From NCBI GenBank assembly GCA_964345135.1, contig CAYFQI010000001.1, forward strand, positions 3,851-67,850: 64,000 nt of DNA, given 5' to 3'. Position numbers and translations under genes: made by a program. Below, in pieces: positions 1-64,000 of the stretch. Below the pieces are notes generated by a model. That model was not told the origin of the DNA. It did no database searches and saw nothing but the letters and a program-made list of their open reading frames with translations. This stretch comes from an uncultured Bacteroidales bacterium. GTDB taxonomy: Bacteria > Bacteroidota > Bacteroidia > Bacteroidales > JBBRXJ01. The first letter of the stretch is position 1. The number at the start of each line of letters is the position of its first letter.

Positions 1-3000
1 TGCTGTCATACGGTCATTAAATGTTCCGGGAGTATTATCTGAACTTTTAACCTGTAAGGCCCATGTAGCTATGTTGCCATTGTACAGGTTGGTGCTGTTG
101 TCTGCAAAATTATTGATGTCATTAAAGGGAGACTTATCCGTGCCATATGTTTTGGCAAAATCCCCCTTAAAATACCCGAGGCTCATACCAAAGACATCTT
201 TTAGGCATCCATCATCATCTTCATCATCCTGCCCGGGGTCATAGCCTGTATTGAGTGTAGGATGGTTCAGGGCTTTTAACCAGCCGCCAATGGTATAGGT
301 ATAATCTATCCCCTGTATGTTGTCTTCGCCAATCTGTTTTCGTTTCAGCGGCCCGTGCTGATAATAGTCATATTCAGAGTCTTTATCCCAGATAAACCCG
401 TCTTTTGATGTCCATACGGTCGTGATCCTGTTGTCGGCATCATATTCATACCGGTGTACCAGGTAGTCGTTCCGGTATTCATTCAGTTTCACCTGTTTCA
501 CATTGCCACTGATGAGGTCGTAATCATATTTGATCCTGTTTTTCCCGAATCCCGGGATGTCATGTATGAGCCATTTCACGTTCCCGTGTGCATCATAACT
601 GTAATAAGTCCCTGACCTGTCATGGCGTGTACTGAGGTCACCGTCTTCATCTGTATATGAATAGCTGACCCTGTTGACCAGGTATTCCTGTTCATCGCCG
701 AGGTACCCAATGCCAGTTGCGGGGTCATTATACACGACAATATTTTTGTATTCGCCCCCGCTATAGGGATAGTCATGGTCTTCACTAAAATCTGCCAATC
801 CGGCAAAATCTGTCACATCACCGAGTTCATGCCGCCCGGACTCGATGATCCGTCCGAGGTGGTCGTACTTGGTATATGCATAGTGGCCGTATTCATCCTG
901 TTTTGCATTTTGAGAAAAACGCAGGAGCGACTTGTTGTCATAAATAAAATGCGTTGTGCCGCCGTCAGGCGTGTATTGTTCTGTGAGCTGTTGTAAGCCG
1001 TTGTATTCATATTTGGTTGCCATTCTGTGATCAGGAAGCCCTTCTGTAACATTTGTTCCGCCTGTCCTCATGACCATGATTTCATTGATTTCATCCATAT
1101 CAAGCAAATCCACACCTTCCGGGGGCACTGTCTTGGTGAGGTTGCCCGCCCGGTCATAATAGTATAACGTGTATTGATAGTAAGGCAGGTTGTAGGTGAT
1201 TTCCATCTTATCCATGAATGTTCCGGGGTTTAGGCATGTCTCTTCAAAACCCAGCTCAATGGTTCCCTGCATCTGTTCTTTGCAGTCATTTACTTTTTCC
1301 AGCATTTCATTCTGCATTTCTTCAACCACTTCCACGATCTCTATGTCTTCTATGATTTCAGGTTCAGGTATGGTTCTGTCCTGGTTTTTAAAGGCATAAA
1401 CAAAGTTAAAGATTACCGGGTTTTCTCTTCCCGTGACTTCAACCTGGTTATCTGACCGGACAGTACATCCTGACTCCGTGCTCACGGCAACGATATAATT
1501 CCCGGGTGCCAGGTTTGAAGCAATTCCATAATAGGTTGTCTGTTCGGTTACCTCGGTGATGTTGCCGTCGTCTTCTTCCTGCAGCCTGATCCATTCGTAT
1601 TTGTATGTTTCTTCTACAGGAGCCGGGGATACATCTACTTCGGCAATACATGGCCCGCCGGTGAGGTTATCCAGCGTGAATAAGTCAGGAGCATCGGGGA
1701 TACTAAAAGTAGTGTCGGCCATGCATCCCCGGCCGTCAAATACCTGGACGGTATATGAATCGCTGGTGTATATGGTGTCGGCTTTGGCTGTATAGGAGAT
1801 GGTGTCGTTCGCGTAATGATCAATCCAGATATAATGGTAATCCCCTACCGCGCCATTGGCATAAGCAGTGGCCTTGCCAACAACATCTCCCGGACACTCC
1901 GGGGGGTCTGTTAATAAGTTCATGGTCAACGGGCTGCCTTCTTCCACGTCAAAATCTGTTTCGCCCTGGCATCCCGTGGTGGTTTCTGTTACACGGAGCC
2001 TGTAGGTGCCCGGCGCCAATAGTGGATCTTCGGTGGCATGAGATAAAGCGGTTTCATTTCCTGTTTCATCCAGGCTAAACCAGTTATATTCAAATGCCGG
2101 GGCAATGTTTGCTCCCAACAGGGCCGGCTCTGCTTTGACGTTTACTTCCCCGGAGCCGCACGAGATGGTATTGTCTACACTCACCACCACCTGTGGCTGT
2201 GATACGCCAATGCCATTTTGTTTCAACACGCATCCGTTTTGTTGTTCCACGGATACATGGTATTGCCCGGCCACGAGGTTCGAAAACGTATAAGGCATAG
2301 TGGGAGATGTTATTTCTGTTTCATTAAGTGTGACATAAGATACAAGGTTATTTTGCACAGATAGATTTACAGTCACTTCGCCTGCATTTGGATTGTCGCA
2401 CGTGGCATGTTGTGTTTCGATGATTAGTTCGGGCCCATCATAAGGTATATCCACTGTAAACACGCTGCTGCATCCGCTGTTGTCATTGATGATGGTGATG
2501 TAATTAGTGCCCTGTGAGAGGTTGTTTAAGGCCAGGGGATTATCTCCTTCATCCCAGAAAGCTTCTTGTCCGTCTCCCCAGCGAATGGTATATGAATCGC
2601 CGGAAGCTGCATTGGTGACCTCCACTTCTGCACTGCCGTCATTCCACCCGGGGCATGTAACACCACTGATGGGCGTGATATTTGCTTCGGGCACGGGTAT
2701 TACTGAAACCGTGGCCTCTGCCGGATTGGAAACACCACAGTTGTGGCTTAATTCAACCGTGTAGGTGCCGGATTCTGTCACATGAATGGCTTTGCTGCCC
2801 TGGTTTATAATTATATCTTCATCTTTGTTTTTCCAAAGATAATTGTATTCCAATCCCGGCACCCGTGTTGGCGATGAGGTCATCACTGCCTCGAGGCGTA
2901 TGGATTCTCCTGAACAAAAGGTGGTTTGTCCTTCGGGTGTTTCAATGGTAAGGCCGGGTGGAGATTCGACCAGTACAGCTACAGCAGATGAGTCTTTGCA

Positions 3001-6000
3001 CATCCCGTTTGATGCAGTTAATTTAACCCTGTACTGCCCCGGATTGTCAAATGCATGTCTTGGTTTTTCACGTACACTTTTGTTACCGTCCCCAAAATCC
3101 CACATATACGATAAGCCATCGTCATCATCCCCGGGTTTGAATTGAATTTTAGAGCCCGGACACGCAAAGCGGTCTTCCACGGGCAGGTCTATTTCTGCAT
3201 TTACAGGCATGCCCACGGTGACTGTTTGGGTGTGGCTGGCTTTACATCCATTCCTTACCACACTCAGCGTAACATCATATGCTCCTTCTTCTTTGTACAG
3301 GTGAAGGGGCGATTGGGCATACGAGGTGTCTTCGTCTCCAAAGGCCCATTCGTATTGTGTAGGGCCGGCAGGTGCAGAGAATGCCATGGGATACCCGAGG
3401 CAACCGTCTTTTACATAAAAAACCGGATCGGGGTTGCCCACCATTACCAGCACAGAGGTATGTGTTTCTGCATTTTCTTTGGTCAGTGTGAGCATAACCG
3501 TATAATTGCCATCGGACTCATAGTCGTGCGATACATGTGTAAGATTAATGCCCTCCTGTGGTGTAGAACCATCGCCAAAGTCCCACTTGTAGTTTACATC
3601 CCCTTCTATGCTGCCTGCATAAAATTCGGCATGGGTATTGTCGCACGAGGTATTGAAGCTAACCTCGGTGGTTTCGAGTACGATGATATGGCGGGTTACA
3701 GACAATTCTTCTAATCCACTCCGCGCTGTAATGATGACTTCATGTTGTCCGACAGATAACTGCGGCGGGTACCAGGATATGTGGCCTGTAATAGAATTTT
3801 CGGAGCCATCTGTAACAAGAATGGCGTCATCAGGATTGTAATCAGTAAATGGAGTGCCGTCTGCACGAACAGAAATATTGGCAAGGGCATCCGGATCTGA
3901 TGCCGTGAATTCAGTGATCAATTCATGATGCTGGAAAACGTAAATGGGGCCCTGGTCTACAATAAGCTGAAGATTAGATGTATACGTAATGTCTCTTGGA
4001 GTGCAAAACTCGGAGGTGTTGTTATCTGTATCTGTAATGGTAGCAGCTACTTTGTCTCCCGGCTGTAATGACAGGCCTGATAAATTAAACTGGCATACAT
4101 AATTACTTCCTGACGATGCATTGCTTTGGCTGTTTAAAAATGTGTAATGTTTCGTATTATCAGGATACATTCTTACAAGATATAATTCCACCACTCCCTG
4201 TCGTGCAGAAGTAACTTCGGCATCTACTTCACTTATAGATATCGATGATGCACTGGTAATGGAAGGTGAAGAAATGTTATCGTTGCAATTATTATCAAGT
4301 TGTATGGGAGCAAAATCCCCAAAGATTAAATTCAGTTCATATTTGTTTTCGGAAATAAAAATGTAGTTAGAATTTTGTAATAATAAAATAAGATTACATC
4401 CCCAATAATAATTGCCTTTGATAGTATTTTCATTACCAATTCCCCCTATAGTACAATATTCAGAATTTTGAATATATACAGGGTTATTAGAATATATCAC
4501 ATTGTTCGTTAATACAATATGTTCTGATTCTTCTATCTGTACTCCATCATTTAAAACACAACTATCTATAAAACAATTATTCGTTTGCTCAATAGTACCT
4601 CTACCTTCAAAAAGTATATTTTTGATCGTTGAACCTGATCTAACAAAAAATATCAAAGAAGACCAATCAATTATAATTTTTTTCTCACCATCCTCTACAT
4701 CTCCCGGTTGAGTGTTTCCATTCATGATTACCGGGCTTGAAATGGTAATTTTTCTTACCAGATTAATGGTATAAGGTAACGGCCCCTCTGAGGAAGGGAT
4801 GTTAAATATGATCTCGGGTGTCTCACTGCAGTTCACCCCTGCATTAATCTGTTCTATCGCATCACGGAAAGAACCCGGTATGGGTGCTTCGCCATCAGCG
4901 TAATCCTGGGTGTTGGTGACTTCGATGGTGCATTGTTGAGGAGACAATGTTACTTCTAATGGTTCAGAGTATAGAGTGAGTTCATCTAACACATCATTGG
5001 TTACAACAGCCCTGTAACGCCCTTCATCTGTTGATGCCATGCTTGTAATCACCAGCTCTCGGGTTGTTTGTCCGGGAATATCCACAAAGGCTGAGCCATC
5101 CCATTTCTGCCACTTGTAATGGTTCGTGCCGTAATCATTGTCAATGCTTTGGTCTATGCCACAGTCGTAACGAAGTTCGTCCCCTTCAGGAACATTTACT
5201 GTTTCATCGGGAAGAGCAAAGTCGTTTTGGGGGTTGTAACGGAAATAATGAAAAGTAGAAGAACTGAAAGGATAAATGTCTTCAAAAGTTAGATTATTAT
5301 CAGAAAAACCAAAATAAAGTAAGTTTTCTAAGTTGCTTAATTCGTCAGGGATGTAGTATAAATTCAATCCATATAGATATAACACTCTTAAAGTCTTTAT
5401 ATCTGCTAACTCTCTAGGTATTGGTTCTGAAATACTTGTCCTAGAAATATTAAGATTCCTTAGCTTAGTTAAATTGTTTATAGAAGATGGGATTGTTCCC
5501 GAAATGTTTGTGTCATTATCGATACTTAATAAACCTAAATTAACCAATTGATCAAAATCTGCAATATCTGCATTAATTTCCGTATTACCAAAATCGACAT
5601 GAGTAAGAGTTAATCTTTCAAAAAAAACAGGTGGCAATACATCATCAAAAGAAGTACTCCTTAAATATATTCTTTCTAATTCAGGCATATTTAGGGTATT
5701 GGGGATATAACCCGCGAGATTCCTATTATAAGATAAATATAGATATTCCAAAATGATTAAATTTTCCCAAAAAGACACAGGTACAGTACCTTTAAGATTA
5801 CAAGAAGCAAGATCAAGTACCTTTAACGTTGTTAATCCTGAAATTCCAGGTGGAAAATCAGATTCATCAAACTTATTCCTTGACAAATATATTTTTTCTA
5901 TTTTCTCCAAATATATAATATCTTCCGGGAAATCACCTGTCAAATCACAACCAGCAAAGTTTATTATTTTTAGTTTTTTTAAATTTTCATATCCATCAGT

Positions 6001-6720
6001 AGGTAATCCACCTGTAAAATCACTTCCACTTAAAGTAATTTCTTCAATATTGTTTGATCCCTTAAATGAAGGAGCCTTGCCTTCAAGTGGTTCGGAATTT
6101 GCATACCATGTATATATTGTTTTTAACGCCGGCATCTCTTCAAAATCATGAACCAATTTCCATCCTTCAGCTCTATTATGACTAAATCTGAATTCTTCGA
6201 GTTTTTTTAAATTTTGTAAATCCGGTATATCCCCGGTGAATGCGTTGCGGCTTAAATTAAGATTCACCAATTCTGTCAACTCTCCTACTTCACCAGGAAC
6301 TACTCCGCTTAAATTACAATTTTGTAAATACAAATCCATCAAGCTGCCTTTTACATTACTTATAGATGAAGGTATCGTGCCATAAAAATCGGAGTTTCCC
6401 GATAGATTAAGGATTTGCAATGCTGTTAAATCAAATACTTCGTCAATAAATCCATTACCATTATCATCCAGGTTTTCATTATTTAAATTCAATCCTATCA
6501 CCCTGTTATTACTCACTGTAATACCTGGCCAGTCTGCCACATTGGTATTTCCGGCAAACCAATCGCTCTTGTGATCCCATATCCAGTTATCATAAATAGC
6601 CTGCAGGGCATCCAAATCCCCACTAGTTACCCCGGTATATTGCCCCATGGCAGGAATGAATACTCCCAGCAGCATCAGTTTTACAACTAACTTTTTCAAA
6701 AATATTCCTTTTTTCTCCAT
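1..6720 (-). CDS. giant secreted LRR / beta-helix / PKD / SprB-repeat / YD(RHS)-repeat protein; N-terminal 2240 codons, 3' end lies beyond position 1
   Basis: The minus-strand frame is open from the ATG at 6720 to the window edge. It is absent from the ORF track because it has no stop in the window, and no listed minus ORF in 1-6720 shares its frame. It starts MEKKGIFLKKLVVKLMLLGVFIPAMGQ (signal peptide). Next come ~24-residue LRRs of the LxxLxLSxNxFxGxIP type (~5280-6640) and a beta-helix cap (GSFRDAIEQIN). Three PKD modules follow (YKWDFGDGS, YEWAFGDED, YMWDFGDGN; ~2990-3700), then Cys-bracketed SprB-type repeats (~1440-2800). YD/RHS repeats fill 1-1190 (YYYDRAGNLTK, YEYNGLQQL, YTKYDHLGRIIE, YSYDAHGNVK, YEYDADNRIT, LYNGNIATW). 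Confidence 0.85.
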   Translation of the reverse strand, partial: MEKKGIFLKKLVVKLMLLGVFIPAMGQYTGVTSGDLDALQAIYDNWIWDHKSDWFAGNTNVADWPGITVSNNRVIGLNLNNENLDDNGNGFIDEVFDLTALQILNLSGNSDFYGTIPSSISNVKGSLMDLYLQNCNLSGVVPGEVGELTELVNLNLSRNAFTGDIPDLQNLKKLEEFRFSHNRAEGWKLVHDFEEMPALKTIYTWYANSEPLEGKAPSFKGSNNIEEITLSGSDFTGGLPTDGYENLKKLKIINFAGCDLTGDFPEDIIYLEKIEKIYLSRNKFDESDFPPGISGLTTLKVLDLASCNLKGTVPVSFWENLIILEYLYLSYNRNLAGYIPNTLNMPELERIYLRSTSFDDVLPPVFFERLTLTHVDFGNTEINADIADFDQLVNLGLLSIDNDTNISGTIPSSINNLTKLRNLNISRTSISEPIPRELADIKTLRVLYLYGLNLYYIPDELSNLENLLYFGFSDNNLTFEDIYPFSSSTFHYFRYNPQNDFALPDETVNVPEGDELRYDCGIDQSIDNDYGTNHYKWQKWDGSAFVDIPGQTTRELVITSMASTDEGRYRAVVTNDVLDELTLYSEPLEVTLSPQQCTIEVTNTQDYADGEAPIPGSFRDAIEQINAGVNCSETPEIIFNIPSSEGPLPYTINLVRKITISSPVIMNGNTQPGDVEDGEKKIIIDWSSLIFFVRSGSTIKNILFEGRGTIEQTNNCFIDSCVLNDGVQIEESEHIVLTNNVIYSNNPVYIQNSEYCTIGGIGNENTIKGNYYWGCNLILLLQNSNYIFISENKYELNLIFGDFAPIQLDNNCNDNISSPSITSASSISISEVDAEVTSARQGVVELYLVRMYPDNTKHYTFLNSQSNASSGSNYVCQFNLSGLSLQPGDKVAATITDTDNNTSEFCTPRDITYTSNLQLIVDQGPIYVFQHHELITEFTASDPDALANISVRADGTPFTDYNPDDAILVTDGSENSITGHISWYPPQLSVGQHEVIITARSGLEELSVTRHIIVLETTEVSFNTSCDNTHAEFYAGSIEGDVNYKWDFGDGSTPQEGINLTHVSHDYESDGNYTVMLTLTKENAETHTSVLVMVGNPDPVFYVKDGCLGYPMAFSAPAGPTQYEWAFGDEDTSYAQSPLHLYKEEGAYDVTLSVVRNGCKASHTQTVTVGMPVNAEIDLPVEDRFACPGSKIQFKPGDDDDGLSYMWDFGDGNKSVREKPRHAFDNPGQYRVKLTASNGMCKDSSAVAVLVESPPGLTIETPEGQTTFCSGESIRLEAVMTSSPTRVPGLEYNYLWKNKDEDIIINQGSKAIHVTESGTYTVELSHNCGVSNPAEATVSVIPVPEANITPISGVTCPGWNDGSAEVEVTNAASGDSYTIRWGDGQEAFWDEGDNPLALNNLSQGTNYITIINDNSGCSSVFTVDIPYDGPELIIETQHATCDNPNAGEVTVNLSVQNNLVSYVTLNETEITSPTMPYTFSNLVAGQYHVSVEQQNGCVLKQNGIGVSQPQVVVSVDNTISCGSGEVNVKAEPALLGANIAPAFEYNWFSLDETGNETALSHATEDPLLAPGTYRLRVTETTTGCQGETDFDVEEGSPLTMNLLTDPPECPGDVVGKATAYANGAVGDYHYIWIDHYANDTISYTAKADTIYTSDSYTVQVFDGRGCMADTTFSIPDAPDLFTLDNLTGGPCIAEVDVSPAPVEETYKYEWIRLQEEDDGNITEVTEQTTYYGIASNLAPGNYIVAVSTESGCTVRSDNQVEVTGRENPVIFNFVYAFKNQDRTIPEPEIIEDIEIVEVVEEMQNEMLEKVNDCKEQMQGTIELGFEETCLNPGTFMDKMEITYNLPYYQYTLYYYDRAGNLTKTVPPEGVDLLDMDEINEIMVMRTGGTNVTEGLPDHRMATKYEYNGLQQLTEQYTPDGGTTHFIYDNKSLLRFSQNAKQDEYGHYAYTKYDHLGRIIESGRHELGDVTDFAGLADFSEDHDYPYSGGEYKNIVVYNDPATGIGYLGDEQEYLVNRVSYSYTDEDGDLSTRHDRSGTYYSYDAHGNVKWLIHDIPGFGKNRIKYDYDLISGNVKQVKLNEYRNDYLVHRYEYDADNRITTVWTSKDGFIWDKDSEYDYYQHGPLKRKQIGEDNIQGIDYTYTIGGWLKALNHPTLNTGYDPGQDDEDDDGCLKDVFGMSLGYFKGDFAKTYGTDKSPFNDINNFADNSTNLYNGNIATWALQVKSSDNTPGTFNDRMTA

Positions 6721-6852
6721 CTGTTACTATTTTTTATAAACCACGGGAAATGTAAAGCTATCACGTCCATTTTTTTTACCCTTCCCGGGGTTGATTGTAT
6801 TTTTTTATTTTAAAATATATTAAGATTCACTGTAATATTGATTTTAGAAATA

Positions 6853-7305
6853 CTAATACACGCTATAGTCGAGCACATTGCTTTGCTCTCCTGTATGGTA
6901 TATGACATACAGCTCTATTGTTGAATCTTCCAGGTCATTTTTGTTTTTTTCAATAAGCAGCCGTATGTTTTTCCCGGATGATTGTATTTGTTTGTTTTCA
7001 TACATTGTATAATAGTTACTCCCGGATTTTTGTATTGTGATGGAACGGGTATCTGCACTTCCATTTTTTTTAATGACAACATGTACCGCGGATACATTTT
7101 CCACTCCTTCTTTTACAAAAAAACTTATTTCTACATCTACATTCACGGATATCTGGCCTTCCGGGTTGAATTTGCGCATGGTTGAAACACTTAAGTTCGT
7201 GATGGAACGGCTATCTTCCATTTCATCTATATATAAGCTGTCCTGCGAATACATGGAACTGATTCCTGTGAATACCAAAAAGTGAATTATTAAAAGTGTT
7301 TTCAT
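6853..7305 (-). CDS. small secreted protein (150 aa), weak paralog of 38002-38415
   Basis: ORF track entry with N-terminal signal peptide MKTLLIIHFLVFTGISSMYSQ. It lies co-directionally between two giant genes. It shows weak colinear similarity to the 137-aa ORF (NYYTMYENKQIQ...ELYVIYHTGEQSNVLDY vs NCYITVNGQQHQ...TLYIYQAGEKTHTLYY). Confidence 0.6.
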   Translation of the reverse strand: MKTLLIIHFLVFTGISSMYSQDSLYIDEMEDSRSITNLSVSTMRKFNPEGQISVNVDVEISFFVKEGVENVSAVHVVIKKNGSADTRSITIQKSGSNYYTMYENKQIQSSGKNIRLLIEKNKNDLEDSTIELYVIYHTGEQSNVLDYSVY

Positions 7306-7378
7306 GTTTATTTTTAATTAAATGTAATTATTCTTTTTTTCTATTCTTAAGTCATTAAACCGCTTCATCATACATTTA

Positions 7379-10300
7379 CTACGGATCAATGGTTGTACTA
7401 CTGTTCACGGGTTCCGAGTATTTTGTCATTTTCCCGTCTGCTTCATCTCGCCAAACCTTCCCGGTTTCATCATCGCATATTCCCTGCTCATTATTGATCC
7501 ACTGGTCATTGCCATCATGGAGATTGGGATAATACGTGCCACAGTCAAAATCATCAAAGTACGTGGTAACATGGACAACAGGATCAAACGCTATGGAATA
7601 CAGGGAAACCGTCACAATTTCATTGGAATTGCTGACTGCCTCAGAGGCAACCTTTGTAAAATCAGCAGCCGGGTCTGTTTTCATCCATCCTGTAAACAGG
7701 GTGTCCCCGGCCGATTCATCTATTTCTTTGTCTATCCTCAGCCAGCAGGGAAACTGTGAGATATTGACAGGGTCAGATTTCTCACTCTCCTGTATTATGC
7801 CGTCTTCGTCTTGATCATACATGAATATGGCCTGGTTGTTTTTGATGGCCAGTTTTACAAACCCGCCTTTTTTCAGGTCGCCGGGGTTGTTGGCCACCAT
7901 GATGCCACCTTCCGACGCATTGTTGAAACGTGCTGTAGAGTCAATCCGTACCGAAGCGGAGAATCCTCCTTTGAAGTCGTCTTTGAACACGGCCACGAAT
8001 TGGCTGTCTGCTTCGCCCCTGGCATGGATATTCAGGCGTTCATTGAATACATACACCCCACTCATGTTCCACCTGTCGCGGTATATTTCGGTCCACTGCG
8101 GATCCAGTCCTGTTGCATCAAAGTCATCGCCGCAATCACATAATGACATATCATTTTGAAGGGCAAATACAAATTCCCAGTTTTTATATTTTTTATAATC
8201 TTCCAAGCTGCATTCAGGCAGTATGACAGGGATTGAATTCTGAATACCTTCCGGATCATTGATTGTTATAAAATCTGTACCGTTTGCATTTATAACCTTG
8301 CATTTAGTAGTGCTATCCAACATGGGATACTCCGATTCATTGTCTGTAAAAATCTGTGTACACCCGGTTTTGCATTCGTCAATCATTTGACCCGTGATCT
8401 GGCGGATGTCTTCTTCCAGTACCACGTTTGCATTGGTAGGGCAGCCCCCGACCTGGTAGCAATTATCAATAAAAGCTTGTTTTACTTTGTTATACACGTC
8501 CTGCCTACTGGATTCGCACAGGTAATCACAGCTGTCCTTCATTTCACCGAACAACTTATCTGCCATTGCATATAATTCATCTATGATCTCCTGGGTGTCA
8601 TCATTATAATCATCTTCTGATAACTTCGGTGCTTCGTAGTCAAGCAGTGCCTGGTAGAACATGTCACGTTCGCTGCTGCTCCAGTAAATGTAATACCTGC
8701 TTCCGCATTTGCATTGGCAAACAGGTGTTTCATGATCCTTATAATTATCATAACAAAAGGCCACTTCAAGCCCGCGGGTGTCGGTATTATAATCTTCATC
8801 ATATTGAAAATATTTATAGGCATACACCGGATTTTTAATGGCAGGCAGGCAAAGGTCATTCTCATTCAAGTCAGTATGGTATTTCTGGTCATTGTATTTG
8901 ATGTGTCGCACGAATTCATCCGAACCGGGGGTATACCCATCTTCATCCTCATTAAACACGTGTTGCAGGCCTCCGGCATCGTCTTTGGTGACAATGGCAG
9001 CAAATTTCTGTCCTGCACAGTTAAAAAATTGTTCTATAATGTTGAATTCAAATTCTACAGGGTCTCCTGTCCCGTCTTCCTGAACATTTTCGGCTTCACG
9101 TACTTTTTTGGAAATTTTTTCATCACTGGTAAACAAGCGGGCAAACCACCCCATGTTTTCTTTCATGCCATCATTAACATGATCGTCTTTTTTGCCTTCT
9201 TCTTCTTCTTCTGCCCCTTCATGCACAGAAGTTGATTTTTTTAACTCATCACGTATCATATCCTGTACAGAAGCCACCACGCTTTTCCAGCATTTCCACA
9301 GGTCTTTGCAGGCATATTGGTATTGGTTATCGCCCGGCCCTACTGGTTCAAGGCTGTTCGGCTTTACCAAATCACCTTCAGCATTCAAAATCGTGGCCCC
9401 GGCATAATATTTGTCCGTGAGCATGTAATACATCATGGAATCGAGGGTTTCGCGGTCATACCCCGGGATAATATTCACGCCTGCTCCTCCTGTCGAGTTA
9501 AGATTGATGAGTTCATCATCAATTAAATTCTGTAGTTCTACCTGCATATATTCCCAAAAACTCTGGAGCGAGTCGGGATGTTCCCGGAGAAAATCGCCCT
9601 TGTAACAACGAATTGGTGGATGATATTTGACAGATATTTCAATATCGCCACAACATCCTCCGCCGATGGTTAAGGTATGAGGGAGATTGCCCAAATCCGG
9701 GTTTTGAATATTAAATTCGGGGGTTAATTCCACTTTATGTTGGGGCATTTCATCAGCATTACCAGGGGCATAAAATTGAAACGTGTCGGCCAGGCGCACC
9801 CTTCCAAAATAATAGCCTGTGTCGGGATACAATACCTTTTGATAATTACCTGTTGCATGGCCTTGTTCCAGCCTGTCGCCAAAGCGTTGTACGTCTTCAT
9901 AAAACTTTAGCATGGCTTCTTCTGTCCTGACTTTTCGAAGCCACGAGTGAAACACGTTCACGAGCGGCTCAATAGACTGGGCATTTTCATTTAATTTAGC
10001 CTCGAGTGGCATGGGATCCTGGTCCGGGATGGTTGAAATGATGATTTTTCGAAACATGTACGTGCCTGCTGGAAGTCCATCTGTTGGAATTTCGGGGGTA
10101 AATGTTACATTATTTACAGCATCAGTAGTTACATTCGAATTACAAACAGATTGCAAATTACTTTTATATTCTTGTCCCGTGTTTACATTGGTAATGGTGA
10201 ATTTCACCTGGTAACCGCAGTCGGCATGAAAGCACTGGCAACCTTTTTCTATGACAGGGCAGGATATCGTGTAATTAATATTTATTGGCGTAGGTTCTGA

Positions 10301-12091
10301 AAAATTGAGTTTCCGTGAACTGATAAAGCCCCGGTTGAATTTCCTGTTTTCCGTTATAGAGGTGGTTAGCTCAAATTCACTATCCGAAGCATACAGGCCT
10401 TCATTGTCGAGGTTGTCGTCATTGCTGATGGTCATGCATGAGGCTATGGTATTGCCTTCTTTGGATGCATATGTGACTGATGCCGTGTTATTTTGGTCAA
10501 TGGTGATGGTTTTTAACACCGACTCAGCCGAAGGCGCTTCGTCGCCGAAAACTCTCACCAGCTCTTCCTCTGAGGGGTTTCCGTATAGAGTTCGGACGGT
10601 TCTTCCCTTTCCATCAGCCTGTTCACCTACAGCAAACGTGCGGCCCGGTGATGTTTGTTCCACCACCCTGCCCGTGCCATCATTGGTATAAAAGCTTACG
10701 GCATACGGATACCCCTGTGAACTTGGTAGGCTGAGGTTGTCGTTTTTATTGGAATAATAACTGAACGCATCAGAGCTGTCAACCTGGGCCGGGGTGCGGT
10801 AGCGGCTATCTGAATCAAAATGTTTTGCTGTATATGTTTGATTTCCGCTGGTAAGAAAATCCTTTTCATACCCTTCAAGTCCACCAGTTACAGGCACGGG
10901 CATGGTGACAAGCCGTGGGCGCCCGCTGTAATCCTGGACTGACTGTGTGATAAGCCTTGAATCATCGGAAAAAAGATGTGTTTGTGTTTGTTGTACCTGG
11001 TTCAGTCCATTGGCATAGGTGATTTGTTCGCTCATCCTGTTGTTTTCGGTGAATACCCTGCTGTATATCCAGTTGGTGTTTTCATCCGGGTCTGTTAAAT
11101 AAAAATAAGCAGATAAAGACGCTACCTTGCTTAAATCAACATAAACCGGGCTTCCCTGGCCGGGTGCATCGTCGTTCCATGTTCCATAATTCAACGCATT
11201 GGCAAATCCACCCTTGTAATAATTGCCTACCGGCCTCACGCGCCATACATAAAATCCCGTGCCCTCGGCAACAGAAATCGTGATTTTATGCGAGGAGCCA
11301 TCGTCCGGGATGCTTTCATAGTCTATATGAAGGGCTTTTGACCAATCTACGGTCGCGCTAACTTCATGATTACCCAATGCATTTTCATCCTGGTTGTACA
11401 GGCGGAGCAGTTCAAACTGAAACATGGTGAAGTCGTTACACGTCCAGGTGAATTCCTGTACTCTTCCACTGGTAATGCCTTGTCCGTTTGCTGTAAGTTC
11501 TGGTATGGTGCATGATGCTTTATCACTGCCATCATCCGGGGTAACATCCACAAAGTAGTCTACTTCATAATGCAATGACAGGCGAATGCTGTCTTGGGGG
11601 ACACTCCCAAGTGTTGTAATTAAATCATCAACTGTTACCACCACGTCTTTTATCTCTTCTGGATCAGACACGGTGTTATATACATACAATGCTTTGGGCT
11701 CATTGTTTTTTATGGCCAGGGTTATAGGGTCACTTCCTGAAGTTGCCAAAACATCTCCTGCATTATTTTTTTCATTCACGATAAAATCCAATTGCACGCT
11801 AAAATCCAGGTCAGGTGCGGCAGAGGACTGTCTGCCAAAAATATACTGTTCTCCCATATCCAGGGTGATGAATACCCTGGAGCGGCTTTTTTTATATTTA
11901 ACACCCGGGGGAGGTGGCAGGGTAATATGACAATCCTGATTTTTTTCAATATCATGATATATTACCTCCCCTTTGTACTGCCCAAATAATGATGATGAGG
12001 CAAGGCTCCATGCCATAAGCATTATGCACAGTTTTATTAAAAGCATTCTTGTTTTCATTGAATATAAACTTATATGTGTCATTATAATCAT
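7379..12091 (-). CDS. giant secreted protein (1570 aa) with an RHS-associated (DUF6443-like) central region and a ConA/LamG-like C-terminal domain
   Basis: ORF track entry. The signal peptide probably starts at the internal MKTRMLLIKLCIMLMAWSLASSSLFGQ (alternative start 12058). The region ~10540-11100 reads NWIYSRVF...ITYANGLNQVQQTQT...QDYSGRPRLVTMPVP...GYPYAVSFYTNDGTGRVVEQTSPGRTF...GRTVRTLYGNPSEEELV. I recognise this pattern from the N-terminal domain that precedes the YD repeats in Bacteroidetes RHS proteins. No YD repeats follow here. The protein also has Cys-rich stretches and a jelly-roll-like C-terminus. Confidence 0.8.
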   Translation of the reverse strand: MIIMTHISLYSMKTRMLLIKLCIMLMAWSLASSSLFGQYKGEVIYHDIEKNQDCHITLPPPPGVKYKKSRSRVFITLDMGEQYIFGRQSSAAPDLDFSVQLDFIVNEKNNAGDVLATSGSDPITLAIKNNEPKALYVYNTVSDPEEIKDVVVTVDDLITTLGSVPQDSIRLSLHYEVDYFVDVTPDDGSDKASCTIPELTANGQGITSGRVQEFTWTCNDFTMFQFELLRLYNQDENALGNHEVSATVDWSKALHIDYESIPDDGSSHKITISVAEGTGFYVWRVRPVGNYYKGGFANALNYGTWNDDAPGQGSPVYVDLSKVASLSAYFYLTDPDENTNWIYSRVFTENNRMSEQITYANGLNQVQQTQTHLFSDDSRLITQSVQDYSGRPRLVTMPVPVTGGLEGYEKDFLTSGNQTYTAKHFDSDSRYRTPAQVDSSDAFSYYSNKNDNLSLPSSQGYPYAVSFYTNDGTGRVVEQTSPGRTFAVGEQADGKGRTVRTLYGNPSEEELVRVFGDEAPSAESVLKTITIDQNNTASVTYASKEGNTIASCMTISNDDNLDNEGLYASDSEFELTTSITENRKFNRGFISSRKLNFSEPTPININYTISCPVIEKGCQCFHADCGYQVKFTITNVNTGQEYKSNLQSVCNSNVTTDAVNNVTFTPEIPTDGLPAGTYMFRKIIISTIPDQDPMPLEAKLNENAQSIEPLVNVFHSWLRKVRTEEAMLKFYEDVQRFGDRLEQGHATGNYQKVLYPDTGYYFGRVRLADTFQFYAPGNADEMPQHKVELTPEFNIQNPDLGNLPHTLTIGGGCCGDIEISVKYHPPIRCYKGDFLREHPDSLQSFWEYMQVELQNLIDDELINLNSTGGAGVNIIPGYDRETLDSMMYYMLTDKYYAGATILNAEGDLVKPNSLEPVGPGDNQYQYACKDLWKCWKSVVASVQDMIRDELKKSTSVHEGAEEEEEGKKDDHVNDGMKENMGWFARLFTSDEKISKKVREAENVQEDGTGDPVEFEFNIIEQFFNCAGQKFAAIVTKDDAGGLQHVFNEDEDGYTPGSDEFVRHIKYNDQKYHTDLNENDLCLPAIKNPVYAYKYFQYDEDYNTDTRGLEVAFCYDNYKDHETPVCQCKCGSRYYIYWSSSERDMFYQALLDYEAPKLSEDDYNDDTQEIIDELYAMADKLFGEMKDSCDYLCESSRQDVYNKVKQAFIDNCYQVGGCPTNANVVLEEDIRQITGQMIDECKTGCTQIFTDNESEYPMLDSTTKCKVINANGTDFITINDPEGIQNSIPVILPECSLEDYKKYKNWEFVFALQNDMSLCDCGDDFDATGLDPQWTEIYRDRWNMSGVYVFNERLNIHARGEADSQFVAVFKDDFKGGFSASVRIDSTARFNNASEGGIMVANNPGDLKKGGFVKLAIKNNQAIFMYDQDEDGIIQESEKSDPVNISQFPCWLRIDKEIDESAGDTLFTGWMKTDPAADFTKVASEAVSNSNEIVTVSLYSIAFDPVVHVTTYFDDFDCGTYYPNLHDGNDQWINNEQGICDDETGKVWRDEADGKMTKYSEPVNSSTTIDP

Positions 12092-12103
12092 TATTATTCT
12101 TTA

Positions 12104-12823
12104 TTAATTGTTTACCAACAACCTGTACCCGGCATATTTCCCGGTTAAACGCCCTTCTTTATCAAGAAAAAAACTCCTGGCCGGTTTATGCATGTTTATT
12201 TTATAATTCAAGTCCATGTTATTCAGCTCCACGATCATCCTTTTTGCTTTAAAATGTTTATCATACAAGGTGATGGTTTTATTTACCAATTCCTTCGCGG
12301 GGTCATAATGATACGTGATGCTGTTGATGTCAAATTTATCCTGTAATTCCGGTTTTGTTTCGAGCATGATGACTGTCTCGCGTTTGTCTTCGGATTGCCT
12401 GCATTGTTTAAGCTGCATCACGTTAAACACGGAATCTTTGAGCATCACGATTTCATTATACCGTTTGTTCATATCTCTTTTATACGCTGAATTGGTTCGG
12501 ATCACTATCTTTTTTTCATGCTGAACAATGAATGCATCTGTTGTATCCTGGTATATTTCAATGTCTTTGGTGATATAATGCATTTGGTGGGCAGCCATAT
12601 AAAAACGGACATTGTATGTTTTTGTTTCTATGCCTCCACTAACGCGCATGTCTGATGTCAGGGTATAATTAAAATAATAAACCTTGTTGCCTTCGGGCAT
12701 GCCTATGCTGTTCATTTTTTTATTGTATTGCTTAAGCTGACGGATGCACTGCTGATCTGATTGAGCATAGCCCATACAATGTATCACCAGGAAGATGCCT
12801 GTAAATATGATTACTCTTTTCAT
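12104..12823 (-). CDS. secreted protein of unknown function (239 aa)
   Basis: ORF track entry with signal peptide MKRVIIFTGIFLVIHCMGYAQ. Its ATG overlaps the stop of the upstream 1985-aa gene (ATGA at 12820-12823). Confidence 0.7.
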   Translation of the reverse strand: MKRVIIFTGIFLVIHCMGYAQSDQQCIRQLKQYNKKMNSIGMPEGNKVYYFNYTLTSDMRVSGGIETKTYNVRFYMAAHQMHYITKDIEIYQDTTDAFIVQHEKKIVIRTNSAYKRDMNKRYNEIVMLKDSVFNVMQLKQCRQSEDKRETVIMLETKPELQDKFDINSITYHYDPAKELVNKTITLYDKHFKAKRMIVELNNMDLNYKINMHKPARSFFLDKEGRLTGKYAGYRLLVNN

Positions 12824-15800
12824 TCGCTGGCCCTTTCTATTCGTTTGGTATTGTATTGTGTTTCCTTCAGGGTTTTCAATCCCCGTTCGGTTTCAATCAT
12901 CCTGCGTACCAGTTTTCCTTCTGCATTGTACTGGTAGAATACGCCAAAGTGCTGGTCATCAAACTGTGTAATCAGCCTGTAGTTATTTACATCATATACA
13001 TAACAGGTCGCGGAGGCATCATAAGGCTGGAACCTGAGGTCATCAATGAACACCTTTTCTCCTTGTGCAATGTTATATTCCAATCCAATGGTAATGTTAT
13101 CATTGAGCATGGCCATGTTTTCCCAATCTTTAATATACGCCCGGTATAATGTCCATTTACCTGTAGATGCAATTTTTTCAAACGGTGCTGTCACATTGTT
13201 GTTAATGACCACCTGGAATCCGGCCTCGCTATTTTCCATGGAATAACCCCGTGCATCTTCATTGCACAACCATACTTTGACCATGGCTCCTTCGTCCATG
13301 AGATGCTGATTCATTTTCAGGCCATGTGAAGAGGCCACCAGGTTTGTTCCCATGTATTGATTCATGTCCAGGCATTTGTTCCCGGAGTGGGCATTTGCTT
13401 TTGTTACAGCATTCGTGTTGTTTTCAAAATCGTCAAAATAAATGGATGAATAGGCTGCATTTTTGGCCGTAATCACCGGGAAATATCCCTGGTAACCATA
13501 GCGCGCGGCACTATAAATGTTTAATACATCATATTCTTCCAAGGGATTCCCCTGGGGTGAATATTTGGTGATGGTAGCTGTTTTAAGCCATTCAGGATCG
13601 GGTGTTGCCTGCCAGTCAAACATCGTGAAATCTTCAATAATACCACCATTATAAATCCTGTTTTCAGGGTTATTGGCAGAGGTAACATTGCCGGCATTAA
13701 AAATATAGGTTGCCTGGGGCCTCCATACTTCATTTAATGTAGCTTGTTGATCGAGATCAACCCCGTATTCATGAAGAATTGATACATTGTCTCCTGTAAA
13801 CCAGTTATTCCTATATGTCGTTGCACTGGCAGAGATCACTGCATTGGTGGAAATGGCATCAGCATTCCACTCGCTATTGGCGCTATGAATGATGCTGTCG
13901 AACCAATGCCCCTTTCCATACGTGGTGAATGACATGGCTTGTTCGCTTAACCGGTTGGCATACGACATGTTTTCGGATTTTGGCCCCAGCTCCGGGTATA
14001 TCATATCTGCCGGGATGGTAACATTGTTAATACTTCCATCATGTTTGTCATCTCCTCTATTGCTTTTGACAAGGGTTACATCGTGGTAGCTGTCAAATGT
14101 TTTGGTAACAATGGGTTTTCCGTTTGCCGGGTTGAATGCAACATGTTCCGTGCTTGTTATGCCGCCATCAACGAAGTTGGTTATTTTTTTGGTGACCGCG
14201 GGGTAGCTGACTACCTTGGAGGTGATGTGTGAACTGATGCTCTTATCCTGGAATACAAATGATGGTGCAGCCCCAATGGTAATCGTGGGTACCACGGTAC
14301 TAAACAAAATATTGATATCGAGTTCAAGTTCAATATCCAATAGCCTGTCTGTTACGGCCCGCATTTCCATGGTCACCTTTTCTTCTTTACCGGGGTTTTC
14401 TTTGGTGATGGAGAATTGTTTACTGGTATCATCGTACCTAAGCAAGGGCATCTGTTCGTTTTCAAAGTCAAAATAATCATACAATGTATAAGAGACCAGT
14501 TTGTCTTCATTGTTTCCACGTGCATATACGCCGGAATAGTTGGATGTTTTATGTGGTTTGCCATGCATATTCCTGTTTACAAACCGGAATCCTTGTGTTA
14601 ACCAGTATTTTTCCAATAACAGGTTGAAAAACGAGGTATATATCGGCACTTTCACTTTCACATCACTAATCCCTGTCGTTTTCACAACGAGTGGATACTT
14701 TTTGACTGTATTGAATTCATATACTGTATGGCCGGTATTGCTTTTGCCTGTATGAATATTTTGCTGGATGACTCTGGAGTACCCGATGGAAGGCCCGGGT
14801 AAAACGCTTTCGCCCAATGGCCCCTGCATTTTTTTCTTGTCTTCCCCGGATATGATCCGTCCAATAAATTTTTGTGATTTTCTTTGGAGTAATTGAACCA
14901 ATGCATTTTCTTCATGCCCTGCTCCCGGTTCATTCGTGGCCACTCCACTGCTTAACCCGTTTTCAAGTTCATAAATATATTCACTGCCATAGAGTTTTGC
15001 TTTGCCGTCATGCATGCCATCATCATACATCAGCAATCGTTTCACCCTGATGCCGCCGCCTTTTTTGGATTTCAACACGGGAATACGAAGGTATGAAAAC
15101 GGGTAGTTGATGTCTTTGCACACGTCATTTTTCTTTGGTGCACCATCAAACAGATGTTTGGATACTTCCAGGATACTTTCTGCAGCTAAAGAACCTGCAT
15201 GAAGATTTCCAATTCCATAATCTTCCTGTTCTATCATATCTTCATAATCTGCCTGAATATCATTTTCCAGTTTATTTTTTTTAGAGTAATCGCAGTCACA
15301 GTTATTGCCCTTTAACATGCCATCTATATTATTTGATACATATTCATAACATAATCGTTTGGGGGTGTTTTCGCGATTGACACCGGAATAGAAATTACTG
15401 TACACCTCTTCCATGGCGCGTCCGTCTCCAAGCCTCAGGTAAATTGAATTTTCGGCTTCATCATACCCTACCTCATTCACCGAGGTAAACCCGGAGATAT
15501 ATTCGGATTCGCAATGGTTAAAGCCTGCAGTCCGGTTGCCCATCAATGAATATAAAAACTTAAAATAAATATGGTGAGGAGGCAGTTCTCCTTTGTCTGC
15601 AAGAAAATATTCTTCCAGGACATCGACATAATCTTTTATATCATCTGTTTCAGTGATCCCGATGCTGTTGAGGTCAAGATAAAATTTATTGTCGTCTGGT
15701 TTATAACTGTCAGATGAGATGTCCTGCATGAGGGGCGCCATAACCAGAGCTTTTTTATCCTGTACATAGGCATAGTCTTTTTGCTCGTATTGAATATGAA

Positions 15801-18777
15801 TTTCACCTCCTGATGGAAGTGTTATTTTCTTGAGGTTCCAGGCAGCTGCATCAAACACGGGTTGTTCACCCTGGTATACCCAGGGGATATGATTTTCATG
15901 ACGGGTATCTCCATTGGCCTGGTAATTCCCCCACATATCCAATGCATACGGGGTATAAGGAGGGTTCTGATTAACATCACCAACAGGCGGGCTTGTTTCA
16001 TCTGTACCATTAAACGATGTTAAAAATTCATTGATCCCGGGGTATTTACTCGCGATATTGTTGGAGTAATTAGAAGGATATCTATAGTCAAACTGGTAAG
16101 GAGCTATTTTCCCGCGTACAATGCCTTCATTTTCAAACCACACTTTTTTTAAGGTGAGTTTCCCGGCACCATTTTCGGCATTGGGCAGGCCGGCACATAA
16201 TGAATTTGTATATTCAAAATGGACGGTTTGTAAAGGTTTGGAGAAGTCTTTTTTGGAATAGACTACTATTTTTTCCAGTTTTTCCAATGATTGTCCGGCA
16301 TTTTTTAAATTATTATTTTTAGCAGCCGGATCGATTATATTGCCACTCCGATCTGTTGTATATTGAACAGCGCCATACGAATCTTTCCTTGGCTCGCCTG
16401 AACCGACTAAGTTGTTTTTTTCTTCTCCTGTGAATTCACTGTAATGTGAGGGGATTGATTTGTTTGTCACGAAAAAAGCCACATGCGATTTTGTTTCAAT
16501 GGTTTTCAGGTAATACACTTGTTTCTCTCCTGTCATCACTGTTCCCATGTCATCGGTTTTATCTGCCAGGTTTCCTTCATTATAATTCATGCCATAATAA
16601 GGGGTCCTGTAGCGATACCATTCTCCCGGATTTGTTTCTGTTGACTCCCATTGCCTGTAATGGAACTGGGTCCACCCGCCAATGTCATGTTCATCCGGCC
16701 CATCATCCCCAACATCTATGTAATCATGGGTTACGATTTGAGTTAAAAGGTAATTCATGGCATATGGGTTGTCGCGTTTTTCGCCCGTTACTATTGTATT
16801 GTCTAATATATCAGTGTCTGCATATAATCTCTGACGTAAGATATAATTGTTATCAATGGTGGGTGACAAGCTGTTGTCCATTCCGATAGAAACATTGGTT
16901 TCATTCCTGGTAAAAACAGGCAGGCCATACACATAATTCATCCCGTTTTCACTGGTTATGGAAAATTCGCCGATTAAGTCATCGTATTTGTCAGAAAGAC
17001 TGTTCCACGTGGTATTCTTTTTGTTAAATCGAATACCTAAATCTATTTTAATATCATTTATTAAATTGAAATCAATATACGAAGAACGTTGGGTTGAATA
17101 CCCGGTAAGTTCGTTTAATCCAACTGTTGCCTCATTTGGAGACAACCATAGATCTGTATTAAATCCTGCTTGTGCAGCTTCATTACCATTGGAATATTCA
17201 ACATTACCGCCCATATCATTGGTAAAGCGGAAAAACCCTTTTGATTTTAAAGAATTGTCCTGCTCAAACTGGGATACGTTTGATAAAGGACTAACACTAA
17301 TGGGGTTATACCAATCTCTTAATTTCGTGGTTTGATTTCCGAATCCGAAATCAAACCCGACCTGGAAGGTTCCCCCAACACCCAGCTCAAGGCCACCCTT
17401 GGTAATGACCTGCTTGCTGAATTCAAAATTCGGGTAATAATGCCCCTGTTTTTTATAATGGTATGAAAATCCACCCATCATTTGTTCTCCTGTTACAACA
17501 AAATTGTCTGGTGCAGAAAAAGGGATGCTTAAATATTTGTCATTGCGTTGGTACCCTGTCTGCCGTTCTACCATGTAATCGGAAATTACATCATCGTGAT
17601 AATCGCTGTTATCTATTGGTTTAAAATCCTGATGCTCTTCATTATCCGGATTGTAGAGAAATCCATATGCTTCCAGGTTCATTTTTGCTTTATTTACCTG
17701 GATGTTGTAATTTCCAGTAAACCCTGCTTCTATTCCAATCGGCGCGAAAACATTGGCTTGCACTGAAATGCTACGGTCCAATACTTTGCCCCTGTATGTT
17801 CCGACAGTAAATGGCATGCCTCTGCATATATATGTTTCGACCGAGTAATAACTCGGGGCATTCATGGACATATAGCCTTTAACAGCTTTTGCATCACTTA
17901 TTAAACCTCTTAATTTTTTTCTTGTTGTCTTTTTTTTCTGATCATCCATTTCATGGGCTTTCTTCTGTTCATTTTGGTCGTTATCGTTTTTTTCAGCGAC
18001 TAATTTTCCAAGAATAGACAATACATCCACACTTGGTTTTAGGCTGGATATTCCACCTGATCCGCCCTGCATGTTAAGACCTCCATACCCTTTCACGTCA
18101 ATGCCAAAGCCATACGTTTTAAAAAACCCTTTGTAATTATTGAAGCGTACGGATTTGCTGAGTTTCAACGCCCCCAATGATTTCCCTCTATCTGAAAGTC
18201 TGTCAAAATTTTTTTCTCCCATATAGGATTTATCATCGCTTTTATATTTATTGTCATTACTATTTTTTTGAGCTTTTTTATATATTTCAGACTGTGTCAT
18301 TTTGTTTTTGCCCGCGCCTTTATCTTTTGAAAATAACTCGAGTTTCCCATCTACTTTGGCAGAGACAGACCAGTTGGGTTTTGTTTTGTTGTATTTTGTC
18401 ACATCAGAAGCATTGTAATCATCAGGGTATCCTGCTTTGCTGCGATTGATGGCCCCGGGGTTTAATGTCCACCCGTACCCAACCCAGGAAGCTTCTTCTT
18501 CCGGAGACACACCACTATGATAGGATAATGAAAGGGCGTATCCTCCTCCATCGGGGCCGGGTATGTTGACTACCGGGAGGTTGTAGGTAAAGTCGCCGGA
18601 AAAAATATCGACCATATCGGTCGTGGCAACAGGCTCAAATGAGCTGAATTCAGGGGAGTTAGGCCCGGATGTCAATGCAAGGGCTACGGTTGGGGAAACC
18701 ACCGTGTTTAAAATACTCAATGCCGTAATGATGGCAAAAATTTTAATTATTTGTTTCTTTTTAATCATAATTTCCAA
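12820..18777 (-). CDS. giant secreted protein (1985 aa) with an SpvB/TcB-type N-terminal domain and a YD-like C-terminal end
   Basis: ORF track entry. The first ATG at 18768 forms an ATGA overlap with the upstream stop. After the signal peptide the sequence reads SGDFTYNLPVVNIPGPDGGGYALSLSYHSGVSPEEEASWVGYGWTLNPGAINRSKAGYPDDYN. This has the same layout as the SpvB/TcaC N-domain core (tG..s.siPl..PG..G..P.LsLsY.S....G.GW.L....I.R....G.P.Y.d). Later motifs are YAMNYLLTQIVTHDYIDVGDDGPDEHDIGGWTQFHY and GKLTLKKVWFENEG (~16080-16780). The C-terminus is FDDQHFGVFYQYNAEGKLVRRMIETERG. Confidence 0.8.
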   Translation of the reverse strand: MEIMIKKKQIIKIFAIITALSILNTVVSPTVALALTSGPNSPEFSSFEPVATTDMVDIFSGDFTYNLPVVNIPGPDGGGYALSLSYHSGVSPEEEASWVGYGWTLNPGAINRSKAGYPDDYNASDVTKYNKTKPNWSVSAKVDGKLELFSKDKGAGKNKMTQSEIYKKAQKNSNDNKYKSDDKSYMGEKNFDRLSDRGKSLGALKLSKSVRFNNYKGFFKTYGFGIDVKGYGGLNMQGGSGGISSLKPSVDVLSILGKLVAEKNDNDQNEQKKAHEMDDQKKKTTRKKLRGLISDAKAVKGYMSMNAPSYYSVETYICRGMPFTVGTYRGKVLDRSISVQANVFAPIGIEAGFTGNYNIQVNKAKMNLEAYGFLYNPDNEEHQDFKPIDNSDYHDDVISDYMVERQTGYQRNDKYLSIPFSAPDNFVVTGEQMMGGFSYHYKKQGHYYPNFEFSKQVITKGGLELGVGGTFQVGFDFGFGNQTTKLRDWYNPISVSPLSNVSQFEQDNSLKSKGFFRFTNDMGGNVEYSNGNEAAQAGFNTDLWLSPNEATVGLNELTGYSTQRSSYIDFNLINDIKIDLGIRFNKKNTTWNSLSDKYDDLIGEFSITSENGMNYVYGLPVFTRNETNVSIGMDNSLSPTIDNNYILRQRLYADTDILDNTIVTGEKRDNPYAMNYLLTQIVTHDYIDVGDDGPDEHDIGGWTQFHYRQWESTETNPGEWYRYRTPYYGMNYNEGNLADKTDDMGTVMTGEKQVYYLKTIETKSHVAFFVTNKSIPSHYSEFTGEEKNNLVGSGEPRKDSYGAVQYTTDRSGNIIDPAAKNNNLKNAGQSLEKLEKIVVYSKKDFSKPLQTVHFEYTNSLCAGLPNAENGAGKLTLKKVWFENEGIVRGKIAPYQFDYRYPSNYSNNIASKYPGINEFLTSFNGTDETSPPVGDVNQNPPYTPYALDMWGNYQANGDTRHENHIPWVYQGEQPVFDAAAWNLKKITLPSGGEIHIQYEQKDYAYVQDKKALVMAPLMQDISSDSYKPDDNKFYLDLNSIGITETDDIKDYVDVLEEYFLADKGELPPHHIYFKFLYSLMGNRTAGFNHCESEYISGFTSVNEVGYDEAENSIYLRLGDGRAMEEVYSNFYSGVNRENTPKRLCYEYVSNNIDGMLKGNNCDCDYSKKNKLENDIQADYEDMIEQEDYGIGNLHAGSLAAESILEVSKHLFDGAPKKNDVCKDINYPFSYLRIPVLKSKKGGGIRVKRLLMYDDGMHDGKAKLYGSEYIYELENGLSSGVATNEPGAGHEENALVQLLQRKSQKFIGRIISGEDKKKMQGPLGESVLPGPSIGYSRVIQQNIHTGKSNTGHTVYEFNTVKKYPLVVKTTGISDVKVKVPIYTSFFNLLLEKYWLTQGFRFVNRNMHGKPHKTSNYSGVYARGNNEDKLVSYTLYDYFDFENEQMPLLRYDDTSKQFSITKENPGKEEKVTMEMRAVTDRLLDIELELDINILFSTVVPTITIGAAPSFVFQDKSISSHITSKVVSYPAVTKKITNFVDGGITSTEHVAFNPANGKPIVTKTFDSYHDVTLVKSNRGDDKHDGSINNVTIPADMIYPELGPKSENMSYANRLSEQAMSFTTYGKGHWFDSIIHSANSEWNADAISTNAVISASATTYRNNWFTGDNVSILHEYGVDLDQQATLNEVWRPQATYIFNAGNVTSANNPENRIYNGGIIEDFTMFDWQATPDPEWLKTATITKYSPQGNPLEEYDVLNIYSAARYGYQGYFPVITAKNAAYSSIYFDDFENNTNAVTKANAHSGNKCLDMNQYMGTNLVASSHGLKMNQHLMDEGAMVKVWLCNEDARGYSMENSEAGFQVVINNNVTAPFEKIASTGKWTLYRAYIKDWENMAMLNDNITIGLEYNIAQGEKVFIDDLRFQPYDASATCYVYDVNNYRLITQFDDQHFGVFYQYNAEGKLVRRMIETERGLKTLKETQYNTKRIERASE

Positions 18778-19400
18778 AACTTTATAGCCGGTATGTTATC
18801 AATTTCTTTTTTATTAAATACAAAATGATTGATGCCTGTTGAAAATATCTCATCATCAAATTTTAGTGTTAGCTTATCTGCCTCCATCAATTCGTTCTTT
18901 TTGTTCTCCGGTGAAAACACGACAATGATATTTCTTGATGTACTCATGCCATAGGTGTTTTCCAGGTTCGTGAGCGTGGGAGGATATTCTTTTTTTCCTG
19001 TCATCAAAGAAAGGTATTCGCCCATGTAGAAGTTAAGCTGCCTGGCTCTTAGCTGAAACTCTTCTACTTCATGAATCTTATTGAACATGATGTCTTCATC
19101 TTTTTTCGCTGTGCCAATTTCAAGTATAAAGGTACGGGTGTACCGATAATATGCAAACAGGCTGTCTTTTTCCTGTTGAGAATATCCCGGATTCCTGCTG
19201 AGCTCCCTGTAAACCAATACTTCAGGCGGAAGGTATTTGGCCCGGATTTTAATATCACCGGTAATTCGTTCTTTCACCAGGCCGTTTTCAGGATCATTGA
19301 TCCATTCATACATCTCCTGTTCCGAATGAAAATCTTTCGTGCATGACAAGCACATCATCATGCTGAACAAAAAAATGATTATGTTTTGTATGTTATTCAC
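18765..19400 (-). CDS. lipoprotein of unknown function (211 aa)
   Basis: ORF track entry. The N-terminus IIIFLFSMMMCLSC has a lipobox-like LSC. It overlaps the OmpH gene stop by 8 nt and the 1985-aa gene start. Confidence 0.7.
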   Translation of the reverse strand: MNNIQNIIIFLFSMMMCLSCTKDFHSEQEMYEWINDPENGLVKERITGDIKIRAKYLPPEVLVYRELSRNPGYSQQEKDSLFAYYRYTRTFILEIGTAKKDEDIMFNKIHEVEEFQLRARQLNFYMGEYLSLMTGKKEYPPTLTNLENTYGMSTSRNIIVVFSPENKKNELMEADKLTLKFDDEIFSTGINHFVFNKKEIDNIPAIKFWKL

Positions 19401-19926
19401 CTAAATAATATTTATTCAATCCTTCTAATACTTCATTTGTTAAATCCAATGGTGGTGTGCCATACACAACCGTGCCTTTGTCCATCGTGCCAAAGATCAT
19501 GTCGTAGCCCTGTTCGTCTCCGTATTGTTTCAGGTACGTATTGACCTGTTCCAATACTTCCATTGTCATTTCCACATCCAGGCCTTCTGCTTGTTTTTTT
19601 ATTTTCTGGTTTAAAACATGCATGTTTTGCCTGAGGCGTCTTATTTTTTCTTTTTTATCCCGTTTTTCTGTTTTGGAATACGCAGCAGAATCAAGAATAT
19701 AGTTATTAATTTCGAGCCTAAGTTCATTGCTCAATGTATCCATGGCAGATTTCCATTCTGCCCGTTTTTGCTCATATTCTTTGCTTGCATCCTTCATGCC
19801 TGCATAATTTTCAAGCACTACTTCGGTTTTGATGTACCCGATTTTGGGGACAGAAAGTTTGACCCATGCAGTAAAACCAATGCATCCCAAAATCAACACG
19901 ATATAAATTATTTCCCTGTATTTCAT
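19393..19926 (-). CDS. OmpH/Skp-family periplasmic chaperone (177 aa)
   Basis: It has an N-terminal membrane/signal segment. Then comes KIGYIKTEVVLENYAGMKDASKEYEQKRAEW..., followed by a long charged coiled coil, ending ...YLKQYGDEQGYDMIFGT. Size and layout are typical of OmpH/Skp. There is an ATGA overlap with the 1915-aa gene stop (19923-19926). Confidence 0.75.
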   Translation of the reverse strand: MKYREIIYIVLILGCIGFTAWVKLSVPKIGYIKTEVVLENYAGMKDASKEYEQKRAEWKSAMDTLSNELRLEINNYILDSAAYSKTEKRDKKEKIRRLRQNMHVLNQKIKKQAEGLDVEMTMEVLEQVNTYLKQYGDEQGYDMIFGTMDKGTVVYGTPPLDLTNEVLEGLNKYYLGE

Positions 19927-22900
19927 TCTTTTACAATAAATTGTCCTTTATAAATACTTGTTCCTGTTTCTGTTACAAATTGTATCTCAAATGTATAAAT
20001 ACCCGTTTCATCTATTTCAGATGTATTCCATTGCGGTATATTATTCATGATTTCACACACCTCTGTACTGTTTTTAAATACTTTAAGATAATTCACAGAA
20101 TCATCCGGGAATACTGTTTCCTGATCCGGGGTTGTTGTTTCATCGTTATCATCATAGGTTATAGAAAAACGTGGGTTACTTAGAGACAATACAAAAGGAT
20201 CGCCATTGCTAAATGAGACTTTAATATTGTTCTGGCAGGTAATCTCATTTTCAGGCTCTGCTTTGAATTTTAATATATCCCTATATACATCATATAAGTC
20301 TTTGTCAATAAGATGCTCTTCTTCTGTTCCATCCTCGCTTTCAACAATAAAATATACCTTGTAATACCCGGGTGGATCACTTAATGGAATAATATCTCCG
20401 TTTCCATCTGTGCAAAATTTGATTTTCCCGTATTTCGTGGTTGCATCTTCATACACTTCAAGGTAATGGCATGCTTCCAGCATTTCGGGGGCCATGGGTT
20501 CGCCAAGTTTTGTGGAATTGTTCCCGGAGGTGTGGTATGGTTCACCCGGAACAGCTGTAGAGCCTGTCAGTGCATAGGTTACCCCTCCGGGGCCGGTAGG
20601 GCTCACCAGGCTGAGCGTGTTGACTATAAAGGCTCCTTTAATGAATGCAAATGCCTGTTGGTTGAAATCTGCCCAGGGAGTTATGCTAATGATATCGGGA
20701 ATGGTGGAGTCGCCTTCCAAAGCATACACGGGCCTGGTTTTTTTCCATATAGGTGCGATGTCTGAGCCATAGTCAAAGACTTTGATCGAGTCTTCTGGTT
20801 CATTATCCCAATGGCCTACACTCTGCCAGGTATTGTCCTGTTGTCTGTTGAAATAAAAATCGAGTTGAACAGAATCTTTTGTTATTTCGGATGCTGTTCC
20901 GTCATCCCTCCTGATCATGTGGAAATATTCCGGATTCACTGATTTGACGGTGGGTTCCCTGACTGATCTGTTAAATCCAAAATAATTCGGGTCTTTAGAA
21001 ATCATGCTCACGTAATAGGTATGTGGATCCAATGGAGCGCTGGCAGCTTTGTTTTCAAGTTGTGTAACCGTCACCGGCCTGTAACGATACAATTCTCCTA
21101 CAGGAAATTCATAAGGTGTATCGGGAGTCAGGTTCAGGTCTCTTGCAAGGAATCCACCGGTATCGCTTGTACTGACAAATCCTTCTATTCGTTTGATGGA
21201 TGTGTTGTCATCATTCAACACATGCAGGATATTGGTATTGGTTTCTACCCTGTTGACATTGAGGTCCAATATGCCGTCTACTTTTACATTTTTAAACATT
21301 TCTTTGGTGTCGGTTCCGGCAGTGATCAACTCATGAAATGTTGTTTCTTCATCGCCCCTGAAGCGCTGATAATTTCCAATCATGATTACTTTTCCTTCTG
21401 AAAGTGCGAATGCCTCATTGTCAACATTATTTGTCCAGTCCCTGGTCAGCCTGATTTCTCCTTTATTAAAAAAGGCTCCCTTCTTCTCTGTTTCCCGCCC
21501 GTATTCATTTAAAATATTTCCCTGCACGGTTAAATAGGTGTTTTCTCCAATATTGATTTCTGTTCCAAAATTATTAAATGTTAACCCAATAGGATCGCCT
21601 GCACCCGGGCATTTTGAGGCAATAATAAATGCTTCATAATCCACGGCTTTGATTTCACTGGTAAACATGCCGCCGGTTTCCCTGCTTCCATGGTATATCT
21701 GTTGGCCAAGAGATTCCCATTTCAGTCCCTGCACATCCCAGCTGGCAACTTCCATTTCAGAAAGGTCTACCGGGATATCGCAACTATGCCTGTTCCACGA
21801 CAAGCCGATATTAACCAATATACCATCTGCCACATTTTTCCTTAATGTCCAGTATTCACATTCGCTCACATGCTCAACGGGGGCTTGTGGCGTACCATAC
21901 GATTGCTCATCGGCAATAAACTCTGCTGTATATTCAATGGATTCATTGATAGTTGATGCTTTGGAAATACTAATGGGTTTATAAAACCTGTCTTTACCTA
22001 CAGGAAATACAAAGTCGTGATTCCCGATCTTAGTGACAGGCCCGTTCACATAACTGCTGTCAGATGCCCCGGAAACCTCAGTATCCAACTTAATGGTAAG
22101 TATGCTGTTGTCATCATTATACACGATACCATTTTCAAACATGATATAGTCTTCATTATTGGTTCCGATTGAAAGCGGAACAGTCAGGTATACATTGGAA
22201 TGGCTGAATGTATGTACTTTTGATATTTCAAGTTTCCTGATAATATTGGCTCCATCTGTATTGGTTCCCCCGATATGTTGATCCGGTTCGCCAGATAACC
22301 TGACAATCCCACCATTGATTCCAAAGATGATGTCTGAATTGATTTCTATATTGCCATTGTATTCATCAGTATGATAAGCAGAGGGGTATAGGTTGCCTGA
22401 TCCTGTATTTTCAAATGATGCAAAGTCATTGTATATATCCGGCTGTCCTGTATTGGCAGCAGCAAGCGACCATTGGGCATTGCCGGTATTGATGAATGAT
22501 ACGGGGCCGTTGTAGGTATTGCCCCCGGCACACAATACATCATTATCCCCGGTTTGTTGAAGTACTGTTACACCATTGAATACAGAGCCATTTAAAACGA
22601 TTTCGGATGCATTGGATACCAACAACCCGCTGTTGAATTCTGTTCCGGCAAAAAATACAGAGCTATTTCCCGTGGCATCATCGGGCTGTATGACTTTCAT
22701 CGCGTTGGCGGTATCCCGCCCTGACGATTCAACAGTGCCACCCGTGAATGTAGCATCCTTGGTTACGATAAGTGAGTAAGTGCTGAGGTCTAATTCTCCG
22801 GAAAGCATGCAAATATTGGCAATGGTAATATCTTCCGGGAGTACGGGAACAGGTTTTGTAGTTTCATCAAAAGCAATGAGCACATTATCATCTAGGCTTG

Positions 22901-25670
22901 TCCCTGGGTATGTATCATTGGCAGGGTCTCCCGTGTTCCAGTTTTGTGGATTTTTCCATTCATTGTCCACATCGCCTTCCCATTCATAGGTAATGCCGGT
23001 TGTAAAATTGCTGCAACGGCAGGAGGGGTCAATGAATACACTCACTTTATCAGAATTTTCACAATCATATTGATTTCTCGCGGTAACAGTATATTCCATT
23101 CCGGATGAGATATTGGCAACCGGATTGGGTATGTTTGGGTCGCTGAGTCCTGTTGCAGGTTCCCAGTGATATGAACCACTTACGCCTCCTGTTGCATTTA
23201 GCTGCGCGGGTTCGCCGTAGCAGACCGGCACATCAGGCCCTGCATCAGGCCATTTTACCGGATCCACAAAGATGTCCCGTTCATAGGTGCATCCATTGTG
23301 GTCTGTTACCGTTACATAAAATGTTTTGGGGTTGGAAAGCGAAGCTATTGGAGAAGCGCTATTCGGATCATCAAGATATTCAGCGGGTTCCCAGTGATAG
23401 TCCGAGCCGCTTCCTGTTACATATAATTGAATATCATTGCCAATACATGGGGTTGGATTAATGGCAGTGGCGACATCTTGTAATGGATAAACACCTGCGC
23501 TGGCCTCAACAGTATTGGAGCATCCAAATGCATTTTCTCCTGTGATGCTGTATGTTGTTGTTTCATCCGGTGTGGCTCTTACCGTGCCGTCAGAAAGGTA
23601 TTCAAGGTCGGTATCAGGCGACCATGTATAGGATTCAGCACCTGAAGGTGTGAACAGGATGCTTTCTCCTTTGCACATATTTTCACTGCTTTGTGTAACT
23701 TCTACGTTTGGAACCGGATTCACAGTGATCTCAACGGAATCTATGGCGAAACATCCCGTGGTTGCATTTTCTGCCAACAGGTAATATTTAATGTTCTCTT
23801 CCGGGGTACTTACAGGATCACTGCTTGTCGCATCATCAAGCCAGGTATCCGGGGCCCATTTAAAATTATAATCTCCTGTTAAACCGCTTGATAGTGTAAC
23901 CGGCTCACCATAGCAGATGGCCGTGTCATTGGAAATACTGATTGGTGGTGGTGGCAAAACGTTGACTGTCATAGAGCCGGTTTTGGTGCAATTCAAATAT
24001 GAAACTGTAATTGAATAAGTAGTTGTATGATCCGGAATGGCTATTTGTTCAATACTGTTTTGTAAAGCAGGTATTTCATCATATTGATATAGGCTGTTTG
24101 TTGGTGACCATTGTATAGTAGGAGGAGGTAAAAATAAAGAAGTTAATCCATCACCATATGTAATTTTAGCTCCAATTAATGTCGCATTACCTGCACAAAT
24201 CTCAGGATCTTCATACATTTCAACTTCCAGTCCTCCACTTATATAATATTCTTCTTCCTGAATACAACCACCAATAGAAATCAAATCTTCATGTTCACCT
24301 GGTTTTAATCCCGAGAGTGTTCTAGTTCCGGATTCAACCCATACTGCTTTGTCTGTGACATCAATTACATCATAACAATCACATTGTACATTCTGATTAC
24401 ATCCATCATATATTCCATGAATCACGGAATTATCCTGCAGTATAACATTTTCTTTTGCGTTAAAGCAAAAACAATCATTGCCTCTTGCTGTAATATTACC
24501 ACTGTTCACCAAATAATTTATAAGGCATTCACTATTATTGTATATATTTATATTTCCAATATTTGTTAAAGTATCATAAGCATAAAGAAATCCTTCATTT
24601 TCAATCGTCCCATAATTTATAATACTCCTTTCTCCCATTGTATGGCAATAATTTATTAAAGAAGAATTTAAAGCATTAAAAAAAAATCCATCTATCATAA
24701 AAGAATTATAATTAATAATCGTACCACTATTAATAAGATTTACCGGAGACAGATTTTTATAATTAGTTATCAAACCGTTTGGTTCAATCAATAATGAATC
24801 AGCAGAAAAAGAATTATAGTTTGTCAAATTTGAAGAAATTGTCGCTTTTATAGTCGAAATATTATTAAAATTATTAATCATTGCTGAACCTTCAAGACTC
24901 AATTCATCTGTAACAAGGTCTCCTGTTTCGGCTATAATGACTTCCCCACCTGAAATAGAAATGCTTTTATTCATTACCCCCCCAAAAACATACAATTTAC
25001 CTCCATTCATCTGTATATTGCCATTATAAACAAACCCCGTATCAATAAATACCTCCATTCCAGCATTAATAACTGTATCATTTTCTCCTATAAGGAAAAT
25101 GGGATTGGGTTGAGTAAATTCTATCTGTGATTTAAAAACTTCATTACTACATTGAAATTGTTTCGTTAGCTCAGGGTACTTCAATACTTTTTCTATATGT
25201 GCTTGCCCATCATTAGAATTACAACCAGTTACAGGATCAGTAGATACTTTTATAACATATATAGAACTCCTGATATTAGCAATTTTTGACTTAGTGCAGG
25301 TTCTTCCAAATTTATCTAAAATTGTAATATCAAGTTGATATTCACCTTCATCCAGTCCTGTTTGATTCAACGTACCTGCTCCATTAGACCATGTATAATT
25401 TAATATTTCTACTCCATCAGGCAATATTACATTTATTTTTCCATTTGTGTTTGTTTCACAAATTAAGTGTTGAATTTCGAATGAAAAATCAAATTCTTCA
25501 CAAGACATAGATGAATAATCCGCTGCATATATATTTATATTATAATTAAATACATTAAAAAGTAAACATATATAGATAAATCTCAAAACATGCTTATATT
25601 TAACAAAAACTACCTTTATTTTCTTAATCGCTATTAAACCATTATAATACATTGATTTTTTATTTTTCAT
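19923..25670 (-). CDS. giant secreted repeat protein (1915 aa): SprB-type repeat, N/I-rich beta-helix-like repeats, five to six Ig-like Cys-bracketed modules, large uncharacterised C-terminal half
   Basis: ORF track entry. It has an SprB-type repeat (ICETNTNGKINV...YTWSNGAGT...GEYQLDITILDKFGRTC). Short NYNSF/INY repeats span ~24380-25080. Repeated modules of the form C.G....L.A.G...Y.W.P...L......P...P...T.Y.V......GC span ~23050-24230. The C-terminus ETGIYTFEIQFVTETGTSIYKGQFIVKE faintly resembles the last strands of a T9SS CTD. Confidence 0.85.
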   Translation of the reverse strand: MKNKKSMYYNGLIAIKKIKVVFVKYKHVLRFIYICLLFNVFNYNINIYAADYSSMSCEEFDFSFEIQHLICETNTNGKINVILPDGVEILNYTWSNGAGTLNQTGLDEGEYQLDITILDKFGRTCTKSKIANIRSSIYVIKVSTDPVTGCNSNDGQAHIEKVLKYPELTKQFQCSNEVFKSQIEFTQPNPIFLIGENDTVINAGMEVFIDTGFVYNGNIQMNGGKLYVFGGVMNKSISISGGEVIIAETGDLVTDELSLEGSAMINNFNNISTIKATISSNLTNYNSFSADSLLIEPNGLITNYKNLSPVNLINSGTIINYNSFMIDGFFFNALNSSLINYCHTMGERSIINYGTIENEGFLYAYDTLTNIGNINIYNNSECLINYLVNSGNITARGNDCFCFNAKENVILQDNSVIHGIYDGCNQNVQCDCYDVIDVTDKAVWVESGTRTLSGLKPGEHEDLISIGGCIQEEEYYISGGLEVEMYEDPEICAGNATLIGAKITYGDGLTSLFLPPPTIQWSPTNSLYQYDEIPALQNSIEQIAIPDHTTTYSITVSYLNCTKTGSMTVNVLPPPPISISNDTAICYGEPVTLSSGLTGDYNFKWAPDTWLDDATSSDPVSTPEENIKYYLLAENATTGCFAIDSVEITVNPVPNVEVTQSSENMCKGESILFTPSGAESYTWSPDTDLEYLSDGTVRATPDETTTYSITGENAFGCSNTVEASAGVYPLQDVATAINPTPCIGNDIQLYVTGSGSDYHWEPAEYLDDPNSASPIASLSNPKTFYVTVTDHNGCTYERDIFVDPVKWPDAGPDVPVCYGEPAQLNATGGVSGSYHWEPATGLSDPNIPNPVANISSGMEYTVTARNQYDCENSDKVSVFIDPSCRCSNFTTGITYEWEGDVDNEWKNPQNWNTGDPANDTYPGTSLDDNVLIAFDETTKPVPVLPEDITIANICMLSGELDLSTYSLIVTKDATFTGGTVESSGRDTANAMKVIQPDDATGNSSVFFAGTEFNSGLLVSNASEIVLNGSVFNGVTVLQQTGDNDVLCAGGNTYNGPVSFINTGNAQWSLAAANTGQPDIYNDFASFENTGSGNLYPSAYHTDEYNGNIEINSDIIFGINGGIVRLSGEPDQHIGGTNTDGANIIRKLEISKVHTFSHSNVYLTVPLSIGTNNEDYIMFENGIVYNDDNSILTIKLDTEVSGASDSSYVNGPVTKIGNHDFVFPVGKDRFYKPISISKASTINESIEYTAEFIADEQSYGTPQAPVEHVSECEYWTLRKNVADGILVNIGLSWNRHSCDIPVDLSEMEVASWDVQGLKWESLGQQIYHGSRETGGMFTSEIKAVDYEAFIIASKCPGAGDPIGLTFNNFGTEINIGENTYLTVQGNILNEYGRETEKKGAFFNKGEIRLTRDWTNNVDNEAFALSEGKVIMIGNYQRFRGDEETTFHELITAGTDTKEMFKNVKVDGILDLNVNRVETNTNILHVLNDDNTSIKRIEGFVSTSDTGGFLARDLNLTPDTPYEFPVGELYRYRPVTVTQLENKAASAPLDPHTYYVSMISKDPNYFGFNRSVREPTVKSVNPEYFHMIRRDDGTASEITKDSVQLDFYFNRQQDNTWQSVGHWDNEPEDSIKVFDYGSDIAPIWKKTRPVYALEGDSTIPDIISITPWADFNQQAFAFIKGAFIVNTLSLVSPTGPGGVTYALTGSTAVPGEPYHTSGNNSTKLGEPMAPEMLEACHYLEVYEDATTKYGKIKFCTDGNGDIIPLSDPPGYYKVYFIVESEDGTEEEHLIDKDLYDVYRDILKFKAEPENEITCQNNIKVSFSNGDPFVLSLSNPRFSITYDDNDETTTPDQETVFPDDSVNYLKVFKNSTEVCEIMNNIPQWNTSEIDETGIYTFEIQFVTETGTSIYKGQFIVKE

Positions 25671-25708
25671 TCTTCAAAAAAATTAACTTTTGTTTATATT
25701 TTTTAGTG

Positions 25709-26800
25709 TCATAGCTTGATTAAATATAAAACCACAGAATAAGACGGGCGGTTATCATATTCTTCATTTCTACCTTCAGGCTCAGTAGCATCCTGATCAA
25801 AATTCAGGTTATCAATTGTTTCTTCCGGTGTACTATTTAAACTTAAATTGTTAAATGATTCATCATTCACTATATAGTCTATTTTTTTAGTTGTATTGTT
25901 TAGATAAAATAAAACTTCAAATGCATTAAACCAATAAGTTCCTACTGAATTTTTCTGGTATAATTTAATTCCACTTTTTTTAGATTTCGTACATGGTCCT
26001 CTACATATCTTTATAACTGAAAAAGAATGAGCATGCTTTCTGTAAGGAATTTCATGTGTATGTTTCTCGATCTCGACTTGTTGAGTTTTAAAAGTGTGAA
26101 AATGAGGATGAAGTTGTGATATATCAATTGATATGGTGTTTTCCCCCCCGGCCTCTTCTAAATTTGAATTAAAGGTATTTTGATTTTCGAATTTAGCACC
26201 TACCATAAATCTTCCTGTCAAATCAGGTGAATCATTCTCTCCATTGCATATTTGCCATCCTTCCATTTTGTTTATTCCTTTTCCATCACCTTCAAAAAGA
26301 CCTTGTACCGGGCCAACATACATAATGATTGTTCCGGGGGGTGAGGTGATATCCTGCCTGCCCATGGTACTGTTCATGAGTTTTACCCATTTTCCTTCTC
26401 CTTCATCATCTTCTTTATAAAAATAAAAGCCTTTCTTGTCTTCATCTGTCACATACACGGTTAATCCATCGTGCTTTGGATCTATATTGAGCATGGTTTC
26501 AAACGACATATGAGGAATCAAAATCCCTTTGGTGTCGGATTCAACCTCAAGCATACTATTTTCCTGTGGTTCTTTCTTTGTTTCGGAGATGCATATAGCT
26601 CCATCTGATTCTTGTGCCATTGTAATTGTATGCATTAAGAAGAAAAGCAATAAAACAACAGCAATTTTATGTATTGCTTCATTGATCAGGATTAATTTAT
26701 TAATTACCTGCCTCGTATATTTCAATAGAGTATTATATTGTATTCCCCACGGGAATATTTTTTTTAATAAATATGCAATATTTGTTTTTTTAAATTTCAT
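25709..26800 (-). CDS. secreted phage-tail-collar (MdpB-like) domain protein, paralog 3 (363 aa)
   Basis: Motifs are SMLEVESDTKGILIPHM, KGFYFY...KWVKL, PGTIIMYVGP, MEGWQICNGENDSPDLTGRFMVGA, LHPHFHTF and a C-terminal DNRPSYSVVLYLIKL. These give the GW.C.G....PDL.GRF.VG core, the P.H.H motif and the N.RP.Y..v..ii tail that I associate with the tail-collar family. Confidence 0.75.
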   Translation of the reverse strand: MKFKKTNIAYLLKKIFPWGIQYNTLLKYTRQVINKLILINEAIHKIAVVLLLFFLMHTITMAQESDGAICISETKKEPQENSMLEVESDTKGILIPHMSFETMLNIDPKHDGLTVYVTDEDKKGFYFYKEDDEGEGKWVKLMNSTMGRQDITSPPGTIIMYVGPVQGLFEGDGKGINKMEGWQICNGENDSPDLTGRFMVGAKFENQNTFNSNLEEAGGENTISIDISQLHPHFHTFKTQQVEIEKHTHEIPYRKHAHSFSVIKICRGPCTKSKKSGIKLYQKNSVGTYWFNAFEVLFYLNNTTKKIDYIVNDESFNNLSLNSTPEETIDNLNFDQDATEPEGRNEEYDNRPSYSVVLYLIKL

Positions 26801-26806
26801 AAGACA

Positions 26807-27877
26807 TTATTCATTATAATAATCAATTTCATAAATATCATCATAATTTTCATTGGGTTTACTATCTGTTCGAATGATAAAAGCAATGACATAATATTTT
26901 GGCCTGATATCCAATTCAAGATTTACTTCCCCGCTATTCTCAATAATTTTATCTTTATTATCTTCACTTATATTAAATTCAATTTCAGGCTCTGCATAAG
27001 TACAATATGGTTCAACAACCGAAAAACTTAATGTTCTATTCATTAATTTTGATTTTCCGCCAGATGTATTTTCACTTTTTTCTGAATTTTTAAGCCCCAT
27101 TCGTGAGGGAAGCTTTCTAGCTGTGGTCCATTCTGAACTGGTTGATTTCATGTAATGAGTATGAACAGGATCCAAGCCTTCTTGTGTTGAAATTAAGTCA
27201 TGATTATGAATAATTTGAGCATTATATTGCAGATTATAAGGGTGAAAATGAGAAGGGAGATGTTCTTTGTTTAATGAAACCAAATCATTTGAATTCCCGC
27301 CCTCATTGTTTATACATGAATATTCATCTATTTTTTCTTGTACGATTTGATCCATTTTATCTTTTCTGTCAGAATCTCCTCCTCCTACAATGAATTTACC
27401 CCTTAAATCAGGACGGTTGTTCTTCCCATTACACAAAGCCCATCCTTCCATTTCAGTTCCTTTTAACCCCACACCCTTTTCATCGAACAGGCTGTCGGAT
27501 CCATGGTACATGATGATGCCTCCTTTTGGCATGATGAATCCTTTGGTACCATCGCCCTCTTCCCATATTCTGAGCCAATCACCATAATGCTCGTCATAAT
27601 ACCAAAACCCTTTTTCCCCGTCTTTTTGAAACACGAGCAGGCCGTCTGTGGTTTCAATAATGGTTTCATCTTCCCTTACCCCTTGTTCGACCCTGGGGAT
27701 TAGAACCCCTTTGTCCTCTGATTGAACTTCGAGTACTGCCGAAGGAGCCGGCATAGAATCCGGGTTATTTGAAATAATCACACCATTTGTAGATTGTGTA
27801 TACCCCATTGCTGTAAATATTGTACTTATTACAAGCAATAAAAAGAATTTCTTCATATTTATAATAAATTTAATCAT
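26807..27877 (-). CDS. secreted phage-tail-collar domain protein, paralog 2 (356 aa; likely start MKKFFLLLV at 27856)
   Basis: Motifs are SAVLEVQSEDKGVLIPRV, KGFWYY...DWLRI, GGIIMYHGS, MEGWALCNGKNNRPDLRGKFIVGG, LPSHFHPY and IRPKYYVIAFIIR. It is colinear with the two neighbours. Confidence 0.75.
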   Translation of the reverse strand: MIKFIINMKKFFLLLVISTIFTAMGYTQSTNGVIISNNPDSMPAPSAVLEVQSEDKGVLIPRVEQGVREDETIIETTDGLLVFQKDGEKGFWYYDEHYGDWLRIWEEGDGTKGFIMPKGGIIMYHGSDSLFDEKGVGLKGTEMEGWALCNGKNNRPDLRGKFIVGGGDSDRKDKMDQIVQEKIDEYSCINNEGGNSNDLVSLNKEHLPSHFHPYNLQYNAQIIHNHDLISTQEGLDPVHTHYMKSTSSEWTTARKLPSRMGLKNSEKSENTSGGKSKLMNRTLSFSVVEPYCTYAEPEIEFNISEDNKDKIIENSGEVNLELDIRPKYYVIAFIIRTDSKPNENYDDIYEIDYYNE

Positions 27878-27879
27878 AT

Positions 27880-35200: not shown

Positions 35201-37983
35201 CGGAGAGCCGGATCTGTCAGGTCAACATAATCATCTGCCGGGTCAGGGTCTTTTACAACCAGATTGCATGAGGGGTTGCACAAATCAGGGTCAATGGTGA
35301 CATCTACAGGCTGGATGTCTGCACATGATCCGTCACCGGATTTAATATAGTAGGTCCCCGAGGTAGTGACATTTTCCGGAGTAGCAAGTGGCGTAGTAGC
35401 AGCAGCATCTTCCCATACAGTGAAAGCATGTCGGAATATGTTTACCTGGCGGATGTCCCAATAATCTTTGTCAATGCTTGTTGTGAGGCGGAATTTGATG
35501 AATTGTGCAGAATCGCCTCTGAAATCTATTGTTTTGGTTGCATTTTTGGAGACAGGCCCGAACTGTCCTTTTTTCTTCCATTCAAGGGTTTTAATGGTAT
35601 AAGGTGGACTATCCCAATAAGCTGTATATATTTCACACACGCCTTCGTTGAAAACATGATCGCCTGAAAAAATCTCTATCCGGCTGATCTCATGCACTTC
35701 CTGCATGTTGATGATGAAATAATTAGCCTGGTTGGCCCGGGGCCGGGCATGCCAATATGTTTCCAGATCATTGTCTGTCATGGCTTCCGGGTGTCCTTCT
35801 TCGTCCCACCATGTCATGTCTGTATATATATTTTCAGAGTTGGTATGGTTTTCAGTAACAAATCCCTGATTGTCAATGATCCCATTGCTTCCCCCTTTGG
35901 TGCCGGCTGTGATGGAAGCGCTCGTGAGGTCAACAAAGCAGGCAGGTTCAGGGTTATTAATATTGATATTACATGGACATCCGGTGCATAGCATGGGATC
36001 AATGATTACCTGCACGGGCTTAATATCAGTACATGCCCCGTCCCCCATTTTTATATAGTAGGTGCCTGAAGTGGTAATGTGTTCAGGTTCTGTGAGCGGG
36101 ATGGCAGCGTCTGCATCCTGGTAATATGAGAATTGATGTTTATATATGTTGACTTCATTGATTTTCCAATAATCTTTATCTATGTTAGTTGTAAGTTGAA
36201 ACTTTATGAATCGTGCAATTTCACCATTAAAATGAATGGTTTGTGTGGTGTTTGGATTCGCCGACCTGAATTCGGTAACTTTTGTCCATGATAAATCTTG
36301 TATTTTGTAATCCCCTGAATTATCTCTCCAATCAGCTATATAAACTTCGCATACTCCGTCTGAAAATGTTTCATCACCGCATATAACTTCAATTTTGCTG
36401 ATGTCGTGTATGGCTTGCATGTCAATGATGAAATAATTTGTTTTGCTGTTACGGGGCCTTGCTCTCCAACTTGTTGTTTCATCGTTATCATTTATGGCAG
36501 GAGTACCGTCTTCACTACCCCACCAATCCATGTCTGTGAAATGGTCTGTGCTGTTTGAGGGGTCTTCTGTGACAAGCCCGCTGTGAGGGATCAGCAGATC
36601 ATTGCCGCCGGTGCTGCCTTTAATAATGGCCGGAAGTGTCAGGTCTGTTTCGCATGCTGTAGCCGGATCCGTGATTACCAGGTTGGCTTGCATACAGGGA
36701 ATCATTGCTGTATCTGAAAACTCAGAGGTTTGTCCATCATACGTTGAAGTGGCCAGGATAATATCGCCTTCCCGTAGAGTGAATGATGGGTCTGCCCAGT
36801 CTGAAGAATTACCCGAGAGCTCCCATTCTCCATTGGCATCAGACACTGCGTTGCCAAGGTACTTGATGGCATCCTGATCGTTTTCGGAGGTTCCGAGGAA
36901 GACTTCGATGGTTTCACCGGAACGGTTGTTTTTTGTAGTTCCCTTAATAATTAAATCGTCCTCAGAAAACTCGATGGTTTCTATTAATGGTATATGGGCA
37001 TCTGGATTTGATGATCGTATATCTATTGCATTTGTGCATTGGTAAAATAGGTTTTTTGATATGGAAACTGGATATGAATCATCAAGGAATAAACTTCCAT
37101 AATTATTTTCTGTCTCGCGTATGTTATAAAAGAGATTATTGTTAATGGAAATCCCTTTATAGAAATGTCCTACTATAGCACCTAATTTGGTATTTGCAAA
37201 AACATTTCGGTCGTCTATATCATCCCCTCCTATGACATAATTAATGTCTTTAAAAGGATGAAAAATATCATCAACATTAAAACCATACCAAAGAGTGTGG
37301 TTGTAATTAGTGTCGAGCGAAAGATTTGTTCCAATAATATTCCCTTTTAATATGCAGGAAAATGGATTAAAGACCCTTACATAACTATGTTTATCAATGC
37401 TTTGTTCATTGTATATAATATTTGAGTAGATTTTAAGTGAATTGCAATTTACTGCAAAGAAATTCTTTCTCAAAAAGTTTTTTATCAGGAATCCCTGTAT
37501 CTGAAAGGAGGAATTCGTATTATGATTATTTATATAAAAATCATATTCACATACTCCATCTCCATCAATCACAATACTAGGCTCATTTCCAGGCACAACT
37601 CCCCCATCAATAATAACATTCCCATTTATTACGGGCAAGTCCTGGAAAAGTGTAATGACATGAGGCCCTGAACCCGGAATATCAAAATGAATATAATTGT
37701 CCTGCGCTTTGTATTCGTCTTTATTGATTTGTTCTATGGCCCAACGAAGTGACCCGGGAACTACATCAAAGACCTGATCATCTGTATTGGTGACGGTCCA
37801 CACATTATACCCGGCTGTATTGATGTCTTCTGCTGCTGCCCCAAATGTAAACCCCTCCATAAGGTCAATGCCATCCACGACCAACGACTGTGATACAGTA
37901 TTTTGTATATTGATAAATGCAAAAAATGTATATAATGCAAATAAAATGCGATGTTTTATAAAATATCCTGTCAATTTTTTCAC
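29275..37983 (-). CDS. giant secreted multidomain adhesin-like protein (2902 aa)
   Basis: Signal peptide is ILFALYTFFAFINIQNTVSQ. It has two beta-helix regions capped by GSLRWAIEQIN and GSLRNAIIDIN. Three ~220-aa F5/8-type-C (discoidin)-like modules span ~34620-36700 (NDNDETTSWRARPR..NYFIIDMQ, TDNDLETYWHARPR..NYFIINMQ, LDNDPNTYFHAQAR..NYFTIDMQ). Two LamG-type modules span ~33150-34480 (LIAYYPFNANAVDETGNGHDGTV, LAAYYPFNGNANDESGNGNDGAV). A PKD module (YTWDMGDGT) and a DNRLRE-like module (ATQDTYVSQRNAGTNYG...WDESNTDWNNQP) follow. Then come two Ig-like Cys-bracketed modules and three ~150-aa PPC-like modules (~29560-30790). Confidence 0.85.
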   Translation of the reverse strand: MKKLTGYFIKHRILFALYTFFAFINIQNTVSQSLVVDGIDLMEGFTFGAAAEDINTAGYNVWTVTNTDDQVFDVVPGSLRWAIEQINKDEYKAQDNYIHFDIPGSGPHVITLFQDLPVINGNVIIDGGVVPGNEPSIVIDGDGVCEYDFYINNHNTNSSFQIQGFLIKNFLRKNFFAVNCNSLKIYSNIIYNEQSIDKHSYVRVFNPFSCILKGNIIGTNLSLDTNYNHTLWYGFNVDDIFHPFKDINYVIGGDDIDDRNVFANTKLGAIVGHFYKGISINNNLFYNIRETENNYGSLFLDDSYPVSISKNLFYQCTNAIDIRSSNPDAHIPLIETIEFSEDDLIIKGTTKNNRSGETIEVFLGTSENDQDAIKYLGNAVSDANGEWELSGNSSDWADPSFTLREGDIILATSTYDGQTSEFSDTAMIPCMQANLVITDPATACETDLTLPAIIKGSTGGNDLLIPHSGLVTEDPSNSTDHFTDMDWWGSEDGTPAINDNDETTSWRARPRNSKTNYFIIDMQAIHDISKIEVICGDETFSDGVCEVYIADWRDNSGDYKIQDLSWTKVTEFRSANPNTTQTIHFNGEIARFIKFQLTTNIDKDYWKINEVNIYKHQFSYYQDADAAIPLTEPEHITTSGTYYIKMGDGACTDIKPVQVIIDPMLCTGCPCNININNPEPACFVDLTSASITAGTKGGSNGIIDNQGFVTENHTNSENIYTDMTWWDEEGHPEAMTDNDLETYWHARPRANQANYFIINMQEVHEISRIEIFSGDHVFNEGVCEIYTAYWDSPPYTIKTLEWKKKGQFGPVSKNATKTIDFRGDSAQFIKFRLTTSIDKDYWDIRQVNIFRHAFTVWEDAAATTPLATPENVTTSGTYYIKSGDGSCADIQPVDVTIDPDLCNPSCNLVVKDPDPADDYVDLTDPALREGTSGNGYGMTDNSSYTCPNNMSDLDWWDDADGLQAMLDNDPNTYFHAQARSSNTNYFTIDMQAEYSVGEIDITSGWNVFDEGTCSVYLSKDNTNWTKAAEFGPIQINATQNIKIHGIEARYIKFELNTSIDKDYWDITGINIYQHEYSYWKDEALTEPLEQPANVTQSGTYYVKLKAGTCEDSDFVEVKLNNCNQFIPPTIVSDKPTLHYIPCQDGYTNDPATLSLTEAYDQYAWYKDTSNLDSGLIAYYPFNANAVDETGNGHDGTVNGSVLTTDRFGNPNSAYDFDGVDDYIELNDNKIIITQMPFSISIWAKIEEYTDANYIFCQRDKETSHGSSFIGLLTDNTYSNTSRFGLRNSGSEQLVKFEGPVCEKEEWHLYTATVDESGNVKFYIDNQIETTGIYNYENSFFDNIDMVAIGAAIRDGLANYYFNGMIDDVRIYNRALIENEIQSLYTQNGWHGPNVNLKDGLAAYYPFNGNANDESGNGNDGAVDGAILTTDRFGNTNKAYHFDGDDDFIQVPAHSSINNIWDDGGTIAFWLYLDSKEDWDRYFAKDQSNGMSGGFWSIHLHDVGNYLQLEDHFSNYKGEWYTNQFSPDLGEWIHLAVVYDASSTTNDVLFYVNGQLENTIERRTPSGTRPDDSLKDLFIGGDNGQGVEHFFNGKMDDIWIYNRILNADEIQALYGQASTNPKDIISNDPSLQVSEPGTYYVDVIDANGCTGISEIIITEQKEPGYEDIYAVTNTNNIGKGSLRNAIIDINTSENGGEIIFCIPGEAPHTINLTSELPPVTKPIQMDGNTQPRNGYQGNDYLINISSSGFSGELLQINCDSGTTLQNIVFESEGEGIALSSGYAQIHHCHIHGQTPLLIHGYFNQVFDNVLYVNDNVQNSKAIIISGSNNTIGGHDNTNKIRNYNATANGIIVQPAGQQNHLSENEFLMHIECPTDSVHRLMGNANNNMEPPEITYINFYNGNIEIEGTSVYNSDVIEIYAVEETVAGNIQYKYVASVTSLNNTWHTTIHDFDYSGQLFSATSTLNNNTSEFSTVKEASSEIISGPNQLCLGESAAFSTTLNPADIDNYTWDMGDGTTYSEPGITHTYADSGVYTVTLTVEFNSGETEEFKKDITVLLTPDLYVNITTNAPEEQTITLNATQDTYVSQRNAGTNYGSDENLFVENREVPVWGFFFNEQKRALIKFEDLSFTLPSNIEILNATMTLSGNGHRSGNNGIIARVINSWDESNTDWNNQPEYTLTNKKVLSPPNSMDQDYTIDITDFAEKWYDNVETNHGVIIYFPESVRYEQRFRFYSRETDDEANKPRLEITYRFNTPTVCEGEQVSVNVSGADAYSWQPNDYLSCTDCHNPVIIPYDTSGYQVVGLNANGCTDTAEFTINTLPAPVADAGPDLGICPGTSVILNANEGDGLSYAWSPADGLSCNDCRTPTASPDQTTMYTLNVSNAAGCSATDQVLITMPSPAIYDCFDHAMMLDMNGQDYWCSNAAIYTNEDATPDHAKPSCMTGGPVANKWFKFTATTRTIKIILSTGNGKGTLRNPYLTLWNQNGAELACEQYTNPDDDLYLIYDRLQPGRTYYFSVDSDNETRGTFSLCLSNGRDNDFFQFATEIANPDNWCAGKANWKQDYTTVGATRDIRGSSCMRRPQYNKWFKFKAIGNRVTVSASPEGDNPIQAAVIALWDNRRREVDCHSAGPNGTARLKDILVTPGEWYYVSVDNRGRRTNTGRFDLCINSYYDYDYAEGAKIIDNAQVWCSELEAYTTVEATPDKEAGSCWDNGPNNNRWFKFVAVSEYAEITLKTNNETGTISRAYIALWDDDYTEISCSKQNNPTQDEITITANNLTPGEWYYISVDNYSRFSLPFFPPSRFAGTFSLCVQSDFDGDIFYSIADGDWDDNIWSFDKYATVGNGQTPGTDDMVIIYDHTVTLRHDATISKALISVENRDTWLIMQGGNLNIENGLQIIKNCP

Positions 37984-38001
37984 GACAATGTTGTTTAGAT
38001 G

Positions 38002-38415
38002 TTATTTTAACCTGTAGTATAATGTATGTGTTTTTTCGCCTGCCTGGTATATGTATAAGGTAGCATAGGTGGCATTGTTCTTCACATCATCAGAAAGCGT
38101 GAGTTGAAATGCTGCTTTATACCTGGTTACCTGGTGTTGCTGCCCGTTAACGGTTATATAGCAATTGCCATTGGAGCATGAAAAGGGGTATTGCGCATGG
38201 AACAAATCATTTTGGCCTTTGCCTGTCCCAAACATCAGGTGTACGCTGTCGGCCAGGGTGGCATCATTAATTAAAAAGCTGATTTGGTATTGATTGGGGT
38301 TGTCAATGTTGATGTTATGCACTTTAAAGTCTTTGGCTTTAATATCCTGACAATACACTGCTGAAGTGAAAATAAAAAATGCCAATGTCATTGCAATAAT
38401 GTGGTTTGTTTTCAT
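38002..38415 (-). CDS. small secreted protein (137 aa), weak paralog of 6853-7305
   Basis: Signal peptide is MKTNHIIAMTLAFFIFTSAVYCQ. Its stop lies 18 nt upstream of the 2902-aa gene start. It is colinear with the 150-aa ORF. Confidence 0.6.
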   Translation of the reverse strand: MKTNHIIAMTLAFFIFTSAVYCQDIKAKDFKVHNINIDNPNQYQISFLINDATLADSVHLMFGTGKGQNDLFHAQYPFSCSNGNCYITVNGQQHQVTRYKAAFQLTLSDDVKNNATYATLYIYQAGEKTHTLYYRLK

Positions 38416-38937
38416 GATTTCTAATATGAACTATTTATAATATAATGTATGTTAATTTTATTATTCTGCTATTTTTAGAGGTGCCCTTCAATTATACACT
38501 CTGCTATCTATCCGATAAACCATTGAAAATGACTTGTTCAAAAAAAATGGATGCATCTCATGAAATAAACCACTTCCAACAAAATTCACCAGGATAAATA
38601 AAGAAATGAATTGAATATGACTAAATTGATTTAATAATTGTTTATGTATATAATGTGTTCTGTACAAAACATTTTTTGGCTTCAACTTCCATTCATCGCT
38701 AACGGTATATTGATTTACTGCCCCTGCCATTGCAACAGGTTTAAATACCATAACATCTAATATTTTTTTCACTATTAATAAAAATATCATAAATATCAAA
38801 TTTTTGATGATGTAAAATTAATACGTTTTTTTTATTATCAAAATTTTTTTTATTTTTTAATTATAATTATTTAGCTGGCTAATTTCAGAACAACCTATTC
38901 GGATTTATGATAATACCAATTATAGTTTAAAGTAAGA

Positions 38938-38969
38938 TTTGAATCACGAAATTTTGTTTTATATATTTG
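38938..38969 (+). promoter_or_regulatory. Bacteroidetes-type promoter-like motif: TTTG (38938-38941), 20 nt spacer, TAtaTTTG (38962-38969)
   Basis: Both motifs and the spacing were read directly. They match the -33 TTTG / -7 TAnnTTTG consensus described for Bacteroides. The motif points into the tandem 95-bp repeats, not toward a recognisable CDS. It could also occur by chance in AT-rich DNA. Confidence 0.3.
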
Positions 38970-39034
38970 CTTTAGTAAAAGTCGGGATTCGTCTTTGTGC
39001 GACATGTATTCTTTAGCCATATTAAACAAATAAA

Positions 39035-39129
39035 ATGAACCGAGCCATAACTAAAATACTACACACAAACGGATGATTACTAATATATCTCATAGTAAAC
39101 TGAATGTCAAAAGCATAACCTCATGACGA
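39035..39129 (+). repeat. 95-bp intergenic repeat, copy A
   Basis: atgaaccgagccataactaaaatactacacacaaacggatgattactaatat...ctcatagtaaactgaatgtcaaaagcataacctcatgacga. It aligns end to end with copy B, which lies 131 bp downstream. Confidence 0.85.
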
Positions 39130-39165
39130 GCTCCATCTGACCATTAAAAATCAAAATATAATCAG

Positions 39166-39260
39166 ATGAACCGAGCCATGACAAATTCTTTGACACACAC
39201 GGGGATGATTATTGATAACCTCATAGCAATATGAATGTCAAAAACATAAACTCATGGCGA
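39166..39260 (+). repeat. 95-bp intergenic repeat, copy B
   Basis: atgaaccgagccatgacaaattctttgacacacacggggatgattattgataacctcatagcaatatgaatgtcaaaaacataaactcatggcga. It is the best-conserved copy and contains TTGACA-N17-TGATAA. Confidence 0.85.
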
Positions 39261-39330
39261 TTGGGATTTAGGCATGGAGACATCTCCAATATACTTTATT
39301 CCCCTATGTACCCTATTTCCCCTAACTCTT

Positions 39331-39361
39331 CACCCCTCCTCTCTACGGGGTGTGCTTTTTT
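39331..39361 (+). terminator. hairpin cacccc-N10-ggggtg followed by tgcTTTTTT, terminator-like on the plus strand
   Basis: Read directly. It spans the stop codon of the convergent 347-aa gene. The U-run exists only in the plus-strand orientation. Confidence 0.35.
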
Positions 39362-40386
39362 AAAAATTTCTCACTGGTTTTATTCCAGTTGTCGATGTAT
39401 TCGTTTCGTTGTTCGGTTAAGTACTCGTTCATGGTGTTGTATTTCTTTGCTGCAGCATTGATATCATTTATTGCTTTGTTATATTGATCTATGTCTTCTT
39501 GTGTACGATCGGATTTTTTCTTGTTGTCGAATGCTTGCTTCAGTTTATCAAATTGTTCTTTTTTCATCAGGTAATCTATCAGGGAAGGCATTCTTGCGTC
39601 AGCTTCTTCTTTATAAAATCGTAATATGTCCCGTGTAGCATAATTCAATGACATATCCGACTCGTGAGACCCTGTTTCTTTAAGTTTTTCCAAACCTTCT
39701 TCTGCAAATTTCACAAGGGTGTTCCTGTTTTGTTCAAGGCTGTTGATGTCTTCTTTTTGCAAAGCTTTTAACATGTACATCTCCTGTTTATAATTTTTAA
39801 AAAAGACCAAATAAACCTTATCATGGTAGTCGAATACTTTGGATGATATCTTGAGCTTTCTGGATAGTCTGCTATTATCTTTAACGATATTTATGTTGTG
39901 TTGTGCAGCAAATTCTTTCTGGGCTTCTGCCACTATATCTGTGGCTTGTTCCAGTTTTTTATTGGCTTTTTTTCGTGCTGTCATATACGCTTCCATGAGA
40001 TCATATGATTGTTCTGCAATTTTTTTCATATCCAATATTTTATCATAATCCCTGCTTAAGACAATTCGATTTATTTTCAGATATTCCGTCACCGAATCTC
40101 TGAAAGCCGTATTTCCTTCATACGGAGGCATTTTTTTAATGACTTTTCGTGCATATTTCAACTCTTTCATCAGGTCGTTGCGTTTTTTTGCTATCCTCCT
40201 GTCACTTTTGCCCCGGCCAATGGATTTAACATATTGCCAGCTTTCTTTTACCAATTCTTCATATTGTTCGGTCATATAGCTCATGTATTCATGAGCACTG
40301 TTGAATTCTTCTGCTTTTACAGGGGATATGAAAAGCAATGCGAAAAAGAGTGAATATACCGGAAAAAATCGTTTTGTTAAAAGCAT
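39343..40386 (-). CDS. secreted alpha-helical/coiled-coil protein of unknown function (347 aa)
   Basis: ORF track entry with signal peptide FFPVYSLFFALLFISPVKAEE. The body is rich in K/E heptad-like sequence. Confidence 0.7.
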   Translation of the reverse strand: MLLTKRFFPVYSLFFALLFISPVKAEEFNSAHEYMSYMTEQYEELVKESWQYVKSIGRGKSDRRIAKKRNDLMKELKYARKVIKKMPPYEGNTAFRDSVTEYLKINRIVLSRDYDKILDMKKIAEQSYDLMEAYMTARKKANKKLEQATDIVAEAQKEFAAQHNINIVKDNSRLSRKLKISSKVFDYHDKVYLVFFKNYKQEMYMLKALQKEDINSLEQNRNTLVKFAEEGLEKLKETGSHESDMSLNYATRDILRFYKEEADARMPSLIDYLMKKEQFDKLKQAFDNKKKSDRTQEDIDQYNKAINDINAAAKKYNTMNEYLTEQRNEYIDNWNKTSEKFLKKHTP

Positions 40387-40463
40387 AATAATTATTAAAT
40401 TGAATTTGTATTTCTATAATTATTTTGTTTACAATACGAATATACAATATTTTTAAAAATAAA

Positions 40464-40510
40464 GACCCGGACATGATGATTTTTTGACACACGGGGGTAT
40501 AATTATTTTA
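40464..40510 (+). repeat. partial copy C of the 95-bp repeat family
   Basis: gacccggacatgatgattttttgacacacgggggtataattatttta aligns with the first half of copy B. It is followed by a purine-rich tract (40511-40567). That tract resembles the reverse complement of the pyrimidine-rich tract at 39296-39343. Confidence 0.6.
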
Positions 40511-40682
40511 CGAAGCCGAAGTATGAAGAGGTATAGAGGTATAAAGGGAAATAAGGAATAGAAGGTGTTTTGTTACATGTTTTTTCAGTAGTTATCAGTT
40601 CATTTCTTGTCGTTCCCATATGATGTTTTGCACTTAATCCCCCATAAAACACCTTGTTATATTTAGATGTATTCAGTAAGAT

Positions 40683-42791
40683 TTACTCTTTACCCTCCCC
40701 GGCTTTTATCAAATCTTGTAATATAAAATATGCCTCTTCAATATAGATATCTTTTTTAATGTTTTTTCTCAATTTCTTATACATTTCTTTCCTGTATGGG
40801 TTCATACGAATGAGCGGTTGGTCAAACGCGCTATTTTGAACAGTATACGCCCGGCTTTCACGGGTATTATAATGTTCCAACGATCTTAATAAATGTTTTT
40901 TTCGGTGTGTATTCGCTATGAATGAATCCATCTGTGGAGTAATGATACGTTTGTTGTCTGTCATGTTTGATATAGTATCACAAATCCGTTTGATCTGAAT
41001 AAAATGGGTATCTTGTTGTACTCTTCCCGTGCTTTTTTCTGCCAGTTGCTGAACAGGCAATGCCGGGAGCGGTTTATACCAGGTTTCTTTATTGATCGTA
41101 TCAGCTGCCAGTGCGGTGGGGTAATTTGATTCATGATGGCGGACATAGCTCATGTTGTCAGGAAGGCTTACATCCGGCACCACCCCTTGTTTTTGATGGC
41201 TTTTCCCGGTGACACGGTAAAATTTACTAATCGTTAGTTTAATATATCCATCGGCATCCGGTTCATCATACAACGTGGTATAATCAGTAATGGATGGAAC
41301 TAACGGCAACACGATTTGAGCTGTGCCTTTTCCATAGGTGGTGGTTCCCACGATCACCGCACGGTTATAATCCTGTAAGGTAGCGGCCAGAAGCTCAGAT
41401 GCCGAAGCACTCAGGCGGTTGACCAATACCAGCAAGGGTTTGTCATAAATACTGCCCCGGTTCATATCTTTTTGGACTTTCACTTCACCATTTTCTAACC
41501 TGGAAATGCATACCGGGCCCTGGTCAATAAAGATGCCCGTGAGTTGAATGGCTTCTATCATAGACCCTCCCGAGTTATTCCGCACATCAAGGATTAACCC
41601 GTCAACGTGTTCACGTTTGAGCTTCAGGATTTCTTTTGCCATGTCATTGGAGCATCCGGGCATGTTTTCCTGTTCTACCTGGGTATAAAAACCCGGTAAA
41701 GAAATGTAACCAATCTTTTGTTTTCCTTCCAGGATAAAACTGGTGATCATATTATCATCCAGCAATAATTTTTCTTTGATCAATGATACAGTCTTTATTA
41801 TTCCATTAACTTTTCTGACTGTCAGCTTCATTGTTTTGCCTACCTGTGAGCGGAATAATTCTTTCACATCATAGATATTGGAACAGGACAGGTCGGTAGC
41901 TTTTTCGCCTTCATATTGAATTTTTACTAAAAGATCCCCTTTGTTTAATTCACCGGATTTCCATGCCGGCCCGCCCGGTACGAGCTTCGAAATTTGAATA
42001 TTCCCGTCTTTGTCCTGCTTTAATTTAATGCCAAATGAATAATCTTCTTTAGAGATGCCCTGTTCAAATAATCGTTTTTCATCGGCAGAAAAATACATTG
42101 TATGAGGATCATAAAAATGTGTGATTGTATTCATCATCATGGAAAAAACAAAATTGTCAAATCCCATCGGATGATTTATAAAATGGTGAAGCTTACATTG
42201 TTTTTTCGTCTTTACCTCTTCTCTGATACCCGGTTCATACTTTCTGATGCTGTCTTTTGTAAACTGCCCGGTGGTATCGTGTTCGAGATAACCCGAGTAC
42301 AAATGCGAAAGGTAACTATATGCAAGCCAGCGTTCCCATCGCTCCCGTAAGGCTGCATCGTTTGCCGGAAATGAAAACGTATCGCGGGATGCAAACAAAA
42401 TGGGGTGCCCGGAATATATATCAAATGGCCGTAAGGCAATTGTTTGAATAAGCGAATCAGCCAGTAATAGCCTTTTTTTGTATAGCGGAATGATATTGTC
42501 TAATAATTGACAGGCTTTTTCATGAAACAGCTGTTCTTTTTGATGATAGGGTTTTGATAATGCTGCAATGTGATGCCGGGTAAATAATAATCCATACGGA
42601 TCAAGTGAACCAATGAAGCGACGAAGGATGTTTTTGCTTAATTTTTCGTCTATTCGCACTGGTTGATAATGCATGCTGTCCAGGACTTCAGTGAGGGTTT
42701 TAATCTCATTGCAGTATGAACCGCGGCCTTGCGCATTGGTAAGTGTTACTATGAATAAAAGCAGGAATAAAACATTTAAGAGGTAACGCAT
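40683..42791 (-). CDS. C-terminal processing (tail-specific, Prc-like) serine peptidase, family S41, with PDZ domain (702 aa)
   Basis: It has a signal peptide and a PDZ-like stretch (GIKLKQDKDGNIQISKLVPGGPAWKSGELNKGDLLVKI). The S41 core is LVLVNRLSASASELLAATLQDYNRAVIVGTTTYGKGTAQ, which carries the Ser/Lys dyad motifs. Confidence 0.9.
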   Translation of the reverse strand: MRYLLNVLFLLLFIVTLTNAQGRGSYCNEIKTLTEVLDSMHYQPVRIDEKLSKNILRRFIGSLDPYGLLFTRHHIAALSKPYHQKEQLFHEKACQLLDNIIPLYKKRLLLADSLIQTIALRPFDIYSGHPILFASRDTFSFPANDAALRERWERWLAYSYLSHLYSGYLEHDTTGQFTKDSIRKYEPGIREEVKTKKQCKLHHFINHPMGFDNFVFSMMMNTITHFYDPHTMYFSADEKRLFEQGISKEDYSFGIKLKQDKDGNIQISKLVPGGPAWKSGELNKGDLLVKIQYEGEKATDLSCSNIYDVKELFRSQVGKTMKLTVRKVNGIIKTVSLIKEKLLLDDNMITSFILEGKQKIGYISLPGFYTQVEQENMPGCSNDMAKEILKLKREHVDGLILDVRNNSGGSMIEAIQLTGIFIDQGPVCISRLENGEVKVQKDMNRGSIYDKPLLVLVNRLSASASELLAATLQDYNRAVIVGTTTYGKGTAQIVLPLVPSITDYTTLYDEPDADGYIKLTISKFYRVTGKSHQKQGVVPDVSLPDNMSYVRHHESNYPTALAADTINKETWYKPLPALPVQQLAEKSTGRVQQDTHFIQIKRICDTISNMTDNKRIITPQMDSFIANTHRKKHLLRSLEHYNTRESRAYTVQNSAFDQPLIRMNPYRKEMYKKLRKNIKKDIYIEEAYFILQDLIKAGEGKE

Positions 42792-43043
42792 TTTATTTTG
42801 TTGTATTTAATATTGGGGTCTTCTACCATTTTAGTGGAATTTGATTCTGAGTATCCAGAATTCAGAATAATTTAATTGGTTATCCGTTTTTATGCCTAAT
42901 GATTTCAATTCATTTGCTGACTTCTTCGGGCAAAGGTAATAATTGCTCACCAAAACTAAAATTCAAATTTTTAATACTCTTTGACCTTTTTCAAGACACT
43001 TAATTTTGAATTCTTTTTTTACTATTATTACTTCCAAAAAAAA

Positions 43044-44186
43044 TTACAATACTATTTTAACTATTTGCTGTTGACCTGTTGATATAATTTTTACAATATA
43101 CAGGCCTGAAGGCTTCCCTCTTTTTTGAATGAAATGGGTTGAGGATTTTGCCTTGTTCGAAGAAACACGTTTGCCCGTCATATCATAAATATCAATTTTG
43201 GTATTTTCAGGAAGCTTATTCAACCGGACTCCTGTTTTTTCATAATTCAGGCTTATATCATTCTTTTTTGATTCGGGAACATAGCCCTGAACGGGTGTTT
43301 CTTCCGGAAAGTTGATCTCAATGCTATACAGGTTTTTCTTTGCGGTTATGTAAAGAATATCCAGGCTGTCGCCTCCAAAGGTACAGTTTGTTGGTTTTTC
43401 GGGTACCTGGATTGTAAACAGGGTATCACCCGTTGTGTCAAACACTTGTACGCCAATTTCGGTGGTTACATAGAGGTTCCCGAGTTTATCTACAGCCAGG
43501 CCATCAGCACCTGAATGGTTGTCTGTATTTCCCGAAGCCAATTGCAATAGGGCAAAAGTATCTTTTTGACTGATCGTCCCTGGGGCATCTATGTGCCATG
43601 AAAAAACATATTGATCATACGTGTCCACGACCCATAATGTCTGGCCATCTTTTGAGATGATCACCCCGTTGGGTTTAACCAGTTCATCAATCAGGCGGGT
43701 GACGGTTCCGTCATTAGCAATGTAATAGACGGATTCGACCATGTTGGTTGTCCCTCCAAACACCGGGTCTGTAAAATAAACACCCCCGTGTTGATCTATC
43801 ACCAGGTCATTGGGACTGTTGAATGATGTTCCCTGGTAATCGCTGGCCAAAACACTGGTAATGGTGCCATGGGTGTCCAACGCCACAACTCTTCCGGCAC
43901 CTCCCTGGCAGGCAATGATAGAATCACCGCTATACCATAGGCCATTGGCTCCGGATGTATTATCCAAAAACAGTTCGAACCCTCCTTCAACAGAATATTT
44001 ATGAATTTTATTATTCGGGATATCGGTGAAATAGACATACCGATTGCCGTCCCAGGCCGGCCCCTCAACGAACGAGAATTGGCCTGTACTCAGTTTTTTT
44101 ACACCTGCCGTGTCTGGCGCCGGAACGCTTGCATTTATACATTGGAATACCTGAATGAAAGCGAATGCAATGATGAAATGTTTCAT
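43044..44186 (-). CDS. SMP-30/gluconolactonase/LRE-like six-bladed beta-propeller protein with T9SS type-A C-terminal sorting domain (380 aa)
   Basis: Propeller motifs are SFVEGPAWDGNRYVYFTDIPNNKIHKY, NSPNDLVIDQHGGVYFTD, PNGVIISKDGQTLWVVDT and GADGLAVDKLGNLYV. The C-terminal ~80 aa read KIDIYDMTGKRV...SGLYIVKIISTGQQQIVKIVL, which is typical of a T9SS CTD. Confidence 0.85.
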   Translation of the reverse strand: MKHFIIAFAFIQVFQCINASVPAPDTAGVKKLSTGQFSFVEGPAWDGNRYVYFTDIPNNKIHKYSVEGGFELFLDNTSGANGLWYSGDSIIACQGGAGRVVALDTHGTITSVLASDYQGTSFNSPNDLVIDQHGGVYFTDPVFGGTTNMVESVYYIANDGTVTRLIDELVKPNGVIISKDGQTLWVVDTYDQYVFSWHIDAPGTISQKDTFALLQLASGNTDNHSGADGLAVDKLGNLYVTTEIGVQVFDTTGDTLFTIQVPEKPTNCTFGGDSLDILYITAKKNLYSIEINFPEETPVQGYVPESKKNDISLNYEKTGVRLNKLPENTKIDIYDMTGKRVSSNKAKSSTHFIQKRGKPSGLYIVKIISTGQQQIVKIVL

Positions 44187-44211
44187 ATGTTTAAGTTTTT
44201 AAGTTTCTAAG

Positions 44212-44265
44212 TTAATTGAGTTAATTAAGTTAATTGGGTTAATTGAGTTAACTGGGTTTATCTGG
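44212..44265. repeat. imperfect 9-bp tandem array (TTAATTGAG-like, 6 core units, with degenerate units back to ~44190)
   Basis: The units read ttaattgag ttaattaag ttaattggg ttaattgag ttaactggg tttatctgg. The array lies 26-80 nt upstream of the SMP-30-like gene start codon. Confidence 0.8.
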
Positions 44266-44322
44266 TTTTTTGCTTTATCCGGCAGTTCGGTGTAGAAGAA
44301 CCTTTTATAATTATGTGCGTGT

Positions 44323-44402
44323 TTTTGAAATTCAAATTACTATGAGGTTATTAAATAATCATCCCCACGTGTGTCAAAGAATTTATCATGGCTTGGTTCA
44401 TG
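44323..44402 (-). repeat. copy D of the 95-bp repeat family, inverted relative to copies A-C
   Basis: The reverse complement reads catgaaccaagccatgataaattctttgacacacgtggggatgattatttaataacctcatagtaatttgaatttcaaaaac. This is a near-full-length match to copy B. Confidence 0.85.
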
Positions 44403-44948
44403 TATTTATATTTTAGAAGTTTTAAAAATCGAATTTAGGAGTAATAAGATATTTTCCTATATATTGGACGCTTTTGTCATATGTGTTAATAAATTTTATC
44501 ATATAAAGATAAAAATCCGAAGATAATAAAAAAAATAAAATATAGTGCCTATATCGATGATAATAGCATCTGTGGGTCATTAGGTAATCTACTCCCCCCA
44601 ACGCTGACAGGCCTGCCGGCGCTGTCAGGTTTTTAATGCCTGCCAGACCTGTCAGGGTCGGTTAGAAAAGGTGCTGTCATAGCAGCAACAACATCCATTT
44701 CGTTATTGACTAAACATGAAAAAGAAGTGGTAAATGATTTGGTGATCTCCGGTAAAAGCATTTCCAAAAGCTCTAAAAACAAATGGGTATACATGAATAT
44801 TGTGTTCTCGATATTAATTGGTATTATTGTTATATCACTATGGGGCTATTTTTCATAGTGAATTAGGCGGTTACCTTATAAGTGATGTTAATTGATATGC
44901 TGAATCAGGTTTGATTGTTATCCTCAACACTGATTTCAGCTCTTCTTC

Positions 44949-47084
44949 TTATTCAACATCAAAATATTGTTTTTTAAATTCTTTCAGCTTGTCAGGATGT
45001 CCGAGAATCGTTAAAATATCTTTTTCTTTGAGCACAGAATCTCCTCCCGGGGTAATGGATTCACCGCCCCGTTCTATGATAGCGATCAATAGTCCTTTAG
45101 GCAGGTCAATGTCTTTTATCTTCTTCCCGATGAAATGCTGGCAGACTTTGTTCGTTGGCTTAAGCCTAAAGCTGATATATCTTTCATGGTACAAAAGAAA
45201 CTCTTTGACTTCTCTTGCTGTTTGTTTCGACGTGATGGCCTGATGGAAATTTTCCCGGTCTGTAATGTCCAATAAGCGAGACAGTATCCTCAATAACAGC
45301 TTATTATCATCTGAAGGCGCTACAATAAAAAAGAAAACATGAATAGTATCTTCGGAGGTAACATTTTTTTTCGTGATTTTTTTTCTGATCCCTTTGGGAG
45401 AGATGATTATATGAGCAAAAGGGGATGAAACTTTATCACAACTGGCAAAGTGAATGGAAACATAAGGAATAATAAATTCTGTATCTATACTTTTGATTGA
45501 TAAAAACTGATTGACAAGTTCATCTTTATTAATGGAATAGTTTTCGGAAATCTTTTCTGCTATATTTTGTAATAACTTTGAGTAAGGTTTGTTTTTAAAA
45601 TTTAATAAAGAGGACTTATTTATGAACGATATCTCTGCATTGGTAATCAATTGATCAAATTGATCTTTTTCACGGAGGCCTTTTTCCTTGATGATATGAA
45701 GGAATTCATTTGCAATCTTTTCATATTTTTTTCTGCCCAAAAGTTCAAACCAGTGATAAATGGCACCTTGTCTTTTTATTTTGCCTTTTGCATAATAATT
45801 AAACCATATTATGCCCAAAAGGATTAATCCAACGGAGAATAATAATGGCCCCCAACCAAGATAAATAATAAGGGCAAAGGAAGATATCATCCCGAATATC
45901 TGCATGTATGGATATAGGGGGGAGTAGTACCCCGGATCATACGTATCTATTTTGCTGTTTCGGAAAATAATTACGGCAAAATTGATAAAGAAAAAGATTA
46001 ACAACTGAAATGTACTTGCCATTTTTGCAATTCCTTCTGCACTTACAAAAACGATAATGAATACAATGATTAACGAGGTAATAACAATAGAAAACACAGG
46101 CATATGTGTTTTCTTATTTTGCCTGGAAAATATAGGTGGCAGCAATTTATCTCTCGACATAGCCAATGGATATCTCGAGGATGACATGATCCCGGCATTC
46201 CCGGTAGAAGCAAACGCTGCCACCGCGCTTATGACCACTATGACGAGGGCAATTTTAGAAGGCATCCATTTTAACGTATGGGAAGTTAGTGTCGCAACAG
46301 GAGTAAGATCATTCAAAAAACTATTTGGATCGATGAAACTAACCATCAAAAATGTTCCCAGGGCATAAATCAAGCTTGTTACTACCAGTGAAGTAATCAT
46401 ACCAAGTGGAATATTGCGTTCCGGATTTTTTATTTCTTCAGCAATGCTCGCTACTTTCGTGAGCCCGGCATACGATACAAACACAAAGCCTATGGTTGCA
46501 AAAAGGCTGCCCACCCCATCTTTAAAGAATGGCCTGAAATTATTCTGAATGATAAATTTTAAATTATTGTCGCTGAATAAATGAATAAATCCATCAATGA
46601 TTAAAAGCCCCAGTATAAAGATTAAAACAATGACAAAAATATTCTGAAAGCCAGAACTTTTTTTGGCCCCGATAATGTTAACTACGGCAAAAACAATGGT
46701 CAATGCAATGGCAATATGATCTACAGGGATATCAAGAATTAAAGAAGTATATGCCCCCATTCCAACCAGTGCAAAGGCAGATTTTAACACCAGTGCAAAA
46801 TAGGTACCCAACCCTCCAATGGTTCCAAATAATGGGCCGTATGCCCTGTCTATGATAAAATAAGCCCCACCCGCTTTGGGAATAGCTGTAGATATTTCGG
46901 CCATACAAAACATGGCAGGGATGATCAATATGGCTGATAACAGATAGGCCAAAAACACCGACGGACCGGTGTACATGAAAGCGATCCCCGGCAAAAGGAA
47001 AAATCCACTGCTAAACATGGCACCGGTACTGATAGCAAATACACCAAACAGGCCTATTTCTTTATTGAGCTTTTGTTTTTTCAT
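44949..47084 (-). CDS. APC-superfamily amino-acid permease fused to PTS-EIIA(type 2)-like and TrkA-C (RCK_C) regulatory domains (711 aa)
   Basis: The N-terminal ~440 aa are polytopic (GLFGVFAISTGAMFSSGFFLLPG..., AIPKAGGAYFIIDRAYGP). The middle carries IHFASCDKVSSPFAHIIISPKGI...TIHVFFFIVAPSDDNKLLLRILSRLLDI (EIIA-2-like). The C-terminus reads IGKKIKDIDLPKGLLIAIIERGGESITPGGDSVLKEKDILTILG (TrkA-C-like). Confidence 0.8.
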   Translation of the reverse strand: MKKQKLNKEIGLFGVFAISTGAMFSSGFFLLPGIAFMYTGPSVFLAYLLSAILIIPAMFCMAEISTAIPKAGGAYFIIDRAYGPLFGTIGGLGTYFALVLKSAFALVGMGAYTSLILDIPVDHIAIALTIVFAVVNIIGAKKSSGFQNIFVIVLIFILGLLIIDGFIHLFSDNNLKFIIQNNFRPFFKDGVGSLFATIGFVFVSYAGLTKVASIAEEIKNPERNIPLGMITSLVVTSLIYALGTFLMVSFIDPNSFLNDLTPVATLTSHTLKWMPSKIALVIVVISAVAAFASTGNAGIMSSSRYPLAMSRDKLLPPIFSRQNKKTHMPVFSIVITSLIIVFIIVFVSAEGIAKMASTFQLLIFFFINFAVIIFRNSKIDTYDPGYYSPLYPYMQIFGMISSFALIIYLGWGPLLFSVGLILLGIIWFNYYAKGKIKRQGAIYHWFELLGRKKYEKIANEFLHIIKEKGLREKDQFDQLITNAEISFINKSSLLNFKNKPYSKLLQNIAEKISENYSINKDELVNQFLSIKSIDTEFIIPYVSIHFASCDKVSSPFAHIIISPKGIRKKITKKNVTSEDTIHVFFFIVAPSDDNKLLLRILSRLLDITDRENFHQAITSKQTAREVKEFLLYHERYISFRLKPTNKVCQHFIGKKIKDIDLPKGLLIAIIERGGESITPGGDSVLKEKDILTILGHPDKLKEFKKQYFDVE

Positions 47085-47118
47085 AGCTATTATTTATTGA
47101 TAAAGTAAACGAGTTTTA

Positions 47119-48273
47119 TTAATAAATAGCCGTTCCCATCTGGAACATTGGAAGGTACATGGCAACTAAGATGACTGCTACCAGCACCCCGACAAAAATA
47201 ATCAATAATGGTTCAAGCACATTTCCCAGCATACTGGTCTGGTGTTCAAGTTCTTTTGTGTATTGTTTGTGCAGTCTTTCAAACATAACATGCAACTGGT
47301 TTACTTCTTCTCCAACCTTGATTAATGAGGTGGTACGTGTATCAAAGATTGAAAATTTTTGCATGCTTTGATGAAGTGGCTTTCCATGCATAATATCATG
47401 TTCTATTGTGTCCATGGCTTTTTCAAATGGGTAAAACCGGATCATTTTCCGGCACAATTGAATGGTTCGAAGCATGGGAATGCTCGAACTGATAAGTAAG
47501 CTAGCGGATTGGAAAAACCTTGACAAATACGACATCCTGATCATCCGGCCTATTAATGGGAGCTTTAGTATAAGTTTCGTGATAAAATCCCTGTAATAAT
47601 CTTTGTTTCGGATTGAATAAATTACAATGCTGATAACAACTAAAATGCTGAAAAAAATTCCAATGTTGTTACTGAATGCACTCGATGCTTTGATGATAAA
47701 CTTCGTTAACCCGGGAAGTTCGGCATTGGTACGCATGAAAATGTCTTTAAACATGGGCACCATGTAATTCATCATAAAAAAAACAGCAGCAAAAGCTGTG
47801 ATCAAAACTAAAATAGGATATGAAAAAGCATTGGTAAGTTGCCTGCGTTGTGCTATTTTTTTTTCATAATATATTGTAAGGTCATTCAACACATGGCTTA
47901 CACGGCCTGTTTCTTCTCCAATGCGCAGGGTATAATAATCATACGTTGTGAATTTTCTGGTCTCTTCAAGCGATTCACTCAGGCTTTGCCCGTCAATTAC
48001 CCGTTGATATAAGGTTTTAAATAATTCTTTATCTTGTTTTTTTGTTTGCTCATCTACAATAATTTCCAACGATGTTTTGATGTCTATGCCCGAACTCAAT
48101 AAAACACTCAACTCAGAAAAGAATCGTTCCTTATTTTTATCTTTTATGCTACTGCCAAACAACTGAATGTCTGCTGTCAGAGCTTGTTCAATTCTACGGA
48201 TCAGGGAATTTTCCCCTGCTTTTTTATTTTGTTCTTTTTTAAGGTTTTGAACCTTTTGTAATTCAATTGGCAT
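47119..48273 (-). CDS. gspF: type II secretion / type IV pilus platform protein, GspF/PilC family (384 aa)
   Basis: It has two T2SS-F-type repeats (LSVLLSSGIDIKTSLEII... and SASLLISSSIPMLRTIQL...). Three TM segments are present, and the C-terminus is LVAVILVAMYLPMFQMG. Confidence 0.85.
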   Translation of the reverse strand: MPIELQKVQNLKKEQNKKAGENSLIRRIEQALTADIQLFGSSIKDKNKERFFSELSVLLSSGIDIKTSLEIIVDEQTKKQDKELFKTLYQRVIDGQSLSESLEETRKFTTYDYYTLRIGEETGRVSHVLNDLTIYYEKKIAQRRQLTNAFSYPILVLITAFAAVFFMMNYMVPMFKDIFMRTNAELPGLTKFIIKASSAFSNNIGIFFSILVVISIVIYSIRNKDYYRDFITKLILKLPLIGRMIRMSYLSRFFQSASLLISSSIPMLRTIQLCRKMIRFYPFEKAMDTIEHDIMHGKPLHQSMQKFSIFDTRTTSLIKVGEEVNQLHVMFERLHKQYTKELEHQTSMLGNVLEPLLIIFVGVLVAVILVAMYLPMFQMGTAIY

Positions 48274-48416
48274 GATAATGTGTTTTAAAAAAACTTGACT
48301 TTATGGACGATTCTGGTTAAATATGCGAAATATAATAAAAAAGATAAAGTTTTTAGCGTTAATCCTTTCGGTGTTGTAATGCCATGTGCAGCTTGTGTGT
48401 ATGTTTAGCTTCATCT

Positions 48417-48971
48417 TCATTGTTCTTTGTATATATTAAAATATGTTGCTGTTCCATAGTGTTTTGTGAATTTCCAGGTGTATGGTTTTTGTTGGTCATA
48501 AATAGCAAATTTAATGGTATCAATGATATATGCACCATTTTTTAAGTAATTTAAACGGACATCCTGTATCGAATAATTAAATGTATCCATTTTATTACCA
48601 GATTTGCGAACTATATGCCCGGCATGTATTGAATAATAAATATCCGGCTCGAATTTTTTATGGGCGTGGAGCCGGTCAGAGGAATATGTAAGGGTTTTAC
48701 ATTCGGAAATATCCATGTTCATTACCTGGTATAACATACCCAGGTTATCATTGGATTGATTTTGACGTAGTGTGACTGTAAACAGATTTTGTATACTCAT
48801 GAAAGCACTTACAGCAGTGGCGATCACGATTCCACTGATCACCAATACCATTAAGACCTCAACAATAGTATAGGCGTTCAATTGAACGGATGATCTTACC
48901 CCGTGAATCCCGAGTGCGTTTGAGCGGGTTTCACTGGTCTGTATTGTCTTGATTTTTTCTTTCCTTTTCAA
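48417..48971 (-). CDS. minor pseudopilin-like protein with prepilin-type N-terminal segment (184 aa)
   Basis: The motif LNAYTIVEVLMVLVISGIVIATAV is a class III signal-like sequence with a Glu at +5 and a hydrophobic helix. It sits within the secretion cluster. Confidence 0.6.
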   Translation of the reverse strand: MKRKEKIKTIQTSETRSNALGIHGVRSSVQLNAYTIVEVLMVLVISGIVIATAVSAFMSIQNLFTVTLRQNQSNDNLGMLYQVMNMDISECKTLTYSSDRLHAHKKFEPDIYYSIHAGHIVRKSGNKMDTFNYSIQDVRLNYLKNGAYIIDTIKFAIYDQQKPYTWKFTKHYGTATYFNIYKEQ

Positions 48972-49032
48972 TGCTTTATGTTTTTGTTCCTGCCATGTTA
49001 ATTCTTATGGTTGGTTGCTAAACAGGCCCTTA

Positions 49033-49416
49033 CTACCATCCCCACTTTTTTTCAGGTGCATTTTTCATGGGGGCCTCAATAATCATCCGCTTATCAAACC
49101 ACTCGTGCTTTTTTATCCCTGCTACAGTAAATGTTATCACCAGCATACCGGGTTCTTTATTATACTCCGAAACAGATTTTTGAATGGTATACTGCTTGAA
49201 CTCGAATGTTTCGTCAATATACCGGTGATTCATTCGTGTTTGCTGCATCAGCATGTCCGTGTTGAATAATGCTTCCATTCTTAACCGGGTTTTATGAGAA
49301 GCAAATGTCCCCTGGATCATCATAATGGCAATGCCGAAAGAAAGCATCACGATGATCATAGCTACAATGACTTCTACAAGAGTAGACGCTTTGAATGTTT
49401 TATTTAATAGACCCAT
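49033..49416 (-). CDS. minor pseudopilin-like protein with prepilin-type N-terminal segment (127 aa)
   Basis: The N-terminus reads MGLLNKTFKASTLVEVIVAMIIVMLSFGIAI (A/STLVE plus a hydrophobic helix). Confidence 0.6.
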   Translation of the reverse strand: MGLLNKTFKASTLVEVIVAMIIVMLSFGIAIMMIQGTFASHKTRLRMEALFNTDMLMQQTRMNHRYIDETFEFKQYTIQKSVSEYNKEPGMLVITFTVAGIKKHEWFDKRMIIEAPMKNAPEKKWGW

Positions 49417-50669
49417 TCAATGATTCGTTTTGGTTTATTTTGCTCAAATATACATGAGCCCGTGTATTTTTTTGAAAGACTCATGAAATCTACCGTAGCG
49501 TTTAACAAATGGTTTTCATACTTTCCCATTTTGGTTTCAAGGAACAATTTATATGCATAGAGTGAACCATTTATAGTCCCTTTATGTTGAACGTAACAAT
49601 TGGAGTATACTTCGCCGTAAATAACAGCATCTTCATGAATGTAGAGTTGCGATTTCTCCGTTTCAGTGATGTTGGTATTGTAAAATAATATGCCACCTGA
49701 TACACTCGCCTGATCGTGTATTTCCATCGAGGCCGGCCTGTTACATATGACACCCAGGAAAGCAGGAAGCTCAATTTGGCAATTTTCTTCAACAACCAGT
49801 GAGTCAAAGGCATAGGCCTGGATATTTCCTTTAAATCCACGCTGAATATTAAGCGATAAGGCATAAATAATAACATTTGTAAGATCAGCAGAAGAGGAAA
49901 CGGTTACATGTCCGTTGCAAAAAAAACGAATGTTTCCATTGGCTGTAATATATTGTAGGTTGACGTTTCCATCTGTCCAAATATCAAGAGTAGGGGATAA
50001 AAACGATCGTGTAATAGAGTCGGATTCATGAAATGCCTCATCATAATGGATAGCAGTATCAGGATAACTTACCGGGTCTAATAAAATGGTTTTAGTGGTA
50101 TTGAAGAATGTGTTGTCCAAATCAGGAAGCTTACTTTGGCTGTTTTGAATGTTTCCATATACCAGTTTATCACCCCGGTAGTGCTCACCTTCAATATATG
50201 CTCTTTTTACCGTTCCGTTTGGAGCATAACAAGTCCCGGTAATCCGCGTATTGCCACTAAATGAGATATAATTATTTTGATTGGTGACATACAAGCCTAC
50301 AGGTTCGCCTTTAAATATATCATTTCCTACTAAGACTGCACGTTTTTCAATTAGATGTTTATGTTCAGCTTCTACAATATAGATTGAATAAGCCCCCCAT
50401 TTTTTTTTATAAAAAGAAATTGTAGAAGGTTTATCTTCATATAAAACATATTCTGTCCGGGAATTATTTGTCGCCAGGTTATCATTTGACAATAAAAGAT
50501 GTATCCCGGACATCACGTGATCTGTTAAGTTGCTTTTGAGTATAAGTGTTTCAATGTTTTTTCTGCTGTAAGCATGGGAAAGAATGAGGAAAAAGCATAC
50601 CAGGGCAATGATAAACGAGATGAATACAGCATATAAAAGAGTCCCGGCTTTTAGCTTATGATCCTTCAT
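49404..50669 (-). CDS. membrane-anchored protein of unknown function, possibly a large GspK-like minor pseudopilin (421 aa from MKDHKLKAGTLLY)
   Basis: The track ORF runs 49404-50774. The internal ATG at 50669 removes a 77-nt overlap with the upstream gene. It also places the start just before the hydrophobic helix AGTLLYAVFISFIIALVCFFLIL. Confidence 0.55.
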   Translation of the reverse strand: MKDHKLKAGTLLYAVFISFIIALVCFFLILSHAYSRKNIETLILKSNLTDHVMSGIHLLLSNDNLATNNSRTEYVLYEDKPSTISFYKKKWGAYSIYIVEAEHKHLIEKRAVLVGNDIFKGEPVGLYVTNQNNYISFSGNTRITGTCYAPNGTVKRAYIEGEHYRGDKLVYGNIQNSQSKLPDLDNTFFNTTKTILLDPVSYPDTAIHYDEAFHESDSITRSFLSPTLDIWTDGNVNLQYITANGNIRFFCNGHVTVSSSADLTNVIIYALSLNIQRGFKGNIQAYAFDSLVVEENCQIELPAFLGVICNRPASMEIHDQASVSGGILFYNTNITETEKSQLYIHEDAVIYGEVYSNCYVQHKGTINGSLYAYKLFLETKMGKYENHLLNATVDFMSLSKKYTGSCIFEQNKPKRIIEWVY

Positions 50670-50697
50670 TTTTTCATTTTTAATAATCTTATATATT

Positions 50698-51348
50698 CTA
50701 TTTTTTGTTTTTTTCTTCCAATTCTTCTTCCTGTAATTTTTCCTTTTTATCTTGTCCGGAAAATAAGTTTCCAATCCATCTAAAAAGAAAGAACCCCTTA
50801 TGTTTTCCTTCTATTTTTTCACCGTTTTTATATACTTCTGTGATGATAGTATCTTGGGTATAAAGGATTTGTTTTCCGTGTTTTATACCTTTTTTATAAT
50901 GTTCTTTTAAAATTGTATCTCCATTTGGAGAATATATTTTATGAATTCCATCTCTTTTTCCGTCTTTATATTCGGTTAATGTGTGTAATTTACCATTTGC
51001 ATACCATTGTTTCCATTGTTTTGTTCTCACCCCTTTATTAAAAAAACCTTCTATGAGCAGGTTTTTATTTCTGTTTAGGAGTAAATATTTTCCGTGTAGC
51101 AAGTTGCCGGTATATCCTCCTTCATTCCAATGGACCTCATTTGGGGTATACCAATAATAGGTCGTATTTTCTTTGGGATCAATGTCTATGTCTTTTGTGA
51201 TGATATGTGCCTGGATGATAGAATCTTCTTGAGTAACGGTAATGTTTTGATAATAATCTTCTCCTTTAAAAAGCCGGTTGTATGTATTGCAGCCTGAAAT
51301 TATAAGCCCAAAGAGGGCAGACAATAGAATGAAATATTTATTGGTCAT
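50698..51348 (-). CDS. lipoprotein with MORN-variant (YwqK-like) repeats (216 aa from MTNKYFILLSALFGLIISGCN)
   Basis: The track ORF runs 50698-51402. The internal ATG at 51348 gives a canonical lipoprotein signal (LIISGC) and removes the overlap with the upstream gene. Repeats of the G.Y..Y..NGK....G.Y..G...G.W type are present (LHGKYLLLNRNKN, TKQWKQWYANGKL, RDGIHKIYSPNGD, KHGKQILY). Confidence 0.65.
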   Translation of the reverse strand: MTNKYFILLSALFGLIISGCNTYNRLFKGEDYYQNITVTQEDSIIQAHIITKDIDIDPKENTTYYWYTPNEVHWNEGGYTGNLLHGKYLLLNRNKNLLIEGFFNKGVRTKQWKQWYANGKLHTLTEYKDGKRDGIHKIYSPNGDTILKEHYKKGIKHGKQILYTQDTIITEVYKNGEKIEGKHKGFFLFRWIGNLFSGQDKKEKLQEEELEEKNKK

Positions 51349-51358
51349 ATGATATGGT

Positions 51359-51874
51359 TTAATTTGTGACAAATGTTTTACGTGTTTTTTTATAAATGAC
51401 AATGACGGAATCTTTGTACAAGTCTTTAATAAAAACTTTTTGTATGGAATCGTTTTTACGGATCAGGAATTCTTGTTTGTCTATTTCCATGAGGCCTACT
51501 TTTTCACCAGATTGGGTGTTTTGTACGATTCCTCCATATTTAATATCCGGCCACCGGATGTTTTCAATAATATCTCTACGTAATACAATATTGGATTCAG
51601 GTTTCTTTTTTTCTGTTTTTTTATTGGATTGATTGGTCTTTGTATACCTGGGCCTTGTATACCGGACATTTTTCAAAAACGGATCGCAGTAATTAGCATG
51701 AAGCGAAAATGTATCTTGCACGCTGCTGTTGTTTTTGTTTGGTTGTAATGTAGAAACAATACACGGATCATCAGGAGTATCTTGCTTGGTGAAATCCAGA
51801 ACCCTATAAATGATAAGCCCCCAGACAACCAAAACAACAGGGATTAAAATATATTGTAGTTTTTTATTTTTCAT
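51359..51874 (-). CDS. bitopic membrane protein of unknown function (171 aa), possibly PilP/GspC-like
   Basis: It has an N-terminal TM segment (LQYILIPVVLVVWGLIIYRVL), a K/T-rich linker and a small beta-rich C-terminal domain. The functional guess rests on position in the cluster only. Confidence 0.5.
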   Translation of the reverse strand: MKNKKLQYILIPVVLVVWGLIIYRVLDFTKQDTPDDPCIVSTLQPNKNNSSVQDTFSLHANYCDPFLKNVRYTRPRYTKTNQSNKKTEKKKPESNIVLRRDIIENIRWPDIKYGGIVQNTQSGEKVGLMEIDKQEFLIRKNDSIQKVFIKDLYKDSVIVIYKKTRKTFVTN

Positions 51875-51901
51875 TACAAAACTTCATTCTTTTTTAAAAA
51901 A

Positions 51902-52879
51902 TTAAAAGAACACGGTAAATTGAAAGTCATCACTGAAATCGCTTTGATTTCCTGCTTCATCAACTGAGCGTACTCTCCAATAAAATGTTTGTGCAGTATC
52001 AAAAAGATAATTATGTTCAGTATTGGTATTGATTTCAACAGAATCAAAAATATTTTTAAATTCATTATCTGTATAAATAAATAAAACATCTGAGATTTCT
52101 GTTCCACCATCATCAAGTCTGTCCCATACAAAAGTAACAGAAGAATCATTGATGGTTGTATCGTTGGGTGATATCAGGGTAGGAGTTGCAGGATTTATAC
52201 TGTCTATTGTAATGTTCTTGGTGCTAAAACCTGTTGAGTTGGAATCCCGAATAGCTTCTACTCCCCATGTATAACTTCCATTATCAAGATGATTCACTGT
52301 ATATTGAGTGGTTGTAATATTTTCTTTCCGTACAACAACAGAATCATTCGACCAATTTCCATGTCGGATCATAAAGATATATGATTCGGCATCAGGGATG
52401 CTCTCCCAACGGAATACAATATTTGAGGTTTCATTCATTAGCCCTGAAGGCTCTGTTAATTGAATATCGTATTCTGAAATATCATTAGTTTCTAATATAG
52501 TAAGCTGCATGATTTCAGAAGTGATTTCATTGGAATTATTTGCAGCCACTAACCTCCATTCGTATGTGCCTGGATTTAGCGTATAATAAAATTTATTGTC
52601 AGAATTGTAAACCGTATCAATAGCAGAAATAGTAGTATCTAAGATGAGTTTTTGAGTGGATTGAAATGAAGGGGTGACAATCCGCAGGTTGTAATAATAT
52701 GCACCGTCAACGGTTTCCCACATGAATAATTGATTGATAATGGTGGTTTCAATACCATCAGATGGCGCAATGATAACGATTTCTTCATCACTGATGTCTT
52801 CTTCAAATATTTCACTGCATCGTGAGAAAATAAATCCCGTTACAATAAATATGATTAAATATAGATAATTAATTTTCAT
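51902..52879 (-). CDS. lipoprotein with four or five FN3-like repeats (325 aa)
   Basis: The lipobox-like N-terminus is IVTGFIFSRCSE. A ~75-90-aa periodicity is marked by W/Y-rich strands (YYYNLRIV, YEWRLVAANN, YIFMIRHGNW, YTWGVEAIRD, FYWRVRSVDEAGNQSDFS). Confidence 0.65.
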   Translation of the reverse strand: MKINYLYLIIFIVTGFIFSRCSEIFEEDISDEEIVIIAPSDGIETTIINQLFMWETVDGAYYYNLRIVTPSFQSTQKLILDTTISAIDTVYNSDNKFYYTLNPGTYEWRLVAANNSNEITSEIMQLTILETNDISEYDIQLTEPSGLMNETSNIVFRWESIPDAESYIFMIRHGNWSNDSVVVRKENITTTQYTVNHLDNGSYTWGVEAIRDSNSTGFSTKNITIDSINPATPTLISPNDTTINDSSVTFVWDRLDDGGTEISDVLFIYTDNEFKNIFDSVEINTNTEHNYLFDTAQTFYWRVRSVDEAGNQSDFSDDFQFTVFF

Positions 52880-53411
52880 TTTTTATATGTTTTACATTTT
52901 GAATAAATAATGAACCATATAGTTTCATCCGCTTGGTTTTCCGGTCCCGTTCCTTATCAAATTGAACGGATATGATTTTGCCCAGTTGGAATTTTTGTTC
53001 AAATAAATAGATCAGTTTTAATATTTTGATGAATTCCCCTTCTACAACCAATTTATTGGTCATAATTAGGTAATCCTTATCTTTATAATAATGTGTTTTA
53101 GGAAAATTGTTTAAGGTTAATTGATGTTGTTGACAAAAGTGGCCTGTTTTTTCCAGGATAGCAGATTGAACATCCATATTTATATGCATGTCTTTTCCAA
53201 TCAATGTATTGATGTTATTTAATTTCTGTCCGATCTCCCGGATTTTTGACGGGGCATTTTGAAGGCTTTCTTTTTGTTCTTCGAGTTTATTACATATTTT
53301 GCTAAGAGTAACTGTTCGTCGGATGGATAAAGAATAAGACAGGATAAGCAGGATTACAAATCCGGCGATTAAATACAAGACCTTTTTTTTATATGTTAAA
53401 TTGTTAAACAA
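52869..53411 (-). CDS. bitopic PilO/GspM-like assembly protein (180 aa)
   Basis: It has an N-terminal TM (VLYLIAGFVILLILSYSL), then a coiled coil (KLEEQKESLQNAPSKIREIGQKLNN), then a ferredoxin-like-sized domain. The call rests on architecture and context. Confidence 0.45.
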   Translation of the reverse strand: MFNNLTYKKKVLYLIAGFVILLILSYSLSIRRTVTLSKICNKLEEQKESLQNAPSKIREIGQKLNNINTLIGKDMHINMDVQSAILEKTGHFCQQHQLTLNNFPKTHYYKDKDYLIMTNKLVVEGEFIKILKLIYLFEQKFQLGKIISVQFDKERDRKTKRMKLYGSLFIQNVKHIKNEN

Positions 53412-53440
53412 TATGTTGTAATTTATAATTTTAAAAATAT

Positions 53441-54676
53441 TTATAGCTGCTTATGATCAATTTTAATTTCAATCGAAAAATCACCGGAAGAATGCAGTGA
53501 TTCTTGCTTATAATTGATAATGTCAAGTTGTACAATCCAGGCAAAATTTTTTAATTCTTCGATCCATTGATTTAAAATGGTGCTGTTTGTTGAAGACCCG
53601 TTGATGATGATTGTATTTTGTCTAATGTCAATGCTTTCATGCTCTTTTACTTTTTTCCTGACCGGATTGAGAGCAAGTTGATCAAGAACGATTTGTTCGG
53701 GTATGGAACGGGCAATTCTGTCTGCAAAAAAAGATAATTTGGTCTTCCCTAATATGTTTTTTTCTTCTACGAATTGTGTTTTCCTTTTTAATTCTTTTTT
53801 TAGGAATTTTAATTTTGACAAGGTGACCCTGTTTTTACTCAATTCTGAGCTTAAACGTTCCTGTTTTCCCTTATAATGTGTAAATACCATGTAATTTCCA
53901 AGCAATAAGGCAAATAAGATAATAAGTGCAGCCCAGCCCACTTTCACAAATAATTGTTTGTGAAAATATTCTTGTTTTTCATTTGCCAACGAGGGTATAT
54001 GCAATGCATTGACAGACCCGGCATCAAGAAAATAACCGAATGCAGCAGAAAAAGATTTTAATAATAAGGCAGGTACCTGATCTGACCCAATGGAATATTC
54101 TGTAGATATATCATGATTTTCAGATACTTTAAAATCAATAATTTTTTGTTCATTGGTGATTATTTTAATATCCGGCAACAAGATGTTTTTTTTATCATGA
54201 TCAATAAATGGAATGATATGGTTAACAGCAAAAGGGCCAAGAAATATGTTGATGATGTGTAAATGATGGGATTTTAATAATTCTATGATTTCATGCAGTG
54301 TTTTTTTACGGATAACAGATAAATAAACATGTTCATCGTCTAAAGGCATATGTTGCAAATAAAAATCACTTACCCGGGCATTTGGAAATACTTTTTGTAA
54401 CATTTCTTCTTCTGTAAGCCCTTCATGTGCTATTTTTCTATGGATAATCCCTTTGCCCGATACATTTAGTATGACAGGGTCTTTGGGATTTATCCGCTGC
54501 TTCAATGCTTCAATGTCATCTATTTGTTTTGCCTGGTTGTTAATGGCAATGGTTTGTTTGACTTTTTTCAATTGAACATATTGAAAAACGAATTCATTTT
54601 CTTTAAGAATATTGATGTCAATTCCGGCAACTGTATTGCTTTGAAAAATATTGATATGATTGAATTTGTTAAACAT
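53441..54676 (-). CDS. GspL-like / fused PilM-PilN-like assembly protein (411 aa)
   Basis: It has a ~240-aa cytoplasmic domain, a single TM (VGWAALIILFALLLGNYMVF), then a coiled coil and a periplasmic domain. It sits between the secretin and the PilO/GspM-like gene. The call rests on architecture and context. Confidence 0.5.
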   Translation of the reverse strand: MFNKFNHINIFQSNTVAGIDINILKENEFVFQYVQLKKVKQTIAINNQAKQIDDIEALKQRINPKDPVILNVSGKGIIHRKIAHEGLTEEEMLQKVFPNARVSDFYLQHMPLDDEHVYLSVIRKKTLHEIIELLKSHHLHIINIFLGPFAVNHIIPFIDHDKKNILLPDIKIITNEQKIIDFKVSENHDISTEYSIGSDQVPALLLKSFSAAFGYFLDAGSVNALHIPSLANEKQEYFHKQLFVKVGWAALIILFALLLGNYMVFTHYKGKQERLSSELSKNRVTLSKLKFLKKELKRKTQFVEEKNILGKTKLSFFADRIARSIPEQIVLDQLALNPVRKKVKEHESIDIRQNTIIINGSSTNSTILNQWIEELKNFAWIVQLDIINYKQESLHSSGDFSIEIKIDHKQL

Positions 54677-54693
54677 AAACTTATATATGCCGG

Positions 54694-56640
54694 TTAATAA
54701 ATTACTGTCGGTTTAATGAATATATTCAGTTTTTCATTGGATTTTGAACGTGTTCTGGAAGAAAATAACCATTTTATGATTGGTATTCGGGAAAGTAAAG
54801 GAACTCCTGTCCCTGTATTTTCTTTTTTTGTTTTTTCAAATCCTCCTAAAAGGATCATCTCCTGGTTTTTAACCCTGATGGATGATTTGAATGTTCTGGT
54901 GACTGAATTTGGAGGGGCATCTTTGAATTCTCTGACGGTAAAATCCGATTGACTTACTTCAATATCCAATGTAATATGCCCATCGCCAGAGACAATGGGT
55001 TTAATAGACACCTGGAGATCGGCATTCAATGCTTTCCATGTAAATGATTTAGATAGCGAGGGATTTTGTGTACCAATAAAATTACTTCGTTCTTCTTTAT
55101 AATAAGTAGTCTGTCCTAGAGTCATACTTGCTTCATGGCCATTTAAAGTAGATAATTTTGGAGTAGACCGCACCTGCACTATTCCTTTGTCTTCCATTGC
55201 TTGAATGGTAGCATAAAACCGTGGAGTGACCTTGCCTAACCTGATCCAGCCAAAACCGTTCAGTCCTTCAATCACATCATTAACAGCCCGGGTGCTTAAT
55301 TGCATGTTTAATCCTGGATACAGAGAGCCGGTAGATTGTCTGACACCTTCTCCCAAACCTGCTGTAATTCCTGCAGAAAAAGTATGTGAACGATTGATAT
55401 CAACAATCATCACCTCGATTAATACCACCGGGATGATTTTATCGATTTCAAAGAGAAATTCTTCAATTTTTTTAACTCCCAATTGTGTCCCGGTTACAAT
55501 GAGGCTGTTGCTTTCGGTTAATTCAATCACATCGGTTTCTTTAGAAATACCTTCAGGGATGAATTCGGAGATTTTATCTACCGTACGGTATTGAAGCTGA
55601 ATGACCTTTGTTGTTTTTAAAGCAGTATTGTCTGCCTGCCCGATAAGGTAACTGTTGTCATGCTTACTATAAGCATATTCTGTACCTTCGAGAAGAGCCG
55701 CCATCATATTATCATAAGTAACTCCATTGACTTCCAGTGTAATTTGTTTGTCTATTTCAGACAACATGTAATAATTGATCCCCAGCTCATCGGAGACAGA
55801 TTTAATTATATCATAAACAGATTGGTCTTGTACGCTCAACGAGATACTGTCGGGATGTTTGGCGCTTATTTCAAATTCAGGTATTTCTTTATCACCTCCC
55901 CTCCCGGAAATTCTGGTCCTGTCTGAACTTCTCGTGCTTGTTGCAGCAGAGGTTCTTCCTGGTGTTGTTTCAGGCGCCTGGATTTGTTCTTCTATCAGGT
56001 AAAACCCGTCTTTTGTTTTGGAGACATCAAGTCCGTTGGCATAGGCTAATTTGTCTATAACATTATCAAATGGCATGTTTTTAATATATCCGTTGACTGT
56101 TTGTTCACGAATGGAACGGCTAATGATTACATTTTTTCCTGTCTTGTCAATAATAGCTTTGGCGACTTCATAAAGCGTGTCTTGTTTTAATTCAAGTGAT
56201 AAATGGCCGGTTGATGTATCATATTCCACTACCGGATCATGGTCGGGTTGTATGGGTTCAGGTTCTGGTGGCTCTACATGCATATCTACCATTAGAATAT
56301 TTCCAATGGCTTTGATTTCCAGGTTATATATTTTTGCAAGATATACCAACACGTCTTTCACTTTTACATGCGAAAAGTTATTTACAATCCTGTAATTTAA
56401 AGAGGGGTCTATGGTAATGTTCAACCCGGTGTTGTTGGCAATGGCCCTGATGAATTCCTGTATGCTCACACCATTTACTGTAATGTCTACAGTATCATTT
56501 AATGCAGGTATTTCTTCTGCCAGGCTATCAAGCTTTTCCTGTAATGCATTTACATTTTGACCAGAACAAAATGCTGAATACAAGAAAAGTAATAATAGAG
56601 GGAAAAAATACGCTTTAATTTTTTTTTTGTTGTTGATCAT
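54694..56640 (-). CDS. gspD: secretin, GspD/PilQ family (648 aa)
   Basis: It has a signal peptide and an N-terminal secretin-N/STN-like module (VSIQEFIRAIANNTGLNITIDPSL). The C-terminal secretin core reads VRSTPKLSTLNGHEASMTLGQTTYY...GTGVPLLSRIPIIKWLFSSRT...LNIFIKPTVIY. Confidence 0.9.
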   Translation of the reverse strand: MINNKKKIKAYFFPLLLLFLYSAFCSGQNVNALQEKLDSLAEEIPALNDTVDITVNGVSIQEFIRAIANNTGLNITIDPSLNYRIVNNFSHVKVKDVLVYLAKIYNLEIKAIGNILMVDMHVEPPEPEPIQPDHDPVVEYDTSTGHLSLELKQDTLYEVAKAIIDKTGKNVIISRSIREQTVNGYIKNMPFDNVIDKLAYANGLDVSKTKDGFYLIEEQIQAPETTPGRTSAATSTRSSDRTRISGRGGDKEIPEFEISAKHPDSISLSVQDQSVYDIIKSVSDELGINYYMLSEIDKQITLEVNGVTYDNMMAALLEGTEYAYSKHDNSYLIGQADNTALKTTKVIQLQYRTVDKISEFIPEGISKETDVIELTESNSLIVTGTQLGVKKIEEFLFEIDKIIPVVLIEVMIVDINRSHTFSAGITAGLGEGVRQSTGSLYPGLNMQLSTRAVNDVIEGLNGFGWIRLGKVTPRFYATIQAMEDKGIVQVRSTPKLSTLNGHEASMTLGQTTYYKEERSNFIGTQNPSLSKSFTWKALNADLQVSIKPIVSGDGHITLDIEVSQSDFTVREFKDAPPNSVTRTFKSSIRVKNQEMILLGGFEKTKKENTGTGVPLLSRIPIIKWLFSSRTRSKSNEKLNIFIKPTVIY

Positions 56641-56758
56641 ATGTTTTATAACTAAGGTGTATAAATAGTTTAAATATGTTTAAGTTCTTAACAAATTTTA
56701 AGGGTTTTTTTAGTATTCAAATTTTGAATCCTTTATTTTTGTTATCCTTTGTTTTATT

Positions 56759-58195
56759 TTAATTATTCATCAAAATAGAATATATTTCTTTAATGGTTGT
56801 TTTACCTTGTTTGAATAAGGTGAATGCACTTTCCGATAATTGTTCTATGTTTCTTTCTTTTAGTAAATTACGCACATCAAATTGTTCCTGCCTGATTTGT
56901 TCAATAAAATCATGATCAATAGGGATTACTTCATACACTGCTTTTCGCCCTTTGTAGCCGGTATAAAAACATGATTCGCATCCTTTGGCTATGTAATGGG
57001 TTGTTATTTTTTCCGGTGGAGTAAAGTTTCTTGGATAAAAAGACGGGTCGAATAATTGTTCTTCTTTACAGCGAGGGCACAAAAGCCGTAAAAGCCGTTG
57101 TGCAACAGACAGGTTTAATGTACTGGCCAAAAGAAACGACGGGATGCCCATGTCAATCAACCGGGTTACTGTGCCCCAGGCCGAATTGGTATGGATTGTA
57201 GATAGTACCAGGTGGCCTGTCAGGGCAGCACGAATGGCCATTTGAGCTGTTTCAGCATCCCTGATCTCTCCCAGCATGATGATATCAGGATCCTGGCGTA
57301 GGAATGTTCTTAAAGCCCTGGCAAATGACAACCCGATGCTTTCTTTTAATTGTACCTGGTTAATCCCTTTAAGCGTGTATTCAATAGGGTCTTCAATGGT
57401 CAGTATATTGGTTTCTTCCTTGTTTAAAATTTTTAATGTGGCATAAAGTGTAGTGGTCTTCCCGGAGCCTGTAGGCCCGCTGATTAAAATAATGCCATTG
57501 GTGCGTTTAACGCCTTCAAGATAATAGGAAAGCTGATCGTCATTAAATCCAAGTGCATTAATGTCTATATGTGTTGTGTCTTTGCTGAGCAGGCGCATCA
57601 CAATTTTTTCGCCATGCAAAGTGGGTAATACAGAAACACGAATATCGAATTTATCTTTTCCTGTTGAAAAAATGATCCTGCCATCCTGAGGGAGACGTTT
57701 TTCGGCGATGTCAAGGTTCGACTTAATTTTAATTTTATTAACAACAGGAGGGTATTGTTCTTTTTTAAGCACATATCGTTCAACCAGTTTTCCATCAATG
57801 CGAAGCCTTATTCTGCAGTTGTCTTCATAAATTTCCATATGAATGTCACTACTACCAATGGCATTGGCTTCCGAAATGATTTTTTCAATAAAATCATCGG
57901 ATTTAAAATCTACAATGGATCCGGAATGTTGTTTGTTTTTTCCATCGGTTTTACGGTAATACCTACCCAGGGTTTTTCTGATGATTTTTCCATTGGCTTG
58001 TTCGAGTGTAACATCTTTGTCCAGTAACATTTCCAGTTCATCTTTTAATGCCTCGGAATGTGAATCTTTGTCAATGTAAAATGAAATATGATTTCCATTA
58101 ACTTCCAGTGGAATGATAAGAAAATGCCATGCCTGTTCGGGCGTAATTACTTGTTGTAATTCGGCATTTAATTGTATGTAGTCTTGTTCAGCCAT
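56759..58195 (-). CDS. gspE: type II/IV secretion ATPase, GspE/PilB family (478 aa)
   Basis: Walker A is LISGPTGSGKTTTLYATL, the Asp box/Walker B is DPDIIMLGEIRD, and the His box is GHLVLSTIHTN. A tetracysteine motif is present (CPRCKEE...CESCFYTGYKGR). Confidence 0.92.
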   Translation of the reverse strand: MAEQDYIQLNAELQQVITPEQAWHFLIIPLEVNGNHISFYIDKDSHSEALKDELEMLLDKDVTLEQANGKIIRKTLGRYYRKTDGKNKQHSGSIVDFKSDDFIEKIISEANAIGSSDIHMEIYEDNCRIRLRIDGKLVERYVLKKEQYPPVVNKIKIKSNLDIAEKRLPQDGRIIFSTGKDKFDIRVSVLPTLHGEKIVMRLLSKDTTHIDINALGFNDDQLSYYLEGVKRTNGIILISGPTGSGKTTTLYATLKILNKEETNILTIEDPIEYTLKGINQVQLKESIGLSFARALRTFLRQDPDIIMLGEIRDAETAQMAIRAALTGHLVLSTIHTNSAWGTVTRLIDMGIPSFLLASTLNLSVAQRLLRLLCPRCKEEQLFDPSFYPRNFTPPEKITTHYIAKGCESCFYTGYKGRKAVYEVIPIDHDFIEQIRQEQFDVRNLLKERNIEQLSESAFTLFKQGKTTIKEIYSILMNN

Positions 58196-58721
58196 AAATT
58201 AACTTGATCATTTTAGCCATTATCATTTCTGATTGATAAAAACCATATTGTTTCATAACAATGGTGTTGTATAAAATTGCAATGCACAAACAGAAGGCAA
58301 GTGCCCCGGCCAATGGAATAGATGCATGTCTTTTTGTTGTAATTTTCCAGACTAAAAAGCCTGCCAAAGTTATAAATAAACCAACGATAAAAAAAGTAAT
58401 ATAAAAAATGGGTGAAAAAAAGAAGCCAATAATAATAAAAAACAGGATATCCCCCAGGCCTATATATTGGTTAAGAATATTTGTGACCTTCCCTTTTTTT
58501 AAAGAAAAATAAAGTGTTAAAACAATGAATTGAATAGCAATAAATGAAACATTCAATGAAAAATAGGTGAAAAGTATTTTGCCTTCAATATAGTATAATG
58601 CAGGGATAATAAGGGCAATTGCCAATAACGGGAGCCACCACCACGAAATTGCCCTGTGGTTAAAGTCTTCATATGCAATCATTCCCAGGAAAAAAAGTGC
58701 AGGTATCAAATATAAAATCAT
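58188..58721 (-). CDS. prepilin peptidase, A24 family, short form without methyltransferase domain (177 aa)
   Basis: The protein is polytopic. The first catalytic Asp context is MIAYEDFNHRAI and the second is IGLGDILFF (G.GD). It overlaps the gspE start by 8 nt. Confidence 0.8.
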   Translation of the reverse strand: MILYLIPALFFLGMIAYEDFNHRAISWWWLPLLAIALIIPALYYIEGKILFTYFSLNVSFIAIQFIVLTLYFSLKKGKVTNILNQYIGLGDILFFIIIGFFFSPIFYITFFIVGLFITLAGFLVWKITTKRHASIPLAGALAFCLCIAILYNTIVMKQYGFYQSEMIMAKMIKLIYG

Positions 58722-58722
58722 A

Positions 58723-59124
58723 TTAATCTTTGACGGTTTCTTTTAAATTTTTATCCTCGTTTATTTGCCAAACATTATAGTCTCCATCCTGGTCAAAATC
58801 TGTAACGGCTGTAGCTGTTGCTTTGTAGCCTGAATTGGAAGCTTCTATAACTTCAATTTTGTAATTTGCCTGGCCTTCTTCTGTTACCAGTTTTTCTTGT
58901 TCAAAACCTAATTCTTCAAGGTCAGCAGTATAACGTGAATGCATGTAAAAATAATTTTTCTGGAGAGTATGCAGATGATTTAACTGCATTTTGGCTTCAG
59001 TACTTTTAGCTTTGGATATGAGTGGCATAAAATTGGGTAGCGCCAATAATACCAGTATACCAATAATGACCAGGACAACGAGTAGTTCAGTTAAACTAAA
59101 AGCCGGGAGTTTACGGTTTTTCAT
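58723..59124 (-). CDS. major (pseudo)pilin, GspG-like (133 aa)
   Basis: It has a prepilin N-terminus (MKNRKLPA/FSLTELLVVLVIIGILVLLALPNF). It contains no cysteines and has a DFDQDGDYN loop near the C-terminus. It is the first gene of the cluster, 1 nt from the peptidase gene. Confidence 0.8.
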   Translation of the reverse strand: MKNRKLPAFSLTELLVVLVIIGILVLLALPNFMPLISKAKSTEAKMQLNHLHTLQKNYFYMHSRYTADLEELGFEQEKLVTEEGQANYKIEVIEASNSGYKATATAVTDFDQDGDYNVWQINEDKNLKETVKD

Positions 59125-59349
59125 TTCACTATAAATTTATGGTTATAAGAAAAGATATTTATCTATATCGCTTTTACAAAATGAATAAAAAAATAGCAAA
59201 GAAAAAAATTTTTTTATTCATAAGCCTCTAAACCGGAATTTACAGCCTTGTTAATAAATTGATGTTAAAATTCCAATGAGCCCCGTTTGCAAATATGATT
59301 ATGAATATCAATTGTTTCAATTCCCGGCTTTTCTTTTTTGATATGATGA

Positions 59350-60493
59350 ACTTTTTTTATAGATGAAGATTGGCATCCGGGAGATTTGATTATTGACCAT
59401 AATGTCATCTATAATATTGAGAGGCTGATACAATTGAATGGATGTAGCTTTTTAAAGGTTTTTAATAATACCCTCCAGGCAACCAGCAAGCATCATATAG
59501 GAGGTGTTCAACTGGAAGATACCGATGTATATATACAAAACAATTTTGGAATTCCCAATGATTTTGGTGAATATGCCGTGATGTCTCATAACCTTTCTAC
59601 TGGTACAGCAATTGATAATAATTATTTTACAGATGCTGCCAATGGTGATTTTACATTAACATCCAATGCTGTAGAAGCCATTGACAGTGGAGCTAATGTG
59701 TCGCCATACAACGGATTAGTGAAAGATATTCCTGATATCGGCGCATATGAATATGGTAAAACAGAATGGACAGCAGGTGCCACGGCTGACATAATAGTCT
59801 TACATGAACTCGATTTGTCAGCAACTAACGGGGGAAAAGTCATGCCTGGCGGGCTCATACGCGATGGTGAAGTGCTTGCTATCGAAGCCGAAGATGTATT
59901 AGGAGCCGTATTTAACCAATGGAGCGGAGATGTGACAGGAAGTGAAATCCCCCGGGAAATTACCATGAACTCAGATATAACAGCACTAGCGTGAATTTAA
60001 TGTTGTTGATACGTTTAATTTAAATATTGAAACAACCAATGGAAGCGTCCGTCTATTTCCTGGAGGAGGAACATATAATACCGGCACAGAAGTAAAGTTG
60101 ACTGCAAATCCTGCTTCTGAAGAATATTATTTTAGTGATTGGACAGGAGATATTACAGATTCCGTGAACCCGGTGACTGTTACCATGGATAATGATCATA
60201 CCATTACAGCAAATTTTTCAGCCCACCCAAGGTATTTACTTATAATTGAAACCACCGAAGGGGGAAGTGTAAATATAAATCCTGAGCAGACAGATTACCT
60301 GGAAGGAACTGTTGTAAATATATTAGCCATACCTGACAGTGCTTATAAATTTGTGAACTGGACAGGAGATGTTAGCGTTTCTGACAGTGTTATCCGCCAG
60401 GATATTATCCTGGATCATGATATAACAATTACAGCTCATTTTGTGTCAACTGCCGGAATGGATGAATTAAATTCAGTATTATTTAAAATGTAA
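59350..60493 (+). pseudogene. frameshifted, N-terminally truncated relic of a beta-helix protein with three InlB-B-repeat-like modules
   Basis: Track ORFs 59386-59994 and 60098-60493 are one reading frame broken at 59990-59994. The second frame opens right after a TAG at 59987-59989. It continues REFNVVDTFNLNIETTNGSVRLFPGG...YYFSDWTGDITDSVNPVTVTMDNDHTITANF. Repeat motifs are FNQWSGDVTG...ITAL, FSDWTGDITD...ITANF and FVNWTGDVSV...ITAHF. There is no in-frame ATG or signal peptide: the frame opens after a TGA at 59347-59349 and the tracked start is TTG. Confidence 0.6.
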
Positions 60494-60766
60494 TAATTCT
60501 CTGTAGCTTTCTTTCGCCAAAGGATATAAATTTTGGCCTCGTTCTGTGATAGGGACATGTTTACTTTTTTCAATTTCCAATACATATTTTTCTACCCATT
60601 CATCGGTTATTTCTGCTTCTGTTTTATTCATTAATTTGACAATAATTTCCATCAACTCCAGTTGGTAGTCATGGATTTCAATTCCCAGGTTACTCAAGGC
60701 TTCTATGTATTGATTAAAATACATGTCCTGCTTTATTAGTTCTATGATGATTTCTTTTGTTTCCAT
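60479..60766 (-). CDS. small acidic helical protein of unknown function (95 aa)
   Basis: ORF track entry. About 19 D/E against 11 K/R were counted by eye. It lies 260 nt downstream of hsdR on the same strand. Confidence 0.5.
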   Translation of the reverse strand: METKEIIIELIKQDMYFNQYIEALSNLGIEIHDYQLELMEIIVKLMNKTEAEITDEWVEKYVLEIEKSKHVPITERGQNLYPLAKESYRELLHFK

Positions 60767-61026
60767 GATATATTTTTTTTAAAGTTTATAAATAAATTGT
60801 TTAATCCAATCCCTTTAACTTTGCCTGATTGGTGTTCATTATTAACCCGTTGCCGCTTTCTTAAAAAAGAGAACAGCAATGCTACAATGGTCTCATTATC
60901 TCCGGCACACTTGCAGAAACAAGGAGAATTATATATATTTAAGATTACCTCTTCTTAATATAAAACCCGTTCTAATTTATCTTTTTTATTTTTCCGTTGT
61001 GTGTCATCTGCTGCAGTAGTACATAT

Positions 61027-64000: not shown

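Follow-up and report, generated by a model that had tools for sequence, protein, structure and literature searches.

The protein encoded on the minus strand at positions 12820..18768 of the window, as we call the whole stretch of 64,000 nucleotides analysed, belongs to an exported protein family of Bacteroidota, very large and still without a name, whose fold resembles that of TcB, which forms a shell in the insecticidal Tc toxins. On balance, we favour the reading in which it provides a periplasm-routed Bacteroidota RHS-toxin system with its fixed shell subunit, of 'B-type'. The fold, the RHS-toxin neighbours and the private chaperones together point to an undescribed mode of toxin packaging or delivery.

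The minus-strand frame is open over 12820..18777 (1985 codons from a TTG at 18777), as reported in the preliminary description, and it is not a chance frame because a first search recovered more than 1,400 full-length homologues with 36-83% identity. Its length had to be corrected: the homologues all begin at the ATG of MIKKKQ (18768), three codons downstream of the TTG, and the start was therefore placed there. The resulting coding sequence, with its stop at 12820-12822, yields 1982 residues, which is also the length of the cluster representative P0001. In an exhaustive search, the number of cluster representatives recovered was 5,245 at E<=1e-3 and 1,996 at E<=1e-30. At 50% identity the family falls into about 5,200 clusters, and homologues occur in at least 566 species genomes. 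Named homologues come from Cytophagales, Flavobacteriales, Chitinophagales, Sphingobacteriales, Kapaibacteria/Ignavibacteria and one Chlorobiota-labelled MAG. This taxonomy agrees with the Bacteroidota context first proposed, as does a neighbouring gene with a T9SS sorting domain. The two ends of the protein are invariant in thousands of homologues. No Pfam or NCBIfam model reaches threshold in the family, and our literature search found no paper on it. All the motifs quoted in the preliminary description are present in the translation: SGDFTYNLPVVNIPGPDGGGYALSLSYHSG (residues 57-86), ASWVGYGWTLNPGAINRSKAGYPDDYN (93-119), GGLELGVGGTFQVGFDFGFGNQ (458-479), YLLTQIVTHDYID (673-685), GGWTQFHY (697-704), GKLTLKKVWFENEG (869-882) and VFYQYNAEGKLVRRMIETERG (1943-1963). 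The protein was divided into the following regions:

18676..18768, minus strand: predicted Sec (SPI) signal peptide, residues 1-31, cleaved after V-A-L-A (sequence reading)
18364..18675, minus strand: residues 32-135, with an SpvB/TcB-like and DUF6531-like strand motif at 57-128 (conservation, Pfam, hhalign)
17089..18351, minus strand: residues 140-560, with glycine-rich long beta-hairpins at 197-247, 325-368 and 449-483 (DSSP and pLDDT of model m512efdf54799)
15079..17088, minus strand: residues 561-1230, mixed beta/alpha, confidently modelled (pLDDT mostly 80-92)
12823..16218, minus strand: residues 851-1982, RHS/YD-type shell region (AlphaFold model m746b16cfce2d and Foldseek)
13024..13431, minus strand: residues ~1780-1915, beta-sandwich insert, AHSG...KLWLKS...TGEW (DSSP, weak Foldseek)
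12844..13023, minus strand: residues 1916-1975, terminal YD hairpins, CYVYD...FYQYNxEGKLVRKxIETERG (hhalign to TcB)

For the C-terminal ~1,100 residues, the prediction is an RHS/YD beta-spiral shell that comes nearest to TcB. Comparing the model of residues 851-1982 (pLDDT 80, pTM 0.70) with the PDB using Foldseek resulted in 45 matches at E<=1e-3, of which ranks 1 to 34 were all RHS/YD shells, the first non-RHS match appearing at E 2.5e-4. The best scores, all with a probability of 1.0, were obtained for SGS1 (4.9e-9), TcdB2-TccC3 (7.8e-9), TcdB1 (9.6e-9) and YenB (1-4e-8), followed by T6SS Rhs proteins (1e-7 to 1e-6), teneurins (~1e-6 to 1e-4) and TcC chains (7e-6 to 6e-4). TcC chains were behind TcB chains and SGS1 by 3-4 orders of magnitude. 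The TcB relationship initially suspected is thus recovered structurally (TcB chains at E 5e-9 to 4e-8, probability 1.0). TM-scores to TcB are low (0.1-0.2, rmsd 25-37 A), and the match therefore describes the hairpin-spiral pattern and not a rigid global superposition. Searching all PDB sequences with the family profile found nothing. The beta-sandwich insert matched BACOVA_00087 (E 4.9e-3) and a perlecan laminin-IV-like domain (E 0.019), both weakly; with low confidence, it may be a lectin/CBM-like domain. Nearly every family member stops 10-29 residues past ETERG, with the same end point in 203 of 208. An RHS core was found in none of 237 members, and the family proteins themselves carry no toxin domain.

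The N-terminus combines a Lys-rich start, a hydrophobic core and V-A-L-A followed by LTSGP, and A.ALTSGP is kept across the family. Within the first 45 residues, the maximal hydropathy has a median of 2.38 in the family versus 0.94 in true TcB proteins. The most conserved block covers residues 32-120 (about 90 residues); conservation reaches 0.63-0.86 over residues 21-120 and 0.55 over 121-140. The peptide LTSGPxSPEFSSFEPV, which lies in residues 32-135, is unstructured in the AlphaFold model (pLDDT 31-40 over residues 21-60). As read from profile comparisons, which are below threshold but reproducible, the initial strand motif of SpvB/TcB domains appears to be retained at the N-terminus. Pfam SpvB aligns over positions 4-71 of 287 with 16.1 bits (cut-off 22, E 0.0069) and DUF6531 reaches a sub-threshold E of 5e-4; among 22 family members, they match 10 and 13, respectively. 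Using hhalign, the family and TcB profiles were aligned at E 5e-4 (residues 74-112 with TcB 48-84), the score being 49.8 versus 18-26 for reversed or shuffled TcB profiles (best control E 0.2). Two further weak matches are collinear with it, 1742-1767 with TcB 1170-1195 and 1946-1955 with TcB 1349-1358 (E 0.07), the latter in line with the YD-like C-terminus noted at the outset. Of the SpvB/TcB-type N-terminal domain claimed earlier, a reproducible motif of some 70 residues is thus retained and the remainder of the 287 positions is not, and it is the C-terminal 1,100 residues that give the strong TcB signal, not the N-terminus, where it had been seated.

Residues 140-560 occupy the place of the rest of SpvB and of the FG-GAP propeller in TcB. 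Their hairpins, with the family consensus GxExxxGxxxGxGxDxGxGxQ, are set apart by variable Lys-rich loops. The beta-propeller that the preliminary description advised looking for was not found, Pfam FG-GAP matching none of the 22 members; FG-GAP-like motifs have a median of 1 in the family versus 6 in TcB. The mixed region that follows contains the motifs YLLTQI...GGWTKFxY, GKLTLKKVW and LPSGGEIxVQYEQKDY and, at residues ~1000-1220, a helical insert with Cys that is poorly conserved according to the conservation profile. In Foldseek, the three best matches of the N-terminal model, all weak, were TcdB2-TccC3, teneurin-4 and a T6SS Rhs protein.

The gene is embedded in the following neighbourhood:

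1..6720, minus strand: giant LRR-Ig-PKD-SdrD_B-RHS gene, 2240 aa or more, cut by the edge of the window (open frame and Pfam)
6853..7305, minus strand: small secreted protein of 150 aa (an equivalent 134-aa gene has the same position in locus L087)
7379..12091, minus strand: 1570-aa member of the DUF6443 family, signal peptide present (DUF6443 E 5.9e-5)
12104..12823, minus strand: LolA3-like periplasmic protein gene, its start overlapping the stop codon of the shell gene (sub-threshold NCBIfam)
18765..19400, minus strand: conserved ~210-aa lipoprotein gene overlapping both neighbours (invariant Cys)
19393..19926, minus strand: Skp/OmpH-like chaperone gene (Pfam OmpH E 9.5e-26)
19923..25670, minus strand: Ig-like surface protein of 1915 aa, translationally coupled to the OmpH gene (Pfam Ig_7 E 1e-9)
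47119..58721, minus strand, as the shell gene: T2SS/T4P-like cluster (gene content)

Conservation is strict for the order Skp-like, lipoprotein, shell protein, LolA3-like, DUF6443 protein. Within the window, successive frames from the 1915-aa gene to the LolA-like gene share 4-8 nt. Upstream of the shell gene, the OmpH and lipoprotein genes were found in 52 of 72 loci. Orthologues of the Skp/OmpH-like protein have an N-terminal hydrophobic anchor or signal. Those of the lipoprotein, which has no PDB or Pfam match, keep an invariant Cys with a lipobox-like signal in nearly all cases. The NCBIfam model LolA3_fam detects the 12104..12823 product at E 3.6e-6 and 26.7 bits (cut-off 83) and matches 4 of 20 orthologues (best E 5e-9); a gene of LolA-like size occupies that place in every locus inspected. 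This Skp-like, LolA-like and lipoprotein context also suits a role in outer-membrane assembly or export.

The DUF6443 gene lies downstream in 56 of 56 loci, and 17 of 22 orthologues of its product match DUF6443 (best E 7e-10). The window's version is of a short type, with a Cys-rich C-terminal part and, to the eye, what looks like a LamG-type domain at its end. It shows no RHS_repeat match, YD motif, RHS core or toxin domain, and in the window's clade the DUF6443 protein is without YD repeats, core or toxin. The YD protein announced just downstream is instead the separate giant gene at 1..6720 (RHS_repeat E 5.8e-8 from residue ~1906), whose last 800 residues have as homologues RHS proteins with Tox-MPTase domains. 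The YD link itself holds at the level of the family, which is genetically tied to RHS toxins by synteny and by RHS-core DUF6443 orthologues. Long-type orthologues combine YD repeats, RHS core and toxin domain, and most of the loci encode the DUF6443 protein as a complete RHS polymorphic toxin. A downstream frame with at least 5 YD motifs was found in 37 of 56 loci and a canonical RHS core, reached before the locus end, in 14; complete examples contain RxYDPRxGRW...NPxxxVDPxG plus Tox-MPTase2 (E 9e-19). Homologues of the 1915-aa Ig-like protein have the same position in about 11 loci; no T9SS sorting domain was detected in it or in the flanking giant proteins.

The T2SS/T4P-like cluster comprises a prepilin peptidase, a GspE-like ATPase, a secretin, a PilN-like protein, pilin-like proteins and GspF. 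In about 9 of 72 loci, T2SS genes are no more than 10 kb from the cassette, far above the roughly 0.4% that we estimate by chance for one cluster copy in a genome of ~5 Mb; in most loci they are absent within that distance. In L062, L044 and L002 they directly precede the OmpH gene, with GspF immediately before the cassette.

A physical partnership of B-C type between the shell protein and its DUF6443/RHS toxin partner is what we infer, from synteny only. Once the huge beta-rich chains have passed through Sec, they would be kept assembly-competent by the Skp-like and LolA-like factors. TcB joins TcC by beta-edge complementation, and on that model the shell protein could join its partner, capping or extending the cocoon around the partner's variable C-terminal domain. 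The glycine-rich hairpin region would stand in for the TcB propeller, and there would therefore be no docking onto a TcA injector. The complex might stay attached to the outer membrane or be set free from it, with the neighbouring T2SS-like machine as its likely route, and would act in cell-to-cell antagonism or contact. Since many RHS cocoons suffice on their own, a second shell protein may not belong to the same cage.

Both in the window and in many loci, the cassette has giant adhesin-like genes beside it, the family never carries a toxin or RHS core, and the DUF6443 partner of the window's clade is without toxin. Together with the possible lectin-like beta-sandwich near the C-terminus and the top rank of the non-toxin shell SGS1 from mosquito, this would suit an envelope or surface scaffold or adhesin module, its RHS-type shell repurposed as in teneurins or SGS1, that organises or anchors the flanking giant Ig/PKD/LRR/SprB-like surface proteins. 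We consider this unlikely: in about two-thirds of loci a YD-rich gene is adjacent, complete neighbours end in a canonical RHS core and then a toxin domain, the giant gene at 1-6720 itself enters RHS repeats with homologues ending in Tox-MPTase domains, and it is the DUF6443 protein, and no one adhesin, that is strictly co-conserved.

An outer-membrane export or assembly factor (TpsB- or usher-like) for the DUF6443/RHS and giant proteins seems improbable to us. Its glycine-rich amphipathic hairpins would insert in the membrane, and the Skp-like, LolA-like and lipoprotein products, typical outer-membrane biogenesis helpers, would serve its own biogenesis. The long hairpins of residues 197-483, a 28-residue amphipathic hairpin (residues ~1461-1522) matching Ib/CDTb pores (E 2.5e-4) and giant neighbours without detectable T9SS sorting domains are consistent with it. 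However, no outer-membrane barrel family was found in Pfam or NCBIfam, the structural ranks 1-34 of the C-terminal half are soluble RHS shells, and no barrel occurs among the significant Foldseek matches (FimD usher, E 0.75).

As compared with known systems, the shell subunit that we favour departs from TcB in its domains. True TcB proteins carry PF03534, PF12256, PF13517 and PF12255, none of which reaches threshold in the family, three being found in 0 of 22 members; Pfam RHS_repeat, TcdB_mid and FG-GAP are likewise each found in 0 of 22. No neighbouring gene inspected has a TcA-type domain. The family thus lacks the FG-GAP propeller, the TcdB-mid domains and the TcA partner of TcB and, unlike the signal-less TcB, has a Sec signal peptide and is not cytoplasmic. 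The early caveat of a difference from canonical TcB, in glycine-rich segments and size, was correct. A canonical Tc-toxin B subunit, which would use a beta-propeller gate to dock on a TcA injector and let a TcC toxin out inside eukaryotic cells, would account for TcB among the best structural matches and for the SpvB-like motif; with these Pfam domains, FG-GAP-like motifs (median 1 versus 6), the signal peptide and TcA all against it, we hold it to be extremely improbable and have rejected it. What is shared with TcB is the predicted C-terminal shell fold, the first SpvB strand motif and the terminal YD pairing; mosquito SGS1 is the top structural match of residues 851-1982.

The minus-strand open frame at 12820..18777 has 1985 codons and opens with a TTG. 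The start of the protein was placed three codons inside this frame, at an ATG at position 18768 (MIKKKQ) where all homologues start, giving 1982 aa. All sequence motifs quoted in the preliminary description were found at their expected positions in the translation. Read from the sequence, the N-terminus has the pattern of a Sec signal peptide, with lysines at the start, a hydrophobic core behind them and V-A-L-A just before LTSGP. The A.ALTSGP site is kept across the family alignment, and the maximum hydropathy over the first 45 residues has a median of 2.38 in the family versus 0.94 in true TcB proteins.

A first homology search with the protein returned more than 1,400 proteins. The best 120 of these were mostly full length (1,843-2,143 aa, 35-83% identity), were named 'hypothetical' or left unnamed, and carried no precomputed Pfam domain. 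An exhaustive HMMER search with residues 851-1982 against 1.84 billion cluster representatives retrieved 5,245, 3,410 and 1,996 of them at E-value thresholds of 1e-3, 1e-10 and 1e-30, respectively, corresponding to a family size of about 5,200 clusters at 50% identity. Relatives were confirmed in at least 566 stretches when one genome per species was scanned. The carriers include Cytophagales, Flavobacteriales, Chitinophagales, Sphingobacteriales and Bacteroidales MAGs, together with Kapaibacteria/Ignavibacteria and one Chlorobiota-labelled MAG; among those that can be cultured are Chitinophaga sp., Pedobacter chinensis, Ohtaekwangia, Ekhidna lutea and Aquimarina megaterium. Five loci with the cassette described below (L004, L035, L045, L064 and L065) come from MAGs labelled Saccharibacteria, Scalinduaceae, Bradyrhizobiaceae and Hyphomicrobiales; these labels likely reflect binning contamination or mislabelling and not the true distribution.

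The whole protein has no match in Pfam and NCBIfam, and the family has neither a name nor a model in these databases. No published description of it was found in the literature on RHS/TcB, Tc toxins in Bacteroidota, DUF6443, LolA3, Fjoh_0601-0606, teneurin-like proteins and the Bacteroidota T2SS; the Amoebophilus Tc-like genes and the bacterial teneurin-like proteins (PMC13018210) encode or are different proteins. Searching all PDB sequences with phmmer and with a 48-sequence family profile gave nothing meaningful.

Residues 32-120 form the best-conserved block of the whole family, with a mean column identity of 0.63-0.86, and at the other end of the protein the terminal ETERG motif is followed 10-29 residues later by the end of the protein in 203 of 208 members. 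The peptide directly after the signal peptide, LTSGPxSPEFSSFEPVATTDMV (residues 32-60; window 18589-18675, minus strand), ranks with the best-conserved stretches of the family and is unstructured in the AlphaFold model (pLDDT 31-40); for some partner it may act as a docking or sorting signal. The RHS core motif was found in none of 237 members, the family having no toxin of its own.

The preliminary description had assigned an SpvB/TcB-like N-terminal domain to the protein. When the first 200 residues were scanned alone against Pfam, DUF6531 (PF20148) matched residues 51-103 (E 5e-4, 20.7 bits for a cut-off of 24.1), and SpvB (PF03534) matched residues 57-128 over about 70 positions, 4-71 of the 287 in the profile (E 0.0069, 16.1 bits for a gathering cut-off of 22). 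Among 22 diverse members, DUF6531 was detected in 13 and SpvB in 10, always below threshold (best SpvB E 3e-4). As a TcB reference we used SepB from plasmid pADAP and then 120 listed TcB homologues, all of which contain PF03534, PF12256 and PF12255 and nearly all PF13517. Aligning the target family with hhalign to SepB alone or to a 22-sequence TcB alignment gave short weak matches only. With a 130-sequence family alignment against the TcB family alignment, residues 74-112 matched TcB positions 48-84 with an E-value of 5e-4, the matched motif being GGGYAxSLSYHSG..WVGxGW in the target family and GRGYAPxLxLxYHS..FGxGW in TcB. Weak collinear matches were also obtained for residues 1742-1767 (TcB 1170-1195) and 1946-1955 (TcB 1349-1358). 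The hhalign score was 49.8 with the real TcB profile versus 18-26 (E 0.2-0.8) with reversed or locally shuffled TcB profiles. The proposed domain thus holds for its first strand motif of about 70 residues and not for the full SpvB domain. Given the sub-threshold Pfam matches, the hhalign E-value and the weak scores of the control profiles, the motif is genuine, but what remains of the SpvB/TcB N-terminus is short.

The fold was modelled with AlphaFold as two overlapping halves, each from an alignment of 39 homologues. The model of residues 1-1150 (pLDDT 70.6, pTM 0.69) has disordered Lys-rich loops and is confident from residue 560 on; that of residues 851-1982 reached a pLDDT of 80.0 and a pTM of 0.70. 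Foldseek searches of the PDB with the C-terminal model gave 45 matches at an E-value of 1e-3 or better, of which ranks 1 to 34 were all RHS/YD shells.

Foldseek matches of the C-terminal model in the PDB
SGS1: E 4.9e-9, probability 1.0, top rank
TcdB2-TccC3: E 7.8e-9, probability 1.0
TcdB1: E 9.6e-9, probability 1.0
YenB: E 1-4e-8, probability 1.0
T6SS Rhs effectors: E about 1e-7 to 1e-4
Teneurins and a bacterial teneurin-like protein: E about 1e-6 to 1e-4
TcC chains: E 7e-6 to 6e-4
First non-RHS matches (Ib/CDTb pores): from E 2.5e-4

The structural comparison bore out the suggested relationship to TcB, the shell being related to those of TcdB2-TccC3, TcdB1 and YenB (E 8e-9 to 4e-8); the TM-scores of the C-terminal model to TcB shells are low (0.1-0.2). 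The N-terminal model (pLDDT 70.6) gave no match at an E-value of 1e-3 or better, and its three best, non-significant matches were TcdB2-TccC3, teneurin-4 and an Rhs protein. Where TcB has its propeller, DSSP of the model assigns long glycine-rich hairpins (residues 197-247, 325-368 and 449-483) and disordered loops; alignment and model together show that the hairpins are conserved and the Lys-rich loops between them variable. A beta-sandwich close to the C-terminus (residues ~1780-1915) drew weak lectin-like Foldseek matches. The matches to the Ib/CDTb toxin pores, at 2.5e-4, came from a hairpin at residues ~1461-1522 (window 14203-14388, minus strand), with about 28 residues per strand and alternating polar and hydrophobic positions (DIELELDINILF / SFVFQDKSISSHITSKVV). 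An outer-membrane beta-barrel, the contrary case named in the preliminary description, was rejected: no barrel family was matched in Pfam or NCBIfam, and no barrel was significant among the Foldseek matches (FimD usher, E 0.75). What is shown is a TcB-like RHS shell protein bearing a Sec signal, invariant at both ends and free of a toxin.

The gene lies in a cassette of seven genes, ordered in the window as follows:

19923-25670, minus strand: 1915-aa Ig-like giant, with an Ig_7 'CHU_C-associated' domain
next: OmpH gene, Skp-like chaperone
next: 211-aa lipoprotein
12820-18768, minus strand: 1982-aa TcB-like shell
next: 239-aa LolA3-like protein
7379-12091, minus strand: 1570-aa DUF6443 protein
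1-6720, minus strand: RHS giant or toxin, at least 2240 aa, truncated at the window edge

From the 1915-aa gene to the 239-aa gene, successive frames overlap by 4-8 nt, and the 1570-aa gene starts 12 nt after the 239-aa gene. The OmpH product is a clear Skp-type match (E 9.5e-26), and the 211-aa family has an invariant Cys within a lipobox-like signal. The 239-aa protein matches the LolA3 family below threshold (E 3.6e-6 in the window; 4 of 20 orthologues, best E 5e-9). Profiles built for the lipoprotein, LolA-like and DUF6443 families found no match among PDB sequences, so the name 'LolA-like' derives from these sub-threshold NCBIfam matches only. LolA3 of F. johnsoniae (Fjoh_0605) might belong to such a cassette, an idea on which no conclusion here is based. 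The 1570-aa protein has a weak match to DUF6443, a domain found in 17 of 22 orthologues (best E 7e-10); no paralogy of this family to the target or to TcB was detectable. We compared 83 loci. The DUF6443 gene was downstream on the same strand in all 56 loci with enough sequence, and the OmpH and lipoprotein genes were upstream of the target in 52 of 72, with which annotated examples agree. The association of Skp-like chaperone, lipoprotein, target, LolA3-like protein and DUF6443 protein is strict.

The DUF6443 proteins occur in two forms: a short one (1,050-1,800 aa) in which YD motifs are almost absent and to which the protein of the window belongs, and a long one of 2,100-3,100 aa with 7-11 YD motifs, present for example in loci L068 and L074. 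Complete long-form proteins have the canonical RHS-associated core (e.g. RVYDPRLGKF...NKPIKYVDRDG) and a variable C-terminal domain, in one case Tox-MPTase2 (E 9e-19). A downstream ORF with at least 5 YD motifs was present in 37 of 56 loci, and the RHS core was seen within the retrieved sequence of 14 of the 56. With a short DUF6443 protein, the RHS part may sit in the next large gene, as in locus L071, and the window fits this arrangement. Its 1570-aa gene is followed by a 150-aa gene and then by the giant ORF at the window edge, which contains LRR, Ig, PKD and SdrD_B domains and RHS_repeat from residue ~1906; the edge precedes any core. The homologues found with its last 800 residues are RHS proteins with Tox-MPTase2, Tox-MPTase3 and other toxin domains at their ends; the gene probably encodes a giant adhesin-RHS toxin, with core and toxin beyond the window edge. 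The 'downstream YD protein' named as partner in the preliminary description therefore exists; it is the 1-6720 gene, where RHS_repeat is found, and not the gene at 7379-12091, whose product is the short form without YD repeats. Overall, the DUF6443 protein is frequently fused or adjacent to RHS core-plus-toxin modules. In locus L088 (21370-22581), the place taken by the 150-aa gene in the window, between the DUF6443 gene and the downstream giant, is filled by two PTL_trimer-domain genes. At 24500-26700 of locus L059, the RHS gene is followed by two small ORFs, both with an RHS-core motif at residue ~119, which look like the orphan core-plus-toxin modules of classical rhs loci.

Upstream of the cassette, the window contains the following:

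25709-29124, minus strand: three consecutive genes (363, 356 and 414 aa) between the 2902-aa giant and the 1915-aa gene, with no Pfam or NCBIfam match; homologues rare in related loci (2-4 of 83)
29275-37983, minus strand: 2902-aa giant surface protein with LamG, F5/8C, CBM96/DNRLRE, PKD and sialidase-N domains
43044-44186: gene with Por_Secre_tail, showing that the organism has T9SS cargo
47119-58721, minus strand: complete divergent T2SS/T4P-like cluster of prepilin peptidase, GspE-like ATPase, secretin, PilN-like protein, pilin-like proteins and GspF
61027-63981, minus strand: type I restriction enzyme R subunit HsdR at the right end, with SWI2_SNF2, HSDR_N and ResIII domains

No T9SS C-terminal sorting domain was detected in the 2902-aa and 1915-aa giants. 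The G+C content ranges from about 0.29 to 0.48 across the window; it falls to 0.29, with a strongly negative GC skew, at 24001-26000, a stretch covering the start of the 1915-aa gene and intergenic sequence.

The GspE-like ATPase of the T2SS-like cluster has an MshEN domain, and the secretin has STN and FecR_C-like N-terminal parts. Four unrelated genes separate the cluster from the cassette, encoding an amino-acid permease, a T9SS-tailed SMP-30-like protein, a tail-specific protease and a LIC11966-family surface protein. GspF is just upstream of the cassette in Ohtaekwangia and immediately before the OmpH gene in loci L044 and L062. About 9 of 72 loci, which are phylogenetically non-independent, have T2SS genes within 10 kb of the cassette, far above the ~0.4% that we estimate by chance for a single-copy cluster in a genome of ~5 Mb; no T2SS gene was found within 10 kb in three long contigs. 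It is this gene proximity that suggests a link between cassette and T2SS. The T2SS-like system of Cytophaga hutchinsonii (chu_3191-3202; PMC5553014) is similarly divergent, and the window has the same kind of GspD/E/F/G and prepilin-peptidase cluster; the keyword-searched passages of its description contain no mention of a TcB-like or RHS cassette.

Several roles can be considered for the target. We propose that the target acts as the B component and its neighbour as the C component; the target would cap or extend the toxin-holding cocoon by strand complementation. Folding would occur in the periplasm after Sec export, aided by the chaperones of the cassette, before cocoon assembly, and export or display might proceed through the T2SS-like system. 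We tentatively propose, as a possibility about which we stay doubtful, that the seven-gene cassette and the nearby T2SS-like machine form an unrecognised toxin export or delivery pathway of Bacteroidota, in which a BC-type RHS cocoon built in the periplasm with its own chaperones would cross the outer membrane or be mounted on it. A non-toxin scaffold or adhesin role, to be set beside the lectin-like sandwich and the missing RHS core on one side and the RHS toxin genes downstream on the other, seems to us rather unlikely. Less likely still, and improbable to our eyes, is a function as an outer-membrane export factor.

What is new is a huge unannotated RHS/TcB-like family, with a signal peptide, without a propeller and routed to the periplasm, by which thousands of 'hypothetical protein' records gain a usable annotation. 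A real partnership of target and RHS toxin would account for the maturation and export of those Bacteroidota RHS toxins that bear a signal peptide, the Tc division of labour between B and C would be older and wider than the insecticidal complexes, and the little-studied T2SS-like machines of Bacteroidota would gain a candidate substrate. If the proposed export pathway is true, it would provide the first Tc/RHS-type cage neither released by lysis nor borne by a T6SS and an exit route for many signal-peptide-bearing DUF6443-RHS toxins.

RHS/Tc cocoons are known from three settings: lysis-released ABC toxins, T6SS cargo and repurposed eukaryotic shells. TcB proteins (TcdB2 and TcdB1 of Photorhabdus, YenB of Yersinia entomophaga, SepB of Serratia entomophila) share with the target the large beta-hairpin spiral RHS/YD shell, the N-terminal first strand motif GxGYxxSLSYHS....GxGW, C-terminal YD hairpins without an own toxin, and a neighbouring gene for an RHS protein with core and toxin. 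Compared with TcB, the target has ~550 additional residues, contains glycine-rich hairpins and perhaps a lectin-like insert, and lacks the FG-GAP propeller and TcdB_toxin_midN/midC. Consistently, PF13517 (FG-GAP/VCBS) and PF12256 and PF12255 (midN/midC) were each found in none of 22 family members, and the median number of D[ILMVF]xGxG motifs is 1 for the family and 6 for TcB. TcB is a cytoplasmic product lacking a signal peptide, whereas the target has a Sec signal peptide and its own Skp-like, lipoprotein and LolA-like genes beside it. No TcA gene is nearby, no TcA-type domain being found in the scanned genes of the window or in annotated neighbours of homologues. As the tests for its defining features failed (no full SpvB domain, propeller, mid domains or TcA; signal peptide present), a canonical TcB subunit is excluded. 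Known Tc toxins are released by lysis (PMC10847048).

SGS1, the top structural match, likewise has accessory beta domains, perhaps for sugar binding, besides its RHS-type shell. It differs in being a eukaryotic secreted protein of 2932 residues with another domain set and an unrelated genomic context, and has no sequence similarity to the target (8% identity in the alignment).

The stand-alone RHS toxins (T6SS RhsA, Tse5 and Tse15; Bacteroidota DUF6443-RHS; teneurin-like, PMC13018210) contain core/autoprotease and C-terminal toxin within one protein, which for the target are all in the neighbour, and the teneurin-like proteins also have their own NHL propeller, FN-plug and toxin. RHS_repeat (PF05593) was matched in none of 22 family members; loose YD-like motifs number 4 in the target versus 0.85 expected from shuffling (shuffled maximum 4). 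What the stand-alone toxins have in common with the target is the YD-shell fold (E 1e-7 to 1e-4) and, at the level of the loci, the logic of polymorphic toxins, with orphan core modules in L059.
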